A stretch of 64,000 bases of DNA, taken from Escherichia coli (lineage in GTDB: Bacteria; Pseudomonadota; Gammaproteobacteria; Enterobacterales; Enterobacteriaceae). The DNA is taken from assembly GCF_024502345.1 (NCBI RefSeq), contig NZ_JALDNN010000001.1; one strand, written 5' to 3'. The stretch's first letter is position 1. Each line of letters begins with the position of its first letter. This document shows positions 1 to 64,000 of the stretch, piece after piece. The notes beneath the pieces were generated by a model, which was not told where the DNA came from, did no database searches, and was given only the letters and a program-made list of their open reading frames with translations. The translations under genes were made by a program, and so were the position numbers.

Positions 1-46
1 AATAAGTGTCCGGATCAGCGTGGAATCCGCACAAATCCTGCATCGG

Positions 47-487
47 TCAGCGTCCCACCTGTGCAGAGGCCCAGCGCACGATGTCCTGCGAGCCCATGGC
101 GCCTGCCTGGCGGGCGATCTCACGTCCGCCCTGGAACAGGGCGAGCGTCGGAATGCTGCGGATACCGAACTGCGCGGCCAGGTGGGGCTCAGCCTCGGTG
201 TTCACCTTTGCCAGCCTGATCCCGGGTTCGAGCTGGCGCGCGGCTTGTTGAAACTGCGGCGCCATCATCTTGCACGGCCCGCACCAGGGCGCCCAGAAAT
301 CGACCAGCAGCGGCAGATCGCTGCGCTCCACGTGGCGCGAGAACGTCGCCGTCGTCAACTCGATGGGCTCGCCGGTGAACAAGGGCTGCTGGCAGCGGCC
401 GCAGTTGGAACGATCCGCGAGCTTGGCGGCCGGCACGCTGTTGATGGACTGGCAATGTGGGCAGACGATGTGGAGTTCATTTTTCAT
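47..487 (-). CDS. trx: Thioredoxin (TrxC-like, N-terminal CxxC...CxxC zinc-finger extension)
   Basis: WCGPC active-site motif; N-terminal CPHC...CGRC pair; 146 aa. Confidence 0.85.
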   Translation of the reverse strand: MKNELHIVCPHCQSINSVPAAKLADRSNCGRCQQPLFTGEPIELTTATFSRHVERSDLPLLVDFWAPWCGPCKMMAPQFQQAARQLEPGIRLAKVNTEAEPHLAAQFGIRSIPTLALFQGGREIARQAGAMGSQDIVRWASAQVGR

Positions 488-1628
488 GGTTCGCTTGCTT
501 GGACTGCGGTGAGGTTGCCTCGCTTCGGATCACCGACATCGCCGACCAATTTACGCCTTTGATCCAATCGTTCCCGTCTTCGCTCACGCCGGCATCTTCC
601 ACGTGAGCCGCAATGAAGGCTTCGGCTTGAATGAGCCCCGCTCTGACAGCATCTATCTTATTAGGCATCCGCAGGATTTCAGCAGCGCAGCCTGCATCCA
701 GCCCATCCACCCGGATAAGCAGAAAAATGCGGCGCCACAAGTGCGGCATACCCTTCATCAGGTCGAATGCAAATGCGAATTCGCTCGATCTGTCACCAAT
801 TTCCTCCTGTTCGGCGATTGCTGCTGGGTCGGGAAGCCGACTATCAGCCATGACGTCGGCCAGGCTGAGTGCGTCATCAGGCTGATAAAACTCGTAGAAC
901 TCTTCCTCTACCATGGCCTCCGCCATGTCCTGCGCATCCGCTTCGACCGGCGCATCCAGCGAAACGGCCTCGCCATATTGCCGGCTGTTTGCCACTTCGC
1001 GATCAATGACGGCAAAAAGATGCTTCAAAAGATCGAGGTAAGCGGCATTTTCTTCTGGAACGGATGTCCATACCGATTCAGCCAGAGCAATCGCTTCGTC
1101 CACCACGTCGTGCAGCGTCGGATAATCGCGAGGCAAATCACCGGCGGCATGCAGATAAGCCAACTCGCGTTGCGCAACGGCCTCAACCTTCGGCAGCAGC
1201 GTCTCGATTATCCCGCGTGCTTGCTGGACGACAGAGGCAGGTTGAGTGTCGATCCGCGCCTTGAGCTCGCGCAAGCGTTCACGACGCGCCTTACGCTTGA
1301 TTTGATCCTGAGCGCTCAGCCGATCAAAGTGCTTCTTGGCCTGCCGGAACAACGCCTGCGCTAGCATGTGCGCGAGAGGCGTCAGATCGTTATGCGATGC
1401 AGTGACGCTGACGATTTTTTTGCCCGGCAAGTGCATGTGGCCACTGGCCGTTAAGCGAGATCCTTTTTTCGCGCGTTCGAGGACGATTTGAAGACGTACC
1501 GAATCTTCGGAGCGCTTTTCGATCAGCGGCTTGAGAGCGGGTTCAACCGCTTTTTCTACAGACATTCGCCAAGGTTCATGAAATTCTTTTTCGACGAGTC
1601 GATAGCTATATTGTATACGCATGCTCAA
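477..1628 (-). CDS. Hypothetical protein with N-terminal ribosome-hibernation-factor (HPF/RaiA)-like fold pattern and long acidic C-terminal extension
   Basis: 383-aa ORF; N-terminal about 100 aa follow the beta-alpha-beta-beta-beta-alpha pattern of HPF/YfiA by eye; acidic low-complexity middle region; no search run. Confidence 0.4.
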   Translation of the reverse strand: MSMRIQYSYRLVEKEFHEPWRMSVEKAVEPALKPLIEKRSEDSVRLQIVLERAKKGSRLTASGHMHLPGKKIVSVTASHNDLTPLAHMLAQALFRQAKKHFDRLSAQDQIKRKARRERLRELKARIDTQPASVVQQARGIIETLLPKVEAVAQRELAYLHAAGDLPRDYPTLHDVVDEAIALAESVWTSVPEENAAYLDLLKHLFAVIDREVANSRQYGEAVSLDAPVEADAQDMAEAMVEEEFYEFYQPDDALSLADVMADSRLPDPAAIAEQEEIGDRSSEFAFAFDLMKGMPHLWRRIFLLIRVDGLDAGCAAEILRMPNKIDAVRAGLIQAEAFIAAHVEDAGVSEDGNDWIKGVNWSAMSVIRSEATSPQSKQANHEK

Positions 1629-1720
1629 GTCCTTTAGGGTTGTCCGCCCAGGTGAGTGGACCCGGGTGATTGGATATGTTGATTTTCAAAGATGATCTTA
1701 CGGTTTGGTTTTTCACGCCC

Positions 1721-2332
1721 TTACCTCTGACGCGCTTTGCGCAAACGCCAACTAAGAAGCAAAAGAGTCATACCGAAGATCGCAGCATGGAAACCCAATA
1801 CCCAGCCCGCGGCCAGAAATGATTCGATCGGGCGGGTAAAAAACATCCATAGGATGATCGCACCGAGGAGCACGGAAAGCAGCCCGCTGAGGGCAAGCCA
1901 GATCTCGCCCTTGATTTCCCGGCGCAGACGAACGGCGGCGGATATCTCCAGCATACCGGTGAAAATTGCCCAGAATGCCACGCTTACCCACAAGAAATAG
2001 GCCAACGCCAAAGTGGCAGCCAGAGGGGCAACTACCACAACGACACCGGTGAGTATGCCGACGATGCCGCTGAACAACAGCCAGCCCCAGCGCTGCTTTT
2101 GCCGCATTTGCCGCACCGCTGCAACCAGGTTGAACGCACCATTGACCAAAGAAAATGCGCCGAACACTATCGTCATGGCGAACAAAGCCGAGTGTGGCAT
2201 CCAGAATGCGAGGACTGCAAAAATCAACGCGAATATGCCGCGCAGCGCAAACAACCACCAATTTTGGGTCAGTGAACACACGGCATCGGCAGGGTTATCC
2301 GCATTCGAATCGGCGATGGTATTTGCATTCAT
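1721..2332 (-). CDS. hdeD: HdeD-family (DUF308) inner-membrane acid-stress protein
   Basis: 203 aa, about six predicted hydrophobic helices, position between yfdX and trx as in LHR. Confidence 0.75.
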   Translation of the reverse strand: MNANTIADSNADNPADAVCSLTQNWWLFALRGIFALIFAVLAFWMPHSALFAMTIVFGAFSLVNGAFNLVAAVRQMRQKQRWGWLLFSGIVGILTGVVVVVAPLAATLALAYFLWVSVAFWAIFTGMLEISAAVRLRREIKGEIWLALSGLLSVLLGAIILWMFFTRPIESFLAAGWVLGFHAAIFGMTLLLLSWRLRKARQR

Positions 2333-2417
2333 GCGATATCTCCTTGATGGATCATGAGATCAGGAAAATCAAGCCTTCATCGCGAAGAGAGGGGCTATTC
2401 GCCCCTCTCTTGCGGTT

Positions 2418-3305
2418 TTAGAACAGCTTTGACAGTCTCGCCTTGATTTCATCGAGCCAGCCTTTTCCGCTCCCGCCTCCGGCCGTCTTTTCCTTGACTT
2501 TCTTGAGTTCAGAGTACAGGGGCTCAAAGTCCTTCTTTTTGCCATAGCCCAGCAGTTCTGCCATTTCCAACTGCTGCCGGGCTTCGTTTAACAAGTCCTG
2601 CAGGCGTTCACCGGACGCCTCGCTGCGCTGGCCATCTTCTGTCAAGGTCTCGGCGCGCTTGACGAGCAGTTTGGCGCGCAGGATGGGCAGCGGGATGACG
2701 CTGAGTGTCTCGACGAGCGTGCCGAGCGCCAACTGCAGCGCGGCCTTGGCCTCTTCGATCTTGCCCTGATCGATCAGCGGCACGACGGATTTCACGGCTG
2801 CCGGGTAAGTCGCCAGAGGGATGTTGGTGACCGCAATCACGATTTCGCTGGCCAGCAATGCCAACACGCGACGAGCGCGTTGCACCTCGCCATGTTTGAG
2901 GGCATCCAGCGCCTCGTCAGTCATCGCCTCAACGGTTTCCGTGTTGGCGAACAAGTCGTGCACGATGGTGCGCACATCAACGGGGGCCAGGGCGAGCGTG
3001 GGTTCGCGTGCAACGATCAGCTCCAGCTTTCCCGTCACTTCGGCCAGCGTTGCCAGTGCTCGCGCGGATTCTTTTTCGTCCAGGGCCGCCAGCGCTGATT
3101 TGGTCAGCGCCAAGGCCGAGACGGCCTCATCGAGGACTTGTTTACGTTTGTCTGCCGCTTGCGAGTCCGTTTCCTTCTGAACCTCAGGCTGTACCTCCGT
3201 GACGACTTCAGGCTTGGGCTCTGGTCTGGCAGGAAGGCTGCTTACCGCGGCCTGTTCGTTCGTGCCTTCGTTGATCGCGTTGGGATTCGATGTTTGCTCA
3301 TTCAT
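2418..3305 (-). CDS. YfdX-family protein (second copy)
   Basis: 295 aa; shares conserved blocks (LELIVAREP..LAPVDV, ASEIVIAVTNIPLATYPAA) with the adjacent paralog. Confidence 0.7.
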   Translation of the reverse strand: MNEQTSNPNAINEGTNEQAAVSSLPARPEPKPEVVTEVQPEVQKETDSQAADKRKQVLDEAVSALALTKSALAALDEKESARALATLAEVTGKLELIVAREPTLALAPVDVRTIVHDLFANTETVEAMTDEALDALKHGEVQRARRVLALLASEIVIAVTNIPLATYPAAVKSVVPLIDQGKIEEAKAALQLALGTLVETLSVIPLPILRAKLLVKRAETLTEDGQRSEASGERLQDLLNEARQQLEMAELLGYGKKKDFEPLYSELKKVKEKTAGGGSGKGWLDEIKARLSKLF

Positions 3306-3407
3306 GGTGATATGCCTCGTATGAGATAGTGAAAATAGGGGAATCTATTGGGGCCGACTGCGAATATCGCGAGACTGACCGATGGAGCAGTCGGCCCCTT
3401 CATCACC

Positions 3408-4337
3408 TCAAAACAGCTTTTGGATGCGCGTCTTCAACTCGTCGAACCATCCATTGCCGCTTTTGCCACCAGCCGACTTTTGCTCAATGGACTTCACCTG
3501 ATCGAAGATGGGTTTGAAGTCCTCCTTCTTGCCATAACCCAGGATTTGCGCCAGCTCGATCTCCGTGCGCACGGACGACAGCAAGGTGCTGAGCTCCTCG
3601 TTCTGCTTGGCATCGCGCTTGTCAGTCTCGGCCAGCTTTTCAGCTTTTGCCATCGCGGCTTCGGCCCGTAGCACGGGCAGAGGGAGTACAACTTGGGTGA
3701 CCACCAGCGTGTTCAGTGCTCGGGCGAGTTCCGCCTTGGCGTTGTCGATCTTGCCGCTGTCGATGAGCCGTGCGGCCGACTTGATCGCTGCCGGGTACGT
3801 TGCCATCGGCAGGTTGTCGGTTTCGATCACGATTTCGCTGGCAAGATTGGCAACAATGGGCCGTGCCTTTTGCACCTCGCCATCATCCAACAACTCCTGA
3901 GACAACTTGACCGCTTTCTTGACCGATTCCACGTCGGCGTGGATGTCATGGGTGATGACGCTTACATCGACGGGCGCCAAAGCAATTTTTGGCTCACGCG
4001 CCAATACCAGTTCCAGCTTTCCGCTGGCCAGTTCCAGCGCAGCGAGCGCCTCCTTGGTCTTCTTTGCATCAAGGAGGATCAATGCCTCATGGGTCTTGGC
4101 CAGCGCAGTGATTGCATCTTGGGCGAGTTCGGCGCGCTTCTTCGCGGCTTCCCGGGCGACCTTGTCATCTACCTGTGGCAGCGCCGCTTTGGATGCGGCA
4201 GAGGGTGCTGCAGCACCTGGGCTAGAACCTGCCGCCGATTGGGCCAGAGCCGGTCCGCTCAGTCCGACGACGACCGCCAGGGCAAGTGCGGAGAAGATGT
4301 ATTGTGGCTGTTTGATATTCATGATGTTGGACTCCAA
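3408..4337 (-). CDS. YfdX-family periplasmic protein (first copy), signal peptide
   Basis: 309 aa; N-terminal signal-peptide-like hydrophobic segment; paralog of 2418-3305. Confidence 0.7.
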   Translation of the reverse strand: MESNIMNIKQPQYIFSALALAVVVGLSGPALAQSAAGSSPGAAAPSAASKAALPQVDDKVAREAAKKRAELAQDAITALAKTHEALILLDAKKTKEALAALELASGKLELVLAREPKIALAPVDVSVITHDIHADVESVKKAVKLSQELLDDGEVQKARPIVANLASEIVIETDNLPMATYPAAIKSAARLIDSGKIDNAKAELARALNTLVVTQVVLPLPVLRAEAAMAKAEKLAETDKRDAKQNEELSTLLSSVRTEIELAQILGYGKKEDFKPIFDQVKSIEQKSAGGKSGNGWFDELKTRIQKLF

Positions 4338-4343
4338 TTGAAG

Positions 4344-4802
4344 TTAATTGACTGAAATTTCAATCTGTTTCGGTTTGGCTTGCTCGGCCTTGACAAGCCG
4401 CACTTCCAGCACGCCGTCTTTCATGGAAGCCGTCACCTTGGTCGGATCAACGTTGTCAGGCAAGACAAAGCTGCGCACAAAGCGGCCATACGCACGTTCG
4501 ATGCGGTGGAACTTCTTGCCCTGCTCCTCTTTTTCCAGTTTGCGCTCGCCGCTGATGGTGAGCACACCGTTTTCCGCGCTGACGCGCACGGCATCCTTGG
4601 GGACCTCCGGCAGATCCAGCTTGAGGAGGAATGCGTTCTCATCCTCGCTGATGTCCACCATTGGTGCCCAGTCCGCCGTGGTCATGGCTTCGTTGCCGGT
4701 ACGGGCGCCCTGTCGCTGGGGTGTCCGTCCCAACATCGTCGCCAGGCGGTTTTGCAATTCATCCAGTTCCCGGAAGGGGTCCCACGGAGTCAATGCAGAC
4801 AT
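4344..4802 (-). CDS. Small heat shock protein, Hsp20/alpha-crystallin family (sHsp-GI)
   Basis: Alpha-crystallin domain (ISEDENAFLLKLDLPEV...GVLTISGER...GVLEVRLVK); start taken at internal Met (track ORF extends to 4865). Confidence 0.8.
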   Translation of the reverse strand: MSALTPWDPFRELDELQNRLATMLGRTPQRQGARTGNEAMTTADWAPMVDISEDENAFLLKLDLPEVPKDAVRVSAENGVLTISGERKLEKEEQGKKFHRIERAYGRFVRSFVLPDNVDPTKVTASMKDGVLEVRLVKAEQAKPKQIEISVN

Positions 4803-4896
4803 ATCGGTTCTCCTTGAACAATGCCGGTGAATTGGATGACGCACCGAACAGAGCCGCCGGCTCACTCTGAATAGCGCCTATTACTTTTCGTTTCTA

Positions 4897-6231
4897 TCAA
4901 GAACAGGCCATGAGCAAGAATAGTCCATGAAGCAATAGCGCATGTCCCATCTCGTGATAGGCCACGGTTTCCCGCTCCTTCGGATTGAGCACACGGTTCT
5001 TCCTTTCCAGGCCGGCCACGATGCGCTCGATGGCGGCGGTGAAGTCTTGCAGCTCCACAGCCTGCGCCTTGCGCCGCGTCGCGTTCAGCGCTGCTTCGTT
5101 CACGAGATTGGCCAGATCAGCGCCGGAAAAGCCGGTGGTCAACGCCGCCACCTGTTCCAGATCTACACCGTGGGCCAGGGTGATCTTCTTGACATGGACC
5201 TTCAGGATATCCAGGCGACCTTTCTTGTCGGGACGGTCCACCAGCACCTGACGGTCGAAGCGACCGGCACGAAGCAAGGCCTGATCGAGGATTTCGGGGC
5301 GGTTGGTGGCGGCGAGGATGATCAGCCCGACCGAGCTGTCGAAGCCATCCATTTCGGTGAGCAACTGGTTCAGCGTCTGCTCACGCTCGTCGTGTCCGCC
5401 GGTCGGTCCTCCGACACCGCGTGCGCGGCCCAAAGCATCCAGCTCATCAATGAAGATGATCGCCGGCGCCTGCCCGCGCGCCTGCTCGAACAGGTCGCGC
5501 ACGCGCGCCGCACCCACGCCGACGAACATCTCGACGAACTCCGAGCCTGAGATGGAAAAGAACGGTACCCCGGCCTCGCCCGCCACGGCCTTGGCCAGCA
5601 GGGTCTTGCCCGTGCCCGGCGGGCCAACCAGCAACACACCTTTCGGGATGCGCGCGCCGAGGCGGCCGTAATCCTGCGGGTTCTTCAGGAAGTCGACGAT
5701 TTCGACCAGCTCGGCCTTGGCCTCATCGACACCCGCGACATCGGCAAAGGTGACGCCGGTGTTCTTCTCCATGAACACCTTGGCGCGGCTCTTGCCGATG
5801 CTCAGGAAGCCGCCCATGCCCTGCTTCTCGGCGAAGCGGCGGAACAGGAAGAACCAGACGCCGAAGAAGGCCACCGCCGGCAGAATCCAGGAGAGCACAT
5901 CACGTAGCCAGGTGCTTTCCACCACCCGCGCGTAGGGCACCTCGTACTTGGACAGCCGCTCGGCCAGGTCGGGTTCGACGCGAGTGGCCACGATGGTGGT
6001 CTTGCCCCGGCTGTCCGGCGATTTCAGGCGCCCGGTGACCGTGCGGTCCGACACCAGCACTTCGGCGACGCGCCCCTCGGCCAGCGCCTTCTCGAATTCG
6101 CTGTAGGGCACGGGCTCGACGGTCTTGGCCGCCTGCCAGTAGTTCTGCAGCGTCAGCAGCAACAGGCCGGCGACGATCCAGTAGCCAATGTTCCATTGAT
6201 CTTTCTTTTCCATGGGCAATGTTCCTCGCAA
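4897..6231 (-). CDS. FtsH-like AAA+ protein, C-terminally truncated (ends at the HEMGH zinc-binding motif; M41 peptidase domain absent)
   Basis: N-terminal TM segment plus AAA module (GPPGTGKT Walker A, DELD Walker B); ORF stops 12 codons after HEMGHA; only 31 bp to next gene; downstream bases AT-richer. Confidence 0.75.
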
Positions 6232-6240
6232 GTCGTGCCG

Positions 6241-7701
6241 CTAGAGAATGGGGGTGAACAGACGGGCCACCCCGTCGCGCAAGCGCATGGCCAGCGGGTG
6301 GGCGCGCAACGCCTTCGCCGATATCTCGCCCGACACATCACGAGCGGCATCAAAAAGGGATGACAGCCGCGTAGACAACGCGGTGTCGTACACCTCCACA
6401 TTGAACTCGAAGTTGAGGCGCAAACTGCGCGCATCCCAATTGGCCGAACCCAGGCAGCACCACGCTCCGTCTACCAGCATCAGCTTGCTGTGGTCGAACG
6501 GGCCAGGCCGTTCGAAGATGCGCACACCGTGCTCCAGCACCTGCCAGTAGTGGGCGCGCGCGGCCCATTGCACCGTGGGATGGTCGCCGTTTGCGGGCGT
6601 CAGCACGTCGATACGCACGCCGCGCAACGCGGCCGTGCTCAGCGCCGCGATCATCGGCTGATCGGGGACGAAGTAAGGTGTCCAGATGCGCACCGAATGC
6701 TTCGCCGCGCTCAAAGCGCCCATGAAGGTCCAGCGCATCCGGTCCAGGGCCTCGTCGGGACCGGCCTCGATGCCGCGCGCCCAACTGGTTCCCGGCTCAT
6801 CAGCCGTTACGGGCGGTTCGCCCCAGAAACCCTCGTTGAGCCGCTCGCCCGTGGTATCGCACCAATCATCGGTGAAGCTCCGCATCAGATGCTCCACCAC
6901 CGGCCCGCGCAGACGAAAGTGCAAATCGTGACAGGCCTGGTCCGGCGCATCGGGCCGCCAGTACGGGCTGAAGATGTTCAATCCGCCGGTGAAACCCGTC
7001 TCGCCATCGATCACCAGCAGCTTGCGGTGATTCCGCAGATGCGCGGCATGCAGGCGCGCGGGAATCAATGTCGGGTTGAACGTCGCCGCCGGAACGCCGG
7101 CGCGCTGCAAGGCGCGGTAGGCGCTGCGGGGCGTCCAGCGGGCATACACGTCGTCGATCAGCACCCGCACTTGCACGCCGCGCTCATGAGCCCGGCGCAG
7201 CGCATCGACGAACTGCGCCCCGATGCCTTGGCTGTCGAAGATGTACGAGGTCAAGGCGACGCTGTACCGCGCCGATTCGATGGCGGCGAGCATGGCCGGG
7301 TAGGCCTGCTCGCCATCGACAAGCGGCTCGATGCGGTTGCCGCCGGTCAGCGACTGGCCGGTGGCGCGTCCCACCAGGTGGGCCAGACCGGCAAGTGGCG
7401 GCGATACAGCCTCGGGTATCGTGGGCGAGAGATCCTGCCGAACAGCAGGATCTGCCCCCGGGAAGAGCCGCCGCGCCCGCCGCTGGTAACGGTTGATGCC
7501 GAACAGCCCATACAGCAGCGAACCGCCCAGCGGCAGCAAGGCGATCAGCAGTACCCACAGCGTGGCCGATCGAGGGTCACGCTTGTAGATGACCGCATGC
7601 CCCGCTGTGGGGATAGCGACCGCCAGCGACACGAGGGTGGCTGCCCATGTCAGCCCATTGGGGTCGGACACGACAGCCTCCCATCGCTCAAGATTCGCCA
7701 T
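6241..7701 (-). CDS. cls: Cardiolipin synthase-like phospholipase D family protein
   Basis: Two HxKxxxxD motifs (HRKLLVID, HSKLMLVD); N-terminal membrane helices; about 487 aa from internal Met (track ORF 6241..7884 overlaps clpK). Confidence 0.8.
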   Translation of the reverse strand: MANLERWEAVVSDPNGLTWAATLVSLAVAIPTAGHAVIYKRDPRSATLWVLLIALLPLGGSLLYGLFGINRYQRRARRLFPGADPAVRQDLSPTIPEAVSPPLAGLAHLVGRATGQSLTGGNRIEPLVDGEQAYPAMLAAIESARYSVALTSYIFDSQGIGAQFVDALRRAHERGVQVRVLIDDVYARWTPRSAYRALQRAGVPAATFNPTLIPARLHAAHLRNHRKLLVIDGETGFTGGLNIFSPYWRPDAPDQACHDLHFRLRGPVVEHLMRSFTDDWCDTTGERLNEGFWGEPPVTADEPGTSWARGIEAGPDEALDRMRWTFMGALSAAKHSVRIWTPYFVPDQPMIAALSTAALRGVRIDVLTPANGDHPTVQWAARAHYWQVLEHGVRIFERPGPFDHSKLMLVDGAWCCLGSANWDARSLRLNFEFNVEVYDTALSTRLSSLFDAARDVSGEISAKALRAHPLAMRLRDGVARLFTPIL

Positions 7702-10537
7702 CCGCTGACTTCTTCTTGCGCGCAGGCTTGCTCGCGTCGCCAGGCGGTGCCTCGGCCACGTCCGCGGCATCGGGCTTTTCAGGCTCAGCCGACTTCGCGG
7801 GTGGCTCCTGGCGCTCGAAGACCACCCGTTCGGCCTTGTCGTCCCAGCGGGCGTTGGCGTGATCACCCTTGCCGATACCGCCACCCAGCATCTCGCGCGC
7901 CAGCGCGGTTTCCAGCTCGCTGCGGATCAGCCGCTTGAGCTCACGCGCGCCGAACTCGGGCTTGTAGCCTTCCTCCGCGAAGTGGTCGATCAAGGTCTGA
8001 TCGAAGGTCAGCGTCACGCCCTGGCTGGCGGCGTTGCGGGCCACACGATCAAGCTGCAGGCCGACGATATGGCGGATTTCCTCCTTGCCCAGCGCATGGA
8101 AGACGATGATCTCGTCGATGCGGTTGATGAACTCGGGGCGGAAGTGTCCGCGCAGCACGTCCATCACCTCGGACTTGGTCTTCTCGTATTCCTCGCCGGC
8201 GGCGCCACCGGCCTTCAGCCGACGCTGGATGATGTCCGAGCCCAGGTTCGAGGTGGCGATGATGATGGTATTGGTGAAATCCACCACCCGGCCCTTGCCG
8301 TCGGTGAGCCGCCCGTCGTCGAACACCTGCAGCAGGATGTTGTAGACGTCGGGGTGCGCTTTTTCGATCTCATCGAGCAGCAACACGCTGTAGGGCTTGC
8401 GACGCACCTTCTCGGTGAGCTGGCCGCCCTCGTCATAGCCCACATAACCCGGAGGCGCGCCCACCAGGCGTGCCACGGCATGGCGTTCCCCGTACTCGGA
8501 CATGTCGATGCGCAGCAGCGCACCTTCATCGCCATAGATGGACTCGGCCAGCGCCTTGGCGAGCTCGGTCTTGCCCACGCCGGTCGGCCCAAGGAACAGG
8601 AAAGTCGCCACCGGCTTGTCGCCTTCGCGCAGGCCCGCGCGCGACAACCGCACGGCATCGGCCACCGCGCGCACCGCTTCGTCCTGGCCCACCAGGCGCT
8701 CATGCAGCCGCTGCTCCAGATGCAGCAGCTTCTCGCGTTCTTCCACCGTCAGCTCGTTGACCGGAATGCCGGTCAGGCGCGAGACGATCTGCGCGACATG
8801 CTCGGCCTTGACTTCGGCGCTGCCCGAGGCGCGCTCGCGTTCCCATTCCTCGACGAGCTGCTTGAGTTCAGTCTCCTTGGCCTCGATGCGCTTGCCCAGC
8901 TCGGCGGCCTTGTCGTACTGCTTGCGCGAGGCCATGTAGTCCTGCTCACGCCGCAACTGGTGCAGTTCGGACTCCAGCTCCTGCACCGCCACCGGGCGAG
9001 CCGTGGCCGACAGCTTCACGCGTGCGGCCGCCTGGTCAAGCAGGTCGATGGCCTTGTCAGGCAAAAAGCGCGCGGTGATGTAGCGGTCCGACAACTCGGC
9101 GGCGGCGATGATCGCATCCTCGGTGATGCTGACCTTGTGGTGCGCCTCGAAGGTGTCGCGCAGGCCGCGCAGGATCATCATGGTCTGCGCTACCGTCGGC
9201 TCGGGCACCATCACCGGCTGGAAACGACGCTCCAGCGCGGCGTCCTTCTCGATGTACTTCTGATACTCGTTGAGCGTGGTGGCGCCGATCAGGTTCAGTT
9301 CGCCGCGCGCCATCATCGGCTTGAACACGTTGGCCACGTCCAGCCCGCCTTCGCCGCCACCCTGGCCTGCACCGACGATGGTGTGCACTTCATCGATGAA
9401 GAGAATCATCTCGCCCTGGTGCTCGGTCACTTCCTTGAGCACCTTCTGCACGCGCTCCTCGAACTCGCCGCGATACTTGGCGCCTGCCACCATGGCGTTG
9501 ATGTTGAGCTCGACCAGACGCTTGTCGCGCAGCGTCTCGGGCACTTCACCGGCGACCATGCGCTGCGCCAGCCCTTCGACAATGGCGGTCTTGCCGACGC
9601 CGGGCTCACCGATCAACACCGGGTTGTTTTTCTTGCGCCGGGCCAGCACCTCGATGGTGGTCTCGATCTCCTGCGCACGGCCGATGACTGGATCGAGTTT
9701 GCCCTCGCGCGCCATCTTGGTGAGGTCGCGCGAGTATTTATCCAGCTCGGGCGTGTTGGTCGGCGTCTCGGCGCGGCCATCCTCGGCCCCTTTGCCGACC
9801 ACCTTGCTTACCTGCTGGCGCAGCGCTTGCGGCGTGAGGCCGTAACGGCGCAGCAGGTTGGCCGCCAAACCTTCGCCTTCCTCAGCGAGCCCGATCAGGA
9901 AATGCTCCGGCCCGACATAAGAGTGGCCGAGTTCGTTGGAGGCCACGAAAGCGCGGCTGAGCGCGTCCTTGACCCGGGGCGACACGCCGACTTCGCCCTC
10001 GAACGGCTTCTCGCCGCGCTTGGCTTCGGATTCGATCTGTCGCTTGAGGTCATCGACCTTGATCTTGAACTGTCCCAGGATGGTCTTCACCACGTCGCTG
10101 TCGGATAGCGCCAGCAGCAGGTGTTCGGTATCGACTTCGGCGCGCCCGAACTCTGCAGCGTGTCGGGCGGCCTCCTGCAATAGGGCCTCGGACTGTTCGC
10201 TGATACGGCTGGCGAGCCCACTGCCGCGACGGCGCGCAGTGCCCGTACCGGCCGGGGCGGGTTCGCCGAACGAGGCATCGACCACCTCGTCGGTATCGGC
10301 CGCCATGGACGGCGAATCGTCACCGATGCGGAAGAAGTCGCTGCCGAGGAAGTCTTCGAACAAGCCGCTGCGCGAGCCAAACAAGGCTTCCAGCGGCGAG
10401 ACGGTGCGCTTTTGCTGGCGCGCCAGTTGGCGATAGTGATCGTCACACAACAGCATGGTGCTGTGGCGACCATTGAGATTGGCTTCCACCCGCACCGTGG
10501 CGGGCTGGCCGCAGACCTGGCATTGTTTTCTGGCCAT
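7688..10537 (-). CDS. clpK: ClpK/ClpG-type Clp AAA+ disaggregase with N-terminal zinc-ribbon-like extension
   Basis: Two AAA modules (GEPGVGKT and GPTGVGKT Walker A), Clp-N region, CQVCGQ...CDDHY N-terminus; AAGGAG RBS 7 nt upstream of chosen ATG; about 949 aa. Confidence 0.9.
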
Positions 10538-10634
10538 GCTCATGCTCCTTGAGAGGACTGATTTGACGAGGCGCCGAAGGTCACGGCGCCTCGCCATTCA
10601 CTTGGTTTTTCTGTAGAGAACAAGCCGATCGGCG

Positions 10635-11204
10635 TCAGCCGTTGATCGGGATCGAGCGGCCCTGCTTGGGCGCACTGGCCTCGCGCTTTTCCATTGTGAT
10701 CGTGAGTACGCCGTTCTTGAAAGCGGCCTTGATCGTGTCCTGGTTGGCATCGGTCGGCAGGTTCAGAGCGCGCTGAAAGCTGCCGTAGGAGCGCTCCACC
10801 CGGTGGAAACCGCCGTCTTTGCTTTCCTGCTCCTGACGCTTTTCACCGCGAACCAGCAGCACGTCGTTGTCGAGCGTGATATGGATGTCTTTTTCCTCGA
10901 CGCCGGGAACCTCCAAAGAAATCTTGTACTGCTTGTCGGTCTCCTGGATGTCCAGCGCCGGCTTCAGCAGGCCCGGCCAGTCCGACGGCCAGCGTGGCAT
11001 GGCCAGCGCCGGAAAGCCGAAGCCTCGAAACGTGTCGTCGAAGAGGCGGTCGATCTCGCGGTGCAATTGCAGGATGGGACTGACGGGCCCACCCGCTACC
11101 GGCAGGTCATTGCGCTGCACCGGCAGCGAGGCAGTGCTCTGTTGTTCTTCCTGCTCCTTCTTGAACCAGTTCCAGGGAGCCAACTTCTTGAAATCAATGT
11201 CCAT
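10635..11204 (-). CDS. Small heat shock protein Hsp20 (sHsp20)
   Basis: Alpha-crystallin domain (DIQETDKQYKISLEVPGV...GVLTITMEK); GGAGG RBS before internal ATG (MDIDFKK). Confidence 0.85.
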   Translation of the reverse strand: MDIDFKKLAPWNWFKKEQEEQQSTASLPVQRNDLPVAGGPVSPILQLHREIDRLFDDTFRGFGFPALAMPRWPSDWPGLLKPALDIQETDKQYKISLEVPGVEEKDIHITLDNDVLLVRGEKRQEQESKDGGFHRVERSYGSFQRALNLPTDANQDTIKAAFKNGVLTITMEKREASAPKQGRSIPING

Positions 11205-11239
11205 GTCACACCTCCAGAACAAAAATTGAAGACTCTCGC

Positions 11240-11521
11240 TCACTCCGTTTGCCTGCGGCTATGGATAGCGCGCCCAGGCAACACGGGATGTTTCGCTGAC
11301 TTCGGCTGCTCATCTGTACGTATCACCTCCTTCTTTCTGCCTGCTTGGATCTGATCATTGATCCATCGATCGATTTCACTTTGACGAAACCGCCACGTCC
11401 CGCCGACCTTGAAGGCCGGAATCTCCCCGTGCGCGGCGAGCCGGTAGAGCGTCCGCTTGCCGACCTTTAAGTAGGTAGCCAACTCGTCGAGTGTGAAGAT
11501 CGCCTGCTGGCGCGCTGTCAT
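11240..11521 (-). CDS. Small HTH DNA-binding protein (AlpA/excisionase/MerR-like), first gene of the heat-resistance locus
   Basis: Motif LDELATYLKVGKRTLYRLAAHGEIPAFKVGGTWRF typical of HTH_17/excisionase-type regulators; 4-nt overlap with sHsp20 ORF. Confidence 0.6.
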   Translation of the reverse strand: MTARQQAIFTLDELATYLKVGKRTLYRLAAHGEIPAFKVGGTWRFRQSEIDRWINDQIQAGRKKEVIRTDEQPKSAKHPVLPGRAIHSRRQTE

Positions 11522-12028
11522 ACCACCCCCACAAGTTCCGTCGTCACGCGGCCTCGCCTGAGGAAGTTCTTGCAAGACTTTGCAAGATATTGCGCCTAAT
11601 ATGCCAAAAGTCAAGAGTCAACATCCAGCGATCTGCTGGCCGATTGATGTGACTCAAATCTTCAAGGACGGTATGCCAGGGCGGGCCGGTCCGGCGCAGG
11701 GGACGGTGGGTTGATCGGGACCTTGCGGGCGCCGCCCACGGCCGCAGATCAAACACCGATCCTCACGTTGTAACCGAGCGCCCGCAGCCCCTTGCTCGTG
11801 CGCATGTTCCTTGGCGGAAACTCGTCTGGGCGCGCCCAGCCGACGATTTCCCCGAGGCTGCTCAGGCCAATGTGCGGAATTGCCCAGTCGTCGCTGCGGA
11901 TCGCGTTCCAGAGTCGGGCCGAAAAACCTCCGTTGCCCCAGACAACGTAGTTCAACAGTATCCGTCCTGCCAACACACCTTCCCGACACCGCCGCCGAAG
12001 GCCATGGCCCATCAAGCGGATTTTCCAT

Positions 12029-12399
12029 GCCCCCTCAGCGCCGTACCTACAGCAAATCTTTCAAGGCCCAGGTCATTCAGGAGTGTTCTGAACCCGGTGC
12101 CTCCATCGCAAACATCGCCTTGGGCTACAGCCTCAATGCCAACCTCGTCCACAAATGGATTCGGCTGCATACCCAGAAAACCACGGCTATCCAGCCAGCG
12201 TTCATCCCGTTGCCTTCTCAAATGCTCGGCGCGGGATCGCATGCTCAAGTGCGCTGCTGCGATCATGAGTTTGATCCAGTCGGCCCGTAATAATGGGCAC
12301 GATCCGTATGCCTATCTCAAGGATGTGCTGACACGGTTGCCGACGCAGCGGGCGAGTGAGATTGCAGAGCTGCTGCCGCATAGGTGGCATCCGGCATAG
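12029..12399 (+). mobile_element. IS66-family remnant: OrfA-like HTH fragment fused to a TnpC C-terminal fragment (internally deleted)
   Basis: RRTYSKSFKAQVIQE...NANLVHKWIR transposase-HTH pattern; separate frame ends ...GHDPYAYLKDVLTRLPTQRASEIAELLPHRWHPA like the IS66 TnpC C-terminus; central transposase region absent. Confidence 0.6.
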
Positions 12400-12639
12400 T
12401 CGCGCAAGACGGTCTGCCCGCACGCTTACGTTCAACAGCTCAAGCACCGTCCGCCCTTCGCGGGATCGTTGCCGCCAGAGCCACACGCCGAACTTTTCCA
12501 CCTTGTCGTCGCCGGCCTGCGGTCAGTCAGGCAAGCCCAGGTGCTTGTTTTCCTGCTTGATCGCGTGGTCTCGGATCGCGTGCACCCGGGAAACGGCATC
12601 CACGAACTGCCACCATCTCTTAGCTTGGCGGGGTCAAGC

Positions 12640-14497
<1,858 letters not shown>

Positions 14498-14505
<8 letters not shown>

Positions 14506-16000
14506 TCCATCTTCCTATCAATCGAATGAACGCAGTGGTCAGTGGTGCCACCCTGCTTTTTTCCAATCCACAACGCTTTTCCAGCTCCCAGCGCCTAGAC
14601 GTTATGCCTGTCTGTACATCCTTCAGCATCGCTGCAGTCAGGCGACGGATCTGATACTCGCCGACGGACTCGGCATAGCGATCCAGGAAGGTGCAGCAAA
14701 GAGGCAATTGATCGAGACGGTGCTCGACTGATGCCCGATGGGGTAGCTGCTGCAGGAACCAGTTGCGACTCCTGCGCGGAAGGCCCAGGTCTTCTTCGCT
14801 ACCTCTACCAATCCGGATCAGCAGGCGCACCAACCTTATGTCACGCGCTCGCCAGTCGATGTGGCTGTTGTTGCCCTGTCGGCGCTGCCTGACCTGGTTC
14901 GCAACCATCAGCCAGTGTCGGTCATGACGATAGAGCCAGGCGTAACATGCCCCTGCTCCGTCTTGCCTGGCTGCCTTGGCTCCACCGTGATTAGCCAGTG
15001 CTTGCAGCCAAATGGCTCGGTACTGCTGCTTTTGCTCAAACTCAGCAGGGAGCAGCTGCACTGACCGCTCGGAGGCAAGGTCGACCTGGCGAGTCTTCGC
15101 CTCGCTGATCAGCTCGCCAGCATGCTGGCCAGGGCGCAGGCTGGTCCAGACGATCAGATGCTGCAGCGCACTGAATCCCTTGCGATGCTTCCTGAACATC
15201 GCCAACAGCCAAGGTGGAGGCTCTCCGGATGTCAGCAGACCGTTCGCAGCAAGCCAATCCCTTTGATGGGATGCCAGGATCTTCTCCCAGATGACTTCAG
15301 CCCTGACCTGCCGGCCTCGCCTGGCGCCGCACTCTGTAGCCAGGTACCGGTACAGGTTGGTCCAGCGTCCGTAGCCAGGCGATTGCACCTCTTCGAGCGC
15401 CAGCAGCTGCATAGCAGCCTTGGCGAGCCTGATAGCCTCTTCGCCCACGGGACTCACGCGAAGATCACGGGGCAGAAACAGTGGAGAGGCTGTATGAAAC
15501 TCGTGCCGCTGCGCTCGACGGAACGGGATAGGTGAGTTCAGGAGCTGACAGCCATGCTCGGGACAGGCATCTATCCCTTGAATCTGCCAGCTGCGCCGCC
15601 AGTAGGGTTCACCGTAGCGCGCAGCCATATCTTCAAAGCAGATCGGGCAGTAACGCAGCCAATCGGGCCACTTGACCAAGGCCGTCGAGGCCCCAGACAG
15701 ACCAATCGTCGGCCGGTCGGGAGCAAGCATGGCCTGAAAAAGATCGGTACGGCGCTCCGGCGGAATGAAAGGGGCATAGAGCGGGAACAGCGTGTGATTC
15801 AGGATCATGCCTTCCGCATCCAAGCCCGTGTTGTTCGCCAACGCAGTCAGGTGTGTGGGCAGATCGGTGATCGCGGCAACCTTGCTGTCACCGAAAAGCA
15901 TGTGCAGCAAGGTCTTGTGGCTGCCTATCCCCAGATGTACCCGGCACCGGGCAATACCGCTGTAAAGCAGTTCGTCCGGGTAGAGCCTGGGGAAGTACAT
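14498..16000 (-). CDS. tnsD: TnsD/TniQ-family target-site selection protein
   Basis: 500 aa; N-terminal TniQ-like region (YPDELLYSGIARC) and CPICFED...CPEHGC zinc-finger motif. Confidence 0.75.
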
Positions 16001-16001
16001 G

Positions 16002-17612
16002 TCAGCTCGCTCTCAGCAGAGGCCGTAGATCGAGGATCAAGCCAGCCTGCTTGAATCTGTCATAGGCCTCGCTTTCAGGCCCATCGGCATAACGTCGGCG
16101 CAGATCCTCCTCGGATAGGCACCCCCACTCCGTCCGCTTAACTCTGGAAATGCCGGGCCTCTTGGGAGCGTCCTGCGCGAGGTAGGCCGTGGCCTTGTGA
16201 ATCAGGGCCGCCAGCGGGATGTCCGGATTCTCCGCCAACAATTCATCGGCCATGGGAATGGCGATGTCCCTCGGGATTTCCATACCTTCGAGCAGGGCGG
16301 CCAACCGCTTTGCCTTGTCATCAGCCGGAGGGGCCGGTGGTTTAGGTTGGGGGACGCTATCCAGAGAGCGAGTCAGGGTCAGCAACCGTCCCTCGATCTC
16401 TGGCATCAGCAGGTCGTCATATTTGGCGATCAGCTCGGGCCTACCGCTCCGCAAGGCCGCCAGCATCGGATGGACCGGTTTGAACTCGTCCTCGAAAACC
16501 CTGCGCAGCAACAGCGGCTTAATGCACTCGACACCTGTCACTATCGCCCGGATCTGCGCCAGCGCGAACAGCTTGATGACGATGTCCATGACCCCTTGGG
16601 TGAGGTCGTACATCGTAGCCTCCAGTTCATCATCCAGCGGCGCCGCATTTCGCAGCCACTGATACTTCCAAAGCCGCTTCAACAGACGCTTCCAATGCTC
16701 GTCCCGAGGCAACCTATCCCAGCGGATGCTGCCCAACCCGGAGACCCGCCGAGCAGCCCGGAACGTGCGCTGGAAGAACTTGCTGGCCCGGTGGGTGCCG
16801 ACCTGAATGATCGGAACACCGATGGTGTTCACCAGCGACACGAAGAAATTGTGCATTTTTTCGGCACCACCGGAGCGTGCCTCGTTGAGGTTCTGAACCT
16901 CGTCGATGATCAGCACTCCGAGCGTGTGCAGATTGGCCAGCTGGCACATGGATGCCAGCAGACGTTTGGTACCCAGCTTCTTGCGTCCGTGGCTACGGCT
17001 GTAGTGGGTACCCAGGATCTTGTCTACTTCGTTGAAGAAGCTCAGGCACAGCTCATCCAAGTCACCGTCAATTGGGCAGTCGATCTTCAGGTAGACCAGT
17101 TGGGTGATGTCGTAATCAGGGTGATGGAGAGCTTGGGGGTACATGCCCAGAATCCGCTCCAGCGTGCGCGTCTTGCCGCAACCGGAGCAGCCGAACAGCG
17201 ACAGGCTGTTGGCCGTAGAGGAGACACTCTGGTACACCGCCGCATCCAGATCCTCCTCCTCGACACGGCGATAGCCATTCTGCAGGTGCGCATACCAGGC
17301 ACCGCTGGCCGGATTCCGACCGATGTACCCTTGACGGATCATCAGGCTGATCTTGCTCTCCAGCTCCAAGTGATGGCTCAGCGGCTGGAAGAAGCCGTGC
17401 AACAGGCGGGCAATCGCATGTGCCCTGAGCCGACCATCCAGAAGCGCCTCCTGCGGCTCGAAACCGGGAAGCTGCTGCAATAGATCGACCACCTCCTGCA
17501 GATCAGGAATCGGAGGCAATGCGCTGATGAGCGGATTGTCCTGATACTCGGGAAGCTGCTGCTCCTGGTAACGCGCCAGGGGAATGACTCCGCGCTGGAA
17601 TTCTTCAGTCAT
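16002..17612 (-). CDS. tnsC: TnsC AAA+ transposition regulator
   Basis: 536 aa; Walker A GCSGCGKT; Walker B-like IIDEVQN; placed between tnsB and tnsD. Confidence 0.8.
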   Translation of the reverse strand: MTEEFQRGVIPLARYQEQQLPEYQDNPLISALPPIPDLQEVVDLLQQLPGFEPQEALLDGRLRAHAIARLLHGFFQPLSHHLELESKISLMIRQGYIGRNPASGAWYAHLQNGYRRVEEEDLDAAVYQSVSSTANSLSLFGCSGCGKTRTLERILGMYPQALHHPDYDITQLVYLKIDCPIDGDLDELCLSFFNEVDKILGTHYSRSHGRKKLGTKRLLASMCQLANLHTLGVLIIDEVQNLNEARSGGAEKMHNFFVSLVNTIGVPIIQVGTHRASKFFQRTFRAARRVSGLGSIRWDRLPRDEHWKRLLKRLWKYQWLRNAAPLDDELEATMYDLTQGVMDIVIKLFALAQIRAIVTGVECIKPLLLRRVFEDEFKPVHPMLAALRSGRPELIAKYDDLLMPEIEGRLLTLTRSLDSVPQPKPPAPPADDKAKRLAALLEGMEIPRDIAIPMADELLAENPDIPLAALIHKATAYLAQDAPKRPGISRVKRTEWGCLSEEDLRRRYADGPESEAYDRFKQAGLILDLRPLLRAS

Positions 17613-19692
17613 CCTCTTCCTCCTTGAATATCAGGTCACTGAGATCTGGGAAGGCATAATCTTCCTGCTTCTCGCCCCGCAGTGGGATCACCTCGGCTGG
17701 CTTTTCCTGCTGTGCTTTATCCGGTTTGAATGCTGTTTTCTGGCGTTCCTGGCGCTTTTCCTGCTGCTTGTTCTCGCGGATCTGGGTTCCCAGATCCTTC
17801 GTGGTCATACCCGTTTTGAGCGGACTGGCATCCTCTGCCTGGGCAACGATGGACTCGATCTGCTTCAGAAGATTGCCTCTCTCTACCAAAGCTTCCGCCG
17901 CCGCGTTGGTATCGCTACGCCGTTCCTCTCTGGACAGCAGCCAGACATCCCAGAAGGTCATCCCCCTGAAGCGTCGACTGCGGTCGGCAAGATCGCAAAC
18001 CCAGTAGTCCTTGAGACTATTGGACGGCCGCAGGTAGATGTGGTCGGCGCTACGCGGATCGTATGCGACCGTTACCCCTGTCGGCCGGCGCCCCTGGCCT
18101 CGGTGAAACCAACCCTCCCTGATTGCTTCCTGGCAGGTGTAGAAGCAGCCGAACAGTCTGATTCCCAGCTCCGAAACCGTGGCCGACTCATGGGGCAAGA
18201 GATTTATCCGCACCAGCTCCTCGGGCGCAGTACGTAACCGGCCGGTCAAGTTGGCCAAGCCCCAGTTCCACAGCATGACCGGGATGGCTGGCAGATCGCC
18301 CGGCATACCAGAGGTTCTGTCGTATTTGCTCAAGGTATGAAAGTTGTTGTGGTAGAGGATGCCGGCAATGATGATCTGGGTGAACTCGGGCAAGGTCAGA
18401 CTGGCATCAAGTCTGTAGTCGTGGCCACCCCGCTTCCGGCTGGTGGTGTCCTCGACCACACCGCTGGCATAGGGCTTGAAACGCTCCTGCACCGTCCGGA
18501 AATAACGCTCGACGATCCCCTTGGCATCTCCTCGCCTGGCCGGTGCATTCTCGATGCGAACGCCGAAGGCTTGGGAAAATGCTTCCACCTTGGTGCCATT
18601 CAGTTCGCCCTTATCGGCCAGCACCACATCCGGCAAGCCTTTGACCGGCCAGTCGCTGGCATCGATCTCCACGCTATACTGGCGGCAATACTCAACCTTG
18701 TCGGCGACCGTGTTGGCCAATGCCACCATGGCACTGACCCAGGAAGGTCCCTCGAATCCGACGTACATACCAACGACCATGCGGCTGAACACGTCGATCA
18801 CCATGTAAACGACAGGCCTGCCGACGATAAGGCTGCGATCATGTTCTGAAACCAGATAGATATCGGCGATGGTGGCATCGATCTGGTAGCGGTATCCTGG
18901 CCCCAGTGCCTCGGTCGTCGATGTACTGCTGAGCGGTCGGAAGTCCTTGGCAAAATCCACTGCGGACACCCTGCATGGCAAGGTGTCGGTGAAGTGATAT
19001 TCGCGCCCATAGAAGTAACGGAACTGCCCCAATGTAGGCAGTTCGGAGGTCGGCAGCTCCGTCAGAACAGCACGGAGCAGATTCAGCCCGGCGGCGTAGG
19101 CATCAGGAATGGACGGATGTTTTTCCTTGAGCAAACGTTCCTCGATGACCCGGCGAAAAATGCGCTCGATGTCCGGCGTGACATTGCTCCCTTTCCCCTC
19201 CATCACCACTCTGGGCCTGCCCAGCTTGGCCTGGTTCGGCTTTCTGCGCTTGCCACGGGCGCCCGAGTTGACATAGTCCGGCAAGAGGGCATTCCTGCAC
19301 ATGCCTCGCTGCCAGTAGCGCCTCAGTAACCTATACACCGTCTGATTGGTGACACCATGGCGCTCCATGATGCCTCTGACAATGAGCCCTCTGGGGCGCC
19401 GCACGAAAAGCTGGGGGTTGTGCACAAAATCCGCCAGCATTCCCCAAGCTTCATCACGCTTCTGCTGATCAAGGGAACCTTCCTCAACCTCCCGTAGGAC
19501 TGTTTCCTCGAAGGGATCGGCAATGCTCTCCAGCTCCCGCTCCATGATCAGACGCTCCAGCTCTACAATCGATATCGGTTCGGGCAACGCCGTGTCCGAA
19601 TCGATATCGATCCAGATTGCCTGCTCGGTACCGGACCAAAGCAGGCGCTTTCGCAGTTCCCCCATCCGGAACACCTGATTAACGGGCAACAC
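17605..19692 (-). CDS. tnsB: TnsB DDE transposase (retroviral-integrase-like core)
   Basis: 695 aa; N-terminal HTH, central rve-like core (YQIDATIADIY...VIDVFSRM...), similar in size to Tn7 TnsB. Confidence 0.85.
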   Translation of the reverse strand: MLPVNQVFRMGELRKRLLWSGTEQAIWIDIDSDTALPEPISIVELERLIMERELESIADPFEETVLREVEEGSLDQQKRDEAWGMLADFVHNPQLFVRRPRGLIVRGIMERHGVTNQTVYRLLRRYWQRGMCRNALLPDYVNSGARGKRRKPNQAKLGRPRVVMEGKGSNVTPDIERIFRRVIEERLLKEKHPSIPDAYAAGLNLLRAVLTELPTSELPTLGQFRYFYGREYHFTDTLPCRVSAVDFAKDFRPLSSTSTTEALGPGYRYQIDATIADIYLVSEHDRSLIVGRPVVYMVIDVFSRMVVGMYVGFEGPSWVSAMVALANTVADKVEYCRQYSVEIDASDWPVKGLPDVVLADKGELNGTKVEAFSQAFGVRIENAPARRGDAKGIVERYFRTVQERFKPYASGVVEDTTSRKRGGHDYRLDASLTLPEFTQIIIAGILYHNNFHTLSKYDRTSGMPGDLPAIPVMLWNWGLANLTGRLRTAPEELVRINLLPHESATVSELGIRLFGCFYTCQEAIREGWFHRGQGRRPTGVTVAYDPRSADHIYLRPSNSLKDYWVCDLADRSRRFRGMTFWDVWLLSREERRSDTNAAAEALVERGNLLKQIESIVAQAEDASPLKTGMTTKDLGTQIRENKQQEKRQERQKTAFKPDKAQQEKPAEVIPLRGEKQEDYAFPDLSDLIFKEEEDD

Positions 19693-20506
19693 TGCTCAGC
19701 TCCTGATGCATTTGATGAGAGTTGGCAACCAGGTCTTTCGGCTTCAGCTCCCGGTAAGGAGTGTCAAGATCGAAAAGGAAACAGTGCCGGGCCAGCAACT
19801 GGCGTAGCCAATAGAGCGCCTGACCGGCCTCCAGCTGGCCGGAGGTATCCAGTCCTTGGGCAATAGCGGTCAGCTTCCGGTCTGGGTGACGCTGAAACTC
19901 GAGCAGAAACAGCTGCTGGTAATGGGCGAGATCGTCCTGAGCGATGTCGCCTTCAGCATGGGCAGGATAGAGCCATTGGATATTGGCAAATGCCACCTTG
20001 GATACCTCGCGCTCCGTAACGATGACCCAGGGAATACCTTTTTCCTGCCAGTAGCGCCTTTCAAGCTCAAGCCTCTCGATAACTTCAGGCTTCTGCAGGT
20101 CGGTACTGTACTTGGCCTGAATCGCGATGCTCGGGCGCTGAGGATCTTCGAAATCCACCAGAAAGTCGCTGGTCAGTACCTGCGGGGTACCCTTGTAACA
20201 ACCGTGGGGCAGGCCAAGCTCCTCGGCGATGCGCACCGTATCTTCGACCCGCATCGGAAACTGTTCACGGATATCGGTGACATGGGGAGACCGATCCAAG
20301 GTCAGGAAGATGGCCAGTTCAAGATCGGATAGAAGATGGTGTAAACGCCGGGTCTTGCTGCCAGGCAGGCGGTGGGAGCGACCCAGCGAGGACACGTCCC
20401 TTGTGTAGATGAACGGCTTGTAGTCTGATCCCTGGCCTTGACCACGCCCGTCCTTGAGCCTTCTATCGATCTGGGCCTGGGTCAGCCCCTTGAATGTTCC
20501 AGACAT
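19679..20506 (-). CDS. tnsA: TnsA endonuclease
   Basis: 275 aa; blocks shared with Tn7 TnsA as I recall it (QIxRRxKxGRGQG, GRSHR, HHLLSDLELAxFL, DIREQFP, LELERRYWQ). Confidence 0.9.
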   Translation of the reverse strand: MSGTFKGLTQAQIDRRLKDGRGQGQGSDYKPFIYTRDVSSLGRSHRLPGSKTRRLHHLLSDLELAIFLTLDRSPHVTDIREQFPMRVEDTVRIAEELGLPHGCYKGTPQVLTSDFLVDFEDPQRPSIAIQAKYSTDLQKPEVIERLELERRYWQEKGIPWVIVTEREVSKVAFANIQWLYPAHAEGDIAQDDLAHYQQLFLLEFQRHPDRKLTAIAQGLDTSGQLEAGQALYWLRQLLARHCFLFDLDTPYRELKPKDLVANSHQMHQELSSVAR

Positions 20507-20565
20507 GAGAAAGCCTGCCCCCGCTGTGTCGATGACCTCAACATAGCGGATGCAGGCTCAGAATG

Positions 20566-20626
20566 AAACTTTATTTATACGGATGATACTTTATTTATAC
20601 GGATGAACCTTTATTTGCATCCCACA
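20566..20626. repeat. Tn7-like right-end terminal repeats (putative TnsB binding sites) ending in terminal 5'-TGTGGG on the complementary strand
   Basis: Three tandem about 20-bp repeats: ACTTTATTTATACGGATGA (x2) then CCTTTATTTGCATCCCACA; about 120 bp upstream of tnsA start. Confidence 0.75.
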
Positions 20627-20703
20627 CATTTTACTTAAGGCATAAGCGGTAGAGTTGAGTGATAACCCTTCCATAATTTCATTTTCTAACACACTAATTT
20701 AAT

Positions 20704-21069
20704 TTAGTGTGAATTTCCACTTTTAGTCATTATCGCTATCGCTTCATCGATAGTCGGTATTGTAAAGAGAGAATTCTCTCTACAATCCTTGCGAATAACC
20801 TTCCTGTTTTTTTGAACAGAAATATTTTCGCACCAGGCTAATGTCCCGGTGAAATGCTTTTCTTCCATCCTCATATCTAGAAAAGCAAGTCGATCATTAA
20901 GGGATTGCATATCTTCAGTTACAGTAGAGGGACCTGATTCTAACAGTTCCAGACGGCTTTCCACATCAGCAACCTTGCCTTTAACCTGTGAGACGTCTTC
21001 TGCTAACTTTTCATGTCTGTGGATAGTATCAGCAAGTGCTCGTGAGTTTTGGGCGAATATCTCAGCCAT
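20704..21069 (-). CDS. Hypothetical coiled-coil protein (low-GC module)
   Basis: 121-aa ORF, heptad-like charged/hydrophobic pattern; no recognisable motif. Confidence 0.35.
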   Translation of the reverse strand: MAEIFAQNSRALADTIHRHEKLAEDVSQVKGKVADVESRLELLESGPSTVTEDMQSLNDRLAFLDMRMEEKHFTGTLAWCENISVQKNRKVIRKDCRENSLFTIPTIDEAIAIMTKSGNSH

Positions 21070-21216
21070 TTGCGCTAAGGCAGATCCTTTCGCTTCTGGT
21101 GGAGGTGGGTATATATACCTAATGCTTAGTCAACGACAGTATGACCTCATGGAATAACCATTTTTGAAAGTGCTCACCAGCTGCGCTTCGGTCGCTCGAC
21201 ATGACTCAATACAAAC

Positions 21217-21420
21217 CTAGTTGGAGCTATAACTTTCGCCGTAGGAATTAATGACCATTATTTGGCCAGCATCAACAGGCTGGCCATCTAAAGTAACAAG
21301 TCGTTTAGTTGCACGCTCTGGAAAGATAATATCCTTTGACTGCCTATCTTCTTCAATGTCCTTTAGTACCTTAGCCAAGGAGGTTTTCAATGTTCCATGG
21401 GGCGCATACAAAGAGCACAC
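21217..21420 (-). CDS. Hypothetical small protein (possibly a gene fragment)
   Basis: 67-aa ORF only; low-GC context. Confidence 0.2.
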   Translation of the reverse strand: MCSLYAPHGTLKTSLAKVLKDIEEDRQSKDIIFPERATKRLVTLDGQPVDAGQIMVINSYGESYSSN

Positions 21421-21562
21421 GCCGTCAATGCTATTAATTCTGGTAAAGTCTAACTACTCCACCAGTTTATTGATGCTGTAACAGTTCTCCAGATCCAGTC
21501 CAAGTTTCATTTCGACTTCTTTTTCAAATCGTTCATTTCAAAAAACTGTGAATTAACACAGC

Positions 21563-23216
21563 TCACGCATACCTGCTTGAAAACTCGTCCATCGAATTAG
21601 ATACCGTAAAATTCACCTCATCACCCAGTGCTTCAAAATGTGCATAACCACATTTTATTTTGGCATTTTCCTCCGGACGTCGTTCCACCGAGAAAAGCGT
21701 GCTTTTGGTTTCGACAACGAAATAGAGCTTTTCTTTTCCGTCCTTTTCGATCAGCACCGCCCAGTCGGGGTTGTAACCGCCTAATGGGGTATCGATTTTG
21801 AACCAACTAGGGAGTTTGGCGTAAAGTTTGATATCCTCGTTTCGCTCGAAGGCCGAGGCGAATTCCAATTCGATATCAGAGTCGTAAACCACGTGGTCGA
21901 AGACGGACTTCGTCATACCAGCGGTAGTTGGCGACCTTGTCGATAAAAAACAGGCTCAGCACCTTAATGCCCTGTGGGCGCAGGCGCATTTCTTTATCGA
22001 GATGCTCTTCAATGGTTTTGCGGATCTGCAGGCGTTTAAATTCATCCGGATCAACTTCTCCCAAGGCCTGACCCAGTTTCAGAATATCGGGCTTACTGGT
22101 AAAGCTGATGTATTCATTGCCCTGTTCGCAGTAGATGTCATCAATAATGTAGCCGTCATATACATCGCGGCCACCGCTGTACCTGGCATCCAGCAAATCC
22201 GCTCCGCTGGTCACCGTGACTTCCTTGCGCTTAATGCTGCCATTCTTCAGGCGAGCATCAATTTCGATTTTGGCACTGATCGGGCTTTTTTTATTGTTCA
22301 CACTGACCAGCTTGATAAAGGCCTTATTGTGGCCGTCCTTAACCTCAATGCCTGCCACTTCAATCTGCTTAACCAGTTTTTGCTCGTAGGCATCAACTGA
22401 ATCAAGCTTGTAGAGCATATGGTGCTTTTCCACATGGGTAGCTGAATAACGCAGTGTACACATGGGATTAAGCGAGGCGATGGCCTCTTTACTCTTATCT
22501 GTGGTGTCAACACTCTGCGGCTCATCGACAATCACAATTGGGTTGGTTTGCTGGATAAATTCGATCGGCTTGGCACCGGTCATCCGGTCGTGTGCCCGGT
22601 GAATGATGTTGGCTTTGTTCTCTTGCTCCGGGTCGCTAAAGCTTTTCCGGAAGGCATCGATATTGATGACCATGATCTGAATGTCAGGGCTGGTCGCAAA
22701 GTTACGCACATCCGACAGCTTACTGGAATCGTAGGTGAAATAGTCGAAGGCAACGTTTTCGTACAGCTCTTTAAAATGAGTCGCCGTAATTTCCAGTGAC
22801 TTCTGCACTCCTTCTTTAATGGCGATGGACGGCACCACGATAATAAACTTGGTAAAGCCATAGAGCCGGTTCATTTCGAAAACTGTACGCAGGTAAACAT
22901 AGGTTTTACCCGTTCCGGTTTCCATTTCCACGGTTAAGTGAATGCCGTATTTCGAGTCAAATGACTCTGACGGCGCGAGGCCATTTTTCAGCTGTATTTT
23001 GCGGATATTGGCATGGATGTCTTCATCCAGCAGGCGTAGGCGGTTACCAATACCCAGGGTATCTTCCTGAATACCATGAAACAGCGAGCCTTCTTCCCAG
23101 GAATGCAGCGGTGCTACCGTAAAGTTGGTCTGGCAGATTTCCTGGCCGGCGAATACGCCCGTTACTGACTCAATCGCATCACGCTGATAGCCAAGGTGAT
23201 AGCTGTAACTCTTCAA
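21563..23216 (-). pseudogene. res: Type III restriction Res-like SF2 helicase-nuclease, disrupted (frameshift between helicase N-terminal part and C-terminal PD-(D/E)xK nuclease part; helicase domain 2 apparently missing)
   Basis: ORF 21876..23216 has YQRDAI, METGTGKT (Walker A), IVDEPQ (Walker B), SAT motif; ORF 21563..21916 in another frame has GYNPDW...FVVETK nuclease motif; frames overlap 21879-21955 around an A6/T6 tract at 21945-21950. Confidence 0.65.
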
Positions 23217-23700
23217 TGACCCACTTTGCTTGATCCGCTCTGTTTATGCGCTTGTCCGCCAGGCAGATAGCCAGTTGTTCTTTGTCGTGTTGTTTTTCGC
23301 GTACGTTTGAATCCGAATCGCCAGTGCCCTCTGTGCCTTTGTTTTCAGCGTGCACAAAGAAAATTACTAATGGGTAAGGTATCGCCCTGTTGATCAGCTG
23401 ACCAATTCGTTCTGCGCTTTTGGTATTGCTTAATTCCACGTGCAGAAAGGCCAGCTCACCATAGTCGCGCAGGTCGTCACTAAAAGGCGCGATATTGATG
23501 GTGCTGGGCTTTAGGGTGTAGAGCCAACGGATTTTATCAACATCGTCCTTCAGAGCCTTTTTGTCTTTAGCGTCCAGGTCGGCGTGCTCCTGAAACATCT
23601 TTTTGAACAGGGGCTTATTGAGCACACAGCTATTGGGCACGTTCAAGCCTTCCAGAAAGGCTTCGAATTGTGGCAAGCCTAACCTCATATCAGACATCAC
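23179..23700 (-). CDS. Hypothetical protein (possibly DUF4391-like), 38-bp overlap with res-like gene
   Basis: 173-aa ORF co-oriented and overlapping res start; DUF4391 assignment is from memory only. Confidence 0.35.
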   Translation of the reverse strand: MMSDMRLGLPQFEAFLEGLNVPNSCVLNKPLFKKMFQEHADLDAKDKKALKDDVDKIRWLYTLKPSTINIAPFSDDLRDYGELAFLHVELSNTKSAERIGQLINRAIPYPLVIFFVHAENKGTEGTGDSDSNVREKQHDKEQLAICLADKRINRADQAKWVIEELQLSPWLSA

Positions 23701-24403
23701 GCTCTCCTTGACCTTCTGTTCCCTGAGTAACGGCTGTCAATATCAGGTAGGACACCACCATAAAGTCTTCAATGCCCTGACTGGAGGTGGCGGTAAGTAC
23801 AGTACCGCCTTTGGCAAACAGGCTTTCAATGCCTTTTTCTTCGCTCTTCCCGGCAATGCTATCTACAGCGACAGCTAATAGGTGCTGAAAGTGGCTCATA
23901 TCACACCCGTGGCGTGTCATGCGGTTAACTTCGGTGATGGCGGGTTGATCGGGCACTTTGTGCTTAAAGGCTTCACGCTTGAGCAGATCGAGTATCTTTT
24001 TACTTTGGGTGAAGTTCAGCTCAACTACAGTGCTGCCTTCGGCATCAGCGGTCACGTAGATCAGGAAGTAAGGTGCCAGCGGGTAATTATCATCTACCTG
24101 AACCGCTTCTTTACCGCTGCGGATATTCTTCAGGCAGAAGATGACGCCGGGTTTGATGCCATCGGCGACCATATCTTCGTCAATGCTGACGGCGGCATAC
24201 AGGCCTAGCGGTGTTTGCTCCAGCGTTGCGAGACGGGCCTTATCGTTCATGTAGCCTGACAGATCCATGCGGAAGTCATTGAGGGTAAGGTCGGTAATGG
24301 ATACCGGATGGGGCGTGGAGGATATGGTAGCAACCATGATGCGCTGTCTGCCGGACCGCGCCACCAGCCCAGTAGCGACACAGTTGCACGGGAGGCTCTG
24401 CAC
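23690..24403 (-). pseudogene. Hypothetical ORF, probably the 3' portion of a 5'-truncated gene
   Basis: GTG-initiated 237-aa ORF; same frame stays open a further 72 codons upstream (to about 24619) without any ATG/GTG/TTG; upstream part is GC-rich unlike the body. Confidence 0.4.
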
Positions 24404-24835
24404 GGAGCCGGTAAAGTCGCAGGCCCGTGACGGCTTCGGTGAGGCGGTGGGGCGGGTGTTCGATACGGCAGAGTCATCGTCATTCCTGCCTGCGCCGCTG
24501 AAGACGGTGATACGTACCGTGCGTGATGCGGTGGTGTCTGTAGCCCGCGCGGTCTGGGACTGGATCTTCTTCTGAATGAGTAAAAGGTCATCAGCGTTGT
24601 AGTGGATGGCTCTGTTTATTCACAGCCTGGTGGATGATTATTTTAAAGCAGACACAACCTGTCCTGACCAGCAAAAGATATCACCAGTCATAAGCGCGTC
24701 ACCACTGCCGACGTTGCATCCACGCAGTCTTCTCGCGCCAGGCGTTTCGCTACGTATCACGGACATAACCTGTCAGTCTCATCCTTTACAGTAATACCTT
24801 CTTAATTAATCAATTACCAAACACGGAGATAATAC

Positions 24836-25159
24836 ATGTCTCAGACTGAGCGTCGTTATGACCGCCTGTCTGTCCGGCTTTCTCTGATTATCAGCCGTCT
24901 GCTCGCGGGTGAAACGCTGAATATGCGCAAACTGGCCGCTGAGTTTGGCGTCTCGGAGCGTACCCGCCAGCAGTCAGCGGCTGTGGCGTCACAATACACC
25001 AACGTTGCTACAGAGGATGACCAGAACACACATTTTCGCCTGGTGGTCCGGGATACCGACGGCAGGATGCACTGGCGGGCCAGGAACTTTGAGCCGGAGG
25101 CGGGTTACTGGCTGAACCGCTATCTCACCAGCGATGGCATTCGCAGAGCCACAACGTAA
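24836..25159 (+). pseudogene. YfjR-like DeoR/WYL-type HTH regulator, N-terminal fragment (likely disrupted)
   Basis: N-terminus [33 protein letters not shown] is a DeoR-type HTH; remainder lacks the expected continuation; 107 aa versus over 200 expected. Confidence 0.45.
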
Positions 25160-25278
25160 TACATACTACCGTTACCTTCAGCATACCACCCGCAACGATG
25201 TTATAAACAGAGCTAGGCCACACCTCCTTCGGGAAGTGTGGCCTTTCGTATTTTTATCGAGAGAATAAGGAGTTATCC

Positions 25279-26097
25279 ATGCGACTCGCCAGCCGCTTTG
25301 GCCGTATCAATCAGATCCGCCGCGACCGCCCCTTAACCCATGAAGAATTAATGCAGGTTGTTCCCAGCGTCTTCGGGGAAGGTAAGCACGTGTCCCGTTC
25401 AGACCATTACAGCTACATACCGACCATTACCCTGCTGGAGAACCTGCAGCGTGAAGGATTCCAGCCATTCTTTGCCTGCCAGACCCGCGTCAGGGACCAG
25501 AGCCGCCGTGAGCATACGAAACATATGCTGCGCCTGCGTCGCTCCGGGCAGATAACCGGTCAGCAGGTGCCGGAAATTATCCTGCTCAATTCGCATGACG
25601 GTTCGTCCAGTTACCAGATGTTGCCGGGGTATTTCCGTGCCATCTGTACCAACGGTCTCGTCTACGGGCAGTCATTTGGCGAGGTGCGAGTGCCACACCG
25701 GGGAAATGTCGTGGAGAAAGTGATTGAAGGCGCTTACGAAGTCCTCGGTGTGTTCGACCGGGTGGAAGAGAAGCGTGATGCGATGCAGTCGCTTTTACTC
25801 CCGCCACCGGCACAACAGGCTTTTGCCAGAGCCGCGCTGACGTACCGCTTCGGGGAAGAGCACCAGCCGGTGACGGAAGCGCAGATACTGACACCCCGCC
25901 GCTATAAAGACCGTCAGGATGACCTGTGGTCAGTTTTTAATCGGTGCCAGGAGAACCTGCTCAAAGGGGGGCTGCCAGGACGTACTGCCAAAGGCAAACG
26001 CAGCCATACCCGCGCGGTGAAAGGCATCGACGGCGACGTTAAGCTCAACCGGGCACTCTGGGTGATGGCGGAAAAACTGCAGCAGGCGCTGAGCTGA
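25279..26097 (+). CDS. DUF932-family protein (YfjQ/YafZ-like)
   Basis: 272 aa; size and position upstream of the antirestriction-radC-TA module as in E. coli CP4-type prophage remnants. Confidence 0.7.
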   Translation: MRLASRFGRINQIRRDRPLTHEELMQVVPSVFGEGKHVSRSDHYSYIPTITLLENLQREGFQPFFACQTRVRDQSRREHTKHMLRLRRSGQITGQQVPEIILLNSHDGSSSYQMLPGYFRAICTNGLVYGQSFGEVRVPHRGNVVEKVIEGAYEVLGVFDRVEEKRDAMQSLLLPPPAQQAFARAALTYRFGEEHQPVTEAQILTPRRYKDRQDDLWSVFNRCQENLLKGGLPGRTAKGKRSHTRAVKGIDGDVKLNRALWVMAEKLQQALS

Positions 26098-26364
26098 TGC
26101 CACCGCTGCCTGATAACGCCCACCCGGTCGCCATTTATCCTGCCCCCTGGAGAACAACCCCGGCAGCCGCTCCATCTCCGATGACGACCTGTGCGCCTAT
26201 GCTCACACCTTCTTTATCGTCCCGGTGAACTCAGTTTCTGCCGGTTAAGTCTCGCTGACGGCCACTGGCCCTCACACTGTGATGAAGACGGCTATGCGCA
26301 GTCATGTCCGTCACTCCGATTGAACCAGTATCCCCAACACAATGAATGAAAGAGGAAAAACAAC

Positions 26365-26835
26365 ATGACCGATAACACTCTGCCACTGTTCACACCCGCA
26401 GCAGATGCTCTTGCTGCGGCTCAGCATCAGATTATCGCTATACCGGTAACCGATGAGAACCGCATCAGCTTCTGGCCGCAGCACTTTGGCAGCATTCCGC
26501 AGTGGATAATCCTTGAGCCGACCATCTTCGCGTGGATGGACCGCTTCAGCACGGACTACAACGGCGGCATCTGGAATTTTTACACGCTGAGCAACGGCGG
26601 TGCGTTTATGGCCCCGGAAGTGGAGAACGATGAACTCTGGTCGCTGTTTAACACGATGAACGGCAACGGCGGTGACATGAGTGCTGAAGCTGCAGGGATT
26701 GCGGTCTGTCTGATGGCTTACAGCCACCATGCCTGCCGTACCGAATGCGACGCCATGACGGAGCACTACTACCGCCTGCGGGACTACGCGCTCAACCACG
26801 CGGAATGCAACGCCATCATGCACATCATCGACTGA
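26365..26835 (+). CDS. Antirestriction protein (YfjX/YafX family)
   Basis: 156 aa; conserved position immediately upstream of the radC-like gene. Confidence 0.75.
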
Positions 26836-26846
26836 GGTCAGCCGCT

Positions 26847-27326
26847 ATGGAGCAACAGTTACCGTTGTTTGCCCGTGAATTAGCCCCTGCCGACCTGCAG
26901 ACAGTCAGGAAAGCCTTATCTCTGTTGAAGTGCCAGCTACGTGAAACCGGGGCGTCATTTACTTCCAGCCATGCCGTCCGCGACTGGCTGCGCCTGCAGC
27001 TCGCGTCACTGGAGCGGGAAGAGTTTACCGCGCTCTTTCTCGATAACCAGCATCGCCTGATAGCCCACGAAACGCTATTTACCGGCACCATCAACCATAC
27101 GCAGGTCCATCCCCGCGAAGTGGTGAAGGCCGGTCTGAAGCATAACTGCGCCGCTGTCATTGTCGCCCATAGCCATCCCTCCGGGGAGGCTGAACCCAGC
27201 AAGGCAGACCGTCAGGTCACTACGCGTATTCAGCAGGCGCTGGACCTGGTTGATATCCGCCTGCTGGACCACCTGGTGGTCGGCGGCATGGAGATCACCT
27301 CGTTTGCAGATCGTGGCTGGCTGTAG
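26847..27326 (+). CDS. RadC-like JAB-domain protein (YfjY/YeeS/YkfG family)
   Basis: JAMM-type motif [14 protein letters not shown]; start placed at MEQQLPLF (track ORF 26745 overlaps upstream gene). Confidence 0.85.
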
Positions 27327-27346
27327 CACAACAGGAGAATAACCCA

Positions 27347-27568
27347 ATGAAAATTATCAGTAAACGTCAGGCTATGGCGATATACCGCCAGCATCCGCAG
27401 TCCCGGTTGTTTCCCTTCTGCACGGGTAAATACAAATGGTCTGGCAGCATCTGCCACTACGCCGGGCAGGAGGTTCAGGATATCAGCGGTGTGCTCGCGG
27501 TCTTCGCTGAACGCCGTCAGAACCGCAACGGCCACTATGTCGTATTACGCAGCGTCACGCTGAATTAA
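27347..27568 (+). CDS. DUF987 protein (YpjJ/YeeT/YkfH family)
   Basis: 73-aa ORF between radC-like and antitoxin genes, as in yeeS-yeeT-yeeU-yeeV. Confidence 0.7.
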   Translation: MKIISKRQAMAIYRQHPQSRLFPFCTGKYKWSGSICHYAGQEVQDISGVLAVFAERRQNRNGHYVVLRSVTLN

Positions 27569-27591
27569 CACACGTTTAAGGAAGGTTAAAA

Positions 27592-27951
27592 TTGTCGAAT
27601 AAAACACCGATAGTAAACCACGATGTCACTGAACCCTGGTGGGGGCTTAAACGCAGTATCACGCCCTGTTTTGGCGTACGGCTGGTGCAGGCGGGCAACT
27701 GTCTGCATTATCTCGCTGACCGGGCCAGCATCACCGGACAGTTCAGCGACGCGGATTTACGGCATCTCGACCAGGCATTTCCACTGCTGCTCAAACAGCT
27801 TGGACTGATGCTCACCAGCGGTGAACTCACTCCCCGCCATCAGCACTGTGTCACGCTCTATGCAAAAGGGCTGACCTGCGAGGCCGACTCCCTCGGCTCG
27901 CATGGTTACGTATACCTGGCGATTTATCCGACACCAGCGGCAACCGCGTAA
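27592..27951 (+). CDS. Type IV antitoxin, CbeA/YeeU/YfjZ family
   Basis: 119 aa, directly upstream of cbtA-like toxin; non-ATG (TTG) start per track. Confidence 0.8.
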
Positions 27952-28001
27952 AGCTTCTTACTACTTACCCTCGTTTTACCCATCAACAAAGAGATCCCAC
28001 T

Positions 28002-28379
28002 ATGCAAACCCAACCACTATCCTCAACGCAGGAGGCTACATCACGCCCGTCACCGGTGGAGATCTGGCAACAGCTTCTGAGCCACCTGTTGGATCGTCAC
28101 TACGGTCTGACGCTTAACGACACGCCGTTTGGCAACGACGGTGTGATTCAGGAGCATATCGACGCCGGTATATCACTGTGCGACGCCGTGAATTTTATTG
28201 TGGAGAAGTACGATCTGGTGCGCATCGATCGTCACGGTTTCAGTACAGAAACACAGTTGCCGCGTCTCACCAGTATCGATATTCTCCGCGCCCGCAAAGC
28301 CACCGGGTTGATGACTCGCAACGATTACAGAACGGTGACCGACATCACCACCGGTAAATACCGTGGGGGGCATCGATGA
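28002..28379 (+). CDS. Type IV toxin, CbtA/YeeV/YpjF family (cytoskeleton inhibitor)
   Basis: 125 aa; position and size typical of CbtA-family toxins. Confidence 0.8.
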
Positions 28380-28867
28380 AGTTATCCCTGACGGTAGAAG
28401 CCGACGCCATCAACGTTCTGGCCCTGAATGCGGGCCGAATCGCTGTGGATATTGACGGCATTGAACTGGCTGCGCTGATCGATGTGGTCTGTGATAACGG
28501 TTATTCCCTTCGCGTTGCTGACTCCCCCGGAAAGCTGGTCGTTGAAGATCCGCTTCCACCCGTCGCCCGCGTTAATGGCATCCAGTGCAGTACCGCGCAT
28601 ATTACGGAGGAAGACAACGCTCTGCTGTTTACTCTTTCACACCAGAATGAAGACTTTGGTGAGTCGGAATGGATTAGTTACACCGGGTCGGGTTATCTGC
28701 TCCACCTGGGTGCCTGGTCATTTCCGGTCTTACGCCTCAAACGTCTCGGTCTGTCGAAAGCCTGCCGTCGGTTAGTAGTGACGCTTATCCGTCGCTACGC
28801 CGTTGGCATTGTTCATCTGGATGCCTTTGGCGCAGTGCTGCCGGGCTTTGACATTTTCGACTGGTAA
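28376..28867 (+). CDS. YeeW-like hypothetical protein
   Basis: 163-aa ORF overlapping toxin stop by 4 nt, same position as yeeW downstream of yeeV. Confidence 0.55.
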
Positions 28868-28898
28868 ATCTTCTCACCAATAAGCACAGGATATTCTC

Positions 28899-29102
28899 AT
28901 GGAGAAATTAACCACCGAAGTGGCTCTCAACGTTCTGATTGACTGGCTGCAGGACAACATCGATTGTGGGAACATGATTATTTTCGACAACGACGAAGAC
29001 AACACCGATTCAGCAGTGCTGTTGCCCTGGATTGAACGTGCGCGTCAGGACGTTCGCGATCTCCGTCATCTTCAACTTCTGCGACAGACCAGTACAAATT
29101 AA
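28899..29102 (+). CDS. Small hypothetical protein
   Basis: 67-aa ORF with plausible spacing; no motif. Confidence 0.3.
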   Translation: MEKLTTEVALNVLIDWLQDNIDCGNMIIFDNDEDNTDSAVLLPWIERARQDVRDLRHLQLLRQTSTN

Positions 29103-29158
29103 CCACCGAACAGTACTCATCACTTACTCATAATCGCCAGCCCTCACCGGCTGGCGCT

Positions 29159-30034
29159 TTGCTTTATATAAGGAACGAAATAATGTCAGAGCTTACTCTC
29201 ACCAAACCCGAAGTATTAACCGGCCACACCGACGTGATTTGCTCCACCAGCATTGAGCGTATTGTCACCGGACGTAATGCCGCACTGGCGCAGATTGAAG
29301 CGCTGATACAACAACTTGACACTATTTCAACGCTGACCCGCAGTATCGGGGGAAAAACCGCGTTGGACTGGGCTATGAAGCAGGATTTCCGTTGTGGCTG
29401 CTGGCTGATGGAGAAACCAGAAGCAGCGCTGAAGGCCATTACCCGTAATCTCGATCGCAGCATATGGCGAGACCTGATGAAGAAGTCGGGCATGCTTTCG
29501 CTCATGGATGCTCAGGCTCGTGAGCAGTGGTACAACAGCCTGGAAAAGGACGATATTCCCGCTGTCAGTGAAGCCAATATCCTCAGTACGTTTGAGCAGT
29601 TGCACCAGAGCAAAGGCGAGGTGTTTGAGCGTGGGGCGATCAACGTGTTTAAAGGGCTGAGCTGGGATTTTAAGAGCAATAGCCCATGTAAGTTCGGGAA
29701 AAAGATCATCGTTACGGGACTGGTCAAATGTGATCGGTGGGGATTTGGGCTTAACTGGGGCTGGCAACGTGATCGGCTTGCAGACCTTGAACGCATGCTG
29801 ATGCTTCTTGATGGCAAACCGGTTCCCGACAACCGCGCTGACGTTACCCGTCGTCTCAGCGATCATATCCATGCTAATCGGCACAGCAATCGTTACGAGG
29901 ACGAGATGTTTGCGATCAAGTACTTTCAGAAGGGGACAGCGCATATCATCTTCAAACGACCAGAGCTGGTTGATAAGCTGAACGACATCATCGCCCGACA
30001 CTATCCGGGAGCACTGCCAGCGAGAAGAGAGTGA
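29159..30034 (+). CDS. Hypothetical island protein (possibly DUF4942-like), tRNA-proximal
   Basis: 291-aa ORF; last island gene before aspV; family assignment from memory, unverified. Confidence 0.4.
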   Translation: MLYIRNEIMSELTLTKPEVLTGHTDVICSTSIERIVTGRNAALAQIEALIQQLDTISTLTRSIGGKTALDWAMKQDFRCGCWLMEKPEAALKAITRNLDRSIWRDLMKKSGMLSLMDAQAREQWYNSLEKDDIPAVSEANILSTFEQLHQSKGEVFERGAINVFKGLSWDFKSNSPCKFGKKIIVTGLVKCDRWGFGLNWGWQRDRLADLERMLMLLDGKPVPDNRADVTRRLSDHIHANRHSNRYEDEMFAIKYFQKGTAHIIFKRPELVDKLNDIIARHYPGALPARRE

Positions 30035-30114
30035 GTTGTCCGATGCTATCTCAGGTAAGCCAGCGCAAGCCGGACGGTAATGGCATACTGGATGGCATAC
30101 CGAAAAAAACAGAT

Positions 30115-30148
30115 ATAAAAAAGGCCATGCTAATCAATAGCATGGCCT
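30115..30148 (-). terminator. Rho-independent terminator downstream of aspV
   Basis: Perfect 11-bp stem AGGCCATGCTA / TAGCATGGCCT with 5-nt loop followed by T-run on the minus strand. Confidence 0.8.
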
Positions 30149-30155
30149 AGAATAG

Positions 30156-30232
30156 TGGCGGAACGGACGGGACTCGAACCCGCGACCCCCTGCGTGACAG
30201 GCAGGTATTCTAACCGACTGAACTACCGCTCC
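30156..30232 (-). tRNA. aspV: tRNA-Asp (GUC)
   Basis: Exact reverse complement of my recalled E. coli tRNA-Asp sequence incl. CCA; adjacent to dnaQ as in K-12. Confidence 0.95.
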
Positions 30233-30364
30233 GCGTTGTGTTCCGTTGGGAACGAGGCGAATATTACGGATTGCCTCACCCGTCGTCAATGGTTTTTCTC
30301 ATCTTTTGAATCGTTTGCTGCAAAAATCGCCCAAGTCGCTATTTTTAGCGCCTTTCACAGGTAT

Positions 30365-31096
30365 TTATGCTCGCCAGAGGCAGCTTCCGCCTTTCTTCTG
30401 CACCAGATCAAGACGGGCTTCATGTGCTGCAAGCTCTTCATCTGTCGCAAAAACAACGCGTAACTTACTTGCCTGACGTACAATGCGCTGAATTGTTGCT
30501 TCACCTTGTTGCTGTTGTGTCTCTCCTTCCATCGCAAAAGCCATCGACGTTTGACCACCGGTCATCGCCAGATAAACTTCCGCAAGGATCTGGGCATCGA
30601 GTAATGCCCCGTGTAGCGTTCGTTTACTGTTATCTATTTCGTAGCGGGCACATAACGCATCGAGGCTGTTGCGCTTACCAGGAAACATTTTCCTCGCCAC
30701 CGCAAGGCTATCGGTGACCTTACAGAAGGTATTGGTCTTCGGAATATCGCGCTTAAGCAACGAGAACTCGTAGTCCATAAAGCCGATATCGAACGCTGCG
30801 TTATGGATCACCAACTCCGCGCCGCGGATATAGTCCATGAACTCATCGGCTACTTCGGCAAACGTGGGCTTATCGAGCAAAAATTCATCGGCAATACCAT
30901 GTACGCCAAAGGCTTCCGGATCCACCAGCCGATCGGGTTTGAGATAAACATGGAAGTTATTGCCCGTCAGGCGACGGTTCACCACTTCAACGGCACCAAT
31001 CTCAATGATCTTGTGGCCTTCATAGTGCGCACCAATCTGGTTCATACCGGTGGTTTCGGTATCGAGAACGATCTGGCGTGTAATTGCAGTGCTCAT
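30365..31096 (-). CDS. dnaQ: DNA polymerase III epsilon subunit (3'-5' proofreading exonuclease)
   Basis: [20 protein letters not shown]-terminus, 243 aa. Confidence 0.97.
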
Positions 31097-31160
31097 AGCG
31101 GTCATTTATGTCAGACTTGTCGTTTTACAGTTCGATTCAATTACAGGAAGTCTACCAGAG

Positions 31161-31628
31161 ATGCTTAAACAGGTAGAAATTTTCACCGATGGTTCGTGTC
31201 TGGGCAATCCCGGACCTGGGGGTTATGGCGCTATTTTACGCTATCGCGGACGCGAGAAAACTTTTAGCGCTGGCTACACCCGCACCACCAACAACCGCAT
31301 GGAGTTGATGGCCGCTATTGTCGCGCTGGAGGCGTTAAAAGAACATTGCGAAGTCATTTTGAGTACCGACAGCCAGTATGTCCGCCAGGGTATCACCCAG
31401 TGGATCCATAACTGGAAAAAACGTGGCTGGAAAACCGCAGACAAAAAACCAGTAAAAAATGTCGATCTCTGGCAACGTCTTGATGCTGCGCTGGGGCAGC
31501 ATCAAATCAAATGGGAATGGGTAAAAGGCCATGCCGGTCATCCAGAAAACGAACGTTGCGATGAACTGGCTCGTGCCGCGGCAATGAATCCCACACTGGA
31601 AGATACGGGCTACCAAGTCGAAGTTTAA
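31161..31628 (+). CDS. rnhA: Ribonuclease HI
   Basis: [23 protein letters not shown]...; 155 aa; divergent from dnaQ. Confidence 0.97.
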
Positions 31629-32347
31629 GCCTGTGGTTTACGAAATTGCCGGGTGGCGCCGACCGCCTGGCGAATTCGCGGTTTGTTTTTGCTCTGTTTC
31701 ATCGGGTTGAGCGTTAAAGGAATAGTCCGTTTCCGGGCAACGATAAGTTGTAAGCAACCAAGCGCAGGAATATGCGCGCTCAATAGTTTTCCACCATGTT
31801 TATTCCACGGGAGAACGTGGAAACGGCTGGCGTGTAGCACTTCAAAATTCAACAAAGAGAGCCAGTCCAGTTGCCGCATCAGAGTAAACATCCGGCTGTT
31901 ATAGGGCGAGGTTTTTCGCAATACCGGCACAAGTTTGCGTAATCCCATTAAACTAATGGGATTGAAGCCACTAATCACCAGCCAGCCATCATCAATCAAT
32001 ACCCGATCGGCTTCACGCAATAAACGATGCGGATCGGTGCACCACGGCAATGTATGTGCCAGTAGACAAACATCAACGGATTTATCGGCAAAAGGAAGAT
32101 GAAGTGGATCCGCCTGCACCTGGACGGGCATTCCTTGCGCAGAAACATTCACTTGATGAGAAACCGCGCACGCTTCGCAATTGATTTCTGCGCTTAAATT
32201 GCCAATCTTAAGCAGATGAAAACCATACATTTTAGTGAACCACGGGTTGAGCTGGCGCTCCAGCGCCTTGCGATAAAGCTCTCCCCAGGGCAAATCGCCC
32301 CAGCAATCAGGAGCCACGACAGTTTGAGGGACTCTTGCCGGTTTCAT
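31625..32347 (-). CDS. yafS: SAM-dependent methyltransferase YafS
   Basis: Sequence and synteny with K-12 yafS; start taken at internal Met. Confidence 0.9.
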
Positions 32348-32377
32348 CACAACCTTCCGTTTCACACTGAGAGGTAA

Positions 32378-33136
<759 letters not shown>

Positions 33137-33207
33137 TAAAACTTTCTTGTCATCGGCTCCGTTCGCCGTTATGATCGGTCGTCTTTTAAGCAACTATTGA
33201 CACACAC

Positions 33208-34566
33208 ATGAAGGCAAAAGCGATATTACTCGCCTCTGTCCTGCTCGTGGGTTGCCAGAGTACCGGCAACGTTCAACAGCACGCACAGAGCCTTTCTGCA
33301 GCTGGTCAAGGGGAAGCAGCAAAGTTTACAAGTCAGGCACGATGGATGGACGATGGGACGTCTATCGCGCCAGATGGTGACTTGTGGGCTTTCATTGGCG
33401 ACGAGCTAAAGATGGGAATTCCGGAAAATGACCGGATTCGCGAACAGAAACAGAAATATTTACGCAATAAGAGCTATCTCCACGATGTAACTTTACGGGC
33501 AGAGCCGTATATGTACTGGATAGCCGGGCAAGTTAAAAAACGTAACATGCCTATGGAACTGGTACTACTACCCATAGTGGAGAGCGCTTTTGATCCTCAC
33601 GCAACGTCTGGCGCCAATGCCGCAGGCATCTGGCAGATCATTCCGAGCACGGGGCGCAATTATGGTTTGAAACAGACCCGCAATTATGACGCGCGTCGCG
33701 ATGTTGTTGCTTCAACAACTGCCGCGCTGAACATGATGCAGCGTCTGAACAAAATGTTTGACGGCGACTGGCTTCTGACCGTAGCGGCTTATAACAGCGG
33801 CGAAGGTCGGGTCATGAAGGCAATTAAAACGAACAAAGCGCGTGGGAAATCCACGGACTTCTGGTCGTTACCGTTGCCGCAGGAAACGAAGCAGTACGTG
33901 CCTAAAATGCTGGCATTGAGTGATATTCTCAAAAACAGCAAGCGTTATGGCGTACGTCTGCCAACGACCGATGAAAGCCGTGCTCTGGCGCGTGTGCACC
34001 TGAGCAGCCCGGTTGAAATGGCGAAGGTTGCAGATATGGCGGGGATTTCCGTCAGCAAGCTGAAGACATTCAACGCTGGCGTGAAAGGCTCCACGCTGGG
34101 CGCAAGTGGTCCGCAATACGTGATGGTGCCAAAGAAGCATGCAGATCAACTGCGTGAATCTCTGGCTTCAGGCGAAATTGCTGCTGTACAGTCGACGCTG
34201 GTTGCCGACAATACGCCGCTTAACAGCCGTGTTTACACCGTACGCTCTGGCGACACGCTTTCAAGTATCGCTTCACGTCTCGGCGTAAGCACCAAAGATT
34301 TGCAGCAGTGGAACAAACTGCGCGGATCTAAGCTGAAGCCAGGCCAAAGTTTGACGATTGGTGCAGGCAGTAGCGCACAGCGACTGGCAAACAACAGCGA
34401 TAGCATTACGTATCGTGTGCGCAAAGGCGATTCGCTTTCAAGCATTGCTAAACGCCACGGCGTGAACATCAAAGATGTGATGCGCTGGAACAGCGACACT
34501 GCGAATCTGCAACCAGGCGATAAGCTGACGTTGTTTGTGAAAAACAACAACATGCCAGATTCCTGA
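33208..34566 (+). CDS. mltD: Membrane-bound lytic murein transglycosylase D
   Basis: Lipoprotein signal (LLVGC), transglycosylase core, two C-terminal LysM repeats; 452 aa. Confidence 0.95.
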   Translation: MKAKAILLASVLLVGCQSTGNVQQHAQSLSAAGQGEAAKFTSQARWMDDGTSIAPDGDLWAFIGDELKMGIPENDRIREQKQKYLRNKSYLHDVTLRAEPYMYWIAGQVKKRNMPMELVLLPIVESAFDPHATSGANAAGIWQIIPSTGRNYGLKQTRNYDARRDVVASTTAALNMMQRLNKMFDGDWLLTVAAYNSGEGRVMKAIKTNKARGKSTDFWSLPLPQETKQYVPKMLALSDILKNSKRYGVRLPTTDESRALARVHLSSPVEMAKVADMAGISVSKLKTFNAGVKGSTLGASGPQYVMVPKKHADQLRESLASGEIAAVQSTLVADNTPLNSRVYTVRSGDTLSSIASRLGVSTKDLQQWNKLRGSKLKPGQSLTIGAGSSAQRLANNSDSITYRVRKGDSLSSIAKRHGVNIKDVMRWNSDTANLQPGDKLTLFVKNNNMPDS

Positions 34567-34580
34567 CAAACCAGATAATA

Positions 34581-34612
34581 AAAAGGCACCGATTCCCCCG
34601 GTGCCTTTTTTA
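34581..34612. terminator. Bidirectional rho-independent terminator between convergent mltD and yafE
   Basis: Stem GGCACCG / CGGTGCC flanked by A-run and T-run. Confidence 0.8.
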
Positions 34613-34613
34613 T

Positions 34614-35384
34614 TTATGCCGCTTTATGTGCATCTACCATGATGATATCACTGGTGAAAGAGCCATCATTCTGCAAGGCAAAATACGTTCTCACCTCTGT
34701 CGATGCGCTCTGTTGGTAAATGCGAATAGCGTCTACTAACGCTTCTGGCGTACGCATTCTCGCGACCCATGAAGAAAATTCCAGCGGTAACTTATCTGTA
34801 ATTAAATTATCAACTATCAGATTGGCTTCATTGATTAACCTCAACCACTCACCGCTGGCGTAGTTTCGTACGTGAGAGGTATCGCGTAATGCTTCTACCG
34901 TCTGTAACCAGATGTCGCGCACTGGGTGGCCCGGAGACATTACGTCCATCACAATCAGCCTACCGCCAGGTTTCAATATCCGGTTCACTTCACGCAGTGC
35001 TGCACCAACATCATGCCAGTGATGGGCAGAATAACGGCTGATAACAATATCAAATGCGTTATCGGCAAATGGCAGACTTTCGGCATATCCCTGGCGGGTG
35101 GTGATATTTTTCAGTTGCCGGGCTTCGGCAGCTTGTGCCACGACATCCAGCATATGGGCAGATAAGTCATACGCCACCACCGTGCTCACGTTTTGCGCAG
35201 CGACAAAGCTGGCATGCCCTGCTCCGCAGCCCATATCAAGTACACTTGCATCAGGATAATCAGCCAGACGCACCGCCAGGCGCTGTAAATCTCGTCCGGA
35301 TGCATGTACGGTACTGGTCAGATATTCGCTGGCTTGAGAGCTAAACTGCTTTTCTACGTGGTCATGGTGGGATTGTGTTGTCAT
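34614..35384 (-). CDS. yafE: SAM-dependent methyltransferase YafE
   Basis: MGCGAGH SAM-binding motif; synteny. Confidence 0.9.
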   Translation of the reverse strand: MTTQSHHDHVEKQFSSQASEYLTSTVHASGRDLQRLAVRLADYPDASVLDMGCGAGHASFVAAQNVSTVVAYDLSAHMLDVVAQAAEARQLKNITTRQGYAESLPFADNAFDIVISRYSAHHWHDVGAALREVNRILKPGGRLIVMDVMSPGHPVRDIWLQTVEALRDTSHVRNYASGEWLRLINEANLIVDNLITDKLPLEFSSWVARMRTPEALVDAIRIYQQSASTEVRTYFALQNDGSFTSDIIMVDAHKAA

Positions 35385-35461
35385 TACGCTGTCCTTTTGT
35401 TGTTTGAGTATAAAAGGGCAGCGCCATACGTTGGTCTGCCCTGTGGCAGACCTGACATACC

Positions 35462-36313
<852 letters not shown>

Positions 36314-36502
36314 CTACTGTTATAGGGATTTTAGCTCACTCTTTCAACGAGCAATTGTATATTGTTATGTAAGCAAGTGCTTACACCGGTCAGAATTTTG
36401 CTCATTATTGAGAACATTAAATCGGATGACATATCACGCATCCTGATGGTTTAATGACAAATAAATTCAAAATATCTCTTCTATTTTGCAACAGGAGCAA
36501 AA

Positions 36503-37417
36503 ATGAAAGCCACGTCGGAAGAACTCGCCATTTTTGTTTCGGTCGTAGAAAGCGGCAGCTTTAGCCGGGCAGCGGAACAATTAGGGCAAGCAAACTCTGC
36601 GGTAAGCCGGGCGGTGAAAAAGCTGGAGATGAAACTTGGCGTTAGCCTGCTTAATCGGACCACGCGACAACTTAGCCTGACGGAAGAAGGCGAGCGTTAT
36701 TTTCGTCGCGTACAGTCAATTTTGCAGGAGATGGCAGCGGCAGAATCAGAAATTATGGAGACGCGTAATACACCGCGTGGACTGTTACGGATCGATGCCG
36801 CAACTCCAGTGGTGCTGCACTTTCTGATGCCGTTGATTAAGCCTTTCCATGAACGCTATCCGGAAGTCACTTTATCGCTAGTCTCCTCCGAAACGATTAT
36901 TAATTTGATCGAAAGAAAAGTGGATGTCGCGATACGCGCTGGTACGTTAACGGATTCCAGCTTACGTGCCAGGCCGTTATTTAACAGTTATCGAAAAATT
37001 ATCGCCTCCCCCGATTATATTTCCCGCTACGGGAAGCCAGAAACGATCGACGATTTAAAGCAACATGTTTGCCTGGGATTCACTGAACCCGCTTCCCTCA
37101 ATACCTGGCCGATAGCCTGTAGTGATGGACAATTACATGAGGTGAAGTACGGTTTGTCATCCAATAGTGGGGAAACACTGAAACAGCTTTGCCTGAGTGG
37201 CAACGGGATTGCGTGTTTGTCCGACTACATGATCGACAGAGAAATCGCTCGCGGAGAATTGGTGGAGTTAATGGCAGATAAAGTGTTGCCAGTGGAAATG
37301 CCATTCAGTGCCGTCTATTACAGCGACCGTGCGGTAAGTACGCGCATCCGGGCTTTTATCGATTTCCTTAGCGAGCATGTAAAAACAGCTCCCGGAGGAG
37401 CTGTCAGAGAGGCTTAA
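36503..37417 (+). CDS. yafC: LysR-family transcriptional regulator YafC
   Basis: N-terminal LysR HTH ([30 protein letters not shown]); 304 aa. Confidence 0.92.
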
Positions 37418-38217
37418 TCCCATTCAGGAGCCAGACCTTCCGGGCTAACCAGGCGGTCGTTGCAATCCAGTGCGGCGATCGCTTTTTTATCTTCGGCATC
37501 AAGCTGTAAATTTTGTGCCTTAAGATTACTTTCCAGGTTTTTACGTTTAGTAGAAGAAGGAATTACTGAGTAACCTTCCCCCATAGCCCACGCCAGAATC
37601 ACTTGTGCCGGAGTCGCATTGTGTTTAGCTGCGATACGAGCAATAACCTCATCTTTCAGGGCCTTACCATACGCCAGCGTCATATAGGAAGTAATATGGA
37701 TGCCGTGCTGTTTAGCCCAGGCAACCACTTTACGGTTTTGCAGATAAGGAGAGAGTTCAATCTGGTTAGTAGCGATGTTTTCAGCGCCAACAGCAGCAAT
37801 CGCCTTTTCCATCAATGGGATCGTGAAGTTGGAAATACCGATCTCACGCGTCAGCCCTTGTTTTTTGGCTTCCAGCAGCGCCTGCATAAACTCTTCAACA
37901 GCGACTTCATCGTTTGGTGACGGCCAGTGGATTAGCGTCAGATCAACATAATCGGTACGCAATTTTTGCAGGCTCTCTTTCAGACTTGGGATCAATTTGT
38001 CTTTGCTGAGATTTTCAATCCAGATTTTAGTGGTGATGTAGAGTTCATGACGTGGCACGCCACTTTCTGCAATCGCCTGACCTACTGCGGCTTCGTTATC
38101 ATAGATTTGTGCGGTATCAATTGCGCGATAACCAAGTTCAAGCGCCGTTTTCACAGATGAAATAACAACGTCGTCTTTCAGACGGAAAGTACCTAAACCA
38201 AATGCAGGGATAGCCAT
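37414..38217 (-). CDS. dkgB: 2,5-diketo-D-gluconate reductase B (aldo-keto reductase)
   Basis: AKR motifs; 267 aa; synteny. Confidence 0.93.
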
Positions 38218-38337
38218 AATATGCCTCTTTTAATGCTATTTACGTTAACTGAGGTGATTATGGGCTTCAGACTGTTGAGGAAAAAGAGCGTAAAATGCAG
38301 AGGATTTTTGCGATTCTGGCAATAATAGATATACAGA

Positions 38338-38372
38338 CGAAAAAAAACCTCAAGCGTTAACTCGAGGCTTCT
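38338..38372 (-). terminator. rrnH operon terminator (downstream of aspU)
   Basis: Imperfect hairpin followed by T8 run on the minus strand. Confidence 0.6.
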
Positions 38373-38379
38373 TAATAAG

Positions 38380-38456
38380 TGGCGGAACGGACGGGACTCG
38401 AACCCGCGACCCCCTGCGTGACAGGCAGGTATTCTAACCGACTGAACTACCGCTCC
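38380..38456 (-). tRNA. aspU: tRNA-Asp (GUC), distal tRNA of rrnH operon
   Basis: Identical to aspV copy; follows 5S rRNA. Confidence 0.95.
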
Positions 38457-38508
38457 ACCGAATTCTTTTACAACCACCGGTTTTATGACCGGCTTACTGC
38501 TTAATTTG

Positions 38509-38628
38509 ATGCCTGGCAGTTCCCTACTCTCGCATGGGGAGACCCCACACTACCATCGGCGCTACGGCGTTTCACTTCTGAGTTCGGCATGGGGTCAGGT
38601 GGGACCACCGCGCTACGGCCGCCAGGCA
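38509..38628 (-). rRNA. rrfH: 5S ribosomal RNA
   Basis: 120 nt; reverse complement matches my recalled E. coli 5S sequence. Confidence 0.95.
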
Positions 38629-38720
38629 AATTCTGTTTTATCAGACCGCTTCTGCGTTCTGATTTAATCTGTATCAGGCTGAAAATCTTCTCTCATCCGC
38701 CAAAACACCTTCGGCGTTGT

Positions 38721-41623
<2,903 letters not shown>

Positions 41624-41806
41624 TCACAACCCGAAGATGTTTCTTGCGATCCATCATCGTGTTGCGAAAATTTGAGAGACTCACGAACAACTTTCGTTGT
41701 TCAGTGTTTCAATTTTCAGCTTGATCCAGATTTTTAAAGAGCAAAACTTCGCAGTGAACCTTTTCAGGTACACTCTGAAGTATTTTTTATTTAATCACTA
41801 CAGAGA

Positions 41807-41882
41807 TGGTGGAGCTATGCGGGATCGAACCGCAGACCTCCTGCGTGCAAAGCAGGCGCTCTCCCAGCTGAGCTATAGCCCC
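41807..41882 (-). tRNA. alaV: tRNA-Ala (UGC), rrn spacer tRNA
   Basis: Reverse complement matches my recalled tRNA-Ala (GGGGCTATAGCTCAGCTGGGAGAGCG...). Confidence 0.95.
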
Positions 41883-41924
41883 ATAACATGTAGTTAAAAC
41901 CTCTTCAAATTTGCCGTGCAAATT

Positions 41925-42001
<77 letters not shown>

Positions 42002-42069
42002 GTAGAGGTTTTACTGCTCATTTTCATCAGACAATCTGTGTGAGCACTGCAAAGAACGCTTCTTTAAGG

Positions 42070-43611
<1,542 letters not shown>

Positions 43612-43789
43612 AAGTTTGATGCTCAAAGAATTAAACTTCGTAATGAATTACGTGTTCACTCTTGAGACTTGGTATTCATTTTTCGTCTTGCGACGTTAAG
43701 AATCCGTATCTTCGAGTGCCCACACAGATTGTCTGATAAATTGTTAAAGAGCAGTTGCGACGCGGCTTTCAGCTCACTGTCGCGAGGTG

Positions 43790-43960
43790 GCGTATATTAC
43801 GCTTTCCTCTTTCAGAGTCAACCCTGAATTTCAGGATTTTTCTCTTCAACCGAACCGGCTGTTTGTGTGAAGTAATTCACATCCGCCGTGTCGATGGAGG
43901 CGCATTATAGGGAGTCGGCTCAGGAAGACAAGCGGAAAAATGCATTTTTATTTCAACCGC
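43790..43960 (-). promoter_or_regulatory. rrnH tandem promoters P2 and P1 with AT-rich UP element
   Basis: On the minus strand: P2 TTGACT (43816-43821) ... TAATAT; P1 TTGTCT (43926-43931), 16-bp spacer, TATAAT (43904-43909), GC-rich discriminator; AT-rich tract upstream of P1. Confidence 0.8.
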
Positions 43961-43971
43961 TCATCTTTTAA

Positions 43972-44547
43972 TCATTGCGCCGGTTTTTGCTGCTTTTTTA
44001 TCGCTTGCGGCAGGTCTGCCAGGCTATTTAACACCCAATCTGCCGCGTTTTCTGCTTCAGGTGTAATAGGTTTACCCGTACGCACCAGCACTTTTGTTCC
44101 CACGTTCGCCGCAACCGCTGCCTGCATATCTTCTAATTTATCGCCCACCATATAAGAAGCGGCCATATCAATATGCAAATAATCGCGTGCTGACAAAAGC
44201 ATCCCCGGATGTGGTTTGCGGCAATCGCAGACCTGGCGAAACTCTTCAACACTACCCTGCGGATGATGCGGGCAATAATAGATACCATCCAGATCGACAT
44301 CTCGGTCCGCCAGCGACCAGTCCATCCACTCGGTCAGCGTTTCAAACTGTGCTTCGGTAAATTTACCGCGAGCAATGCCAGACTGGTTGGTTACTACCAC
44401 CAGCGCAAAGCCCATTTTTTTTAGCTCGCGCATGGCGTCAATAACACCGTCGATAAATTCAAAGTTGTCGATCTCATGGACATAGCCGTGATCGACATTA
44501 ATGGTGCCATCACGGTCAAGAAAAATTGCGGGTACGCTCTTCGCCAC
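43972..44547 (-). CDS. gmhB: D,D-heptose 1,7-bisphosphate phosphatase
   Basis: HAD motif FLDRDGT; 191 aa; adjacent to rrnH as in K-12. Confidence 0.95.
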
Positions 44548-44734
44548 CTTTTATAGCTCCTTAATAAGGCATGTGACGCTAGTATCGCATGTTTCGACCT
44601 GCAAGAAAGTGCTCTTCGCATAAACCTGATTGATTTAGACGTCTGGATGCCTTAACATCCATTTCATTGACGGCGTTGCCCGTTTCAGGCATTCGAGATG
44701 CCACGACTAACTTAATGACGATAATAAATAATCA

Positions 44735-45766
44735 ATGATAAAACTTTCGAATATCACCAAAGTGTTCCACCAGGGCACCCGCACCATCCAGGCGTTGAAC
44801 AACGTCAGCCTGCATGTGCCAGCTGGACAAATTTATGGCGTTATCGGTGCCTCAGGCGCGGGTAAGAGTACGCTTATACGTTGTGTAAACCTGCTGGAGC
44901 GCCCAACCGAGGGTAGCGTGCTGGTCGATGGCCAGGAACTGACCACGCTGTCAGAATCCGAGTTGACCAAAGCTCGCCGCCAGATTGGTATGATTTTCCA
45001 GCATTTTAACCTGCTCTCTTCGCGTACTGTTTTTGGCAACGTGGCTCTGCCGCTGGAGCTGGACAACACACCGAAAGACGAGATCAAACGTCGCGTGACG
45101 GAATTGCTGTCATTGGTTGGTCTTGGCGATAAGCATGATAGCTACCCGTCGAATCTTTCCGGTGGGCAGAAACAACGTGTGGCGATTGCCCGTGCATTAG
45201 CCAGCAATCCCAAAGTATTGCTGTGTGATGAAGCCACCAGCGCGCTGGACCCGGCAACGACACGTTCTATTCTCGAACTGCTGAAAGACATTAACCGCCG
45301 TCTGGGTTTGACGATTCTGTTGATCACCCACGAAATGGACGTTGTGAAGCGTATTTGTGATTGCGTGGCGGTCATCAGCAATGGCGAACTGATCGAGCAG
45401 GACACGGTAAGTGAAGTGTTCTCGCATCCGAAAACGCCGCTGGCGCAGAAGTTTATTCAGTCGACCCTGCATCTGGATATCCCGGAAGATTACCAGGAAC
45501 GTCTGCAAGCGGAGCCATTTACTGACTGCGTGCCGATGTTGCGCCTGGAGTTTACCGGTCAATCGGTCGATGCCCCGCTGCTTTCTGAAACCGCGCGTCG
45601 TTTCAACGTCAACAACAACATTATTAGCGCGCAGATGGATTACGCCGGTGGCGTTAAGTTCGGCATCATGCTGACTGAAATGCACGGCACACAACAAGAT
45701 ACGCAAGCCGCCATTGCCTGGCTGCAGGAACACCATGTAAAAGTAGAGGTACTGGGTTATGTCTGA
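44735..45766 (+). CDS. metN: Methionine ABC transporter ATP-binding protein
   Basis: Walker [10 protein letters not shown], signature LSGGQKQR; 343 aa. Confidence 0.96.
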
Positions 45767-46412
45767 GCCGATGATGTGGTTGCTGGTTCGTGGCGTATGG
45801 GAAACGCTGGCAATGACCTTCGTATCCGGATTTTTTGGCTTTGTGATTGGTCTGCCGGTCGGCGTCCTGCTTTATGTTACGCGCCCGGGGCAAATTATTG
45901 CTAACGCGAAGCTGTATCGTACCGTTTCTGCGATTGTGAACATTTTCCGTTCCATCCCGTTCATTATCTTGCTGGTATGGATGATTCCGTTTACCCGCGT
46001 TATTGTCGGTACATCGATTGGTTTGCAGGCAGCGATTGTTCCGTTAACCGTTGGTGCAGCACCGTTTATTGCCCGTATGGTCGAGAACGCTCTGCTGGAG
46101 ATCCCAACCGGGTTAATTGAAGCTTCCCGCGCAATGGGTGCCACGCCGATGCAGATCGTCCGTAAGGTGCTGTTACCGGAAACACTGCCGGGTCTGGTGA
46201 ATGCGGCAACTATCACCCTGATTACCCTGGTCGGTTATTCCGCGATGGGTGGTGCAGTCGGTGCCGGTGGTTTAGGTCAGATTGGCTATCAGTATGGCTA
46301 CATCGGCTACAACGCGACGGTGATGAATACGGTACTGGTATTGCTGGTCATTCTGGTTTATTTAATTCAGTTCGCAGGCGACCGCATCGTCCGGGCTGTC
46401 ACTCGCAAGTAA
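45759..46412 (+). CDS. metI: Methionine ABC transporter permease
   Basis: 217-aa polytopic membrane protein, overlaps metN stop. Confidence 0.95.
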
Positions 46413-46451
46413 CGTTCAACACAACATAAATAATTGAAGAAGGAATAAGGT

Positions 46452-47267
46452 ATGGCGTTCAAATTCAAAACCTTTGCGGCAGTGGGAGCCCTGATTGGAT
46501 CACTGGCACTGGTAGGCTGCGGTCAGGATGAAAAAGATCCAAACCACATTAAAGTCGGCGTGATTGTTGGTGCCGAACAGCAGGTTGCAGAAGTCGCGCA
46601 GAAAGTTGCGAAAGACAAATATGGCCTGGACGTTGAGCTGGTAACCTTCAACGACTATGTTCTGCCAAACGAAGCATTGAGCAAAGGCGATATCGACGCC
46701 AACGCCTTCCAGCATAAACCGTACCTTGATCAGCAACTGAAAGATCGTGGCTACAAACTGGTCGCAGTAGGCAACACTTTTGTTTATCCGATTGCTGGTT
46801 ACTCAAAGAAAATCAAATCACTGGATGAACTGCAGGATGGTTCGCAGGTTGCCGTGCCAAACGATCCAACTAATCTTGGTCGTTCACTGCTGCTGCTGCA
46901 AAAAGTGGGCTTGATCAAACTGAAAGATGGCGTTGGCCTGCTGCCGACCGTTCTTGATGTTGTTGAGAACCCAAAAAATCTGAAAATTGTTGAGCTGGAA
47001 GCACCGCAGCTGCCTCGCTCTCTGGACGACGCGCAAATCGCTCTGGCAGTTATTAACACCACCTATGCCAGCCAGATTGGCCTGACTCCGGCGAAAGACG
47101 GTATCTTTGTCGAAGATAAAGACTCCCCGTATGTAAACCTGATCGTGACGCGTGAAGATAACAAAGACGCCGAGAACGTGAAGAAATTCGTCCAGGCTTA
47201 TCAGTCTGACGAAGTTTACGAAGCAGCAAACAAAGTGTTTAACGGCGGCGCTGTTAAAGGCTGGTAA
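46452..47267 (+). CDS. metQ: Methionine-binding lipoprotein
   Basis: Lipoprotein signal LALVGC; 271 aa. Confidence 0.95.
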   Translation: MAFKFKTFAAVGALIGSLALVGCGQDEKDPNHIKVGVIVGAEQQVAEVAQKVAKDKYGLDVELVTFNDYVLPNEALSKGDIDANAFQHKPYLDQQLKDRGYKLVAVGNTFVYPIAGYSKKIKSLDELQDGSQVAVPNDPTNLGRSLLLLQKVGLIKLKDGVGLLPTVLDVVENPKNLKIVELEAPQLPRSLDDAQIALAVINTTYASQIGLTPAKDGIFVEDKDSPYVNLIVTREDNKDAENVKKFVQAYQSDEVYEAANKVFNGGAVKGW

Positions 47268-47384
47268 TTTTTAGGCTGTTTCCACAATTTGTAATATCAT
47301 TCAGGACGGGCGCTTGCCCGTCTTGTCATTTTTACAAGCTCCTGATTCAATATTGACGTTTTGATCATACATTGAGGAAATACT

Positions 47385-47789
47385 ATGCGTGCTTTACCGA
47401 TCTGTTTAGTAGCACTCATGCTAAGCGGCTGTTCCATGTTAAGCAGATCCCCTGTCGAACCCGTTCAAAGCACTGCACCCCAGCCGAAAGCGGAGCCTGC
47501 AAAACCGAAAGCGCCGCACGCCACGCCGGTCCGAATTTATACCAATGCAGAAGAATTAGTCGGCAAACCGTTCCGCGATCTCGGTGAAGTCAGTGGCGAT
47601 TCTTGCCAGGCCTCCAATCAGGACTCTCCGCCGAGCATTCCAACCGCACGTAAGCGGATGCAAATCAACGCCTCGAAAATGAAGGCCAATGCGGTATTAC
47701 TGCATAGCTGCGAAGTCACCAGCGGTACGCCAGGCTGCTATCGTCAGGCTGTATGTATCGGTTCTGCGCTTAACATTACGGCGAAATGA
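47385..47789 (+). CDS. rcsF: Outer-membrane lipoprotein RcsF (Rcs phosphorelay sensor)
   Basis: Lipobox LMLSGC; 134 aa. Confidence 0.95.
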   Translation: MRALPICLVALMLSGCSMLSRSPVEPVQSTAPQPKAEPAKPKAPHATPVRIYTNAEELVGKPFRDLGEVSGDSCQASNQDSPPSIPTARKRMQINASKMKANAVLLHSCEVTSGTPGCYRQAVCIGSALNITAK

Positions 47790-48493
47790 GCAGTTTCCAG
47801 TTCGAGCAAATAGGCGTTATTCGCTCGCCCTATAAAGAAAAATTTGCCGTTCCGCGCCAGCCAGGTCTGGTAAAAAGCGCCAACGGCGAACTGCATCTCA
47901 TTGCTCCCTACAACCAGGCCGACGCCGTTCGCGGCCTGGAAGCGTTCAGCCATTTGTGGATCCTTTTCGTCTTTCATCAAACGATGGAAGGCGGCTGGCG
48001 TCCGACTGTGCGTCCACCGCGCCTCGGCGGTAACGCCAGAATGGGGGTTTTCGCAACACGCTCTACTTTCCGTCCTAACCCAATTGGTATGTCGCTGGTA
48101 GAGCTGAAAGAGGTTGTTTGCCATAAAGACAGCGTGATTCTGAAGCTCGGCAGTCTGGATCTGGTCGATGGTACGCCGGTAGTGGATATCAAACCGTATC
48201 TCCCCTTTGCCGAATCGCTTCCCGATGCCAGTGCCAGCTATGCGCAAAGTGCGCCAGCGGCAGAAATGCCGGTGAGTTTTACCGCAGAGGTCGAAAAGCA
48301 GCTTTTGACGCTGGAGAAGCGTTATCCGCAGTTAACCCTGTTTATCCGCGAAGTACTGGCGCAAGACCCGCGCCCGGCCTATCGTAAAGGTGAGGAAACG
48401 GGCAAAACCTATGCCGTCTGGCTGCATGATTTTAACGTTCGCTGGCGCATCACCGACGCAGGTTTTGAAGTCTTTGCGCTGGAACCGCGTTAA
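47786..48493 (+). CDS. tsaA: tRNA (adenine37-N6)-methyltransferase TsaA (YaeB)
   Basis: 235 aa; overlaps rcsF stop as in K-12. Confidence 0.93.
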   Translation: MSSFQFEQIGVIRSPYKEKFAVPRQPGLVKSANGELHLIAPYNQADAVRGLEAFSHLWILFVFHQTMEGGWRPTVRPPRLGGNARMGVFATRSTFRPNPIGMSLVELKEVVCHKDSVILKLGSLDLVDGTPVVDIKPYLPFAESLPDASASYAQSAPAAEMPVSFTAEVEKQLLTLEKRYPQLTLFIREVLAQDPRPAYRKGEETGKTYAVWLHDFNVRWRITDAGFEVFALEPR

Positions 48494-48603
48494 ATTCACG
48501 CCCTTCTCTTTTGACATTTCTTTTGCACTGGTAAACTAAATCACTTTTTTTGTCCCAGGCTCGCCTTGAGCCTGTTCTACCTTCCAACTGGAACCGTAAC
48601 AAC

Positions 48604-50322
48604 ATGCGTACTAGCCAATACCTGCTCTCCACTCTCAAGGAGACACCTGCCGACGCCGAGGTGATCAGCCATCAGCTGATGCTGCGCGCCGGGATGATCC
48701 GCAAGCTGGCCTCCGGGTTATATACCTGGCTGCCGACCGGCGTGCGCGTTCTGAAAAAAGTCGAAAACATCGTGCGTGAAGAGATGAACAACGCCGGTGC
48801 GATCGAGGTGTCGATGCCGGTGGTTCAGCCAGCCGATTTGTGGCAAGAGAGTGGTCGTTGGGAACAGTACGGTCCGGAACTGCTGCGTTTTGTTGACCGT
48901 GGCGAGCGTCCGTTCGTACTCGGCCCAACTCATGAAGAAGTTATCACTGACCTGATTCGTAACGAGCTTAGCTCTTACAAACAGCTGCCGCTGAACTTCT
49001 ATCAGATCCAGACCAAGTTCCGCGACGAAGTGCGTCCGCGTTTCGGCGTCATGCGTTCCCGCGAATTCCTGATGAAAGATGCTTACTCTTTCCATACTTC
49101 TCAGGAATCCCTGCAGGAAACCTACGATGCAATGTATGCGGCCTACAGCAAAATCTTCAGCCGCATGGGGCTGGATTTCCGCGCCGTACAGGCCGACACC
49201 GGTTCTATCGGCGGCAGCGCCTCTCACGAATTCCAGGTGCTGGCGCAGAGCGGTGAAGACGATGTGGTCTTCTCCGACACCTCTGACTATGCAGCGAACA
49301 TTGAACTGGCAGAAGCTATCGCGCCGAAAGAACCGCGCGCTGCTGCTACCCAGGAAATGACGCTGGTTGATACGCCGAACGCGAAAACCATCGCGGAACT
49401 GGTTGAACAGTTCAATCTGCCGATTGAGAAAACGGTTAAGACTCTGCTGGTTAAAGCGGTTGAAGGCAGTAGCTTCCCGCTGGTTGCGCTGCTGGTGCGC
49501 GGTGATCACGAGCTGAACGAAGTTAAAGCAGAAAAACTGCCGCAGGTTGCCAGCCCGCTGACTTTTGCGACTGAAGAAGAAATTCGTGCCGTGGTTAAAG
49601 CCGGTCCGGGTTCACTGGGTCCGGTAAACATGCCGATTCCGGTGGTGATTGACCGTACCGTTGCGGCGATGAGTGATTTCGCTGCTGGTGCTAACATCGA
49701 TGGTAAACACTACTTCGGTATCAACTGGGATCGCGATGTCGCTACCCCGGAAATTGCTGATATCCGCAACGTGGTGGCGGGCGATCCAAGCCCGGATGGT
49801 CAGGGTACGCTGCTGATCAAACGTGGTATCGAAGTTGGTCACATCTTCCAGCTGGGTACCAAGTACTCCGAAGCACTGAAAGCCTCCGTACAGGGTGAAG
49901 ATGGCCGTAACCAAATCCTGACTATGGGTTGCTACGGTATCGGGGTAACGCGTGTAGTAGCTGCGGCGATTGAGCAGAACTACGACGAACGCGGCATCGT
50001 ATGGCCTGACGCTATCGCGCCGTTCCAGGTGGCGATTCTGCCGATGAACATGCACAAATCCTTCCGCGTACAAGAGCTTGCTGAGAAACTGTACAGCGAA
50101 CTGCGCGCACAAGGTATCGAAGTGCTGCTGGATGACCGCAAAGAGCGTCCGGGCGTGATGTTTGCCGATATGGAACTGATCGGTATTCCGCACACTATTG
50201 TGCTGGGCGACCGTAACCTCGACAACGACGATATCGAATATAAATATCGTCGCAACGGCGAGAAACAGTTAATTAAGACTGGTGACATCGTCGAATATCT
50301 GGTGAAACAGATTAAAGGCTGA
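48604..50322 (+). CDS. proS: Prolyl-tRNA synthetase
   Basis: [21 protein letters not shown]-terminus; 572 aa (track ORF has a 18-codon upstream extension). Confidence 0.97.
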
Positions 50323-50374
50323 TGCCAGAAAGGGTCCTGAATTTCAGGGCCCTTTTTTACATGGATTGTATAAA

Positions 50375-51199
50375 ATGGATAAACCAAAGGCGTACTGCCG
50401 CCTGCTTCTCCCCTGCTTTCTTTTACTTTCGGCCTGTACCGTTGATATCAGCCAGCCAGACTCCTCTGCCACAGCAGTAGATGCCGAGGCGAAAACATGG
50501 GCTGTCAAATTCCAGCATCAAAGCTCTTTCACCGAACAATCAATAAAAGAAATAACGGTACCTGATCTCAAACCCGGCGATTTGCTGTTCTCCTCAAGCC
50601 TGGGGGTAACCTCATTTGGGATCCGCGTTTTCAGCACTTCCTCTGTGAGTCACGTTGCAATCTATCTGGGTGATAATAACGTTGCAGAAGCGACAGGCGC
50701 TGGCGTCCAGATTGTTTCCCTTAAAAAAGCGATGAAGCATAGCGATAAGCTTTTCGTCTTACGAGTCCCGGATCTTACCCCGCAACAAGCCACAGAAATC
50801 ACCGCGTTCGCCAACAAAATTAAAGATAGCGGGTATAACTATCGCGGCATTGTCGAGTTCATTCCATTTATGGTGACCCGCCAGATGTGCTCACTGAATC
50901 CTTTTTCCGCAGATTTTCGCCAACAGTGCGTCAGCGGCCTGGCGAAAGCGCAGTTAAGCAGTGTGGGCGAAGGAGACAAAAAGTCGTGGTTTTGTTCGGA
51001 ATTTGTCACTGATGCATTTGCCAAAGCCGGGCATCCGCTTACGCTGGCGCAATCGGGCTGGATTAGCCCTGCCGATCTGATGCATATGCGTATTGGTGAT
51101 GTCTCTGCGTTTAAGCCAGAAACGCAGTTACAGTATGTTGGGCACCTGAAGCCAGGGATTTATATCAAGGCGGGTCGCTTTGTTGGTTTGACCCGGTGA
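50375..51199 (+). CDS. yaeF: Lipoprotein YaeF (permuted papain-like family)
   Basis: Lipobox LLSAC; synteny downstream of proS. Confidence 0.9.
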   Translation: MDKPKAYCRLLLPCFLLLSACTVDISQPDSSATAVDAEAKTWAVKFQHQSSFTEQSIKEITVPDLKPGDLLFSSSLGVTSFGIRVFSTSSVSHVAIYLGDNNVAEATGAGVQIVSLKKAMKHSDKLFVLRVPDLTPQQATEITAFANKIKDSGYNYRGIVEFIPFMVTRQMCSLNPFSADFRQQCVSGLAKAQLSSVGEGDKKSWFCSEFVTDAFAKAGHPLTLAQSGWISPADLMHMRIGDVSAFKPETQLQYVGHLKPGIYIKAGRFVGLTR

Positions 51200-51204
51200 T
51201 AAAG

Positions 51205-51345
<141 letters not shown>

Positions 51346-51398
51346 GTTGAAATATATCCTTCTGGCCTGTTTTGCGTTTGTTTCTGTCTCAAGACGGG

Positions 51399-52109
51399 TT
51401 ACTGCCCCAAACTACTGCAATCCTGGTTTGGGTAAAATTTACCTGCCGTATCGGGCGCTAATACTTTGGTTGGCGCACCAGTATCCGGATTAGCCTCAAG
51501 CGTAAAGTGACCTTCTACTGACAGTAACACCGGTTTTTCACTGTGACCACGCGCAGCCAGGTAGCCACGCTCCAGCTCTGCGTTATTCGCTACCATGAAA
51601 CGTTTTCCGGTCACGCAATCAGTGAAGGTCGCCGCATCAGCCATATAAAAATACATGCCCCGCAGGGTCATCGGCGTCATGGGTAAACTGGATTGTGCCG
51701 GTTCCAGCGTATAGTTGAACTGCGATTCAATCGGATTGCCTTCACGATCGAGCATCTCCAGCGCATCGCCTTTCGCCCGATAATATGACTTTTCACCTTT
51801 GCTGTCGGTTAATACCAGCTTGTCAGCGGTTCGCGCCCATGTACCGTAGGAAGCGAAGGAGGAAGGTTCTTCACGAGCACCGAGATAACGCTCATTCATC
51901 ACCCATGTTCCGTCTTTTTCGAGGAACAGAGAGGTTTCGATTCCTTCGCAATCGGCACACGGCAGCACGCCGCGCCAACTTTGCGGCATCGGTTTCAGTT
52001 CGGCTGCCTGCGCCGGAGAAAGCGTATCGACTTCGGCCCGATTATTACAACCCATCAGAGTAAAGAGGCTGATTACAGCCATCGCTGTCACTATCGCTTT
52101 TTTCACCAT
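51399..52109 (-). CDS. nlpE: Copper-homeostasis / envelope-stress lipoprotein NlpE (CutF)
   Basis: Lipobox LMGC, CxxC motif; 236 aa. Confidence 0.95.
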   Translation of the reverse strand: MVKKAIVTAMAVISLFTLMGCNNRAEVDTLSPAQAAELKPMPQSWRGVLPCADCEGIETSLFLEKDGTWVMNERYLGAREEPSSFASYGTWARTADKLVLTDSKGEKSYYRAKGDALEMLDREGNPIESQFNYTLEPAQSSLPMTPMTLRGMYFYMADAATFTDCVTGKRFMVANNAELERGYLAARGHSEKPVLLSVEGHFTLEANPDTGAPTKVLAPDTAGKFYPNQDCSSLGQ

Positions 52110-52122
52110 CCATTCCTTCTTT

Positions 52123-52545
52123 TTATTCCCGACCGCTGCGCACTTTGCCGCGCATCGCCTTCACGCTTGATTTTTGTGCTTTCGATGCCAGCCTGCGCTC
52201 TTTCGATGCACGGGTGGGCCGCGTGGGTCGTCGGGCTTTTTGTTCTGTTGTTAATTCTTTAATCACAGCCACCAGCCGGGCCAGAGCGGCTTCGCGGTTC
52301 AGTTCCTGACTGCGGTATTCCTGTGCCTTAATGACAATCACGCCATCACTGCTGATCAAATGATGGCTGGCGGCGAGCAGACGCTCTTTGTAATACTCTG
52401 GCAGGCTGGACGCCCGAATGTCAAAACGCAGATGAATAGCCGTTGAGGTCTTATTAACATGCTGCCCGCCCGCGCCCTGCGCACGAATGGCGGTGATCTC
52501 AAGCTCACCATCGGGAATAGCAACATGTCGGGAAATCACAATCAT
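52123..52545 (-). CDS. arfB: Peptidyl-tRNA hydrolase ArfB (YaeJ), ribosome rescue factor
   Basis: GGQ motif ([12 protein letters not shown]); basic C-terminal tail; 140 aa. Confidence 0.96.
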
Positions 52546-53087
52546 GAAGGTTGTTGCCAGGCGGTTAAGTTCACTTCCAGATTATTCTTATCATCCGATA
52601 ACCAGATCACGCCATCCTGAATCGTTGCCTGCAGCGTCATGGTACGATCGGCAAAGGCGCTTACTTTCGCCAGTTGTTCATCGTCCAGATACCAGACGGA
52701 AAGATTGGCAAACTGCACACATTTGCTCTGATTTTGCTGCCACCAGATTTGCGCCGCCCGACTATTATAGGTAAACAGCGCCACTTCTGCGGCCTGGGTG
52801 CAGGCTTTCTTAATCCGCCGCTCATCCGGCAGCCCCAGCTCAATCCACAAATCAATGCCCAGGTGATCGTTACGCAGCCACGCTTCCGGCTCATCATCGG
52901 CACACAAACCACGGGTAAATTGCAGACGTTCATCAGCATATTTCAGCCACGCCAGCAAGCGCAGCATCATACGCTCCTGGGTTTCTGAAGGGTGGCGCGC
53001 CAGCGTCAGAGAGGCATCGAGAAACTGGTTGCGGTCGAGATCGGCCACATTAACCGTCGCTTTATAAATTGTCGCTTTAAGCGCCAT
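52542..53087 (-). CDS. yaeQ: YaeQ family protein
   Basis: 181 aa; overlaps arfB start; synteny. Confidence 0.92.
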
Positions 53088-53252
53088 AAGAAAACTCCTT
53101 TCGAATCAGGAGGCCATTGTAACGGAATACGTGCAGTTGCGGCGCTGATATTGCAGAAATGAGTGTGGTATAGTCACCTTGCGAAACAGAGTTTATCTTC
53201 GTAGGCTTAGACTTGCATCCACGGTTAAGTCAGAGTGCTGACAGGAGGGCAT

Positions 53253-53453
53253 GTGGAAAAATATTGTGAGTTAATACGCAAGCGGTACGCGGAAATCGCC
53301 AGCGGAGACTTAGGATACGTTCCGGACGCGCTGGGCTGCGTTTTGAAAGTGCTGAATGAAATGGCTGCCGACGACGCCCTTTCTGAGGCTGTCAGGGAAA
53401 AAGCAGCATACGCTGCGGCAAACTTACTGGTGAGCGATTATGTCAATGAATGA
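53253..53453 (+). CDS. yaeP: UPF0253 protein YaeP
   Basis: (M)[27 protein letters not shown]...; GTG start; 66 aa. Confidence 0.9.
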
Positions 53454-53700
53454 TACGTATCAACCAATCAATTGTGATGATTACGATAATCTTGAGCTCG
53501 CCTGCCAGCATCATTTAATGCTGACACTTGAGCTGAAAGATGGCGAAAAATTGCAGGCAAAAGCCAGCGATTTAGTCTCCCGCAAAAATGTGGAGTATCT
53601 GGTCGTCGAGGCCGCTGGCGAAACCCGTGAGCTACGTCTGGATAAAATTACCAGCTTTAGCCACCCGGAAATCGGTACGGTGGTGGTGAGCGAGTCCTGA
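53446..53700 (+). CDS. rof: Rho-binding antiterminator Rof
   Basis: [23 protein letters not shown]...; 84 aa. Confidence 0.93.
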
Positions 53701-53752
53701 TTGACTTTCGCCGGATGCGACGCTTAATGCGTCATATCCGGCCTTCACTTAA

Positions 53753-55048
53753 CTAAGCGTTTCGCTGCCAGACAAAACTTATGCCATTCTCACCTTCAGC
53801 CACACCTTCTTGCGTCACAAATACCCCTGCCGCCGCAATCAGCGTTTCGCCATAAAACAGCAGTGGCGTGGTGTCACGTAGCCACGGCGGCACGCCCAGC
53901 TCTTGCCAGATTTTCTTTAGCTTACGTCCGCCGTTACGCCCGACAATATGCAGCAATCCTGGCGCTTTGAAACGCACGCTGACCGCTTCGTCTGCACGCG
54001 GAGGGCGAATAGCACCTCCCGCATTAAGCTGTACACTTCCCAGCCCCGCCGGTAATTCCAGCGGTTGAAGCCACGTCTGCCACGGCACAATGTTTTCGCT
54101 TTGCCCGGTGACGGATTTAATCCACCACAGTTGCGACTGATAGCGTCGGATTTCAAACGCGCCCAAACGTAAACAGGGGGAGGCATCTTCCCGCGCCAGC
54201 GCCACTTCCTGCCAGATCCTCACCAACGCGTCGCGGGAAGGCATCGGTGCATTCTGCCCTGCCAGCCAGCGACGGATAATCGCCGCGCGACGGGCATCAC
54301 TCATCGCCAGCATTGGCGCAATCTGCAGCGTCCCCTGCGGCGATTGACAGTGTGCTAAATCATCCGCCAGCAGTTCATCCAACAGGCTCTCTTGTTCAGC
54401 ACAAAGTGCGGCGCTGCGGGCCGTTGTTTCGGCAAAATGCGGCCAACGCTGCTGCAATAACGGCACTACGCGCAGGCGCAGAAAGTTACGATCGTATGAG
54501 TCGTCCTGATTACTTTCGTCTTCAATCCAGCGTAAACCATGCGCCAATGCCCACTGCGCCAGTTCCCCCCGCGTGCGGGCAAGCAACGGGCGGATAAGCC
54601 GTGTTCCGGCAAACTCCGAAACTTCCGCCATAGCCGAAAGCCCGGCAGGGCCGCTACCGCGTTTTAGCGCCAGCAGAAAAGTTTCACATTGATCGTCGAG
54701 ATGTTGCGCGGTGACCAGCACTTCACCGGGCAACAAGGTGCGGGCAAATGCCTGATAACGCGCCTGCCGCGCCTGGGCCTCAATCCCCAGCCCCTCTTGC
54801 GCAAGTTGTACGCGTTCGACCACCAGCGGCACCTGCCACTGTTGGCAGACGTTTTCGCAATGCGTAACCCAGGCATCGGCATTGGCACTTAAACCGTGAT
54901 GCACATGAATAGCGCGCAGAGCGACACCCGGATTTTCCGTCCGCCACTGCACCAACTGATGCAGCAGAACGGTGGAGTCAAGCCCGCCGCTAAAGGCCAC
55001 CAGAATCTGGCGTGAGGTGAGAAGTTGTCTATTGAGCGTGAGTGTCAT
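53753..55048 (-). CDS. tilS: tRNA(Ile)-lysidine synthetase
   Basis: PP-loop SGGLDS; 431 aa. Confidence 0.96.
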
Positions 55049-55112
55049 GATGGTGCGATTTTACAGTAGCAATGCCCGGCACGTTACCGGGCAAATGCCG
55101 CGATGACAAGCC

Positions 55113-55502
55113 TTACCACTCATACAGTTCCAACGGCAGCCCGTCCGGATCGTTAAAGAACGTGAAGCGTTTTTGCGTGTATGGATCGACACGGATGGCT
55201 TCACACTTCACGTTATGGCTTTCAAGGTGCGCCACTGCCGCATCGATATCATCAACGCTAAAAGCCAGATGACGCAGGCCGCAAGCTTCCGGTCGGCTGG
55301 GGCGCTCCGGCGGGAACGGAAATGAGAAAAGCTCAATCACATATTGCCCATTAAGCGCCAAATCCCCTTTCCACGAGTCGCGCGCTTCGCGATAGACTTC
55401 GCTTTGCAGCGTGAAACCAAGAATATCGCAGTAGAAAGCTTTGCTCACCGCATAATCCGTCGCAATAATCGCAATATGGTGAACCTGTTTTAAACCCAGC
55501 AT
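55113..55502 (-). CDS. yaeR: Glyoxalase/VOC-family protein YaeR
   Basis: MLGLKQVHHIAIIATDYAVSKAFY...; 129 aa from internal Met. Confidence 0.92.
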   Translation of the reverse strand: MLGLKQVHHIAIIATDYAVSKAFYCDILGFTLQSEVYREARDSWKGDLALNGQYVIELFSFPFPPERPSRPEACGLRHLAFSVDDIDAAVAHLESHNVKCEAIRVDPYTQKRFTFFNDPDGLPLELYEW

Positions 55503-55558
55503 AACGTCTCCTTTATTTGTTAACAGCACGTTACTCGCCCGGAAGCCGCTCTGGCAAG

Positions 55559-57700
55559 TTATCCCGCCATTTTTAGGACTCGTACGCGGTAAACGCCGTC
55601 TTCGTCCTGTTTCGCGCCGTGAATATCCGTTTCAAAACCGGGGTAATGTTGCCCTACGGAACAAAGCATCAGTAGAAAATCGAGTACTGTGCGGCTCTCT
55701 TTGGTCAGCATTTCTCCAGGCATCAACAGCGGTACGCCAGGAGGATAAGGCAGGATCATATTTGCCGATACTCTACCGACCAGTTGTTCCAGCGCAATGG
55801 TTTCTACTTCACCTTTAATCTGTCTCTGCCATGCCTGATGTGGCGTCATGATCATTTCCGGCAAAGTATCGAATGCCCGCAACATCAAACCGGGAAGATC
55901 GTGTTTACGAATCAGCTTATGGATCCCTTGCGCCAGATCCTGAATACGCATATTGCGGTAGAAATCGGGATCTTCTGCGTACAGATCCGGAAGCATATTT
56001 TTGATTCGCAGATTGAGATCGTAAGAGCGTTTAAATTCCGTCAACCCACGCAATAATCCCATTGCTTTGGTTTTATCGATGCCAATACTAAAGAGAAACA
56101 GCAGGTTATATGGGCCGGTTTTCTCTACCACGATCCCACGCTCATCGAGGAACTTCGCCACCAGCGCCGCCGGGATCCCCTCCTCGCTCATATTGCCCTG
56201 CTCGTCCATCCCCGGCGTCAAAATAGTGACTTTAACCGGATCGAGAAACATATGATCGGCATCCGCATCGTTAAAGCCGTGCCACTGTTCGTCAGGCGCA
56301 ACGGGCCAGCATTCGGCTTCATCCACCTGCGGCGGTTGCCAGATATCGAAAAACCAACCGTCAGACTCTTCCCGCAACCGCTGGACCTCTTTGCGAAAAT
56401 GCAGCGCCCGCTCCACCGAACGGTTAATCAGCCGTTTGCCCGGATTACCACGCAGCATCGCCGCCGCCGTCTCAACCGAAGCAACAATGGGATAACTGGG
56501 CGAGGTGGTGGTATGCATCATAAAGGCTTCGTTAAAGGCCTCTTCGTCATACTCGCCTTTAATGTGGATCAGCGAAGCCTGCGATAACGCCGCCAGCATT
56601 TTGTGGGTCGATTGCGTTTCGAAGATCACTTTTCCCGCAACACGCTCGCCGCTCATACCACTTTTACCCTGGTAGATCGGATGAAAATGGGTGTACGGCA
56701 CCCAGGCAGAATCGAAGTGAATCGACGGGACATCCAGCGTCTGTTTGATCCAGTCGGTGTTGTAGAGCAAGCCATCATAGGTGGAGTTGGTGATCACCGC
56801 ATGAACCGGCCATTGTGCTTGCGTGGTGGCAGCGACTTTCTCTTCGATGCTGTCGCGAGTAAATTCACGGCGCGGGATCCCACCCAGAATCCCCAACGCA
56901 TTACGCGTCGGTTTCAGCCAGACTGGCACTACATCGTTCATCATCAACAGATGCGCCAGCGATTTATGACAATTGCGGTCAATCAACAGCGTACTGCCGG
57001 ATGGCGCGGCGTACATACCCACAATTTTGTTCGACGTCGATGTTCCGTTGGTAACGATATAACTCTGTTCCGCGCCAAAAGTCCGCGCGATGTATTCTTC
57101 CGCTTCCAGGTGTGGCCCGGTGTGGTCGAGCAACGAACCAAGCTCGGTGACCGAAATAGAGACATCAGCCTTAAGGGTATTCCCGCCGAAAAAGTCATAA
57201 AACAGACAGCCAACCGGGCTTTTTTGATATGCGGTGCCGCCCATATGACCCGGCGTACAAAAGGTGTACTTCCGCTCTTTGACGTAGGTAAACAAGGCTT
57301 TCGTGAACGGTGGGGTAATGTTATCAAGATATTCGTCGGTGTACTGACGCATACGAATGGCGATATCTTCCGCCTGCCCCAGCGCATATTCAAAAAACCA
57401 GAGCGCCATCCGCATATCCTGCACGCTGACATCCATCGTCGAGTGGGTGTTGATGAAGGCATAAAGCGGGAGATATTCATTAAGCTGATTGATATCGCTA
57501 CATAAATCGAGACTGTACTCATCCCAGTCAAAAATCACGCCGCAAATTCGAGGGTTATGTTCGATAAATTTCAGCAAATCAACGCTGTTTTGTGGCCAGA
57601 TAATCTGAAAGCCTTGCGCCACCAGCGCCGACTCCAGTTCTTTGATGGGCTCATCTTTATAAAAGACGCCATGCGGTCCCATAATGGCAATGATGTTCAT
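55559..57700 (-). CDS. ldcC: Constitutive lysine decarboxylase
   Basis: 713 aa Orn/Lys/Arg decarboxylase; synteny with accA. Confidence 0.96.
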   Translation of the reverse strand: MNIIAIMGPHGVFYKDEPIKELESALVAQGFQIIWPQNSVDLLKFIEHNPRICGVIFDWDEYSLDLCSDINQLNEYLPLYAFINTHSTMDVSVQDMRMALWFFEYALGQAEDIAIRMRQYTDEYLDNITPPFTKALFTYVKERKYTFCTPGHMGGTAYQKSPVGCLFYDFFGGNTLKADVSISVTELGSLLDHTGPHLEAEEYIARTFGAEQSYIVTNGTSTSNKIVGMYAAPSGSTLLIDRNCHKSLAHLLMMNDVVPVWLKPTRNALGILGGIPRREFTRDSIEEKVAATTQAQWPVHAVITNSTYDGLLYNTDWIKQTLDVPSIHFDSAWVPYTHFHPIYQGKSGMSGERVAGKVIFETQSTHKMLAALSQASLIHIKGEYDEEAFNEAFMMHTTTSPSYPIVASVETAAAMLRGNPGKRLINRSVERALHFRKEVQRLREESDGWFFDIWQPPQVDEAECWPVAPDEQWHGFNDADADHMFLDPVKVTILTPGMDEQGNMSEEGIPAALVAKFLDERGIVVEKTGPYNLLFLFSIGIDKTKAMGLLRGLTEFKRSYDLNLRIKNMLPDLYAEDPDFYRNMRIQDLAQGIHKLIRKHDLPGLMLRAFDTLPEMIMTPHQAWQRQIKGEVETIALEQLVGRVSANMILPYPPGVPLLMPGEMLTKESRTVLDFLLMLCSVGQHYPGFETDIHGAKQDEDGVYRVRVLKMAG

Positions 57701-57798
57701 GTGTTCCTCCTGGAAAATCCTTCCTTAATCATAGCCTGCTCAAACCGTGGCGATAAAAAAGGGCCACCGAAGTGACCCTTTTTCAGAACTTTTGCGAA

Positions 57799-58758
57799 TT
57801 ACGCGTAACCGTAGCTCATCAGGCGCTGATAACGACGATTTTTTAAATCTTCAGTGCTTAACACGTCGAGATCGGCCAGATCCGCCAGCAGTTGCGCTTT
57901 CAACGATGCCGCCATCGCTTCCGGGTTACGGTGAGCGCCGCCCAGCGGTTCCGGGATGATGGAGTCGATCAGTTTCAGCTCTTTCAGACGCGGAGCGATG
58001 ATACCCATCGCTTCAGCCGCCAGCGGCGCTTTGTCGGCGCTCTTCCACAGAATGGACGCACAACCTTCCGGCGAGATAACGGAATAGGTGCTGTATTGCA
58101 GCATATTCACTTTATCGCCCACGCCAATCGCCAGCGCACCGCCAGAACCACCTTCACCGATAACCGTACAAACTACCGGTACGCCGAGGCGAGACATTTC
58201 ACGCAGGTTGCGTGCAATGGCTTCAGACTGACCACGCTCTTCTGCGCCCACGCCAGGATAAGCCCCCGGGGTGTCGATAAAGGTGATGATAGGCATCTTA
58301 AAGCGTTCAGCCATTTGCATCAGACGCAGTGCTTTGCGGTAACCTTCTGGCGCTGGCATACCAAAGTTACGGCGAATTTTTTCTTTGGTTTCACGACCTT
58401 TTTGATGGCCAATGATCATCACCGGACGACCATCGAGACGGGCGATACCACCGACGATAGCTTTATCGTCTGCATACGCGCGGTCGCCAGCCAGTTCGTC
58501 AAATTCATCAAATGCCAGGCGAACGTAATCCAGGGTATAAGGACGCTGTGGATGACGTGCCAGTTGCGCAATCTGCCATGCACCGAGATCGGCGAAGATT
58601 TTACGCGTCAGTTCTACGCTTTTTTCACGCAGACGATGCACTTCTTCATCGATGTTAATATCCAGTTTCTCATCCTGACGGCTAACCGCAGTCAGAGAAT
58701 CGATTTTCGCTTCCAGCTCTGCAATCGGCTGTTCAAAATCAAGGAAATTCAGACTCAT
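57799..58758 (-). CDS. accA: Acetyl-CoA carboxylase carboxyltransferase subunit alpha
   Basis: [22 protein letters not shown]...; 319 aa. Confidence 0.97.
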
Positions 58759-58770
58759 AGTATTCCTGTA

Positions 58771-61700
58771 TTAGTCAAACTCCAGTTCCACCTGCTCCGA
58801 ACCAATGAGGCCACGGAGATCGTTTAATAAACGATCGCTCGGAGAGACACGCCACGTCGCTCCAAAACGCAACCGCGCGCGTGCATCCGCCCTCTGATAG
58901 TAGAGATGTACTGGAATTGTCCCAGAGCGGTGGGGTTCCAGAGACTGACGGAGTCGGTTTAAAAGCTGGTCATCAATTTGCCTGTCCGTCAGCGAGATAG
59001 CAAGCCCGCGAGCATATTTTTCCCGGGCTTCGTCAATATCCATCACTTCGCGAGCGGTCATTTTAAGCCCACCGCTGAAGTCATCAAAGCTGACCTGTCC
59101 GCTGACGATAAGTATGCGGTCTTTTTCCAGCAATTGCTGGTATTTATCCAGGGCGTCAGTAAACAACATCACTTCCAGCCGCCCGGAACGGTCATCCAGC
59201 GTGCAGATACCGATACGATTGCCGCGCTTGGTGACCATAACCCGCGCGGCAACAACGAGCCCCGCAGCCGTGATGACTTTACCACGTTCTGTCGGGTGCA
59301 TGTCTTTCAGCCTTACGCCTCCGACATAACGCTCAATCTCTTTTAAATACTGGTTGATAGGGTGTCCCGTCAGGTACAGACCTAACGTTTCACGTTCCCC
59401 ATCTAATACCACCTGCTCCGGCCACGGTTGGCAGCTGGCGTAGGATTGTTCAATTTGTTCCGGCTCTTCGGCCAGCACGCCGAACATATCGGCCTGACCG
59501 ATAGCTTCCGCTTTCGCGTGTTGATCTGCCGCTTTTAACGCATCGCCCAGCGAGTTCATCAGTGCCGCGCGGTGTGGCCCAAGACGGTCAAACGCCCCGG
59601 ACATAATCAGTTTTTCCAGCACTCGCCGGTTTAACTTTTTGGTGTCGGTTCGGGCGCAGAGATCAAACAGTTCGCGGAAGTAGCCGCCTTTATTACGGGC
59701 TTCGATGATCGCCTCAATCGGACCTTCACCTACCCCTTTGATCGCGCCAATACCATACACGATTTCGCCGTCGTCGTTGACGTGGAAATGGTAAAGACCG
59801 GAGTTTATATCTGGTGGCAGGATTTTCAGCCCCATCCGCCAGCACTCATCCACCAGGCCCACCACCTTCTCGGTGTTGTCCATATCGGCGGTCATTACCG
59901 CCGCCATAAACTCCGCCGGATAGTGCGCTTTCAGCCATAACGTTTGATATGACACCAAAGCATAGGCCGCAGAGTGCGATTTGTTAAATCCGTAACCAGC
60001 GAATTTCTCCACCAGGTCGAAGATTTTCATCGCCAGTTCGGCGTTGATTCCGTTCTTTTCTGCACCTTCAGCAAATACAGAACGCTGCTTCGCCATCTCT
60101 TCCGGCTTTTTCTTACCCATCGCACGACGCAGCATATCCGCGCCACCGAGGGTATAACCAGAAAGCACCTGCGCAATCTGCATGACCTGTTCCTGATACA
60201 GGATGATGCCGTAGGTTGGCTCCAGTACCGGTTTCAGGCTTTCATGCTGCCACTGCACGTCCGGATAGGAGATCTCTTCGCGACCATGTTTACGGTCAAT
60301 AAAGTTATCCACCATCCCTGACTGCAACGGACCAGGGCGGAACAGTGCCACCAGTGCGATCATATCTTCGAAGCAGTCAGGTTGCAGACGCTTGATCAGG
60401 TCCTTCATGCCGCGCGATTCAAGCTGGAATACCGCCGTGGTTTCCGAGCGTTGCAGCATGTCGAAGCTTTTCTTGTCATCCAGCGGGATCGCGGCGATAT
60501 CCAGCGGCGGCTCGCCATTCTTCGCCCGCCGCTTGTTGATCATCTCCAGCGCCCAGTTGATGATGGTGAGCGTACGCAAACCAAGGAAGTCGAACTTCAC
60601 CAGTCCGGCGTATTCAACGTCGCTTTTATCAAACTGGGTGACCGGATGTTTGCCCTCTTCATCGCAATAAAGCGGCGCAAAATCGGTAATTTTGGTCGGC
60701 GCGATAACCACCCCACCGGCGTGCTTACCGGCGTTACGGGTGACCCCTTCCAGTTTGCGCGCCATGTCGATCAGCGCCTTAACTTCTTCATCCGCTTCGT
60801 AGATTTCCGGCAGCTGCGGCTCGGCTTCAAACGCTTTCGCCAGCGTCATCCCCGGATCGGGCGGGATCAGTTTCGAGATACGATCGACAAAGCCGTACGG
60901 ATGCCCCAGCACGCGGCCTACGTCGCGGATCACCGCTTTCGCCGCCATTGTACCGAAGGTGATGATCTGCGATACCGCATCACGACCGTACATGTCCGCT
61001 ACGTGCTCGATAACCTGATCGCGTTTCTCCATACAGAAGTCAACGTCGAAGTCAGGCATGGAGACACGTTCCGGGTTAAGGAAACGTTCGAACAGCAGGT
61101 CAAATTCCAGCGGATCGAGGTCGGTGATTTTCAGCGCGTAGGCCACCAGTGAACCCGCACCGGAGCCACGGCCTGGCCCTACCGGTACGCCGTTATCTTT
61201 CGACCACTGGATAAATTCCATAACGATGAGGAAGTAGCCCGGGAAGCCCATCTGGTTGATAACCTGAAGTTCAGTCTCCAGACGTTCGTCATATTCCGGG
61301 CGGCGCTTAACACGTTCTTCCTCGTCAGGGAATAAAAAGGCCAGACGCTCTTCCAGGCCCTCTTTTGCACGCTTGACCAGATAATCTTCGGTGCTCATGT
61401 CCCCGGTCGGGAACTGCGGCAGGAAGTATTCACCAAGACGCACGGTTACGTTACAGCGTTTGGCGATCTCAACGGTGTTGGCAAGAGCTTCGGGGATGTC
61501 GGCAAACAGCTCACACATCTCCTCTTCGCTACGCATATATTGCTGCGGCGAATAGTTACGCGGGCGTTTAGGATCGTCGAGGGTAAAGCCGTCGTGGATC
61601 GCGACGCGGATTTCGTGTGCGTCAAAGTCGCTGCTGTCGATAAAGCGCACGTCGTTGGTCGCCACGACGGGCAAACCGCGCGCTTCCGCCAGTTCCACCG

Positions 61701-62253
61701 CCGCGTGCAGATAGCTTTCTTCGTCCGGCCTGCCGGTGCGGATCAGCTCGAGAAAATAGCGATCCGGGAAGTGTTCTTCATAAAACGCGACACACTCATC
61801 TACCAGCGCGCTGTTACCACGCAAAAGACTGCGTCCGACGTCGCCCATGCGTCCGCCGGAAAGAAGGATCAACCCTTCGTTTAATTCGATAAGCCAGTCG
61901 CGATCGATGATCGGCCCGGCGGCACCGTACCCGCGCTGATACGCTTTTGAGATCAGCAACGTCAGATTCTGATAGCCGGTATTGTTCGCCGCCAGTACCG
62001 TCAGGTGGGTTAACTCATCACCCAGCAGGTCGCACTGGACGTTAAAATCTGCCCCGACGATAGGCTTAATCCCTGCGCCATGTCCCGCTCCGTAGAACTT
62101 CACCAGACCACAAAGGTTGGTGAAATCGGTGATCGCCAGTGCTGGCATACCCAACGCCGCCGCCTTTTTTACCAACGGTGCGGTTTTGGCCAGGCCATCG
62201 ATCATCGAGTAGTCGCTGTGCACCCGCAGGTGTACGAAACGTGGTTCAGACAT
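58771..62253 (-). CDS. dnaE: DNA polymerase III alpha subunit
   Basis: [23 protein letters not shown]... PHP domain; 1160 aa. Confidence 0.98.
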
Positions 62254-62289
62254 CTTCAGATTCCGGTTTACTTAATCTCGACACAAGAA

Positions 62290-62886
62290 TCAGGACGCAA
62301 GTCCCAGTGCGCGTTTGACAGGCCCAAAGCTGCGCCGATGGTGTTCGGTCGCGCCGTGTTCAGCCAGTTTTTCCAGATGAAAAGCGGTTGGGTACCCTTT
62401 GTGTTGGGCAAAACCATATTGCGGGAAAACAATATCCAGCGCCGCCATTTCGGCGTCACGCGTCACTTTCGCCAGGATAGACGCGGCACTGATTTCCGGT
62501 ACGCGGCTATCGCCTTTCACCACAGCCATCGCAGGCATCGGTAATTTCGGGCAGCGGTTACCATCAATCAACACATATTCCGGCGCAATATGCAGCCCAG
62601 CGACGGCACGCTGCATCGCCAGCATGGTCGCATGAAGAATGTTCAGCTCGTCGATTTCGTGGGGTTCCGCGCGGCCCAGACTCCAGCTCAACGCTTTCTC
62701 TTTGATCTCTTCATAGAGCGCCAGACGGCGTTTTTCGCTCAGCTTTTTGGAATCATTCAGCCCGGCAATCGGGCGCGCCGGGTCAAGGATCACCGCAGCG
62801 GTGACGACCGCGCCAACTAACGGCCCGCGTCCGACTTCATCCACACCCGCAACCAGCTGCGTGTGCGGATAAACAAATTCGATCAT
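62290..62886 (-). CDS. rnhB: Ribonuclease HII
   Basis: [28 protein letters not shown]...; 198 aa. Confidence 0.97.
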
Positions 62887-64000
62887 TGTGCTAACTCCAG
62901 AACGGCTTGTGCCGCCTGCTCATCGGCATTGCAGCGGATCTGCTGATGCAGTTCACGGAAGGTATCGTGCATCGCGTGGCTGGTTTTCCCGTTCGCCAAC
63001 AGCGGTAACAGCGCCGCAGCCAGTTTTTGCGGCTCACACTCTCCCTGCAATAATTCTTTGACTAACTCTCTGCCCGCCAGCAGATTTGGCAGCGAGACAT
63101 AATCAGTTTTCACCAGCCGCTTCGCCAACCAGAAGGTAAAAGGCTTCATGCGATATCCCACCACCATCGGGCATTTCGCCAGCATACACTCCAGGGCTGC
63201 CGTACCCGACGCCAGTAGCGCCGCATCGCTGGCGACCATCGCCTCACGGCCCATCCCATCCAGCAAATGAACTGAAAGGTCTGGCGCGACTTCAGCTTTG
63301 ATGCGTTCAAACTGCTCGCGGCGTTTGGCATTCACCAGTGGCACCACGATTTCGAGATCCGGATATGTCTGGCGCAAAAGCTGGGCCGTTTTCAGGAAAT
63401 CGGCACTAAGCATTTCAACTTCTGCACCACGGCTCCCCGGTAGCAACGCCAGGCAGTGGGCATCGTGAGGGATCCCCAGCACATCACGGGCGGCATTTTT
63501 ATCTGGATCTAATGGCATGGCATCAGCCATGGTATGACCGATAAAGCGGCACGGTACGTTGTATTTGTCATAAAACGCTTTTTCGAAAGGCAGAAATGCG
63601 AGCACCAGATCGGTGGCTCTGCCTATTTTGAAAACACGTTTCTGTCGCCACGCCCAGACTGACGGACTGACGTAATGAATGGTTTTGATACCCTGCTTTT
63701 TGAGGTTACCTTCAAGAGTAATATTGAAGTCAGGCGCATCAATACCAACAAAAACATCTGGCTTCAGTTCGCCAAAATGCTTTGTCAGATCGGCACGAAT
63801 ATGCAGTAAGCGACGCAGACGACCGAGCACTTCAACAATGCCCATCACCGCCAGTTCTTCCATTTCGTACCAGGCTTCGCAGCCTTCAGCCTGCATTCGT
63901 GGCCCGGCAACACCAACAAAGCGGGCGTTGGGCACATGTTCTTTCAGAGCGCGGATTAAACCGGCCCCCAGGATATCGCCGGAGGTTTCTCCGGCGACCA
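62883..64000 (-). CDS. lpxB: Lipid-A-disaccharide synthase, 3' part (5' end beyond window)
   Basis: Glycosyltransferase; overlaps rnhB start; ORF runs off the right edge. Confidence 0.95.

What the first reader, a model, noticed from the sequence alone, without database searches (positions are those of the whole stretch)
20627..21560. Low-GC spacer with two small unannotatable ORFs directly flanking the transposon end
The DNA immediately outside the Tn7-like right end is visibly AT-rich and encodes a 121-aa coiled-coil protein whose 3' end lies about 77 bp from the transposon terminus, plus a 67-aa ORF. In Tn7 the TnsD target is the 3' end of a gene next to Tn7-R, so this gene could mark the attachment site, or both may be remnants of larger genes.
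Basis: inference. Interest (0 to 1): 0.35.

Follow-up and report, generated by a model that had tools for sequence, protein, structure and literature searches.

The report
Gene relics beside a Tn7-like end
The AT-rich stretch next to the transposon end is leftover pieces of three broken genes in an E. coli genomic island, not a dedicated landing site, because the same transposon normally lands behind glmS like classical Tn7; the finding is ordinary.

Summary
The Tn7-like element (tnsABCDE plus heat-resistance tLST/LHR cargo) ends at window 20626, followed by a 5-bp target duplication (CATTT, 20627-20631). The DNA outside it has 35-45% GC, against 57-60% inside the element. A 121-aa ORF ends 77 bp from the terminus, and a 67-aa ORF follows.

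The attachment-site interpretation fails. All 934 bp can be assigned:
- the last 19 nt of a YagK/YfjJ gene relic;
- the 3' 520 bp of a BRO-N/Ant-like gene that has lost its 5' third and carries a nonsense codon, a 4-bp insertion and a 1-bp deletion (the 121-aa ORF is its tail, read from an internal Met);
- the first ~97 codons of a PDC-S46-type candidate defence ATPase gene (719-aa profile), with a nonsense codon, fused to the BRO relic at a 12-bp microhomology (the 67-aa ORF starts at an internal GTG).

The same transposition module (99.6-99.7% identical) sits about 25 bp downstream of glmS in Pantoea and in a Pseudomonadales genome. A 98.5% variant sits at E. coli glmS.

Of 69 complete E. 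coli genomes carrying the BRO-type flank, only three carry the element, at the identical junction, which points to one event. Other copies occupy at least eight unrelated sites, many on plasmids. This is a non-att insertion, most likely through the TnsE pathway. Interest is low.

The parts
20559..20626 (-). Right end of the Tn7-like tLST element. The terminus is TGTGGGATGC... read inward on the - strand, with three 20-bp-spaced TnsB-type repeats (ATGAAACTTTATTTATACGG).
   Evidence: Both junctions and the empty site were compared.
20627..20631 (.). 5-bp target-site duplication CATTT (right copy).
   Evidence: The empty site L001 reads ...GGAAGGC|CATTT|TACTT. The left junction in L003 reads ...GGCCATTT|TGTGGG, and the right junction reads CCCACA|CATTTTACTT.
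20627..20645 (+). Last 19 nt (with TAA stop at 20643-20645) of a YagK/YfjJ C-terminal relic ORF, cut by the insertion 14-19 bp before its stop.
   Evidence: YagK_YfjJ_C, E=0.055; annotated 'YagK/YfjJ domain-containing protein' in L038 and L039.
20690..20711 (.). 22-bp AT-rich palindrome between the convergent relics, overlapping the stop codon of the 121-aa ORF.
   Evidence: I3: 11-nt arms, 91% complementary. Not scored as an intrinsic terminator.
20704..21069 (-). 121-aa ORF. It is the C-terminal tail of the BRO-N/Ant-like gene, read from an internal Met (codon 141 of the intact 263-aa gene).
   Evidence: Annotated only as a hypothetical protein in RefSeq (WP_225389173 / WP_224164149).
20704..21224 (-). 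Whole BRO-N/Ant-like pseudogene relic. About 88 codons are missing at the 5' end. It carries a CGA>TGA nonsense codon (+ strand 21206-21208), a 4-bp insertion giving TAG plus a frameshift (~21118-21121), and a 1-bp deletion near the 3' end.
   Evidence: alignment to the intact gene, L002 6071-6862; frames; Bro-N, 2.8e-7 on the intact homolog; phrog_130 anti-repressor Ant, 4e-16.
21213..21224 (.). 12-bp microhomology junction where the PDC-S46 5' relic is fused to the BRO 3' relic (a deletion scar).
   Evidence: L036 (res + PDC-S46) homology covers 21213-21911 and L002 (BRO) homology covers 20629-21224.
21217..21420 (-). 67-aa ORF. It is an internal piece (from a GTG = Val31) of the PDC-S46 N-terminus, ending at a stop created by the fusion junction.
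   Evidence: (PDLC05023 PDC-S46, E=2e-18, profile positions 29-93 of 719).
21213..21510 (-). 5' relic (~97 codons) of a PDC-S46-type SMC/ABC-like ATPase candidate defence gene. The true ATG is at 21508-21510, and a TAG nonsense codon sits at codon 19 (21454-21456).
   Evidence: phrog_38705, 2.7e-18, positions 3-95 of 723; homologs with E at codon 19; gene directly downstream of the type III res in L036; 143+561 aa in L037, matching PDC-S46 at 1.6e-45 and 3e-219; 97 aa: E=1.3e-26, positions 3-93.
21563..23216 (-). Type III restriction endonuclease (res) pseudogene bordering the spacer. A 1.37-kb internal deletion leaves two ORFs of 446 and 117 aa.
12883..20506 (-). [quoted passage not shown]

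Best explanation
The 934-bp AT-rich 'spacer' is not a functional unit. It is a patchwork of gene relics inside a decaying, horizontally acquired CP4-like/defence island next to tRNA-Asp (aspV) in E. coli.

From left to right it contains:
1. The last 19 nt of a YagK/YfjJ relic.
2. A 58-bp convergent intergenic stretch with a palindrome.
3. The 3' 520 bp of a BRO-N/Ant-like gene, inactivated by 5' truncation, a nonsense codon and two frameshifts. The 121-aa ORF is its still-open tail.
4. The first ~97 codons of a PDC-S46-type defence ATPase gene with a nonsense codon. The 67-aa ORF is an internal stretch of it. The two relics are joined by a microhomology-mediated deletion.
5. The normal 52-bp gap to the type III res gene.

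The Tn7-like tLST element landed here once, by ordinary Tn7-type cut-and-paste with a 5-bp duplication, at a site that is not its attachment site. Its TnsD pathway targets glmS (attTn7). This insertion is therefore inferred to come from the second pathway, TnsABC+TnsE, which targets replicating or mobile DNA, or to have been inherited with the island.

Shown here: the relic identities, the lesions, the junctions, the glmS att site of the same module, and the non-recurrence of this site. Inferred: that TnsE was the selector.
For: - Empty site and both junctions with TSD CATTT.
- BRO relic: 89% nt identity to the 3' two-thirds of an intact 263-aa BRO-N gene. Lesions were mapped. The intact homolog hits Bro-N and Ant families.
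- Constraint on the 121 codons: 4 non-synonymous against 1 synonymous differences between relic alleles, versus 8 against 21 relative to the intact gene.
- PDC-S46 relic.
- Same tnsABCDE module (99.6-99.7% identical) at glmS with 5-bp TSDs and tLST cargo in Pantoea and a Pseudomonadales MAG. A 98.5% variant sits at E. coli glmS..
- Non-att flanks have chance-level identity to attTn7 (16/42 against a shuffle mean of 15.4).
- Only 3 of 69 genomes with the flank carry the element. They share the junction and near-identical element sequence, so this is one event.
- At least 8 other unrelated insertion contexts. 25 of 44 places are on plasmids.
- TnsE is intact (TnsE_C, 5.5e-44).
- The two-pathway behaviour of Tn7 and the presence of TnsE in glmS-targeting elements come from PMC11406308 and PMC4678854.
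- Island context (DUF905, DUF932, RadC, CbeA/CbtA, tRNA-Asp, dnaQ).
Against: - TnsE dependence is not demonstrated. The orientation-versus-replication rule of TnsE events was not tested.
- The site is chromosomal, not a conjugal plasmid.
- The 121-aa ORF keeps an ATG and is annotated as a protein by PGAP, so residual expression cannot be excluded.
- The selection test rests on only 5 substitutions.
- The ancestral island with intact PDC-S46 and BRO genes side by side was not found, so the size of the inferred deletion is unknown.
Confidence: 0.88

Rival explanations
1. One reading: the 121-aa gene is the attachment-site gene. The element's TnsD would recognise its 3' end and direct insertion downstream of it, as Tn7 does with glmS.
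For: The geometry fits superficially. The ORF is transcribed toward the right end and stops 77 bp from it.
Against: - The same TnsD module (99.6-99.7% identical) is found ~25 bp downstream of glmS in three other genomes, and a 98.5% variant sits at E. coli glmS.
- There is no sequence similarity to the attTn7 binding region.
- 66 E. coli genomes with the homologous region lack the element. Only one event is seen.
- The distance is 72-77 bp rather than ~25 bp, so the expected TnsD footprint (+23 to +58) falls in intergenic DNA.
- The gene is a pseudogene relic, the opposite of a conserved safe-site gene.
Confidence: 0.02
2. The 121-aa ORF is a functional stand-alone small helical protein, a domesticated C-terminal module of an Ant/Bro protein expressed from its internal ATG. 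The insertion next to it is coincidental.
For: - The open frame with an ATG is retained in all relic alleles, at about 93% amino-acid identity to the intact gene (8 of 115 codons differ).
- A confident long helix is predicted at residues 2-44.
- PGAP calls it a protein.
Against: - The nearest AAGGA lies 17 nt upstream of the ATG (my reading of the sequence), and no promoter-like site lies upstream of it.
- A 1-bp deletion alters the C-terminus.
- 4 of 5 substitutions between relic alleles are non-synonymous.
- Homology to the intact gene continues upstream through stops and a frameshift, so the ORF boundary is accidental.
- No family of ~121-aa proteins was found in Pfam, PHROGs or PADLOC.
Confidence: 0.08
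3. The insertion was made without TnsE. It could be an off-target TnsD event, or a core TnsABC event attracted by a DNA distortion (AT-rich bent DNA or the palindrome at 20690-20711).
For: The site is AT-rich and about 60 bp from a 22-bp palindrome. Tn7 core machinery can respond to distorted or triplex DNA, as cited in PMC4678854.
Against: - There is no attTn7 similarity.
- In Tn7, wild-type TnsABC is essentially inactive without a selector (PMC11406308).
- The other non-att flanks are not AT-rich and share no motif.
- The element has an intact TnsE and many plasmid copies.
Confidence: 0.12

Closest known systems
Tn7 and its two targeting pathways (TnsD to attTn7 downstream of glmS; TnsE to replicating or conjugal DNA)
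   Same: - tnsABCDE gene set.
- TGT...ACA termini, clustered TnsB repeats in the right end, and a 5-bp TSD.
- Right end facing the glmS 3' end, ~25 bp past the stop codon, in Pantoea, Pseudomonadales and E. coli TC24.
- Numerous non-att copies on plasmids and mobile islands.
   Different: The cargo is the tLST/LHR heat-resistance locus rather than dfrA/aadA. The copy in the window sits at a non-att chromosomal site. TnsE dependence is inferred, not shown.
tLST / LHR (transmissible locus of stress tolerance; locus of heat resistance) genomic island
   Same: clpK, sHSP20, yfdX1/2, hdeD, trx, ftsH fragment, and the PLD protein, with ~60% GC. The literature describes it as flanked by mobile elements including Tn7 (PMC8290217, PMC4563881).
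   Different: Here the island is seen to be the cargo of a complete Tn7-like element with defined ends and TSD. The held reviews mention this only in passing.
BRO-N / Ant-like anti-repressor genes of prophages and CP4-type islands
   Same: The 121-aa ORF and 155 bp upstream are 84-89% identical at the DNA level to the 3' two-thirds of 263-aa BRO-N proteins (WP_021570002 and others).
   Different: The Bro-N domain start is missing. There is a nonsense codon and two frameshifts, so this is a pseudogene relic and not a family member in the functional sense.
PDC-S46 (PADLOC candidate single-gene defence system; SMC/ABC-like ATPase of ~719 aa)
   Same: The N-terminal ~93 residues match (E=1.3e-26). 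The position directly downstream of a type III res gene is the same as in intact loci (L036).
   Different: Only 13% of the gene remains, with a premature stop at codon 19.
YagK/YfjJ (inovirus Gp2-like) genes of CP4-57-type cryptic prophages
   Same: The small + strand ORF crossing the insertion point in empty sites is annotated as a YagK/YfjJ domain protein.
   Different: It is only a 60-76-aa C-terminal fragment. In the window, just its last 19 nt lie right of the element.

Membership tests
TnsD attachment site (attTn7-type) marked by the 121-aa gene | A gene's 3' end faces the transposon right end at a fixed short distance (~25 bp in Tn7). | tested here: inconclusive
   The orientation is right, but the distance is 77 bp to the terminus (72 bp to the far side of the TSD). 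At glmS sites of the same element it is ~25 bp.
TnsD attachment site (attTn7-type) marked by the 121-aa gene | Recurrent independent insertions at the same site in different genomes. | tested here: not met
   Only 3 of 69 E. coli genomes with the flank carry the element. All have the identical junction and a near-identical element, so this is one event.
TnsD attachment site (attTn7-type) marked by the 121-aa gene | Other copies of the same TnsD-bearing element use the same target gene. | tested here: not met
   The 99.6-99.7% identical module sits at glmS in L004, L026 and L028. A 98.5% variant sits at E. coli glmS in L033.
TnsD attachment site (attTn7-type) marked by the 121-aa gene | A conserved target sequence resembling the known TnsD-binding region. 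| tested here: not met
   16/42 identities against a shuffle mean of 15.4. The glmS sites give 30-42/42.
Tn7-like heteromeric-transposase element | TnsA + TnsB + TnsC with TniQ/TnsD (and TnsE) genes next to the right end. | tested here: met
   Pfam hits: Tn7_TnsA-like_N/C, AAA_22/TniB, TniQ+TnsD, TnsE_C. TnsB is the 695-aa ORF, annotated as Mu transposase C-terminal domain protein.
Tn7-like heteromeric-transposase element | Terminal inverted repeats with multiple TnsB sites and a 5-bp TSD. | tested here: met
   TGTGGGATGCAAATAAAG at both ends, three repeats in the right end, and TSD CATTT here (TGGGC and GGGCC in Pantoea).
TnsE-pathway insertion | Intact TnsE, and a target without att sequence. 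| tested here: met
   TnsE of 540 aa (TnsE_C, 5.5e-44). The flank is unrelated to attTn7.
TnsE-pathway insertion | A single orientation relative to lagging-strand synthesis, and a preference for conjugal DNA. | not tested
   25 of 44 E. coli places are on plasmids, which is suggestive. The orientation-versus-replichore analysis was not done, and the exact rule could not be retrieved from the held papers.
TnsE-pathway insertion | Genetic dependence of the event on tnsE. | not testable with these tools
   Needs transposition assays.
BRO-N / Ant family gene | Intact Bro-N N-terminal domain and a continuous reading frame. | tested here: not met
   The first ~88 codons are absent. There is a TGA nonsense codon, a 4-bp insertion and a 1-bp deletion. 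The 121-aa ORF alone has no Bro-N hit.
BRO-N / Ant family gene | Sequence homology to family members. | tested here: met
   84-89% nt identity over 20629-21224 to annotated BRO-N genes.
PDC-S46 candidate defence ATPase | A full-length ~719-aa ATPase. | tested here: not met
   Only profile positions 3-93 are present, with a stop at codon 19.

The most novel reading that the evidence does not exclude
The most novel reading not excluded: this tLST-carrying Tn7-like element preferentially lands in defence or mobile islands. Examples are this site (beside a type III RM/PDC-S46 cluster), gajB of Gabija in strain G3/10, a prophage integrase, and IS elements on plasmids. The cause would be that these regions offer replication or repair structures recognised by its TnsE. 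On this reading the element contributes to erosion of host defence islands, and the 121-aa relic could retain some activity.
Probability: 0.1. Interest if true: 0.4.

Novelty: already known. Interest (0 to 1): 0.12.

Why it matters
For the finding as stated, very little. It removes a false lead (a supposed new Tn7 attachment-site gene) and shows that two 'unannotatable' ORFs are pseudogene debris.

There is modest practical value:
- It fixes the exact ends, the TSD and the true att site (glmS) of the Tn7-like element that carries the food-safety-relevant heat-resistance locus tLST. The reviews available here (PMC8290217, PMC4563881) mention Tn7 only as one of several elements flanking the locus.
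- It documents that E. coli copies mostly sit at non-att sites on plasmids and islands. This is relevant to how the locus spreads.

Tried and rejected
- Pfam on the two ORFs gave nothing usable: only DUF7310 at E=0.009 for the 121-aa ORF.
- PHROGs on the 121-aa ORF gave only weak hits. PADLOC gave none.
- Rfam (E<=1) found only a chance snoRNA hit at 21561-21625. The promoter and terminator scans found no enrichment.
- The word-indexed protein search for the 67-aa region returned only short or truncated homologs. The family was identified through PHROG/PADLOC profiles and neighbouring contigs instead.
- Breakpoints at 20995 and 21213 in other E. coli genomes turned out to be IS66 and IS-remnant insertions, not an intact ancestral arrangement.
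- I tried to retrieve the TnsE orientation rule from Peters & Craig 2001, Parks & Peters 2009 and Parks et al. 2009. None is held, so the orientation test was dropped.
- I considered that the window and ABWA45/C 236-04A might represent independent insertions at the same nucleotide, which would argue for site specificity. I rejected this. The element and flanks are near-identical apart from a clpK recombination patch and lineage-specific deletions.
- One literature query failed on term length.

Full report
**Context**

The window is E. coli chromosome around rrnH and aspV. tRNA-Asp genes lie at 30156-30232 and 38380-38456, with tRNA-Ala and tRNA-Ile at 41.8-42.0 kb. dnaQ, a methyltransferase and gloB-type genes lie right of aspV.

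Left of aspV lies a CP4-like island with DUF4942, DUF5983, CbtA/CbeA, RadC, DUF932 and DUF905 genes. Next comes a defence cluster of helicase-related, DUF4391 and type III res genes.

From 20626 leftwards lies a Tn7-like transposon. It carries tnsA (19679-20506), tnsB (17605-19692), tnsC (16002-17612), tnsD (14498-16000) and tnsE (12883-14505), all on the minus strand. Its cargo is the heat-resistance locus tLST/LHR: Hsp20, ClpK-type AAA protein, PLD protein, FtsH fragment and YfdX proteins.

**1.

- GC drops from 0.56-0.62 in the element to 0.35-0.45 across 20550-21750.
- The 121-aa ORF (20704-21069, -) and the 67-aa ORF (21217-21420, -) exist.
- I fixed the transposon terminus by comparison with an empty site in E. 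coli NCTC9966 (L001) and with both junctions in strain C 236-04A (L003).
- The element ends ...TTTATTTGCATCCCACA at 20626. The target pentamer CATTT (20627-20631) is duplicated at the left junction.
- Three 20-bp-spaced repeats (20563-20622) are the clustered TnsB-type sites typical of a Tn7 right end (PMC11406308).
- A single-sequence structure model of the 121-aa product is mostly long helix (residues 2-44, pLDDT about 80-90). 'Coiled-coil' is therefore plausible but unproven.

**2. What the 934 bp actually are**

Every base can be assigned.

(a) *20627-20645.* These are the last six codons plus stop of a short + strand ORF that crosses the insertion point in empty sites. RefSeq annotates it as a YagK/YfjJ domain protein of 60-76 aa, itself a C-terminal fragment. 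The element cut it 14-19 bp before its stop.

(b) *20646-20703.* This is the intergenic DNA between two convergent relics. It includes a 22-bp palindrome (20690-20711) that overlaps the 121-aa ORF's stop.

(c) *20704-21224.* This is the 3' two-thirds of a BRO-N/Ant-like gene.
- In many E. coli genomes the homologous DNA (84-89% identity) is an intact 263-aa 'BRO-N domain-containing protein'. It hits Pfam Bro-N (2.8e-7) and PHROG anti-repressor Ant families (4e-16).
- In the window, homology starts only at codon ~89.
- The BRO frame then carries a CGA>TGA nonsense codon.
- A 4-bp insertion creates a TAG and shifts the frame just upstream of an internal Met (codon 141).
- A 1-bp deletion rewrites the last residues.
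- The 121-aa ORF is simply what remains open after the frameshift.
- The nearest AAGGA lies 17 nt upstream of the ATG by my reading of the sequence. The scan finds no promoter-like site upstream of the ORF.
- Between two relic alleles (window versus NCTC9966), 4 of 5 codon differences are non-synonymous. Against the intact gene the ratio is 8 non-synonymous to 21 synonymous. The numbers are small but fit relaxed constraint after inactivation.

(d) *21213-21510.* These are the first ~97 codons of a PDC-S46-type gene.
- The frame containing the 67-aa ORF extends upstream to an ATG at 21508-21510. It is interrupted by a TAG at codon 19, where homologs have Glu.
- The 97-residue conceptual product matches PADLOC PDC-S46 positions 3-93 of 719 (E=1.3e-26) and phrog_38705 positions 3-95 of 723. 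The 67-aa ORF alone matches positions 29-93 (E=2e-18).
- In a metagenomic contig (L036) the intact-looking gene starts 52 bp downstream of a type III res gene. This is the same spacing as in the window, but there the contig ends after 159 codons.
- In L037 the gene is split into 143 + 561 aa. These match PDC-S46 at 1.6e-45 and 3e-219, with a weak SMC_N hit.
- The '67-aa ORF' starts at an internal GTG (Val31) and stops at a codon created by the fusion.

(e) *The join.* Homology to the res/PDC-S46 locus covers 21213-21911 and homology to the BRO gene covers 20629-21224. The 12-bp overlap is a microhomology deletion scar that removed the body of PDC-S46 and the 5' part of the BRO gene.

(f) *21511-21562.* This is the normal res-PDC-S46 intergenic gap.

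No Rfam family and no excess of promoter or terminator motifs is present. The low GC is simply that of this horizontally acquired island DNA beside a 60% GC transposon.

**3. Is the 121-aa gene an attachment-site marker? No.**

I scanned one genome per bacterial species for the element's terminus and read the flanks.
- The identical right end lies about 25 bp downstream of the glmS stop codon (...DQPRNLAKSVTVE*) in Pantoea agglomerans, Pantoea sp. GD03673 and a Pseudomonadales MAG.
- Related right ends sit at glmS in several Pseudomonas species.
- The Pantoea and MAG copies are 99.6-99.7% identical to the window across tnsA-tnsE.
- The Pantoea and MAG copies carry the same tLST cargo, and the Pantoea copies have their own 5-bp duplications.
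- In E. coli TC24 a 98.5% identical variant sits next to glmS.

This TnsD's site is therefore canonical attTn7. By contrast:
- The window's flank matches the attTn7 TnsD region no better than shuffled sequence: 16/42 against a mean of 15.4. The glmS sites score 30-42/42.
- Among 5,426 complete E. coli genomes, 69 have a match covering at least 80% of a query (20540-21224) that spans the last 87 bp of the element and the BRO-type flank. Only three also carry the element (ABWA45, C 236-04A, LR536430).
- Those three share the window's exact junction. Their element differs only by a clpK recombination patch and lineage-specific deletions, so this is a single ancestral event.
- Other copies of the element lie in unrelated places. 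These include a hypothetical gene (WP_001209045) on plasmids and four chromosomes, and gajB of a Gabija system. Further sites are a prophage integrase gene, a DUF2254 fragment, IS903B, IS1B, and upstream of a CopG/RelE pair.
- 25 of 44 E. coli places are on plasmids.

**4. Mechanism**

Shown: Tn7-type cut-and-paste with a 5-bp duplication, at a non-att site, in an element whose five tns genes are intact in the window.

Inferred, at about 0.6 given that the relic account is right: target choice by TnsE. In Tn7, TnsE directs insertion into DNA undergoing lagging-strand, conjugal or repair replication. It is nearly universal in glmS-targeting elements (PMC11406308; PMC4678854).

Alternatives are a selector-independent or off-target event, or inheritance of the already-occupied island by recombination. 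The orientation test for TnsE could not be done, because the papers giving the rule are not held.

**5. Comparison and novelty**

Everything here belongs to known kinds:
- Tn7's two-pathway lifestyle.
- The tLST/LHR island, reported to be flanked by mobile elements including Tn7 (PMC8290217, PMC4563881).
- Ordinary pseudogene decay in CP4-type and defence islands.

The only mildly new points are descriptive: the exact ends, TSD and glmS att site of the tLST-carrying element, and the catalogue of its non-att sites in E. coli.

**6. Verdict**

The attachment-site interpretation is refuted. Interest is low (0.12).

Noticed in passing
window 21563-24403 (compare L001, L003, L044): The defence cluster right of the spacer carries three clean deletions relative to ABWA45, C 236-04A and NCTC9966. 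They are 1.37 kb inside res, 2.3 kb removing mod and part of DUF4391, and about 4.5 kb removing most of the helicase-related gene. The type III RM-like system in the window is therefore dead.
   Followed up: partly
window 15413-16970 and ~19924; L003, L044: The window's element has intact tnsC and tnsA. The three RefSeq strains with the same insertion have a 1557-bp tnsC deletion, a 1-bp tnsA indel and an IS21 in the cargo. The window therefore represents a less decayed copy of the same insertion.
   Followed up: partly
window 7433-8988 (clpK): Clustered SNPs plus a 12-bp indel relative to ABWA45 and C 236-04A, in an otherwise near-identical element. This looks like a gene-conversion or recombination patch in clpK.
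   Followed up: no
L010 6614-6941, L011 3549-3876, L022 662-988, L023 4188-4515, L024 8834-9160: Miniature elements of ~330 bp, bounded by the same Tn7-like termini, in Pseudomonas alcaligenes and P. oleovorans. Some sit at the glmS att site. They look like MITE-like non-autonomous derivatives of this Tn7 family.
   Followed up: no
L031 (E. coli G3/10) 2196-3727: The same tLST Tn7-like element is inserted inside gajB of a Gabija system. GajB is truncated at about residue 158 of 392, and GajA is intact upstream.
   Followed up: partly
L030, L032, L040, L041, L045: An identical right-end flank (genes WP_001209045 and WP_000493077) occurs at four very different chromosomal coordinates and on plasmid pECO-6357. 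This suggests the transposon is nested in a larger mobile unit that itself moves.
   Followed up: no
L013 ~1742 (Pseudomonas sp. NW5): Two Tn7-like ends abut with only 5 bp between them, indicating tandem Tn7-like elements.
   Followed up: no
window 20690-20711: A near-perfect 22-bp AT-rich palindrome overlaps the stop codon of the 121-aa ORF, between the convergent YagK/YfjJ and BRO relics. The terminator scan did not score it.
   Followed up: partly
window 20849-21157 (+): A 102-aa ORF antisense to the BRO relic. It is most likely spurious and nothing in RefSeq is annotated there.
   Followed up: no

What the first reader, a model, noticed from the sequence alone, without database searches (positions are those of the whole stretch)
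21563..23216. Res-like helicase-nuclease split by a frameshift at an A6/T6 homopolymer, lacking helicase domain 2
The N-terminal ORF carries the Q motif, Walker A, DEPQ and SAT motifs of type III Res; a short ORF in another frame carries the C-terminal GYNPDW...VVETK nuclease motif. The two frames overlap across 21879-21955, which contains a 6-nt homopolymer (21945-21950); loss of one T would fuse them. Even fused, the product (about 560 aa) would lack helicase motifs V and VI. Either this is a decaying restriction gene, or a phase-variable/compact helicase-nuclease of unknown function.
Basis: seen in the sequence. Interest (0 to 1): 0.5.

Follow-up and report, generated by a model that had tools for sequence, protein, structure and literature searches.

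The report
Deletion-wrecked type III restriction gene remnant

Summary
These are two minus-strand ORFs (446 and 117 aa), the Walker A, DEPQ and SAT motifs, the GYNPDW...VVETK nuclease motif, the frame overlap at 21879-21955, and the T6 run at 21945-21950. The proposed cause is wrong. The island is almost identical to that of E. coli ABWA45, which carries an intact 1012-aa res gene. Against that gene, the window lacks 1,376 bp (res codons 440-898). The junction is at 21908-21911 with GAAG microhomology, 34 bases downstream of the T6 run, and the deletion is out of frame. The T6 run is unchanged in three intact allele groups and in 13 independent contigs. A second deletion of 2,375 bp (junction 23188-23189) removed the end of the DUF4391 gene, the whole mod gene and the first 12 res codons, so the "TTG start" at 23216 is spurious. 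A third deletion removed the operon's upstream region and most of the Snf2-like helicase gene. The same four-deletion haplotype occurs in more than 20 public contigs, so it is real and clonal, not an assembly error. Verdict: an ordinary, recently formed pseudogene within a dismantled four-gene defence cluster. Interest is low.

The parts
21911..23189 (-). 5' remnant of type III res: codons 13-439 of a 1012-codon gene. It holds RecA1 with Walker A, DEPQ and SAT, the inserted domain, and the FFIDK strand.
   Evidence: 99.9% identical to ABWA45 res, L001 12001-13282. Residue mapping. Pfam ResIII covers residues 95-263 of the intact protein.
21908..21911 (-). Junction of deletion D4. 1,376 bp are missing (res codons 440-898), the deletion is out of frame (length mod 3 = 2), and the microhomology is GAAG.
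21876..21907 (-). Out-of-frame tail (VRLRPRGLRL) and stop codon that end the 5' remnant's reading frame. This DNA is the start of the 3' remnant read in the wrong frame.
21563..21907 (-). 3' remnant of res: codons 898-1012 plus the stop, which is the complete PD-(D/E)XK endonuclease domain. The ATG at 21914-21916 comes from left-flank DNA (the TAT GAC codons of WYDE read in another frame). It heads the nuclease frame only because of the deletion.
   Evidence: Pfam RE_endonuc covers residues 897-1002 of the intact protein.
21945..21950 (-). T6 run (A6 on the + strand). It is unchanged from intact genes and is not the lesion.
23188..23189 (-). Junction of deletion D3. 2,375 bp are missing: the 3' third of the DUF4391 gene, all of mod, and res codons 1-12. 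The microhomology is TA.
23179..23697 (-). Truncated DUF4391 gene: 170 native codons, then 2 junction-derived codons and a stop.
   Evidence: called as 172 aa, PF14335.
23690..24304 (-). C-terminal 204 codons of the Snf2/DrmD-like 'helicase-related' gene, which is 1088 aa when intact.
24302..24304 (-). Junction of deletion D2. 4,479 bp are missing: the 5' part of the GTPase gene, a group II intron RT fragment, an HTH gene, the region upstream of the operon, and helicase codons 1-884. The microhomology is GTA.
24961..24965 (-). Junction of deletion D1. 2,266 bp are missing: the irmA-like and yfjS-like genes, a hypothetical gene and most of the WYL gene. The microhomology is GGGTA. It creates the in-frame 107-aa WYL-N::DUF905 fusion ORF at 24836-25159 (+).

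Best explanation
The region is a non-functional relic of an EcoP15I-like type III restriction (Res) gene. The gene belonged to a four-gene cluster (Snf2/DrmD-like helicase, DUF4391, type III Mod, type III Res) on a genomic island inserted at tRNA-Asp in E. coli. Shown: compared with an island copy that is otherwise nearly base-identical, this lineage carries four microhomology-flanked deletions within about 3.1 kb of window sequence (about 13.5 kb of the intact island). One deletion cut codons 440-898 out of res, out of frame. This removed the second RecA-like helicase domain with motifs V and VI, and left the nuclease domain in another frame. A second removed mod and the res start. A third removed the region upstream of the operon and most of the helicase gene. 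Inferred: nothing here can restrict DNA. Type III Res needs Mod for site recognition and needs an intact two-lobed ATPase to license cleavage (established knowledge of EcoP15I and EcoP1I). Inferred: the deletions arose by illegitimate recombination at short repeats (slippage or end-joining) and were fixed because the cluster was dispensable or costly. The T6 run plays no part.
For:: 23 of 5,426 complete E. coli genomes carry this res, and every one matches in two pieces spanning 3,166 bp against 1,790 bp in the window; the ABWA45 locus has a 3,039-bp res preceded by mod, DUF4391 and the helicase. Exact junctions and microhomologies were found for D1-D4; residue map 13-439 plus 898-1012; the intact protein aligns to EcoP15I Res (4zcf_C, E = 3.8e-59), with motifs V and VI inside the deleted stretch; the intact proteins match PADLOC REase_III (1147.8 bits, full length) and MTase_III; the remnants score only 169 and 55 bits on NF012027; the junction-specific 117-aa and 172-aa products occur in 25-28 collection blocks. 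Thirteen fetched contigs long enough to include the res junction, from ENA, Logan and an NCBI genome, all carry D3 and D4 and all have T6; both nucleotide differences from ABWA45 inside res are ABWA45-derived, so the remnant has no point decay and the deletions are recent; the summed microhomology of 14 bp over four junctions has P of about 1.4e-4 against random breakpoints; the island shows 5 differences in about 20 kb, while the backbone is 1-2% diverged.
Against: No expression data are available, so I cannot show that the fragments are untranslated. The 117-aa ORF encodes a complete nuclease domain and has an ATG. RefSeq names the two ORFs as ordinary proteins (WP_149011009.1 and WP_149011008.1) rather than as a pseudogene. 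No intermediate haplotypes were found, so neither the order of the deletions nor their independence is established.
Confidence: 0.94

Rival explanations
1. A frameshift or phase-variable switch at the T6/A6 homopolymer splits an otherwise continuous gene. Gain or loss of one T would toggle expression of a compact helicase-nuclease.
For: Removing one T in silico does join the two frames into one ORF.
Against: T6 has the same length in intact 1012-aa genes of three allele groups and in 13 independent contigs with the deletion. The real discontinuity is a 1,376-bp deletion 34 bases downstream. The fusion would replace the conserved IDKVANYRWYDE with junk and would still lack RecA2. The tract is below the 9-base threshold for mononucleotide phase variation (PMC5909438). 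The mod gene and the native res start are absent.
Confidence: 0.01
2. The deletions are assembly artefacts or in-silico collapses, and the real genome has an intact locus.
For: Four clean deletions in an otherwise identical sequence look suspicious. No complete RefSeq E. coli genome shows them.
Against: The same junctions appear in contigs from different projects and assemblers: MEGAHIT-style k141 contigs, SPAdes-style NODE contigs, Logan and an NCBI genome. The products are RefSeq proteins and are recorded on a 4.74-Mb contig. The microhomology at the junctions exceeds chance.
Confidence: 0.01
3. One of the fragments has acquired a new role. Candidates are the 117-aa stand-alone PD-(D/E)XK nuclease domain, with its junction-created ATG, or the RecA1-only 446-aa fragment.
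For: The deletion leaves the Pfam RE_endonuc domain (residues 897-1002) complete, headed by an ATG. The haplotype persists in many samples.
Against: There is no obvious Shine-Dalgarno sequence before either start. The region upstream of the operon is deleted, and the scan found one weak promoter-like site on the gene strand, which is no more than chance. The sequence is identical to the ancestor, so there is no sign of selection. Persistence is explained by clonal descent. The type III nuclease domain is not known to act without Mod and the ATPase (background knowledge).
Confidence: 0.03

Closest known systems
Intact E. coli ortholog WP_197731750.1 (strain ABWA45, NZ_CP022154.1 4167884-4170922), annotated 'type III restriction-modification system endonuclease'
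   Same: The retained DNA is 99.9% identical, the genomic island and the neighbours are the same, and the T6 tract is the same.
   Different: The ortholog is a single 1012-aa ORF preceded by mod, DUF4391 and a 1088-aa helicase. The window lacks codons 1-12 and 440-898 of res, all of mod, the 3' third of DUF4391 and about 81% of the helicase.
EcoP15I Res subunit (PDB 4ZCF chain C), the reference type III restriction helicase-nuclease
   Same: The intact relative aligns over residues 62-821 and 886-997 (E = 3.8e-59). Shared motifs are Walker A, DEPx, xAT, motifs V and VI, and the C-terminal PD...(D/E)xK nuclease motif.
   Different: The window copy keeps only the RecA1 side and, in another frame, the nuclease domain. 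It has no RecA2 and no Mod partner. The intact relative also has two extra upstream genes (Snf2-like helicase and DUF4391) that classical EcoP15I loci lack.
Phase-variable type III R-M genes (phasevarions; Atack et al. 2018, PMC5909438)
   Same: A mononucleotide run lies inside a type III gene.
   Different: The run is 6 bases against a threshold of 9 or more, its length is invariant, and it sits in res at a conserved Phe-Phe. It is not the site of the frame break.

Membership tests
Type III R-M Res subunit (functional member) | N-terminal SF2 RecA1 lobe with motifs I, II and III | tested here: met
   METGTGKT, VDEPQ and YSAT are present in the 446-aa ORF. It matches NF012027 positions 8-410.
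Type III R-M Res subunit (functional member) | RecA2 lobe with motifs V and VI | tested here: not met
   Residues 440-898 are deleted. Motifs V and VI of the intact relative lie at residues 537-590.
Type III R-M Res subunit (functional member) | PD-(D/E)XK endonuclease domain on the same polypeptide as the ATPase | tested here: not met
   The domain is present (it matches NF012027 positions 861-971) but sits in a different reading frame after a stop codon.
Type III R-M Res subunit (functional member) | Adjacent mod gene that supplies recognition and protection | tested here: not met
   mod (L001 10023-11963) lies wholly inside deletion D3.
Type III R-M Res subunit (functional member) | Whole-protein score above the curated family cut-off (NF012027, 564 bits) | tested here: not met
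   The fragments score 169.4 and 55 bits. The intact relative also falls short at 351 bits, although it matches PADLOC REase_III over its full length at 1147.8 bits.
Type III res by descent (pseudogene of) | Near-identical DNA to an intact res in the same genomic context | tested here: met
   99.9% identity on both sides of the deletion, with the same island and the same neighbours.
Phase-variable simple-sequence-repeat contingency gene | Repeat tract long enough to slip (mononucleotide, 9 or more) | tested here: not met
   The tract is T6. The threshold comes from PMC5909438.
Phase-variable simple-sequence-repeat contingency gene | Tract length varies among isolates or assemblies | tested here: not met
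   T6 is present in 13 of 13 contigs that cover it and in 3 of 3 intact allele groups. Within-population read data could not be tested.
Phase-variable simple-sequence-repeat contingency gene | One tract length restores a full-length functional product | tested here: not met
   The simulated one-T loss gives a 541-aa product that lacks RecA2 and has a scrambled conserved segment.

The most novel reading that the evidence does not exclude
The four microhomology-flanked deletions occur against zero point changes in the res remnant. Only three of the four (D2-D4) hit the four-gene defence cluster itself. No intermediate haplotype was found. They may therefore record a single short episode rather than slow decay. 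One possibility is self-restriction after the island entered an unmethylated new host, with the double-strand breaks repaired by microhomology-mediated end-joining so that survivors lost the system piecemeal.
Probability: 0.08. Interest if true: 0.4.

Novelty: already known. Interest (0 to 1): 0.08.

Why it matters
It matters little beyond annotation. The two ORFs are in RefSeq as separate proteins, 'DEAD/DEAH box helicase family protein' (WP_149011009.1) and 'hypothetical protein / restriction endonuclease' (WP_149011008.1). They should instead be flagged as fragments of one res pseudogene, so that defence-system predictors do not count a type III system in this lineage. The locus is also a clean small example of deletion-biased decay of a horizontally acquired defence cluster. 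Across both island copies there are five large deletions against five small differences. It also shows that a homopolymer inside a frame overlap can be a coincidence.

Tried and rejected
1. Homopolymer frameshift: rejected by alignment to intact genes and by the invariance of T6.
2. Assembly artefact: rejected because independent assemblies share the junctions.
3. Search for D3-only or D4-only intermediates, to order the events. I looked up the junction-specific 117-aa and 172-aa products. Every contig long enough carries both junctions. A 449-aa cluster member (P0030) looked like a D4-only form by its length. It is in fact a different, independent truncation that ends DGNPQRVSSP.
4. The argument that res must have died before mod was lost: dropped. 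Strain 81 has an IS5 insertion in mod with res intact, and type III Res needs Mod to act.
5. Rfam scan of 20400-25400 on both strands: no RNA family reached its gathering score.
6. Promoter and terminator scan of 21300-25300: counts were at or below the shuffle expectation.
7. Literature on DUF4391: only two incidental mentions, and nothing on the four-gene cluster.
8. IS elements as the cause of the deletions: no IS sequence was found at any junction.
9. I did not scan genome contigs or metagenome contigs. The exact-protein look-ups had already answered the prevalence question.

Full report
**Observation.** On the minus strand there are two ORFs, 21876-23216 (446 aa) and 21563-21916 (117 aa).
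- The first ORF carries METGTGKT, VDEPQ and YSAT. The second carries GGYNPDW...FVVETK.
- NCBIfam NF012027 (type III endonuclease, 986 positions) matches the first ORF at profile positions 8-410 and the second at 861-971. About 450 profile positions between them are not covered.
- The second frame is open from 21955. T6 lies at 21945-21950, and removing one T in silico fuses the frames.

**What the lesion really is.** A megablast search of 21400-23400 against 5,426 complete E. coli genomes found the gene in 23 of them. Every match came as two pieces spanning 3,166 bp in the record, against 1,790 bp in the window.

The closest record is strain ABWA45. It has a single 3,039-bp res gene (1012 aa, WP_197731750.1), preceded by a type III mod gene, a DUF4391 gene and a 1088-aa 'helicase-related' gene.

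Direct alignment places the discontinuity at window 21908-21911.
- ABWA45 bases 13283-14658 of locus L001 are absent, a loss of 1,376 bp.
- That length leaves a remainder of 2 when divided by 3, so the deletion is out of frame.
- Both ends share the 4-bp microhomology GAAG.
- The junction is 34 bases downstream of the T6 run.

In protein terms the window keeps residues 13-439, followed by 10 out-of-frame codons (VRLRPRGLRL; the last match to the intact protein is residue 439) and a stop. Residues 898-1012 follow in another frame.

The intact protein aligns to EcoP15I Res (PDB 4zcf_C, E = 3.8e-59). Helicase motifs V and VI (FIFSHSALKEGWDNPNVFQ...QEIGRGLR, residues 537-590) fall inside the deleted block. 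Pfam places ResIII at residues 95-263 and RE_endonuc at 897-1002 of the intact protein. The deletion therefore removes the RecA2 lobe and the linker, and leaves the nuclease domain whole but out of frame.

**The homopolymer is a bystander.**
- The same TTTTTT, encoding the Phe-Phe of LSLFFIDK, is present in intact 1012-aa genes of three allele groups: ABWA45, 720632 and SW071618. These are 93-96% identical to one another at the nucleotide level.
- All 13 fetched contigs that carry the deletion and cover the site also have T6.
- The window has 42 A/T runs of 6 or more bases, or 0.66 per kb.
- Surveys of phase-variable type III genes use a threshold of 9 bases for mononucleotide tracts (PMC5909438).
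- A one-T loss would turn the conserved IDKVANYRWYDE into STRSPTTAGMT.

**The gene is damaged at its 5' end too, and its partners are gone.** Across 20401-26100 the window is essentially identical to ABWA45, apart from four deletions:

| Deletion | Size | Junction (window) | Microhomology |
|---|---|---|---|
| D1 | 2,266 bp | 24961-24965 | GGGTA |
| D2 | 4,479 bp | 24302-24304 | GTA |
| D3 | 2,375 bp | 23188-23189 | TA |
| D4 | 1,376 bp | 21908-21911 | GAAG |

- D3 removes the last third of the DUF4391 gene, all of mod and res codons 1-12.
- The mechanical 'TTG start' at 23216 and the first nine residues (MKSYSYHLG) are therefore DUF4391-gene DNA read in another frame.
- D2 removes the region upstream of the helicase gene and helicase codons 1-884.
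- The promoter scan found only one weak site on the gene strand, which is within the chance expectation.
- The summed junction microhomology of 14 bp is unlikely for random breakpoints (P of about 1.4e-4). This fits genuine illegitimate recombination rather than arbitrary cut-and-paste.

**The allele is real and clonal.** Exact look-ups used two products that exist only because of the junctions: the 117-aa ORF, whose ATG heads the nuclease frame only because of D4, and the 172-aa DUF4391 fragment, which ends with D3-derived codons. They returned 28 and 25 collection blocks respectively.
- The sources are ENA metagenome assemblies, Logan assemblies and an NCBI genome (GCA_050022275.1).
- Fetched contigs are 99.9-100% identical to the window, have no gaps, and carry every junction they are long enough to include.
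- The two ORFs are RefSeq proteins WP_149011009.1 and WP_149011008.1, and are recorded on a 4.74-Mb contig.
- No contig carries D3 without D4, or D4 without D3.

**Age and setting.**
- The island (window about 10001-30232, bounded by tRNA-Asp at 30156-30232) differs from ABWA45 at only 5 positions in about 20 kb. The chromosomal backbone differs by 1-2%. The island was therefore shared by horizontal transfer recently.
- Both nucleotide differences inside res are derived in ABWA45. The remnant has accumulated no point changes.
- ABWA45 has its own deletion of about 1.56 kb in tnsC-tnsD and a 1-bp indel in tnsA.
- Other independent truncations of this Res exist in public data: P0030 ends DGNPQRVSSP, and P0025 is 419 aa.
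- In strain 81, IS5 interrupts mod while res stays intact. This fits the established dependence of type III Res on Mod. It also means the order of D3 and D4 cannot be inferred from toxicity arguments.

**Mechanism.** The intact cluster is a type III R-M pair with an upstream Snf2/DrmD-like helicase and a DUF4391 protein. The PADLOC matches are REase_III at 1147.8 bits, MTase_III at 717.7 bits, and 'HKD+Snf2' C3a139 for the helicase.

In the window all four genes are fragments. From established knowledge of EcoP15I and EcoP1I, Res needs Mod to recognise its site and needs ATP hydrolysis by a complete RecA1-RecA2 motor before the nuclease cuts. With mod, RecA2, the native start and the upstream region all missing, the inferred state is inert. 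That inference was not tested experimentally.

**Comparison and novelty.** By descent this is a type III res gene. It fails the tests for a functional member: RecA2, single-chain nuclease, adjacent mod and HMM cut-off. It also fails every test for a phase-variable contingency locus. It is an ordinary deletion pseudogene of an already annotated family.

The only slightly unusual aspect is four deletions with no accompanying substitutions and no intermediates. This allows, but does not demonstrate, a single-episode origin.

**Negative results.** No Rfam family was found in 20400-25400. No literature was found on the DUF4391-containing cluster.

Noticed in passing
window 21908-24965: Four private, microhomology-flanked deletions totalling 10.5 kb lie within about 3.1 kb of window sequence. 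The island is otherwise about 100% identical to that of E. coli ABWA45. They always occur together in public contigs, and no intermediate haplotypes were found.
   Followed up: yes
window 24836-25159 (+): Deletion D1 created an in-frame 107-aa fusion ORF. It joins the N-terminal HTH part of a WYL-domain regulator (about 43 aa) to the C-terminal part of a DUF905 protein. Gene callers report it as a DUF905 protein.
   Followed up: partly
window 12883-20628 (-): A Tn7-like element has intact tnsA, tnsB, tnsC, tnsD and tnsE (275, 695, 536, 500 and 540 aa). A right-end-like terminus lies at about 20560-20628 (TGTGGGATG..., with three ATAAATAAAG-N-TCATCCGT-type repeats). Homology to island copies that lack the transposon stops at about 20627. 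On the cargo side (window 1-12800) it is followed by the clpK/sHSP20/yfdX heat-resistance locus. The left end lies outside the window.
   Followed up: partly
window 15414-16969; L001 about 19596: ABWA45, not the window, has a deletion of about 1.56 kb that fuses tnsC and tnsD (annotated there as one 'TnsD family' protein). It also has a 1-bp indel that splits tnsA. Both copies of the island are decaying by deletion.
   Followed up: partly
window 30156-30232 and 38380-38456: Two tRNA-Asp(GTC) genes are present. One follows the rrn operon. The other marks the island boundary: identity to ABWA45 switches from about 98-99% on the backbone to about 100% in the island at 30232.
   Followed up: partly
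L023/L024 (ENA ERZ28665080 and ERZ10621027, 4,037-bp contig): One gut-metagenome contig has the same D1-D4 junctions but 41 mismatches. They cluster in two patches (window 23302-23730 and 22074-22999) that flank D3, and partly resemble other res alleles. It is either a recombinant deletion haplotype or a chimeric consensus of co-occurring strains.
   Followed up: partly
L001 5859-15003 (ABWA45); also L019, L020, L021 and L022: The intact cluster of Snf2/DrmD-like helicase, DUF4391, type III Mod and type III Res is conserved as a unit in three allele groups, and in SW071618 it sits at a different chromosomal site. DUF4391 has no PADLOC or NCBIfam match, and the searchable literature has essentially nothing on it. 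The role of the two extra genes alongside a type III R-M pair appears to be uncharacterised.
   Followed up: partly
window 6001-10000: Thirty-two mismatches to ABWA45 cluster within the otherwise identical island cargo (the clpK region). This suggests a local recombination patch.
   Followed up: no
cluster 1: In the 90%-identity protein clustering, the 117-aa Res C-terminal fragment sits in the same cluster as the 1088-aa Snf2-like helicase proteins and the 237-aa helicase fragment. This is probably a clustering artefact, perhaps linked through fusion or mis-called proteins such as the 1360-aa member.
   Followed up: no

Follow-up and report, generated by a model that had tools for sequence, protein, structure and literature searches.

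The window, a 64,000-nucleotide stretch of an Escherichia coli contig (NZ_JALDNN010000001.1), carries on its minus strand a series of overlapping open reading frames (ORFs), among them one resembling the Res subunit of type III restriction-modification (R-M) enzymes (Table 1). Their location is the genomic island at aspV (tRNA-Asp) in the E. coli chromosome, where they directly adjoin a Tn7-like element at its tnsA end. The cassette was rejected as a cargo of this element, the terminal repeats of which (positions 20563-20622) are located between tnsA and the cassette. The flanks of the locus are 99.9-100% identical to those of the corresponding region of E. coli ABWA45. At the DNA level, each of these ORFs shares 99.9-100% identity with a part of a longer annotated ABWA45 gene, so the features noted here are not due to chance. 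The hypothetical gene downstream of Res is outside the conserved cassette in other taxa.

Table 1 Features of the locus and their counterparts in E. coli ABWA45 (L001, ABWA45 cassette locus)
Feature	Position in the window	Strand	Evidence and remarks
Hypothetical gene, 121 aa, downstream of Res	20704..21069	-	Unchanged in ABWA45
Res fragment 2, C-terminal endonuclease domain, ~codons 897-1012	21563..21911	-	PADLOC REase_III, profile 868-986/989; Pfam RE_endonuc on identical product in contig L005
Res-like ORF, 446 aa	21876-23216	-	TTG 'start' is DUF4391 sequence; native Res start gone
J4, deletion junction, microhomology GAAG	21908..21911		1372 bp absent; window 21908/21911 = L001 10772/12145
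Res fragment 1, codons 13-439, GTGKT and DEPQ motifs, without native start codon	21908..23189	-	99.9% identical to L001 9491-10772; PADLOC REase_III 9e-150, profile 6-420/989
Truncated DUF4391 gene, native ATG at 23697, codons 1-170/284 (N-terminal alpha/beta domain)	23179..23697	-	100% identical to L001 6608-7117; Pfam PF14335 3e-40
J3, deletion junction, microhomology TA	23188..23189		2373 bp absent; window 23188/23189 = L001 7117/9491
Helicase remnant, codons 885-1088 and stop, all ATPase motifs lost	23690..24304	-	100% identity to L001 6001-6615
J2, deletion junction, microhomology GTA	24302..24304		4476 bp absent; window 24302/24304 = L001 1524/6001 (blastn)
GTPase-family (YeeP-like) island gene, 3' remnant, last 91 codons	24302..24575	+	100% identical to L001 1251-1524, annotated GTPase family protein; GC 0.60
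Chimeric ORF across J1, 107 aa	24836..25159	+	WYL-domain regulator 5' end joined to DUF905 gene 3' part; ABWA45 annotation
J1, deletion just upstream of the cassette	24961-24965		2261 bp absent; window 24965/24961 = ABWA45 4159290/4157028 (blastn)

In ABWA45, the intact gene order is SNF2-like helicase (1088 aa), DUF4391 protein (284 aa), type III Mod (646 aa) and type III Res (1012 aa). The product of mod (L001 positions 7513-9453) matched the PADLOC model MTase_III (4e-216) and Pfam N6_N4_Mtase and contains the DPPY motif at residue 121. The res gene starts one base after mod and encodes a protein of ~1000 aa that has ResIII helicase motifs and, at the C-terminus, an RE_endonuc domain (PADLOC REase_III, E=0). 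The helicase, annotated as 'helicase-related protein', matched PADLOC C3a139 'HKD+Snf2' (2e-132, profile positions 145-925/948) and, more weakly, the DrmD, BrxH and HmaA models; Pfam SNF2-rel, ResIII and Helicase_C domains were found at aa 229-806. The intact DUF4391 protein consists of an N-terminal alpha/beta domain, which gave a weak restriction-endonuclease-like fold signal, and a C-terminal coiled coil.

The intact cassette was found in 23 of the 5426 complete E. coli genomes. The order helicase-DUF4391-Mod-Res recurs in Acinetobacter and Cellvibrio and in loci from metagenomes, where the DUF4391 identities are 25-31%. Around the DUF4391 homologues examined (L013-L020), Mod is encoded downstream in all seven informative loci and an SNF2-like helicase upstream in six of them. 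The homologues thus do have conserved neighbours and are not single genes, and the parent of the window locus is a conserved four-gene unit.

Comparison with ABWA45 (blastn) showed three microhomology-flanked deletions of 4476, 2373 and 1372 bp within the cassette (J2, J3 and J4), separating collinear blocks of 99.9-100% identity, in which only 0-2 substitutions relative to ABWA45 were seen. The sequence missing at J2 comprises the 5' part of the GTPase gene, a group II intron RT fragment, a small HTH gene and helicase codons 1-884. DUF4391 codons 171-284, the complete mod gene and Res codons 1-12 are missing at J3, and Res codons 440-896, which include the second helicase lobe, at J4, where the frame is also shifted. 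Together with J1, the microhomologies measure 2-5 bp and all four deletions fall within ~12 kb of ancestral sequence. The DUF905 part of the chimeric ORF at J1 is supported by a Pfam match on an identical product. At least 23 public contigs, derived from independent isolates and metagenomes in Logan, ENA and NCBI, carry the scarred allele with the same junctions; one of them, 10.5 kb long, is 99.98% identical to window positions 28697-18179. The same architecture was absent from all 5426 complete RefSeq E. coli genomes.

The first-pass annotation described a 38-nt overlap between the Res-like ORF and a 173-aa ORF (23179-23700, minus strand) and took it as a sign of translational coupling. The overlap is present, but it is the scar of J3, at which Res codon 13 follows DUF4391 codon 170 in a different frame. 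The DUF4391 reading frame has 173 aa from GTG and 172 aa from its native ATG; the last two codons are aberrant and, like the stop, come from Res sequence. Between the DUF4391 start and the helicase stop there is an 8-nt overlap, in the window as in the intact cassette. The PF14335 match covers model positions 1-131 of 232, the C-terminal helical half being deleted, and structure prediction suggests that the N-terminal domain folds alone (pLDDT 91.8). PADLOC and NCBIfam searches of the window ORFs gave no match for the DUF4391 fragment, and neither did a search of PDB sequences with the DUF4391 profile. The truncated product is identical to RefSeq WP_249440331.1 (172 aa), which is entered as an ordinary protein with no pseudogene label. 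The truncation of this ORF (170 of 284 codons) had escaped the earlier description, and so had the internal frameshifting deletion in Res; the two Res fragments are in different reading frames.

Similarly, the next ORF upstream (23690-24403, minus strand, 237 aa) was rightly described as truncated at its 5' end by a deletion. Its frame is open up to 24619 (309 codons), the first 72 codons include no ATG, GTG or TTG, and the extension is indeed GC-rich (0.60 at 24200-24599 vs 0.49-0.51 in the body). The true junction is, however, J2, which corresponds to codon 34 of the 237-aa ORF and not to its GTG. The GC-rich start-less extension and the first 33 codons are antisense to the GTPase remnant. 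The body of this ORF is the tail of the SNF2-like helicase, a fourth member of the parent cassette that was not recognized before. The Walker A/B ATPase core and Helicase_C, which occupy residues 229-806 of the intact protein, are not present in the remnant; it had no Pfam match and matched only weakly (PADLOC, E = 0.001) the C-terminus of the model found with the intact helicase.

The earlier proposal of a type III-like system that has lost its Mod partner proved correct, since ABWA45 encodes the 646-aa Mod at the place where the window has the 2-bp junction J3. No [DNS]PP[YFW] motif occurs in the six frames of 20700-24835, and F.G.G gave only two chance matches there, one in a 45-codon open frame and the other in the antisense-GTPase part of the extension. 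A Pfam search of the extended 309-codon frame detected no methyltransferase domain either.

Judging from these sequence comparisons, we consider the region to be, with a probability of about 0.95, a non-functional, deletion-scarred remnant of a minus-strand operon of four genes encoding an SNF2-like helicase, a DUF4391 protein, and type III Mod and Res. Illegitimate deletions took away the promoter-proximal region and codons 1-884 of the helicase gene, the coiled-coil domain at the C-terminus of DUF4391, all of mod, and from Res both the start codon and the second helicase lobe. In type III R-M, sequence recognition and host protection depend on Mod, and Res cuts only in the presence of Mod and with an intact ATPase, as in EcoP15I-type enzymes. 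With Mod absent and the ATPase of Res broken, the locus would be able neither to methylate nor to restrict DNA, and has most probably lost its function. It represents one more decayed R-M locus in an E. coli genomic island. The opposite direction of change, with the ABWA45 arrangement arising through insertions into a shorter ancestor resembling the scarred locus, is very unlikely, since the ORFs seen here are pieces of conserved domains that are out of frame.

It is less clear how the scars arose, a question which concerns their origin only and not the identity of the locus. The four collinear deletions might have resulted from a single complex event, for instance serial template switching or the repair of several breaks through microhomology, possibly triggered by self-restriction. 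Their short microhomologies, their clustering and the few substitutions in the retained blocks would fit such an event. Nevertheless, we regard it as unlikely in comparison with stepwise decay. The metagenome contig L006 has J1-J3 and yet continues unbroken across the J4 site, which would point to two or more steps; as four SNPs are clustered within 48 nt around this site and a chimeric assembly is possible, this is taken only as a weak hint on the order of the deletions. Moreover, ABWA45 itself has an independent 1556-bp deletion in tnsC/tnsD, which shows this island to be simply prone to deletions.

It is very improbable that the N-terminal domain of the truncated DUF4391 protein is kept for a residual role, e.g. 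as a decoy or regulator. The native ATG opens an unbroken frame, the deletion lies close to the domain boundary (residue ~170), the domain is predicted to fold alone and the allele is present across many samples. However, the native promoter region and the upstream gene are deleted, the near-100% identity of the allele fits its clonal inheritance, and none of the homologues examined occurs without an adjoining Mod. Still less credible is the earlier suggestion that the upstream, 173-aa and Res-like ORFs form a functional non-canonical defence module, the first gene of which was clipped on insertion. Although the ORFs are co-oriented and overlapping, and the predicted N-terminal domain of DUF4391 has survived in full, all three are pieces of longer genes which are intact in relatives at 100% nucleotide identity. 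The Res ORF has neither a start codon nor the second helicase lobe and is frameshifted, the helicase lacks its whole ATPase core, and Mod is present in 7/7 informative homologous loci. The clipping of the first gene is accounted for by J2 instead of insertion. That the deletions are assembly artefacts of one genome, as their absence from the complete genomes might suggest, has practically no probability, because the exact truncated protein occurs on at least 23 independent contigs with identical junctions.

The parent of this deletion-scarred remnant resembles the type III R-M systems of the EcoP15I, EcoP1I and StyLTI type in the mod-res pair, the N6_N4_Mtase domain with DPPY and the RE_endonuc domain. 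In contrast, the window locus is not a working member of this class: it has no Mod, and its Res lacks a start and part of its interior, with no full-length single-frame copy. Its type III ancestry is apparent from fragments that are orthologous to the intact mod-res pair. Classical type III systems do not include the SNF2-like helicase and DUF4391 genes conserved upstream in the parent.

The intact helicase matches the model of the HKD+Snf2 helicases of Hma and BREX-related ('BR') systems and is likewise paired with an N6-adenine methyltransferase (PADLOC PDLC01075; PMC11232893; PMC12839542). However, the first 145 profile positions, corresponding to the HKD part, are unmatched by the intact helicase, and the window keeps only its last 204 residues. 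In Hma/BR systems, a DUF499 ATPase (HmaC) and, in BR type 2, also DUF3780 are found beside the helicase and methylase (PMC12839542), whereas the partners in the parent cassette are DUF4391 and type III Mod/Res. Neither a DUF499-type ATPase nor DUF3780 was annotated in ABWA45 or called in the homologous loci L013, L014, L018 and L019. The SNF2-family ATPase core is also shared with DrmD of DISARM (NCBIfam DISARM_DrmD 1e-48; PADLOC DrmD 1e-40), but the intact helicase scored 166 bits, very far short of the curated cut-off of 610 bits. DrmA, DrmB (DUF1998) and DrmC are absent from the annotated ABWA45 neighbourhood.

Literature searches (DUF4391, PF14335, type III with SNF2) yielded no description of the cassette or of its two accessory genes, helicase and DUF4391, which appear to be uncharacterised. 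We infer that in the intact system their products act together with Mod and Res. A more far-reaching proposal, to which we give somewhat less than even odds, is that the parent represents a distinct four-component derivative of type III R-M systems, in which the SNF2-like translocase and DUF4391 are obligate partners of Mod/Res.

In annotation, the genes of this locus are best entered as pseudogenes and not as one DUF4391 protein with two 'Res' ORFs. The locus also illustrates that deletion scars can take the form of overlapping ORFs or of extensions lacking a start, and such features should not be mistaken for translational coupling. If the four-component proposal is true, the window would be a natural multi-knockout of that system. 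The intact helicase-DUF4391-Mod-Res cassette is widespread in Proteobacteria and may merit testing in its own right.

The ORFs studied here lie on the minus strand between the genes of a genomic island which follows aspV (CbtA/CbeA, RadC, antirestriction and DUF932 genes) and a Tn7-like element bearing the clpK heat-resistance locus. They are best explained as the dead remnant of an operon of an SNF2-like helicase, a DUF4391 protein and type III Mod and Res, and we put the probability of this reading at about 95%. A megablast search of 5426 complete E. coli genomes yielded three with 99.9% identity whose corresponding DNA is dispersed across 7.6 kb, versus 3.8 kb in the window. In strain ABWA45, which carries the intact cassette, the annotated order is a small HTH gene, a helicase-related protein (1088 aa), a DUF4391 protein (284 aa) whose start overlaps the helicase stop, a site-specific DNA methyltransferase (646 aa), a type III R-M endonuclease (1012 aa), a 121-aa hypothetical gene and tnsA. 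Pairwise blastn of the two strains gave collinear blocks of 99.9-100% identity with sharp breakpoints, which define four deletion junctions, J1 to J4.

Features of the window and profile matches of the intact ABWA45 genes
Feature	Position	Microhomology or overlap	Deleted	Remarks
dnaQ	30365-31105			E. coli chromosome segment
tRNA-Asp (aspV)	30156-30232
J1	24961-24965	5 bp	2261 bp	Island genes lost; WYL::DUF905 chimeric ORF (24836-25159) formed
J2	24302-24304	GTA	4476 bp	5' two-thirds of GTPase gene, group II intron RT fragment, HTH gene and helicase codons 1-884 lost
Upstream ORF (-)	23690-24403
173-aa ORF (-)	23179-23700
J3	23188-23189	TA	2373 bp	DUF4391 codons 171-284, whole mod and Res codons 1-12 lost
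Res-like ORF (-)	21876-23216			446 aa; REase_III profile 6-420 of 989
J4	21908-21911	GAAG	1372 bp	Res codons 440-896 lost; frame shifted
Res C-terminal piece	21563-21916			117-aa ORF; REase_III profile 868-986
tnsA	19679-20506			Tn7-like element; followed by tnsB and tnsC
ABWA45 helicase				PADLOC 'HKD+Snf2' 2e-132; Pfam SNF2-rel, ResIII, Helicase_C
ABWA45 Mod				PADLOC MTase_III 4e-216; Pfam N6_N4_Mtase; DPPY at residue 121
ABWA45 Res				PADLOC REase_III E=0

The first-pass annotation had proposed that a Mod partner was lost and that a deletion junction truncates the upstream ORF at its 5' end. Both proposals were right: the whole mod lies inside the J3 deletion and the upstream ORF is cut at J2. 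A six-frame scan of 20700-24835 found no [DNS]PP[YFW] motif and F.G.G only twice, both by chance. The frame of the upstream ORF is open to 24619, its first 72 codons contain no ATG, GTG or TTG, and GC content is 0.60 at 24200-24599 versus about 0.50 in the body. According to the deletion map, what survives of the GTPase gene is its 3' end (24302-24575, + strand); read in antisense, it supplies this GC-rich extension, which is joined by chance and in frame to helicase codon 885. No Pfam domain was found in the extended frame, and its sole PADLOC match was a marginal one to the C-terminus of the 'HKD+Snf2' helicase model. The 173-aa ORF is DUF4391 by Pfam, covering only model positions 1-131 of 232, and the Res-like gene is broken. 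Among the genes lost at J1 are those for IrmA, a YfjS/YafY lipoprotein and a hypothetical protein; in the 107-aa chimera (+ strand), a WYL-domain regulator gene contributes the start and a DUF905 gene the end. The 67-aa ORF 21217-21420 (-), located between Res and the 121-aa gene and also present in ABWA45, matches positions 29-93 of the 719-residue PADLOC candidate PDC-S46 (E = 2e-18) and is probably a fragment of another decayed defence gene.

In type III R-M systems, as established for EcoP15I, recognition and protection come from Mod, and Res requires both Mod and a complete ATPase. At this locus Mod is gone, Res is frameshifted and has neither its start nor its second helicase lobe, the helicase is cut to 19% of its full length, and the native upstream region is deleted. 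The alternative of a functional non-canonical three-gene module fails: all three ORFs are fragments of longer genes. Translational coupling had been suggested by the 38-nt overlap of the 173-aa and Res-like ORFs, which a mechanical ORF list reproduced. The coupling reading does not hold: this overlap is a product of the J3 fusion, since the DUF4391 frame enters Res by two codons before it terminates, and DUF4391 sequence provides the nearest TTG ahead of the Res fragment. A single overlap is native, that of 8 nt between helicase stop and DUF4391 start (23690-23697), also found in Acinetobacter and Cellvibrio.

An assembly artefact was excluded: at least 23 contigs of independent origin, isolates as well as metagenomes, encode precisely the same truncated protein (172 aa, RefSeq WP_249440331.1), and a 10.5-kb Logan contig, 99.98% identical to window 28697-18179, contains all four junctions. 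Metagenome contig L006 (ENA ERZ19693311 k141_10317, positions 5509-7016) has J1-J3 and reads through an undeleted J4 site, a hint that the deletion within Res was the last to occur. A cluster of four SNPs within 48 nt surrounds this site, and the contig may represent a genuine intermediate allele or else a chimeric assembly.

The DUF4391 family comprises 943 representatives at 50% clustering. Neighbourhoods of homologues with 25-75% identity were inspected in Acinetobacter variabilis, Cellvibrio and several metagenomic loci. A type III Mod was directly downstream of DUF4391 in all seven informative loci, followed by Res wherever the contig was long enough, and an SNF2-like helicase of the same PADLOC family was directly upstream in six of the seven. 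The intact cassette is present in 23 of the 5426 E. coli genomes (three with IS insertions). The parent is therefore a conserved four-gene cassette and not a chance neighbourhood. GmrSD_N, Fic and AIPR defence genes are sometimes inserted; in the variant cassette of L018 (ENA ERZ19529257 scaffold_690), GmrSD_N (DUF262), Fic and AIPR are interleaved with helicase-DUF4391-Mod-Res. In a second variant, L020 (ENA ERZ27309107 k141_530250), a 469-aa DUF4391 protein directly follows a CBASS pair (SAVED-HNH and CD-NTase) with no separate helicase.

As type III components, the parent Mod and Res are ordinary. The parent helicase groups with the HKD/Snf2 helicases of Hma and 'BREX-related' systems (PMC11232893; PMC12839542), but their defining partners, DUF499 ATPase and DUF3780, are absent from the ABWA45 neighbourhood, and the helicase leaves the HKD portion of the PADLOC profile unmatched. 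Helicase residues 1-140 (3349-3770 of the ABWA45 reference segment), outside the profile coverage and deleted in the window, contain an H-L-G...SGSATLS stretch resembling a degenerate PLD/HKD motif; this N-terminus may be an inactivated nuclease domain. DISARM was excluded, with DrmD scoring far below cut-off and DrmA, DrmB and DrmC absent.

The confident AlphaFold2 model of DUF4391 (pLDDT 93.2) consists of an N-terminal alpha/beta domain (1-170), to which the window remnant corresponds almost exactly, and a C-terminal three-helix coiled coil (177-283). PDB searches with the full model returned coiled-coil matches only. No canonical PD-(D/E)xK motif arises from the near-invariant residues (K32, K33, W58, P64, Y79, E81, R97, P107-Y108-P109, K149, R150), and a degenerate REase-like fold of the N-terminal domain is only a lead. 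A proposed role for DUF4391 is to link the SNF2 translocase with Mod/Res as an adaptor. Neither DUF4391 nor PF14335 is discussed in this context in the non-subscription literature that was searched.

Window 1-20628 belongs to the Tn7-like element, with tnsABC and downstream genes, and its clpK/sHSP heat-resistance locus is 99.8% identical to that of ABWA45. At the tnsA-proximal end (20563-20628), three tandem 20-bp repeats similar to ATGAAACTTTATTTATACGG, likely TnsB sites, precede the terminal TGT. The restriction cassette is not part of the element; it lies about 75 bp past the stop of the 121-aa ORF. ABWA45 lacks 1556 bp (window 15414-16969; the tnsC 3' end and the 5' end of the next gene, tnsC/tnsD) and its tnsA is frameshifted relative to the window. 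Deletions are thus common in the island, and the window holds the more intact copy of the transposition genes and the more decayed restriction cassette. Only the uncharacterised parent cassette is mildly novel, and to it the window adds nothing beyond a natural knockout.

Follow-up and report, generated by a model that had tools for sequence, protein, structure and literature searches.

Region 24302-30169 of the analysed Escherichia coli DNA is most likely the attL-side arm of a CP4-family genomic island of ~50-60 kb, inserted at the tRNA gene aspV, whose P4-type integrase would lie at the far end, beyond window position 1 (the window being the whole stretch of 64,000 nucleotides). The evidence comes from comparison with the empty aspV site of K-12, from the gene content and layout of the arm and from two sister islands that retain their far end. 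The features are collected in Table 1.

Table 1. Positions of the island features within the 64-kb window
Feature	Position	Strand	Basis or remark
Cargo of Tn7-like element: locus of heat resistance/tLST (clpK, sHSPs, yfdX, hdeD, trx-GI, others)	1..12882	-	Cut by window edge
Tn7-like transposon, right part: tnsA, tnsB, tnsC, tnsD, tnsE and right end	12883..20626	-	ORFs, RefSeq names of VREC0761 locus, PADLOC
CATTT, right-end-side counterpart of the VREC0761 5-bp target duplication	20627..20631	.	VREC0761 AAATG flanks
Wreck of helicase/DUF4391/methyltransferase/type III endonuclease system	21563..24304	-	Remaining: Res, DUF4391 and helicase fragments only
YfjP/YkfA-like GTPase gene, C-terminal fragment	24302..24575	+	Aligns to ABWA45 locus 19803-20076, inside annotated GTPase gene
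In-frame chimera: first 43 codons of WYL/YfjR-like regulator (HTH part) joined to DUF905 C-terminal part	24836..25159	+	ABWA45 alignment and Pfam
DUF932 protein (YafZ/YfjQ-like)	25279..26097	+	Pfam PF06067 4e-48; 81% identity to YafZ
Antirestriction protein, KlcA/ArdB type	26365..26835	+	Pfam PF03230 (Antirestrict) 6.7e-37; 71% identity to YafX
RadC-like JAB-domain protein	26847..27326	+	Pfam PF04002 6e-43; TIGR00608 above cut-off; 60% identity to YkfG
DUF987 protein	27347..27568	+	Pfam PF06174 3.2e-32; 71% identity to YkfH
CbeA/YeeU-family antitoxin, 119 aa	27592..27951	+	Pfam PF06154 1.2e-48; 64% identity to K-12 YafW
CbtA-family type IV toxin, 125 aa	28002..28379	+	Pfam PF06755 9.1e-49; 60% identity to K-12 YkfI
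DUF5983 (YeeW-like) protein	28376..28867	+	Pfam DUF5983_N 2.5e-28, DUF5983 1.8e-15
DUF957-type small protein, 67 aa	28899..29102	+	RefSeq name of ABWA45 counterpart
DUF4942 protein, 283 aa, last arm gene	29183..30034	+	Pfam PF13708 8.2e-68
Tandem GTATGCCAT x2, 12-bp spacing, putative integrase arm-type binding sites	30080..30100	-	Position and conservation
Intrinsic terminator for aspV, island-borne	30122..30148	-	11-pair hairpin, then TTTTTT
attL core CGTCCGTTCCGCCACTATTC: last 14 nt of aspV and 6 nt downstream	30150..30169	-	K-12 homology break; direct repeat in VREC0761
aspV, tRNA-Asp(GTC), complete	30156..30232	-	ARAGORN; Rfam RF00005, 67.7 bits; identical to K-12 aspV

Results

The island joins aspV at a 20-bp core

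Homology to the K-12 aspV locus breaks off at window position 30150, 6 nt past the CCA of the tRNA, and foreign DNA therefore begins on the 3' side of the tRNA, where the preliminary description had anchored the island. Comparison with the empty K-12 site places the insertion at the 3' end of the tRNA gene, which is reconstituted in complete form; a second tRNA-Asp copy, aspU, follows rrnH at 38380-38456. The att core CGTCCGTTCCGCCACTATTC has one exact copy in the 64-kb window, and a window-wide search for a second copy of this core or of the tRNA 3' end found none. Both the tRNA and its terminator had been described as intact. This is correct for the tRNA but not for the terminator, because the hairpin at 30122-30148 is unrelated in sequence to the K-12 aspV terminator and thus belongs to the island rather than to the ancestral locus. 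The island-borne hairpin is conserved in ATCC 8739, GPEC1185 and ABWA45.

Between the last arm gene and this terminator lies a tandem GTATGCCAT pair, the sole exact copies in the window, which is invariant across four island variants. The same pair, with equal spacing and orientation, stands beside the integrase start in VREC0761, so that such pairs flank both att sites there. Judged by position and conservation, the repeats are probably arm sites bound by the arm-binding domain of the integrase, and we refer to them as putative.

The gene set is not conserved core at aspV: of 5426 complete E. coli genomes, only 287 have the junction between the arm and aspV, and most genomes part from the window sequence at 30150 or 30156.

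The arm carries a CP4-type module in the CP4-6 layout

Ten plus-strand genes aim at the tRNA, in the order HTH-DUF905 chimera, DUF932, antirestriction, RadC, DUF987, CbeA, CbtA, DUF5983, DUF957 and DUF4942. The CP4-type gene content reported earlier for the tRNA-proximal arm is borne out by the Pfam domains and by protein identities of 60-81% to CP4-6. The antirestriction protein (26365-26835) also matches the PHROG family 'anti-restriction protein' (4.8e-53). A Pfam search with the 28899-29102 ORF gave no match, and its DUF957 label comes only via RefSeq annotation of near-identical copies. In PHROG, the DUF4942 protein is weakly similar to a DNA methyltransferase family. The cbeA and cbtA genes are adjacent on one strand, antitoxin gene first, and both are full length, which is the arrangement of a type IV toxin-antitoxin system; in such systems the CbtA toxin targets the FtsZ/MreB cytoskeleton and CbeA counteracts it.

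CP4-6, inserted at thrW in K-12, shows the same layout: next to a complete tRNA come toxin, antitoxin, DUF987, RadC, antirestriction, DUF905, DUF932 and GTPase genes, all aimed at the tRNA. Its integrase gene intF lies at the far end, with a 48-nt direct repeat of the 3' part of thrW beyond it. Seven arm proteins are 60-81% identical and their gene order is equal. CP4-6 has been reported to excise at low but measurable frequency, reconstituting the tRNA (PMC3105296). It differs from the aspV island in its tRNA (thrW), its repeat (48 nt versus 20 bp), its other cargo and the absence of DUF5983, DUF957 and DUF4942 genes from the interval separating toxin gene and tRNA; its 466-aa IntF is of another type, matching the aspV-island integrase (402 aa) only at E = 0.004. 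CP4-57, at ssrA in K-12, has the same repertoire and order (int, alpA, yfjI, yfjJ ... GTPase, DUF932, WYL regulator, YfjS ... antirestriction (lfgA), RadC-like protease (lfgB), DUF987, antitoxin, toxin) but the opposite orientation, its integrase adjoining ssrA and its toxin-antitoxin arm being distal. The RadC-like LfgB of CP4-57 has been reported as a protease that cuts the antitoxin MqsA (PMC10846083). The module beside aspV is the arm farthest from the integrase, as in CP4-6 and the reverse of CP4-57.

This reversed orientation, together with the abundance of the CP4-type module (present at a median of 3 places per E. coli genome, with nearly every genome matching part of it), would suit an origin in which homologous recombination, or an inversion, between paralogous CP4-type arms placed the arm at aspV without site-specific integration there. 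We regard such an origin as highly improbable, since the junction falls at a precise 20-bp core and is identical among variants that differ by ~10% elsewhere, its partner repeat runs into the empty-site flank, an attL/attR signature, and CP4-6 has this layout too, direct repeat included.

Sister islands carry the integrase at their far end

As had been stated earlier, an integrase and a direct repeat of the tRNA 3' end are both missing from the window: three diverse tyrosine recombinases, used as tblastn queries, gave a best E value of 0.006, and the repeat searches were negative. The suggested search upstream for a 15-20-bp repeat and a tyrosine integrase was run in the near-identical genome VREC0761, where it turned up a repeat of 20 bp together with a P4-type integrase, ~57 kb from aspV. 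The sister islands of VREC0761 and ABWA45 (99-100% identical) both have a P4-type tyrosine integrase ~57-60 kb from aspV, the integrase segment of ABWA45 being identical and ~60 kb away. The VREC0761 island is 99.0-99.8% identical to the window copy, and its 402-aa integrase has Arm-DNA-bind_3, Phage_int_M and Phage_integrase domains. A CGTCCGTTCCGCCACTATTC direct repeat lies ~177 bp upstream of the integrase, followed by the K-12-type aspV flank ACTCATGAAAATGAG..., and the far end also carries an AlpA-like gene; the AlpA-like gene and the 20-bp repeat were read in VREC0761 only. An IS1 is located 250 bp past attR in VREC0761, and the flank is deleted as far as yafV. By extrapolation from the two sister genomes, an integrase, attR and excisionase are probably present in this genome as well.

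The island could also be an immobile remnant, its integrase and attR lost and its arm a fixed fossil beside aspV. Apart from the window having no integrase or repeat, such a reading is favoured by four extra deletions in the window copy and by ATCC 8739, which has the same arm at aspV and yet no integrase between aspV and yafV. Furthermore, the integrase-attR segment was found in 41 genomes versus 287 for the arm junction, which is ~seven times commoner. From these counts and from ATCC 8739 it follows that decayed versions of the island without an integrase are common. However, the integrase persists in both VREC0761 and ABWA45, which share the nested Tn7-like insertion and, over the DNA in common, are 99.8-100% identical; the 20-bp repeat can be read in VREC0761, and the window copy has an intact attL, an intact terminator and intact putative arm sites. 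We therefore consider a remnant unlikely and favour the attL-side arm of an island with its integrase at the far end. The missing integrase is probably a property of the window rather than of the island, because the CP4-6-type layout and the truncation of the window would together place it outside.

A Tn7-like element with a heat-resistance locus is nested in the island

The serial acquisitions proposed on the basis of shifts in base composition agree with the measured values: GC falls from 59.9% (1-20626) to 46.8% (20627-24304) and rises to 54.6% in the arm (GC3 of 56-73%), compared with ~52% in the core. The first of these segments is a Tn7-like element, of which only the right end falls inside the window. 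It gives PADLOC matches to TnsB and TniQ, and its tns names come from the RefSeq annotation of the 99.8% identical VREC0761 locus. The tnsA-tnsE ORFs are all uninterrupted (275, 695, 536, 500 and 540 aa), unlike those of sister genomes in which tnsA is split or tnsC is absent. The right end reads …GCATCCCACA and is accompanied by 20-bp tandem TnsB-type repeats at 20563-20602. The element in VREC0761 has terminal inverted repeats with ends TGTGGGATGCAAATAAAG and a 5-bp target duplication, AAATG, on both sides. Its cargo in the window (1-12882; GC 61%) is 99.8% identical to the annotated loci of VREC0761 and ABWA45. Known Tn7-like transposons with the locus of heat resistance (LHR)/tLST share with the nested element the tnsABCDE genes, TGT-type ends, repeated TnsB-type sites, the 5-bp duplication and a clpK/sHSP/yfdX/trx cargo, and a review notes that the tLST may be flanked by Tn7 elements (PMC8290217). 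The structure is a nested composite, in which the Tn7-like element with its heat-resistance locus sits within the island as a passenger and is not the tRNA-side arm itself.

As just 4 kb separate tnsABCDE from the arm and the transposon's tnsA-proximal end points toward aspV, we considered whether the arm might be cargo of the Tn7-like transposon, which would have targeted the region downstream of the tRNA gene. The mapped transposon ends refute this, leaving it next to no probability: the element ends at 20626 with its own terminal repeats, the 5-bp duplication is found at both ends in VREC0761, in numerous unrelated chromosomes and plasmids the match breaks off at this same base, and ATCC 8739 has the arm without the tLST-carrying element.

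Deletions have reshaped the window copy

The segment between the transposon and the arm had been described as a low-GC, restriction-like module. Its low GC content stands, whereas the module does not, only gene fragments being left after three deletions of 1376, 2375 and 4479 bp in the 21563-24304 block relative to ABWA45 and VREC0761. In these relatives an intact helicase/DUF4391/methyltransferase/type III endonuclease system is annotated. We rejected a type III restriction-modification system as an identity for the block, given that the methyltransferase gene is deleted and Res persists as N- and C-terminal fragments; the ORF at 21876-23216 covers only positions 6-420 of the 989-position type III REase model.

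A further 2266 bp are missing at the start of the arm, where window positions 24302-24965 align to ABWA45 locus 19803-20466 and the sequence from 24961 onward aligns to 22728 onward. The ORF at 24836-25159 matches Pfam DUF905 (4.6e-29) over residues 43-104 alone, and residues 14-43 give a faint HTH match. On this alignment, the first ORF of the arm is a deletion-made fusion and not a native gene.

Discussion

In the history that we propose, a P4-type tyrosine integrase would have recombined the island site-specifically into the aspV 3' end over the 20-bp core. The island re-supplies the tRNA 3' end and a terminator. Its arm genes converge on the complete tRNA, and the integrase, the AlpA-like excisionase/regulator gene and attR would sit at the opposite end. 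Later, the Tn7-like transposon with the heat-resistance locus moved into the island backbone, and four deletions wrecked the restriction/helicase system and removed the WYL regulator and the downstream hypothetical, YfjS/YafY lipoprotein and IrmA genes.

The site itself is an integration hot spot, aspV being among the most often targeted tDNAs in E. coli (review, PMC7545054). Other islands use it too, with different content: according to the review PAI-CFT073-aspV carries Pic, TosA and Fbp, and strain 13C1065T has T6SS genes downstream of aspV, unlike the arm described here.

Going by family names and homologues, the probable role of the CbtA/CbeA pair is to stabilise the island or to provide additional phage defence. 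The DUF905, DUF932 and antirestriction genes resemble plasmid leading-region genes and, on the same grounds, probably aid establishment after transfer. At least 5000 plasmids carry a homologue, and 88% of them are predicted to be conjugative. In the IncF leading region, DUF905 and DUF932 homologues (DUF932 ~63% identical) adjoin ssb, psiB and hok, near traM; ssb, psiB, a relaxase and an F-type nic motif were not found in the island arm, nor was an oriT found. The likeness to the IncF leading region consists of shared genes; it hints at what the genes may do but does not place the arm among such regions. It is tempting to speculate, though we hold it unlikely, that the arm is a captured or shared plasmid-type leading region. 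CP4-type islands carrying this arm might then be mobilised as single-stranded DNA by conjugative plasmids, the DUF905, DUF932, antirestriction and RadC-like proteins acting early in the recipient against restriction and defences before CbtA/CbeA locks the island in.

The aspV island is an ordinary accessory island, already widespread in E. coli, and its arm leaves the current understanding of genomic islands unchallenged. Annotators should record it as the attL arm of an island that is integrated at aspV and has the CP4-6 layout, and not as an orphan module without an integrase. With the 20-bp att core, candidate arm sites for the integrase and the precise insertion point of the Tn7-like element now given, excision of the island and co-mobilisation of its heat- and chlorine-tolerance locus become testable in food-safety and wastewater strains.

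Gene content of the aspV-proximal arm

The preliminary description of an aspV-anchored island arm was confirmed as an observation, and its interpretation was supported with refinements. ARAGORN and Rfam identified two tRNA-Asp genes in the window, which runs in the reverse orientation to the K-12 chromosome; the Rfam scan returned tRNA and rRNA genes and nothing else. According to RefSeq annotation of near-identical genomes, dnaQ, rnhA, yafS, gloB, mltD, yafD, yafC and dkgB separate the two copies, therefore the copy adjoining the arm is aspV, the other lying behind the rrnH operon.

The arm comprises ten ORFs left of aspV, all aimed at the tRNA. Pfam searches, for which the arm proteins were joined by linkers into two concatenates, identified DUF905 (C-terminal part only), DUF932, Antirestrict, RadC, DUF987, CbeA antitoxin, CbtA toxin, DUF5983 (N and C domains) and DUF4942, and RadC was the sole protein among the ten named by NCBIfam. 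Seven arm proteins are 60–81% identical to YkfF, YafZ, YafX, YkfG, YkfH, YafW and YkfI of CP4-6, the K-12 cryptic prophage at thrW, and occur in the same order, which bears out the gene content first described. An exact 15-nt direct repeat, AAATTAACCACCGAA, marks the start and stop of the DUF957 ORF.

Coordinates of features in the window
Feature	Position	Strand	Remark
Tn7-like element	1-20626		59.9% GC
FtsH-like gene	4897-6231		444 aa
tnsA-tnsE ORFs	12883-20506		275, 695, 536, 500, 540 aa
Tandem 20-bp repeats	20563-20602		ATGAAACTTTATTTATACGG, ATGATACTTTATTTATACGG
Low-GC block	20627-24304		46.8% GC
Deletion junction	21908-21911		microhomology CTTC (4 bp)
Deletion junction	23188-23189		microhomology TA (2 bp)
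Deletion junction	24302-24304		microhomology TAC (3 bp)
Deletion junction	24961-24965		microhomology TACCC (5 bp)
Arm genes	24836-30034	+	GC of arm 54.6%
Chimeric ORF	24836-25159		107 aa
DUF957 ORF	28899-29102	+	67 aa; name from RefSeq copies
15-nt direct repeat	28905-28919, 29096-29110		AAATTAACCACCGAA
Putative arm-type sites	30080-30100		GTATGCCAT, two copies
Hairpin and T-run	30122-30148	-	
attL core	30150-30169		
tRNA-Asp(GTC), aspV	30156-30232	-	
Second tRNA-Asp	38380-38456		

The junction with aspV

In an alignment with the K-12 aspV locus, identity spans the tRNA and six further bases (CTATTC) and ends at position 30150. The adjacent hairpin and T-run have a sequence with no relation to that of the K-12 aspV terminator and are part of the inserted DNA, a replacement terminator brought by the island. 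Such a replacement terminator is usual for elements of this kind. Both tRNA and terminator had been described as intact, which holds for the tRNA gene; the terminator is the island's and not the ancestral one.

Of 5426 complete E. coli genomes, 287 cover a 481-bp query that spans the junction of DUF4942 with aspV, and all remaining genomes part from the window sequence at 30150 or 30156. The arm is thus an accessory feature of ~5% of genomes, joined at one constant point. In ATCC 8739 this arm also adjoins aspV, a sil/pco region replaces the window's cargos, and there is no integrase between aspV and yafV. GPEC1185 has a junction variant that is 90% identical, and different cargo again. As these genomes combine the arm or its junction with differing cargo, the arm is a conserved scaffold, and the variable region begins a short way upstream of the GTPase gene.

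The far end of the island

As the preliminary description had stated, the window contains neither an integrase nor a repeat of the tRNA 3' end: tblastn, with three diverse integrases as queries, revealed no tyrosine recombinase (best E = 0.006), and repeat searches did not find the tRNA 3' end or the att core a second time. Between 20.4 and 30.4 kb, a repeat search yielded just the Tn7 end repeats and short, probably chance matches. Since the left edge of the window, 30 kb from aspV, cuts transposon cargo, the far island end is out of view.

A less likely rival reading is a fossil, i.e., an island remnant lacking integrase and attR. The same island, nested transposon included, is present at 98.9–100% identity in three complete genomes: VREC0761, ABWA45 and C 236-04A. 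The VREC0761 island extends ~57 kb from aspV, and the aspV 3'-end repeat and tyrosine integrase for which a search of the distal boundary had been proposed are both present there. At its far end are an AlpA-like HTH gene, genes of the YfjI and YfjJ/Gp2 types, and an integrase of 402 aa in which the domains Arm-DNA-bind_3, Phage_int_M and Phage_integrase were identified. The repeat, CGTCCGTTCCGCCACTATTC, lies ~177 bp past the integrase 5' end, oriented as in aspV, and is directly followed by ACTCATGAAAATGAG..., the sequence that follows K-12 aspV. On account of this succession of repeat and K-12-type flank, attL consists of tRNA-side sequence, core and island, attR of island, core and empty-site flank, and K-12 aspV is the unoccupied attB. 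A search with the last 20 nt of aspV (up to 3 mismatches) had found no match in the sister locus, suggesting the absence of attR; this was rejected, as the repeat is offset, comprising 14 nt of the tRNA and 6 nt downstream, and it surfaced through integrase-upstream DNA matching the aspV flanks of other genomes. ABWA45 contains an identical integrase segment ~60 kb from aspV. Judged from these sister genomes, the integrase is probably still present in the source genome of the window.

VREC0761 also carries an IS1 ~250 bp past attR (locus positions 8856-9159), and its flank is deleted to yafV, with yafT to yafF missing, which shows further erosion of the distal island boundary.

Two exact copies of GTATGCCAT, 12 bp apart, lie 50–70 bp inside the island from attL and are the only ones in the 64-kb window. 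In VREC0761 this pair recurs between the integrase start and attR with spacing and orientation unchanged, and four island variants that differ in the adjoining bases all preserve it exactly. Given the arm-DNA-binding domain of the integrase, it is plausible that these pairs are integrase arm-type sites.

A nested Tn7-like element and a decayed low-GC block

The composition shifts and serial acquisition proposed earlier were substantiated by successive GC segments of 59.9, 46.8, 54.6 and ~52% (core) and by a transposon nested in the island. The cargo of this Tn7-like element is the locus of heat resistance (tLST), which includes clpK, and matches in many unrelated chromosomes and plasmids end at the right boundary of the element. 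Its VREC0761 copy ends in inverted repeats (TGTGGGATGCAAATAAAG...), is accompanied by a 5-bp duplication, AAATG, and has CP4-type backbone genes on both sides. The element is a true transposition into the island; that it served as the carrier of the arm is ruled out by the mapped ends and target duplication. The tandem repeats just inside the right end look like putative TnsB-binding sites. The tnsA-tnsE ORFs are uninterrupted in the window; tnsA is split in VREC0761 and ABWA45, and tnsC is also absent from ABWA45. From its reading frames, the window's transposon may still be able to transpose. The VREC0761 copy of the FtsH-like gene of the heat-resistance locus (99.8% identical) is annotated as incomplete, with the C-terminus missing.

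Measured against ABWA45 and VREC0761, four collinear deletions have removed 1376, 2375, 4479 and 2266 bp from the window, in the order in which their junctions are tabulated; all junctions fall within 3 kb of retained sequence and bear microhomology. No single aligned piece spanned the four junctions among the complete-genome matches listed. The deletions could reflect successive decay or one complex template-switching event. The methyltransferase gene is gone. Of the type III endonuclease gene two fragments survive, while a DUF4391 gene has kept its N-terminal part, a helicase gene its C-terminal part and the GTPase gene its tail. The block is indeed low in GC, as described, but with only gene fragments left and the methyltransferase gene lost it is no working restriction module.

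The fourth deletion fused the first 43 codons of a WYL/YfjR-type regulator in frame to DUF905, and the resulting chimeric ORF, the first one in the stretch originally described, combines the HTH N-terminus of the regulator with the C-terminal part of DUF905. The regulator start codon, presumably together with the region preceding it, is kept and stands immediately ahead of the DUF932-to-toxin genes. With the regulator lost, expression of the arm could have changed.

Relationship to CP4 prophages and conjugative plasmids

In the aspV island the complete tRNA has the toxin arm beside it, and the partial repeat lies next to the integrase. CP4-57, the K-12 prophage at ssrA, has the reverse layout (ssrA, intA ... 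toxin), whereas that of CP4-6 is exactly the same (thrW, ykfI, yafW, ykfH, ykfG, yafX ... intF), and in K-12 a 48-nt piece of the thrW 3' part was confirmed to recur as a direct repeat immediately past intF. CP4-6 excises in ~1–27 per 100,000 cells, reconstituting the tRNA (PMC3105296). The arrangement in the window is therefore already known. Literature searches pairing aspV with either the locus of heat resistance or CP4-6 found nothing relevant. aspV is a known integration hot spot (PMC7545054), and copies of the island are annotated in hundreds of RefSeq genomes. The island is an ordinary accessory island of known family, layout and hot spot.

CbtA/CbeA belong to a type IV toxin-antitoxin family, whose K-12 paralogue toxins act on FtsZ and MreB. 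LfgB, a RadC-like CP4-57 paralogue, has been reported to be a protease (PMC10846083). At least 5000 plasmids, of which 88% are predicted to be conjugative, carry DUF932 homologues (63–66% identical). On the IncF plasmid NZ_CP010209.1 both DUF905 and DUF932 map to the leading region, between ssb/psiB/hok and traM; the gene order there (locus positions 2776-8822) is ssb, DUF905, parB-like, psiB, hok, ssb, DUF932, SLT, traM. An F-type nic motif, sought as a sign of oriT, was absent from the island. The likeness in gene content points to a gene pool shared by CP4-type arms and conjugative leading regions. On the best reading, the arm would function in establishment and maintenance, with anti-restriction and early functions followed by addiction or defence.
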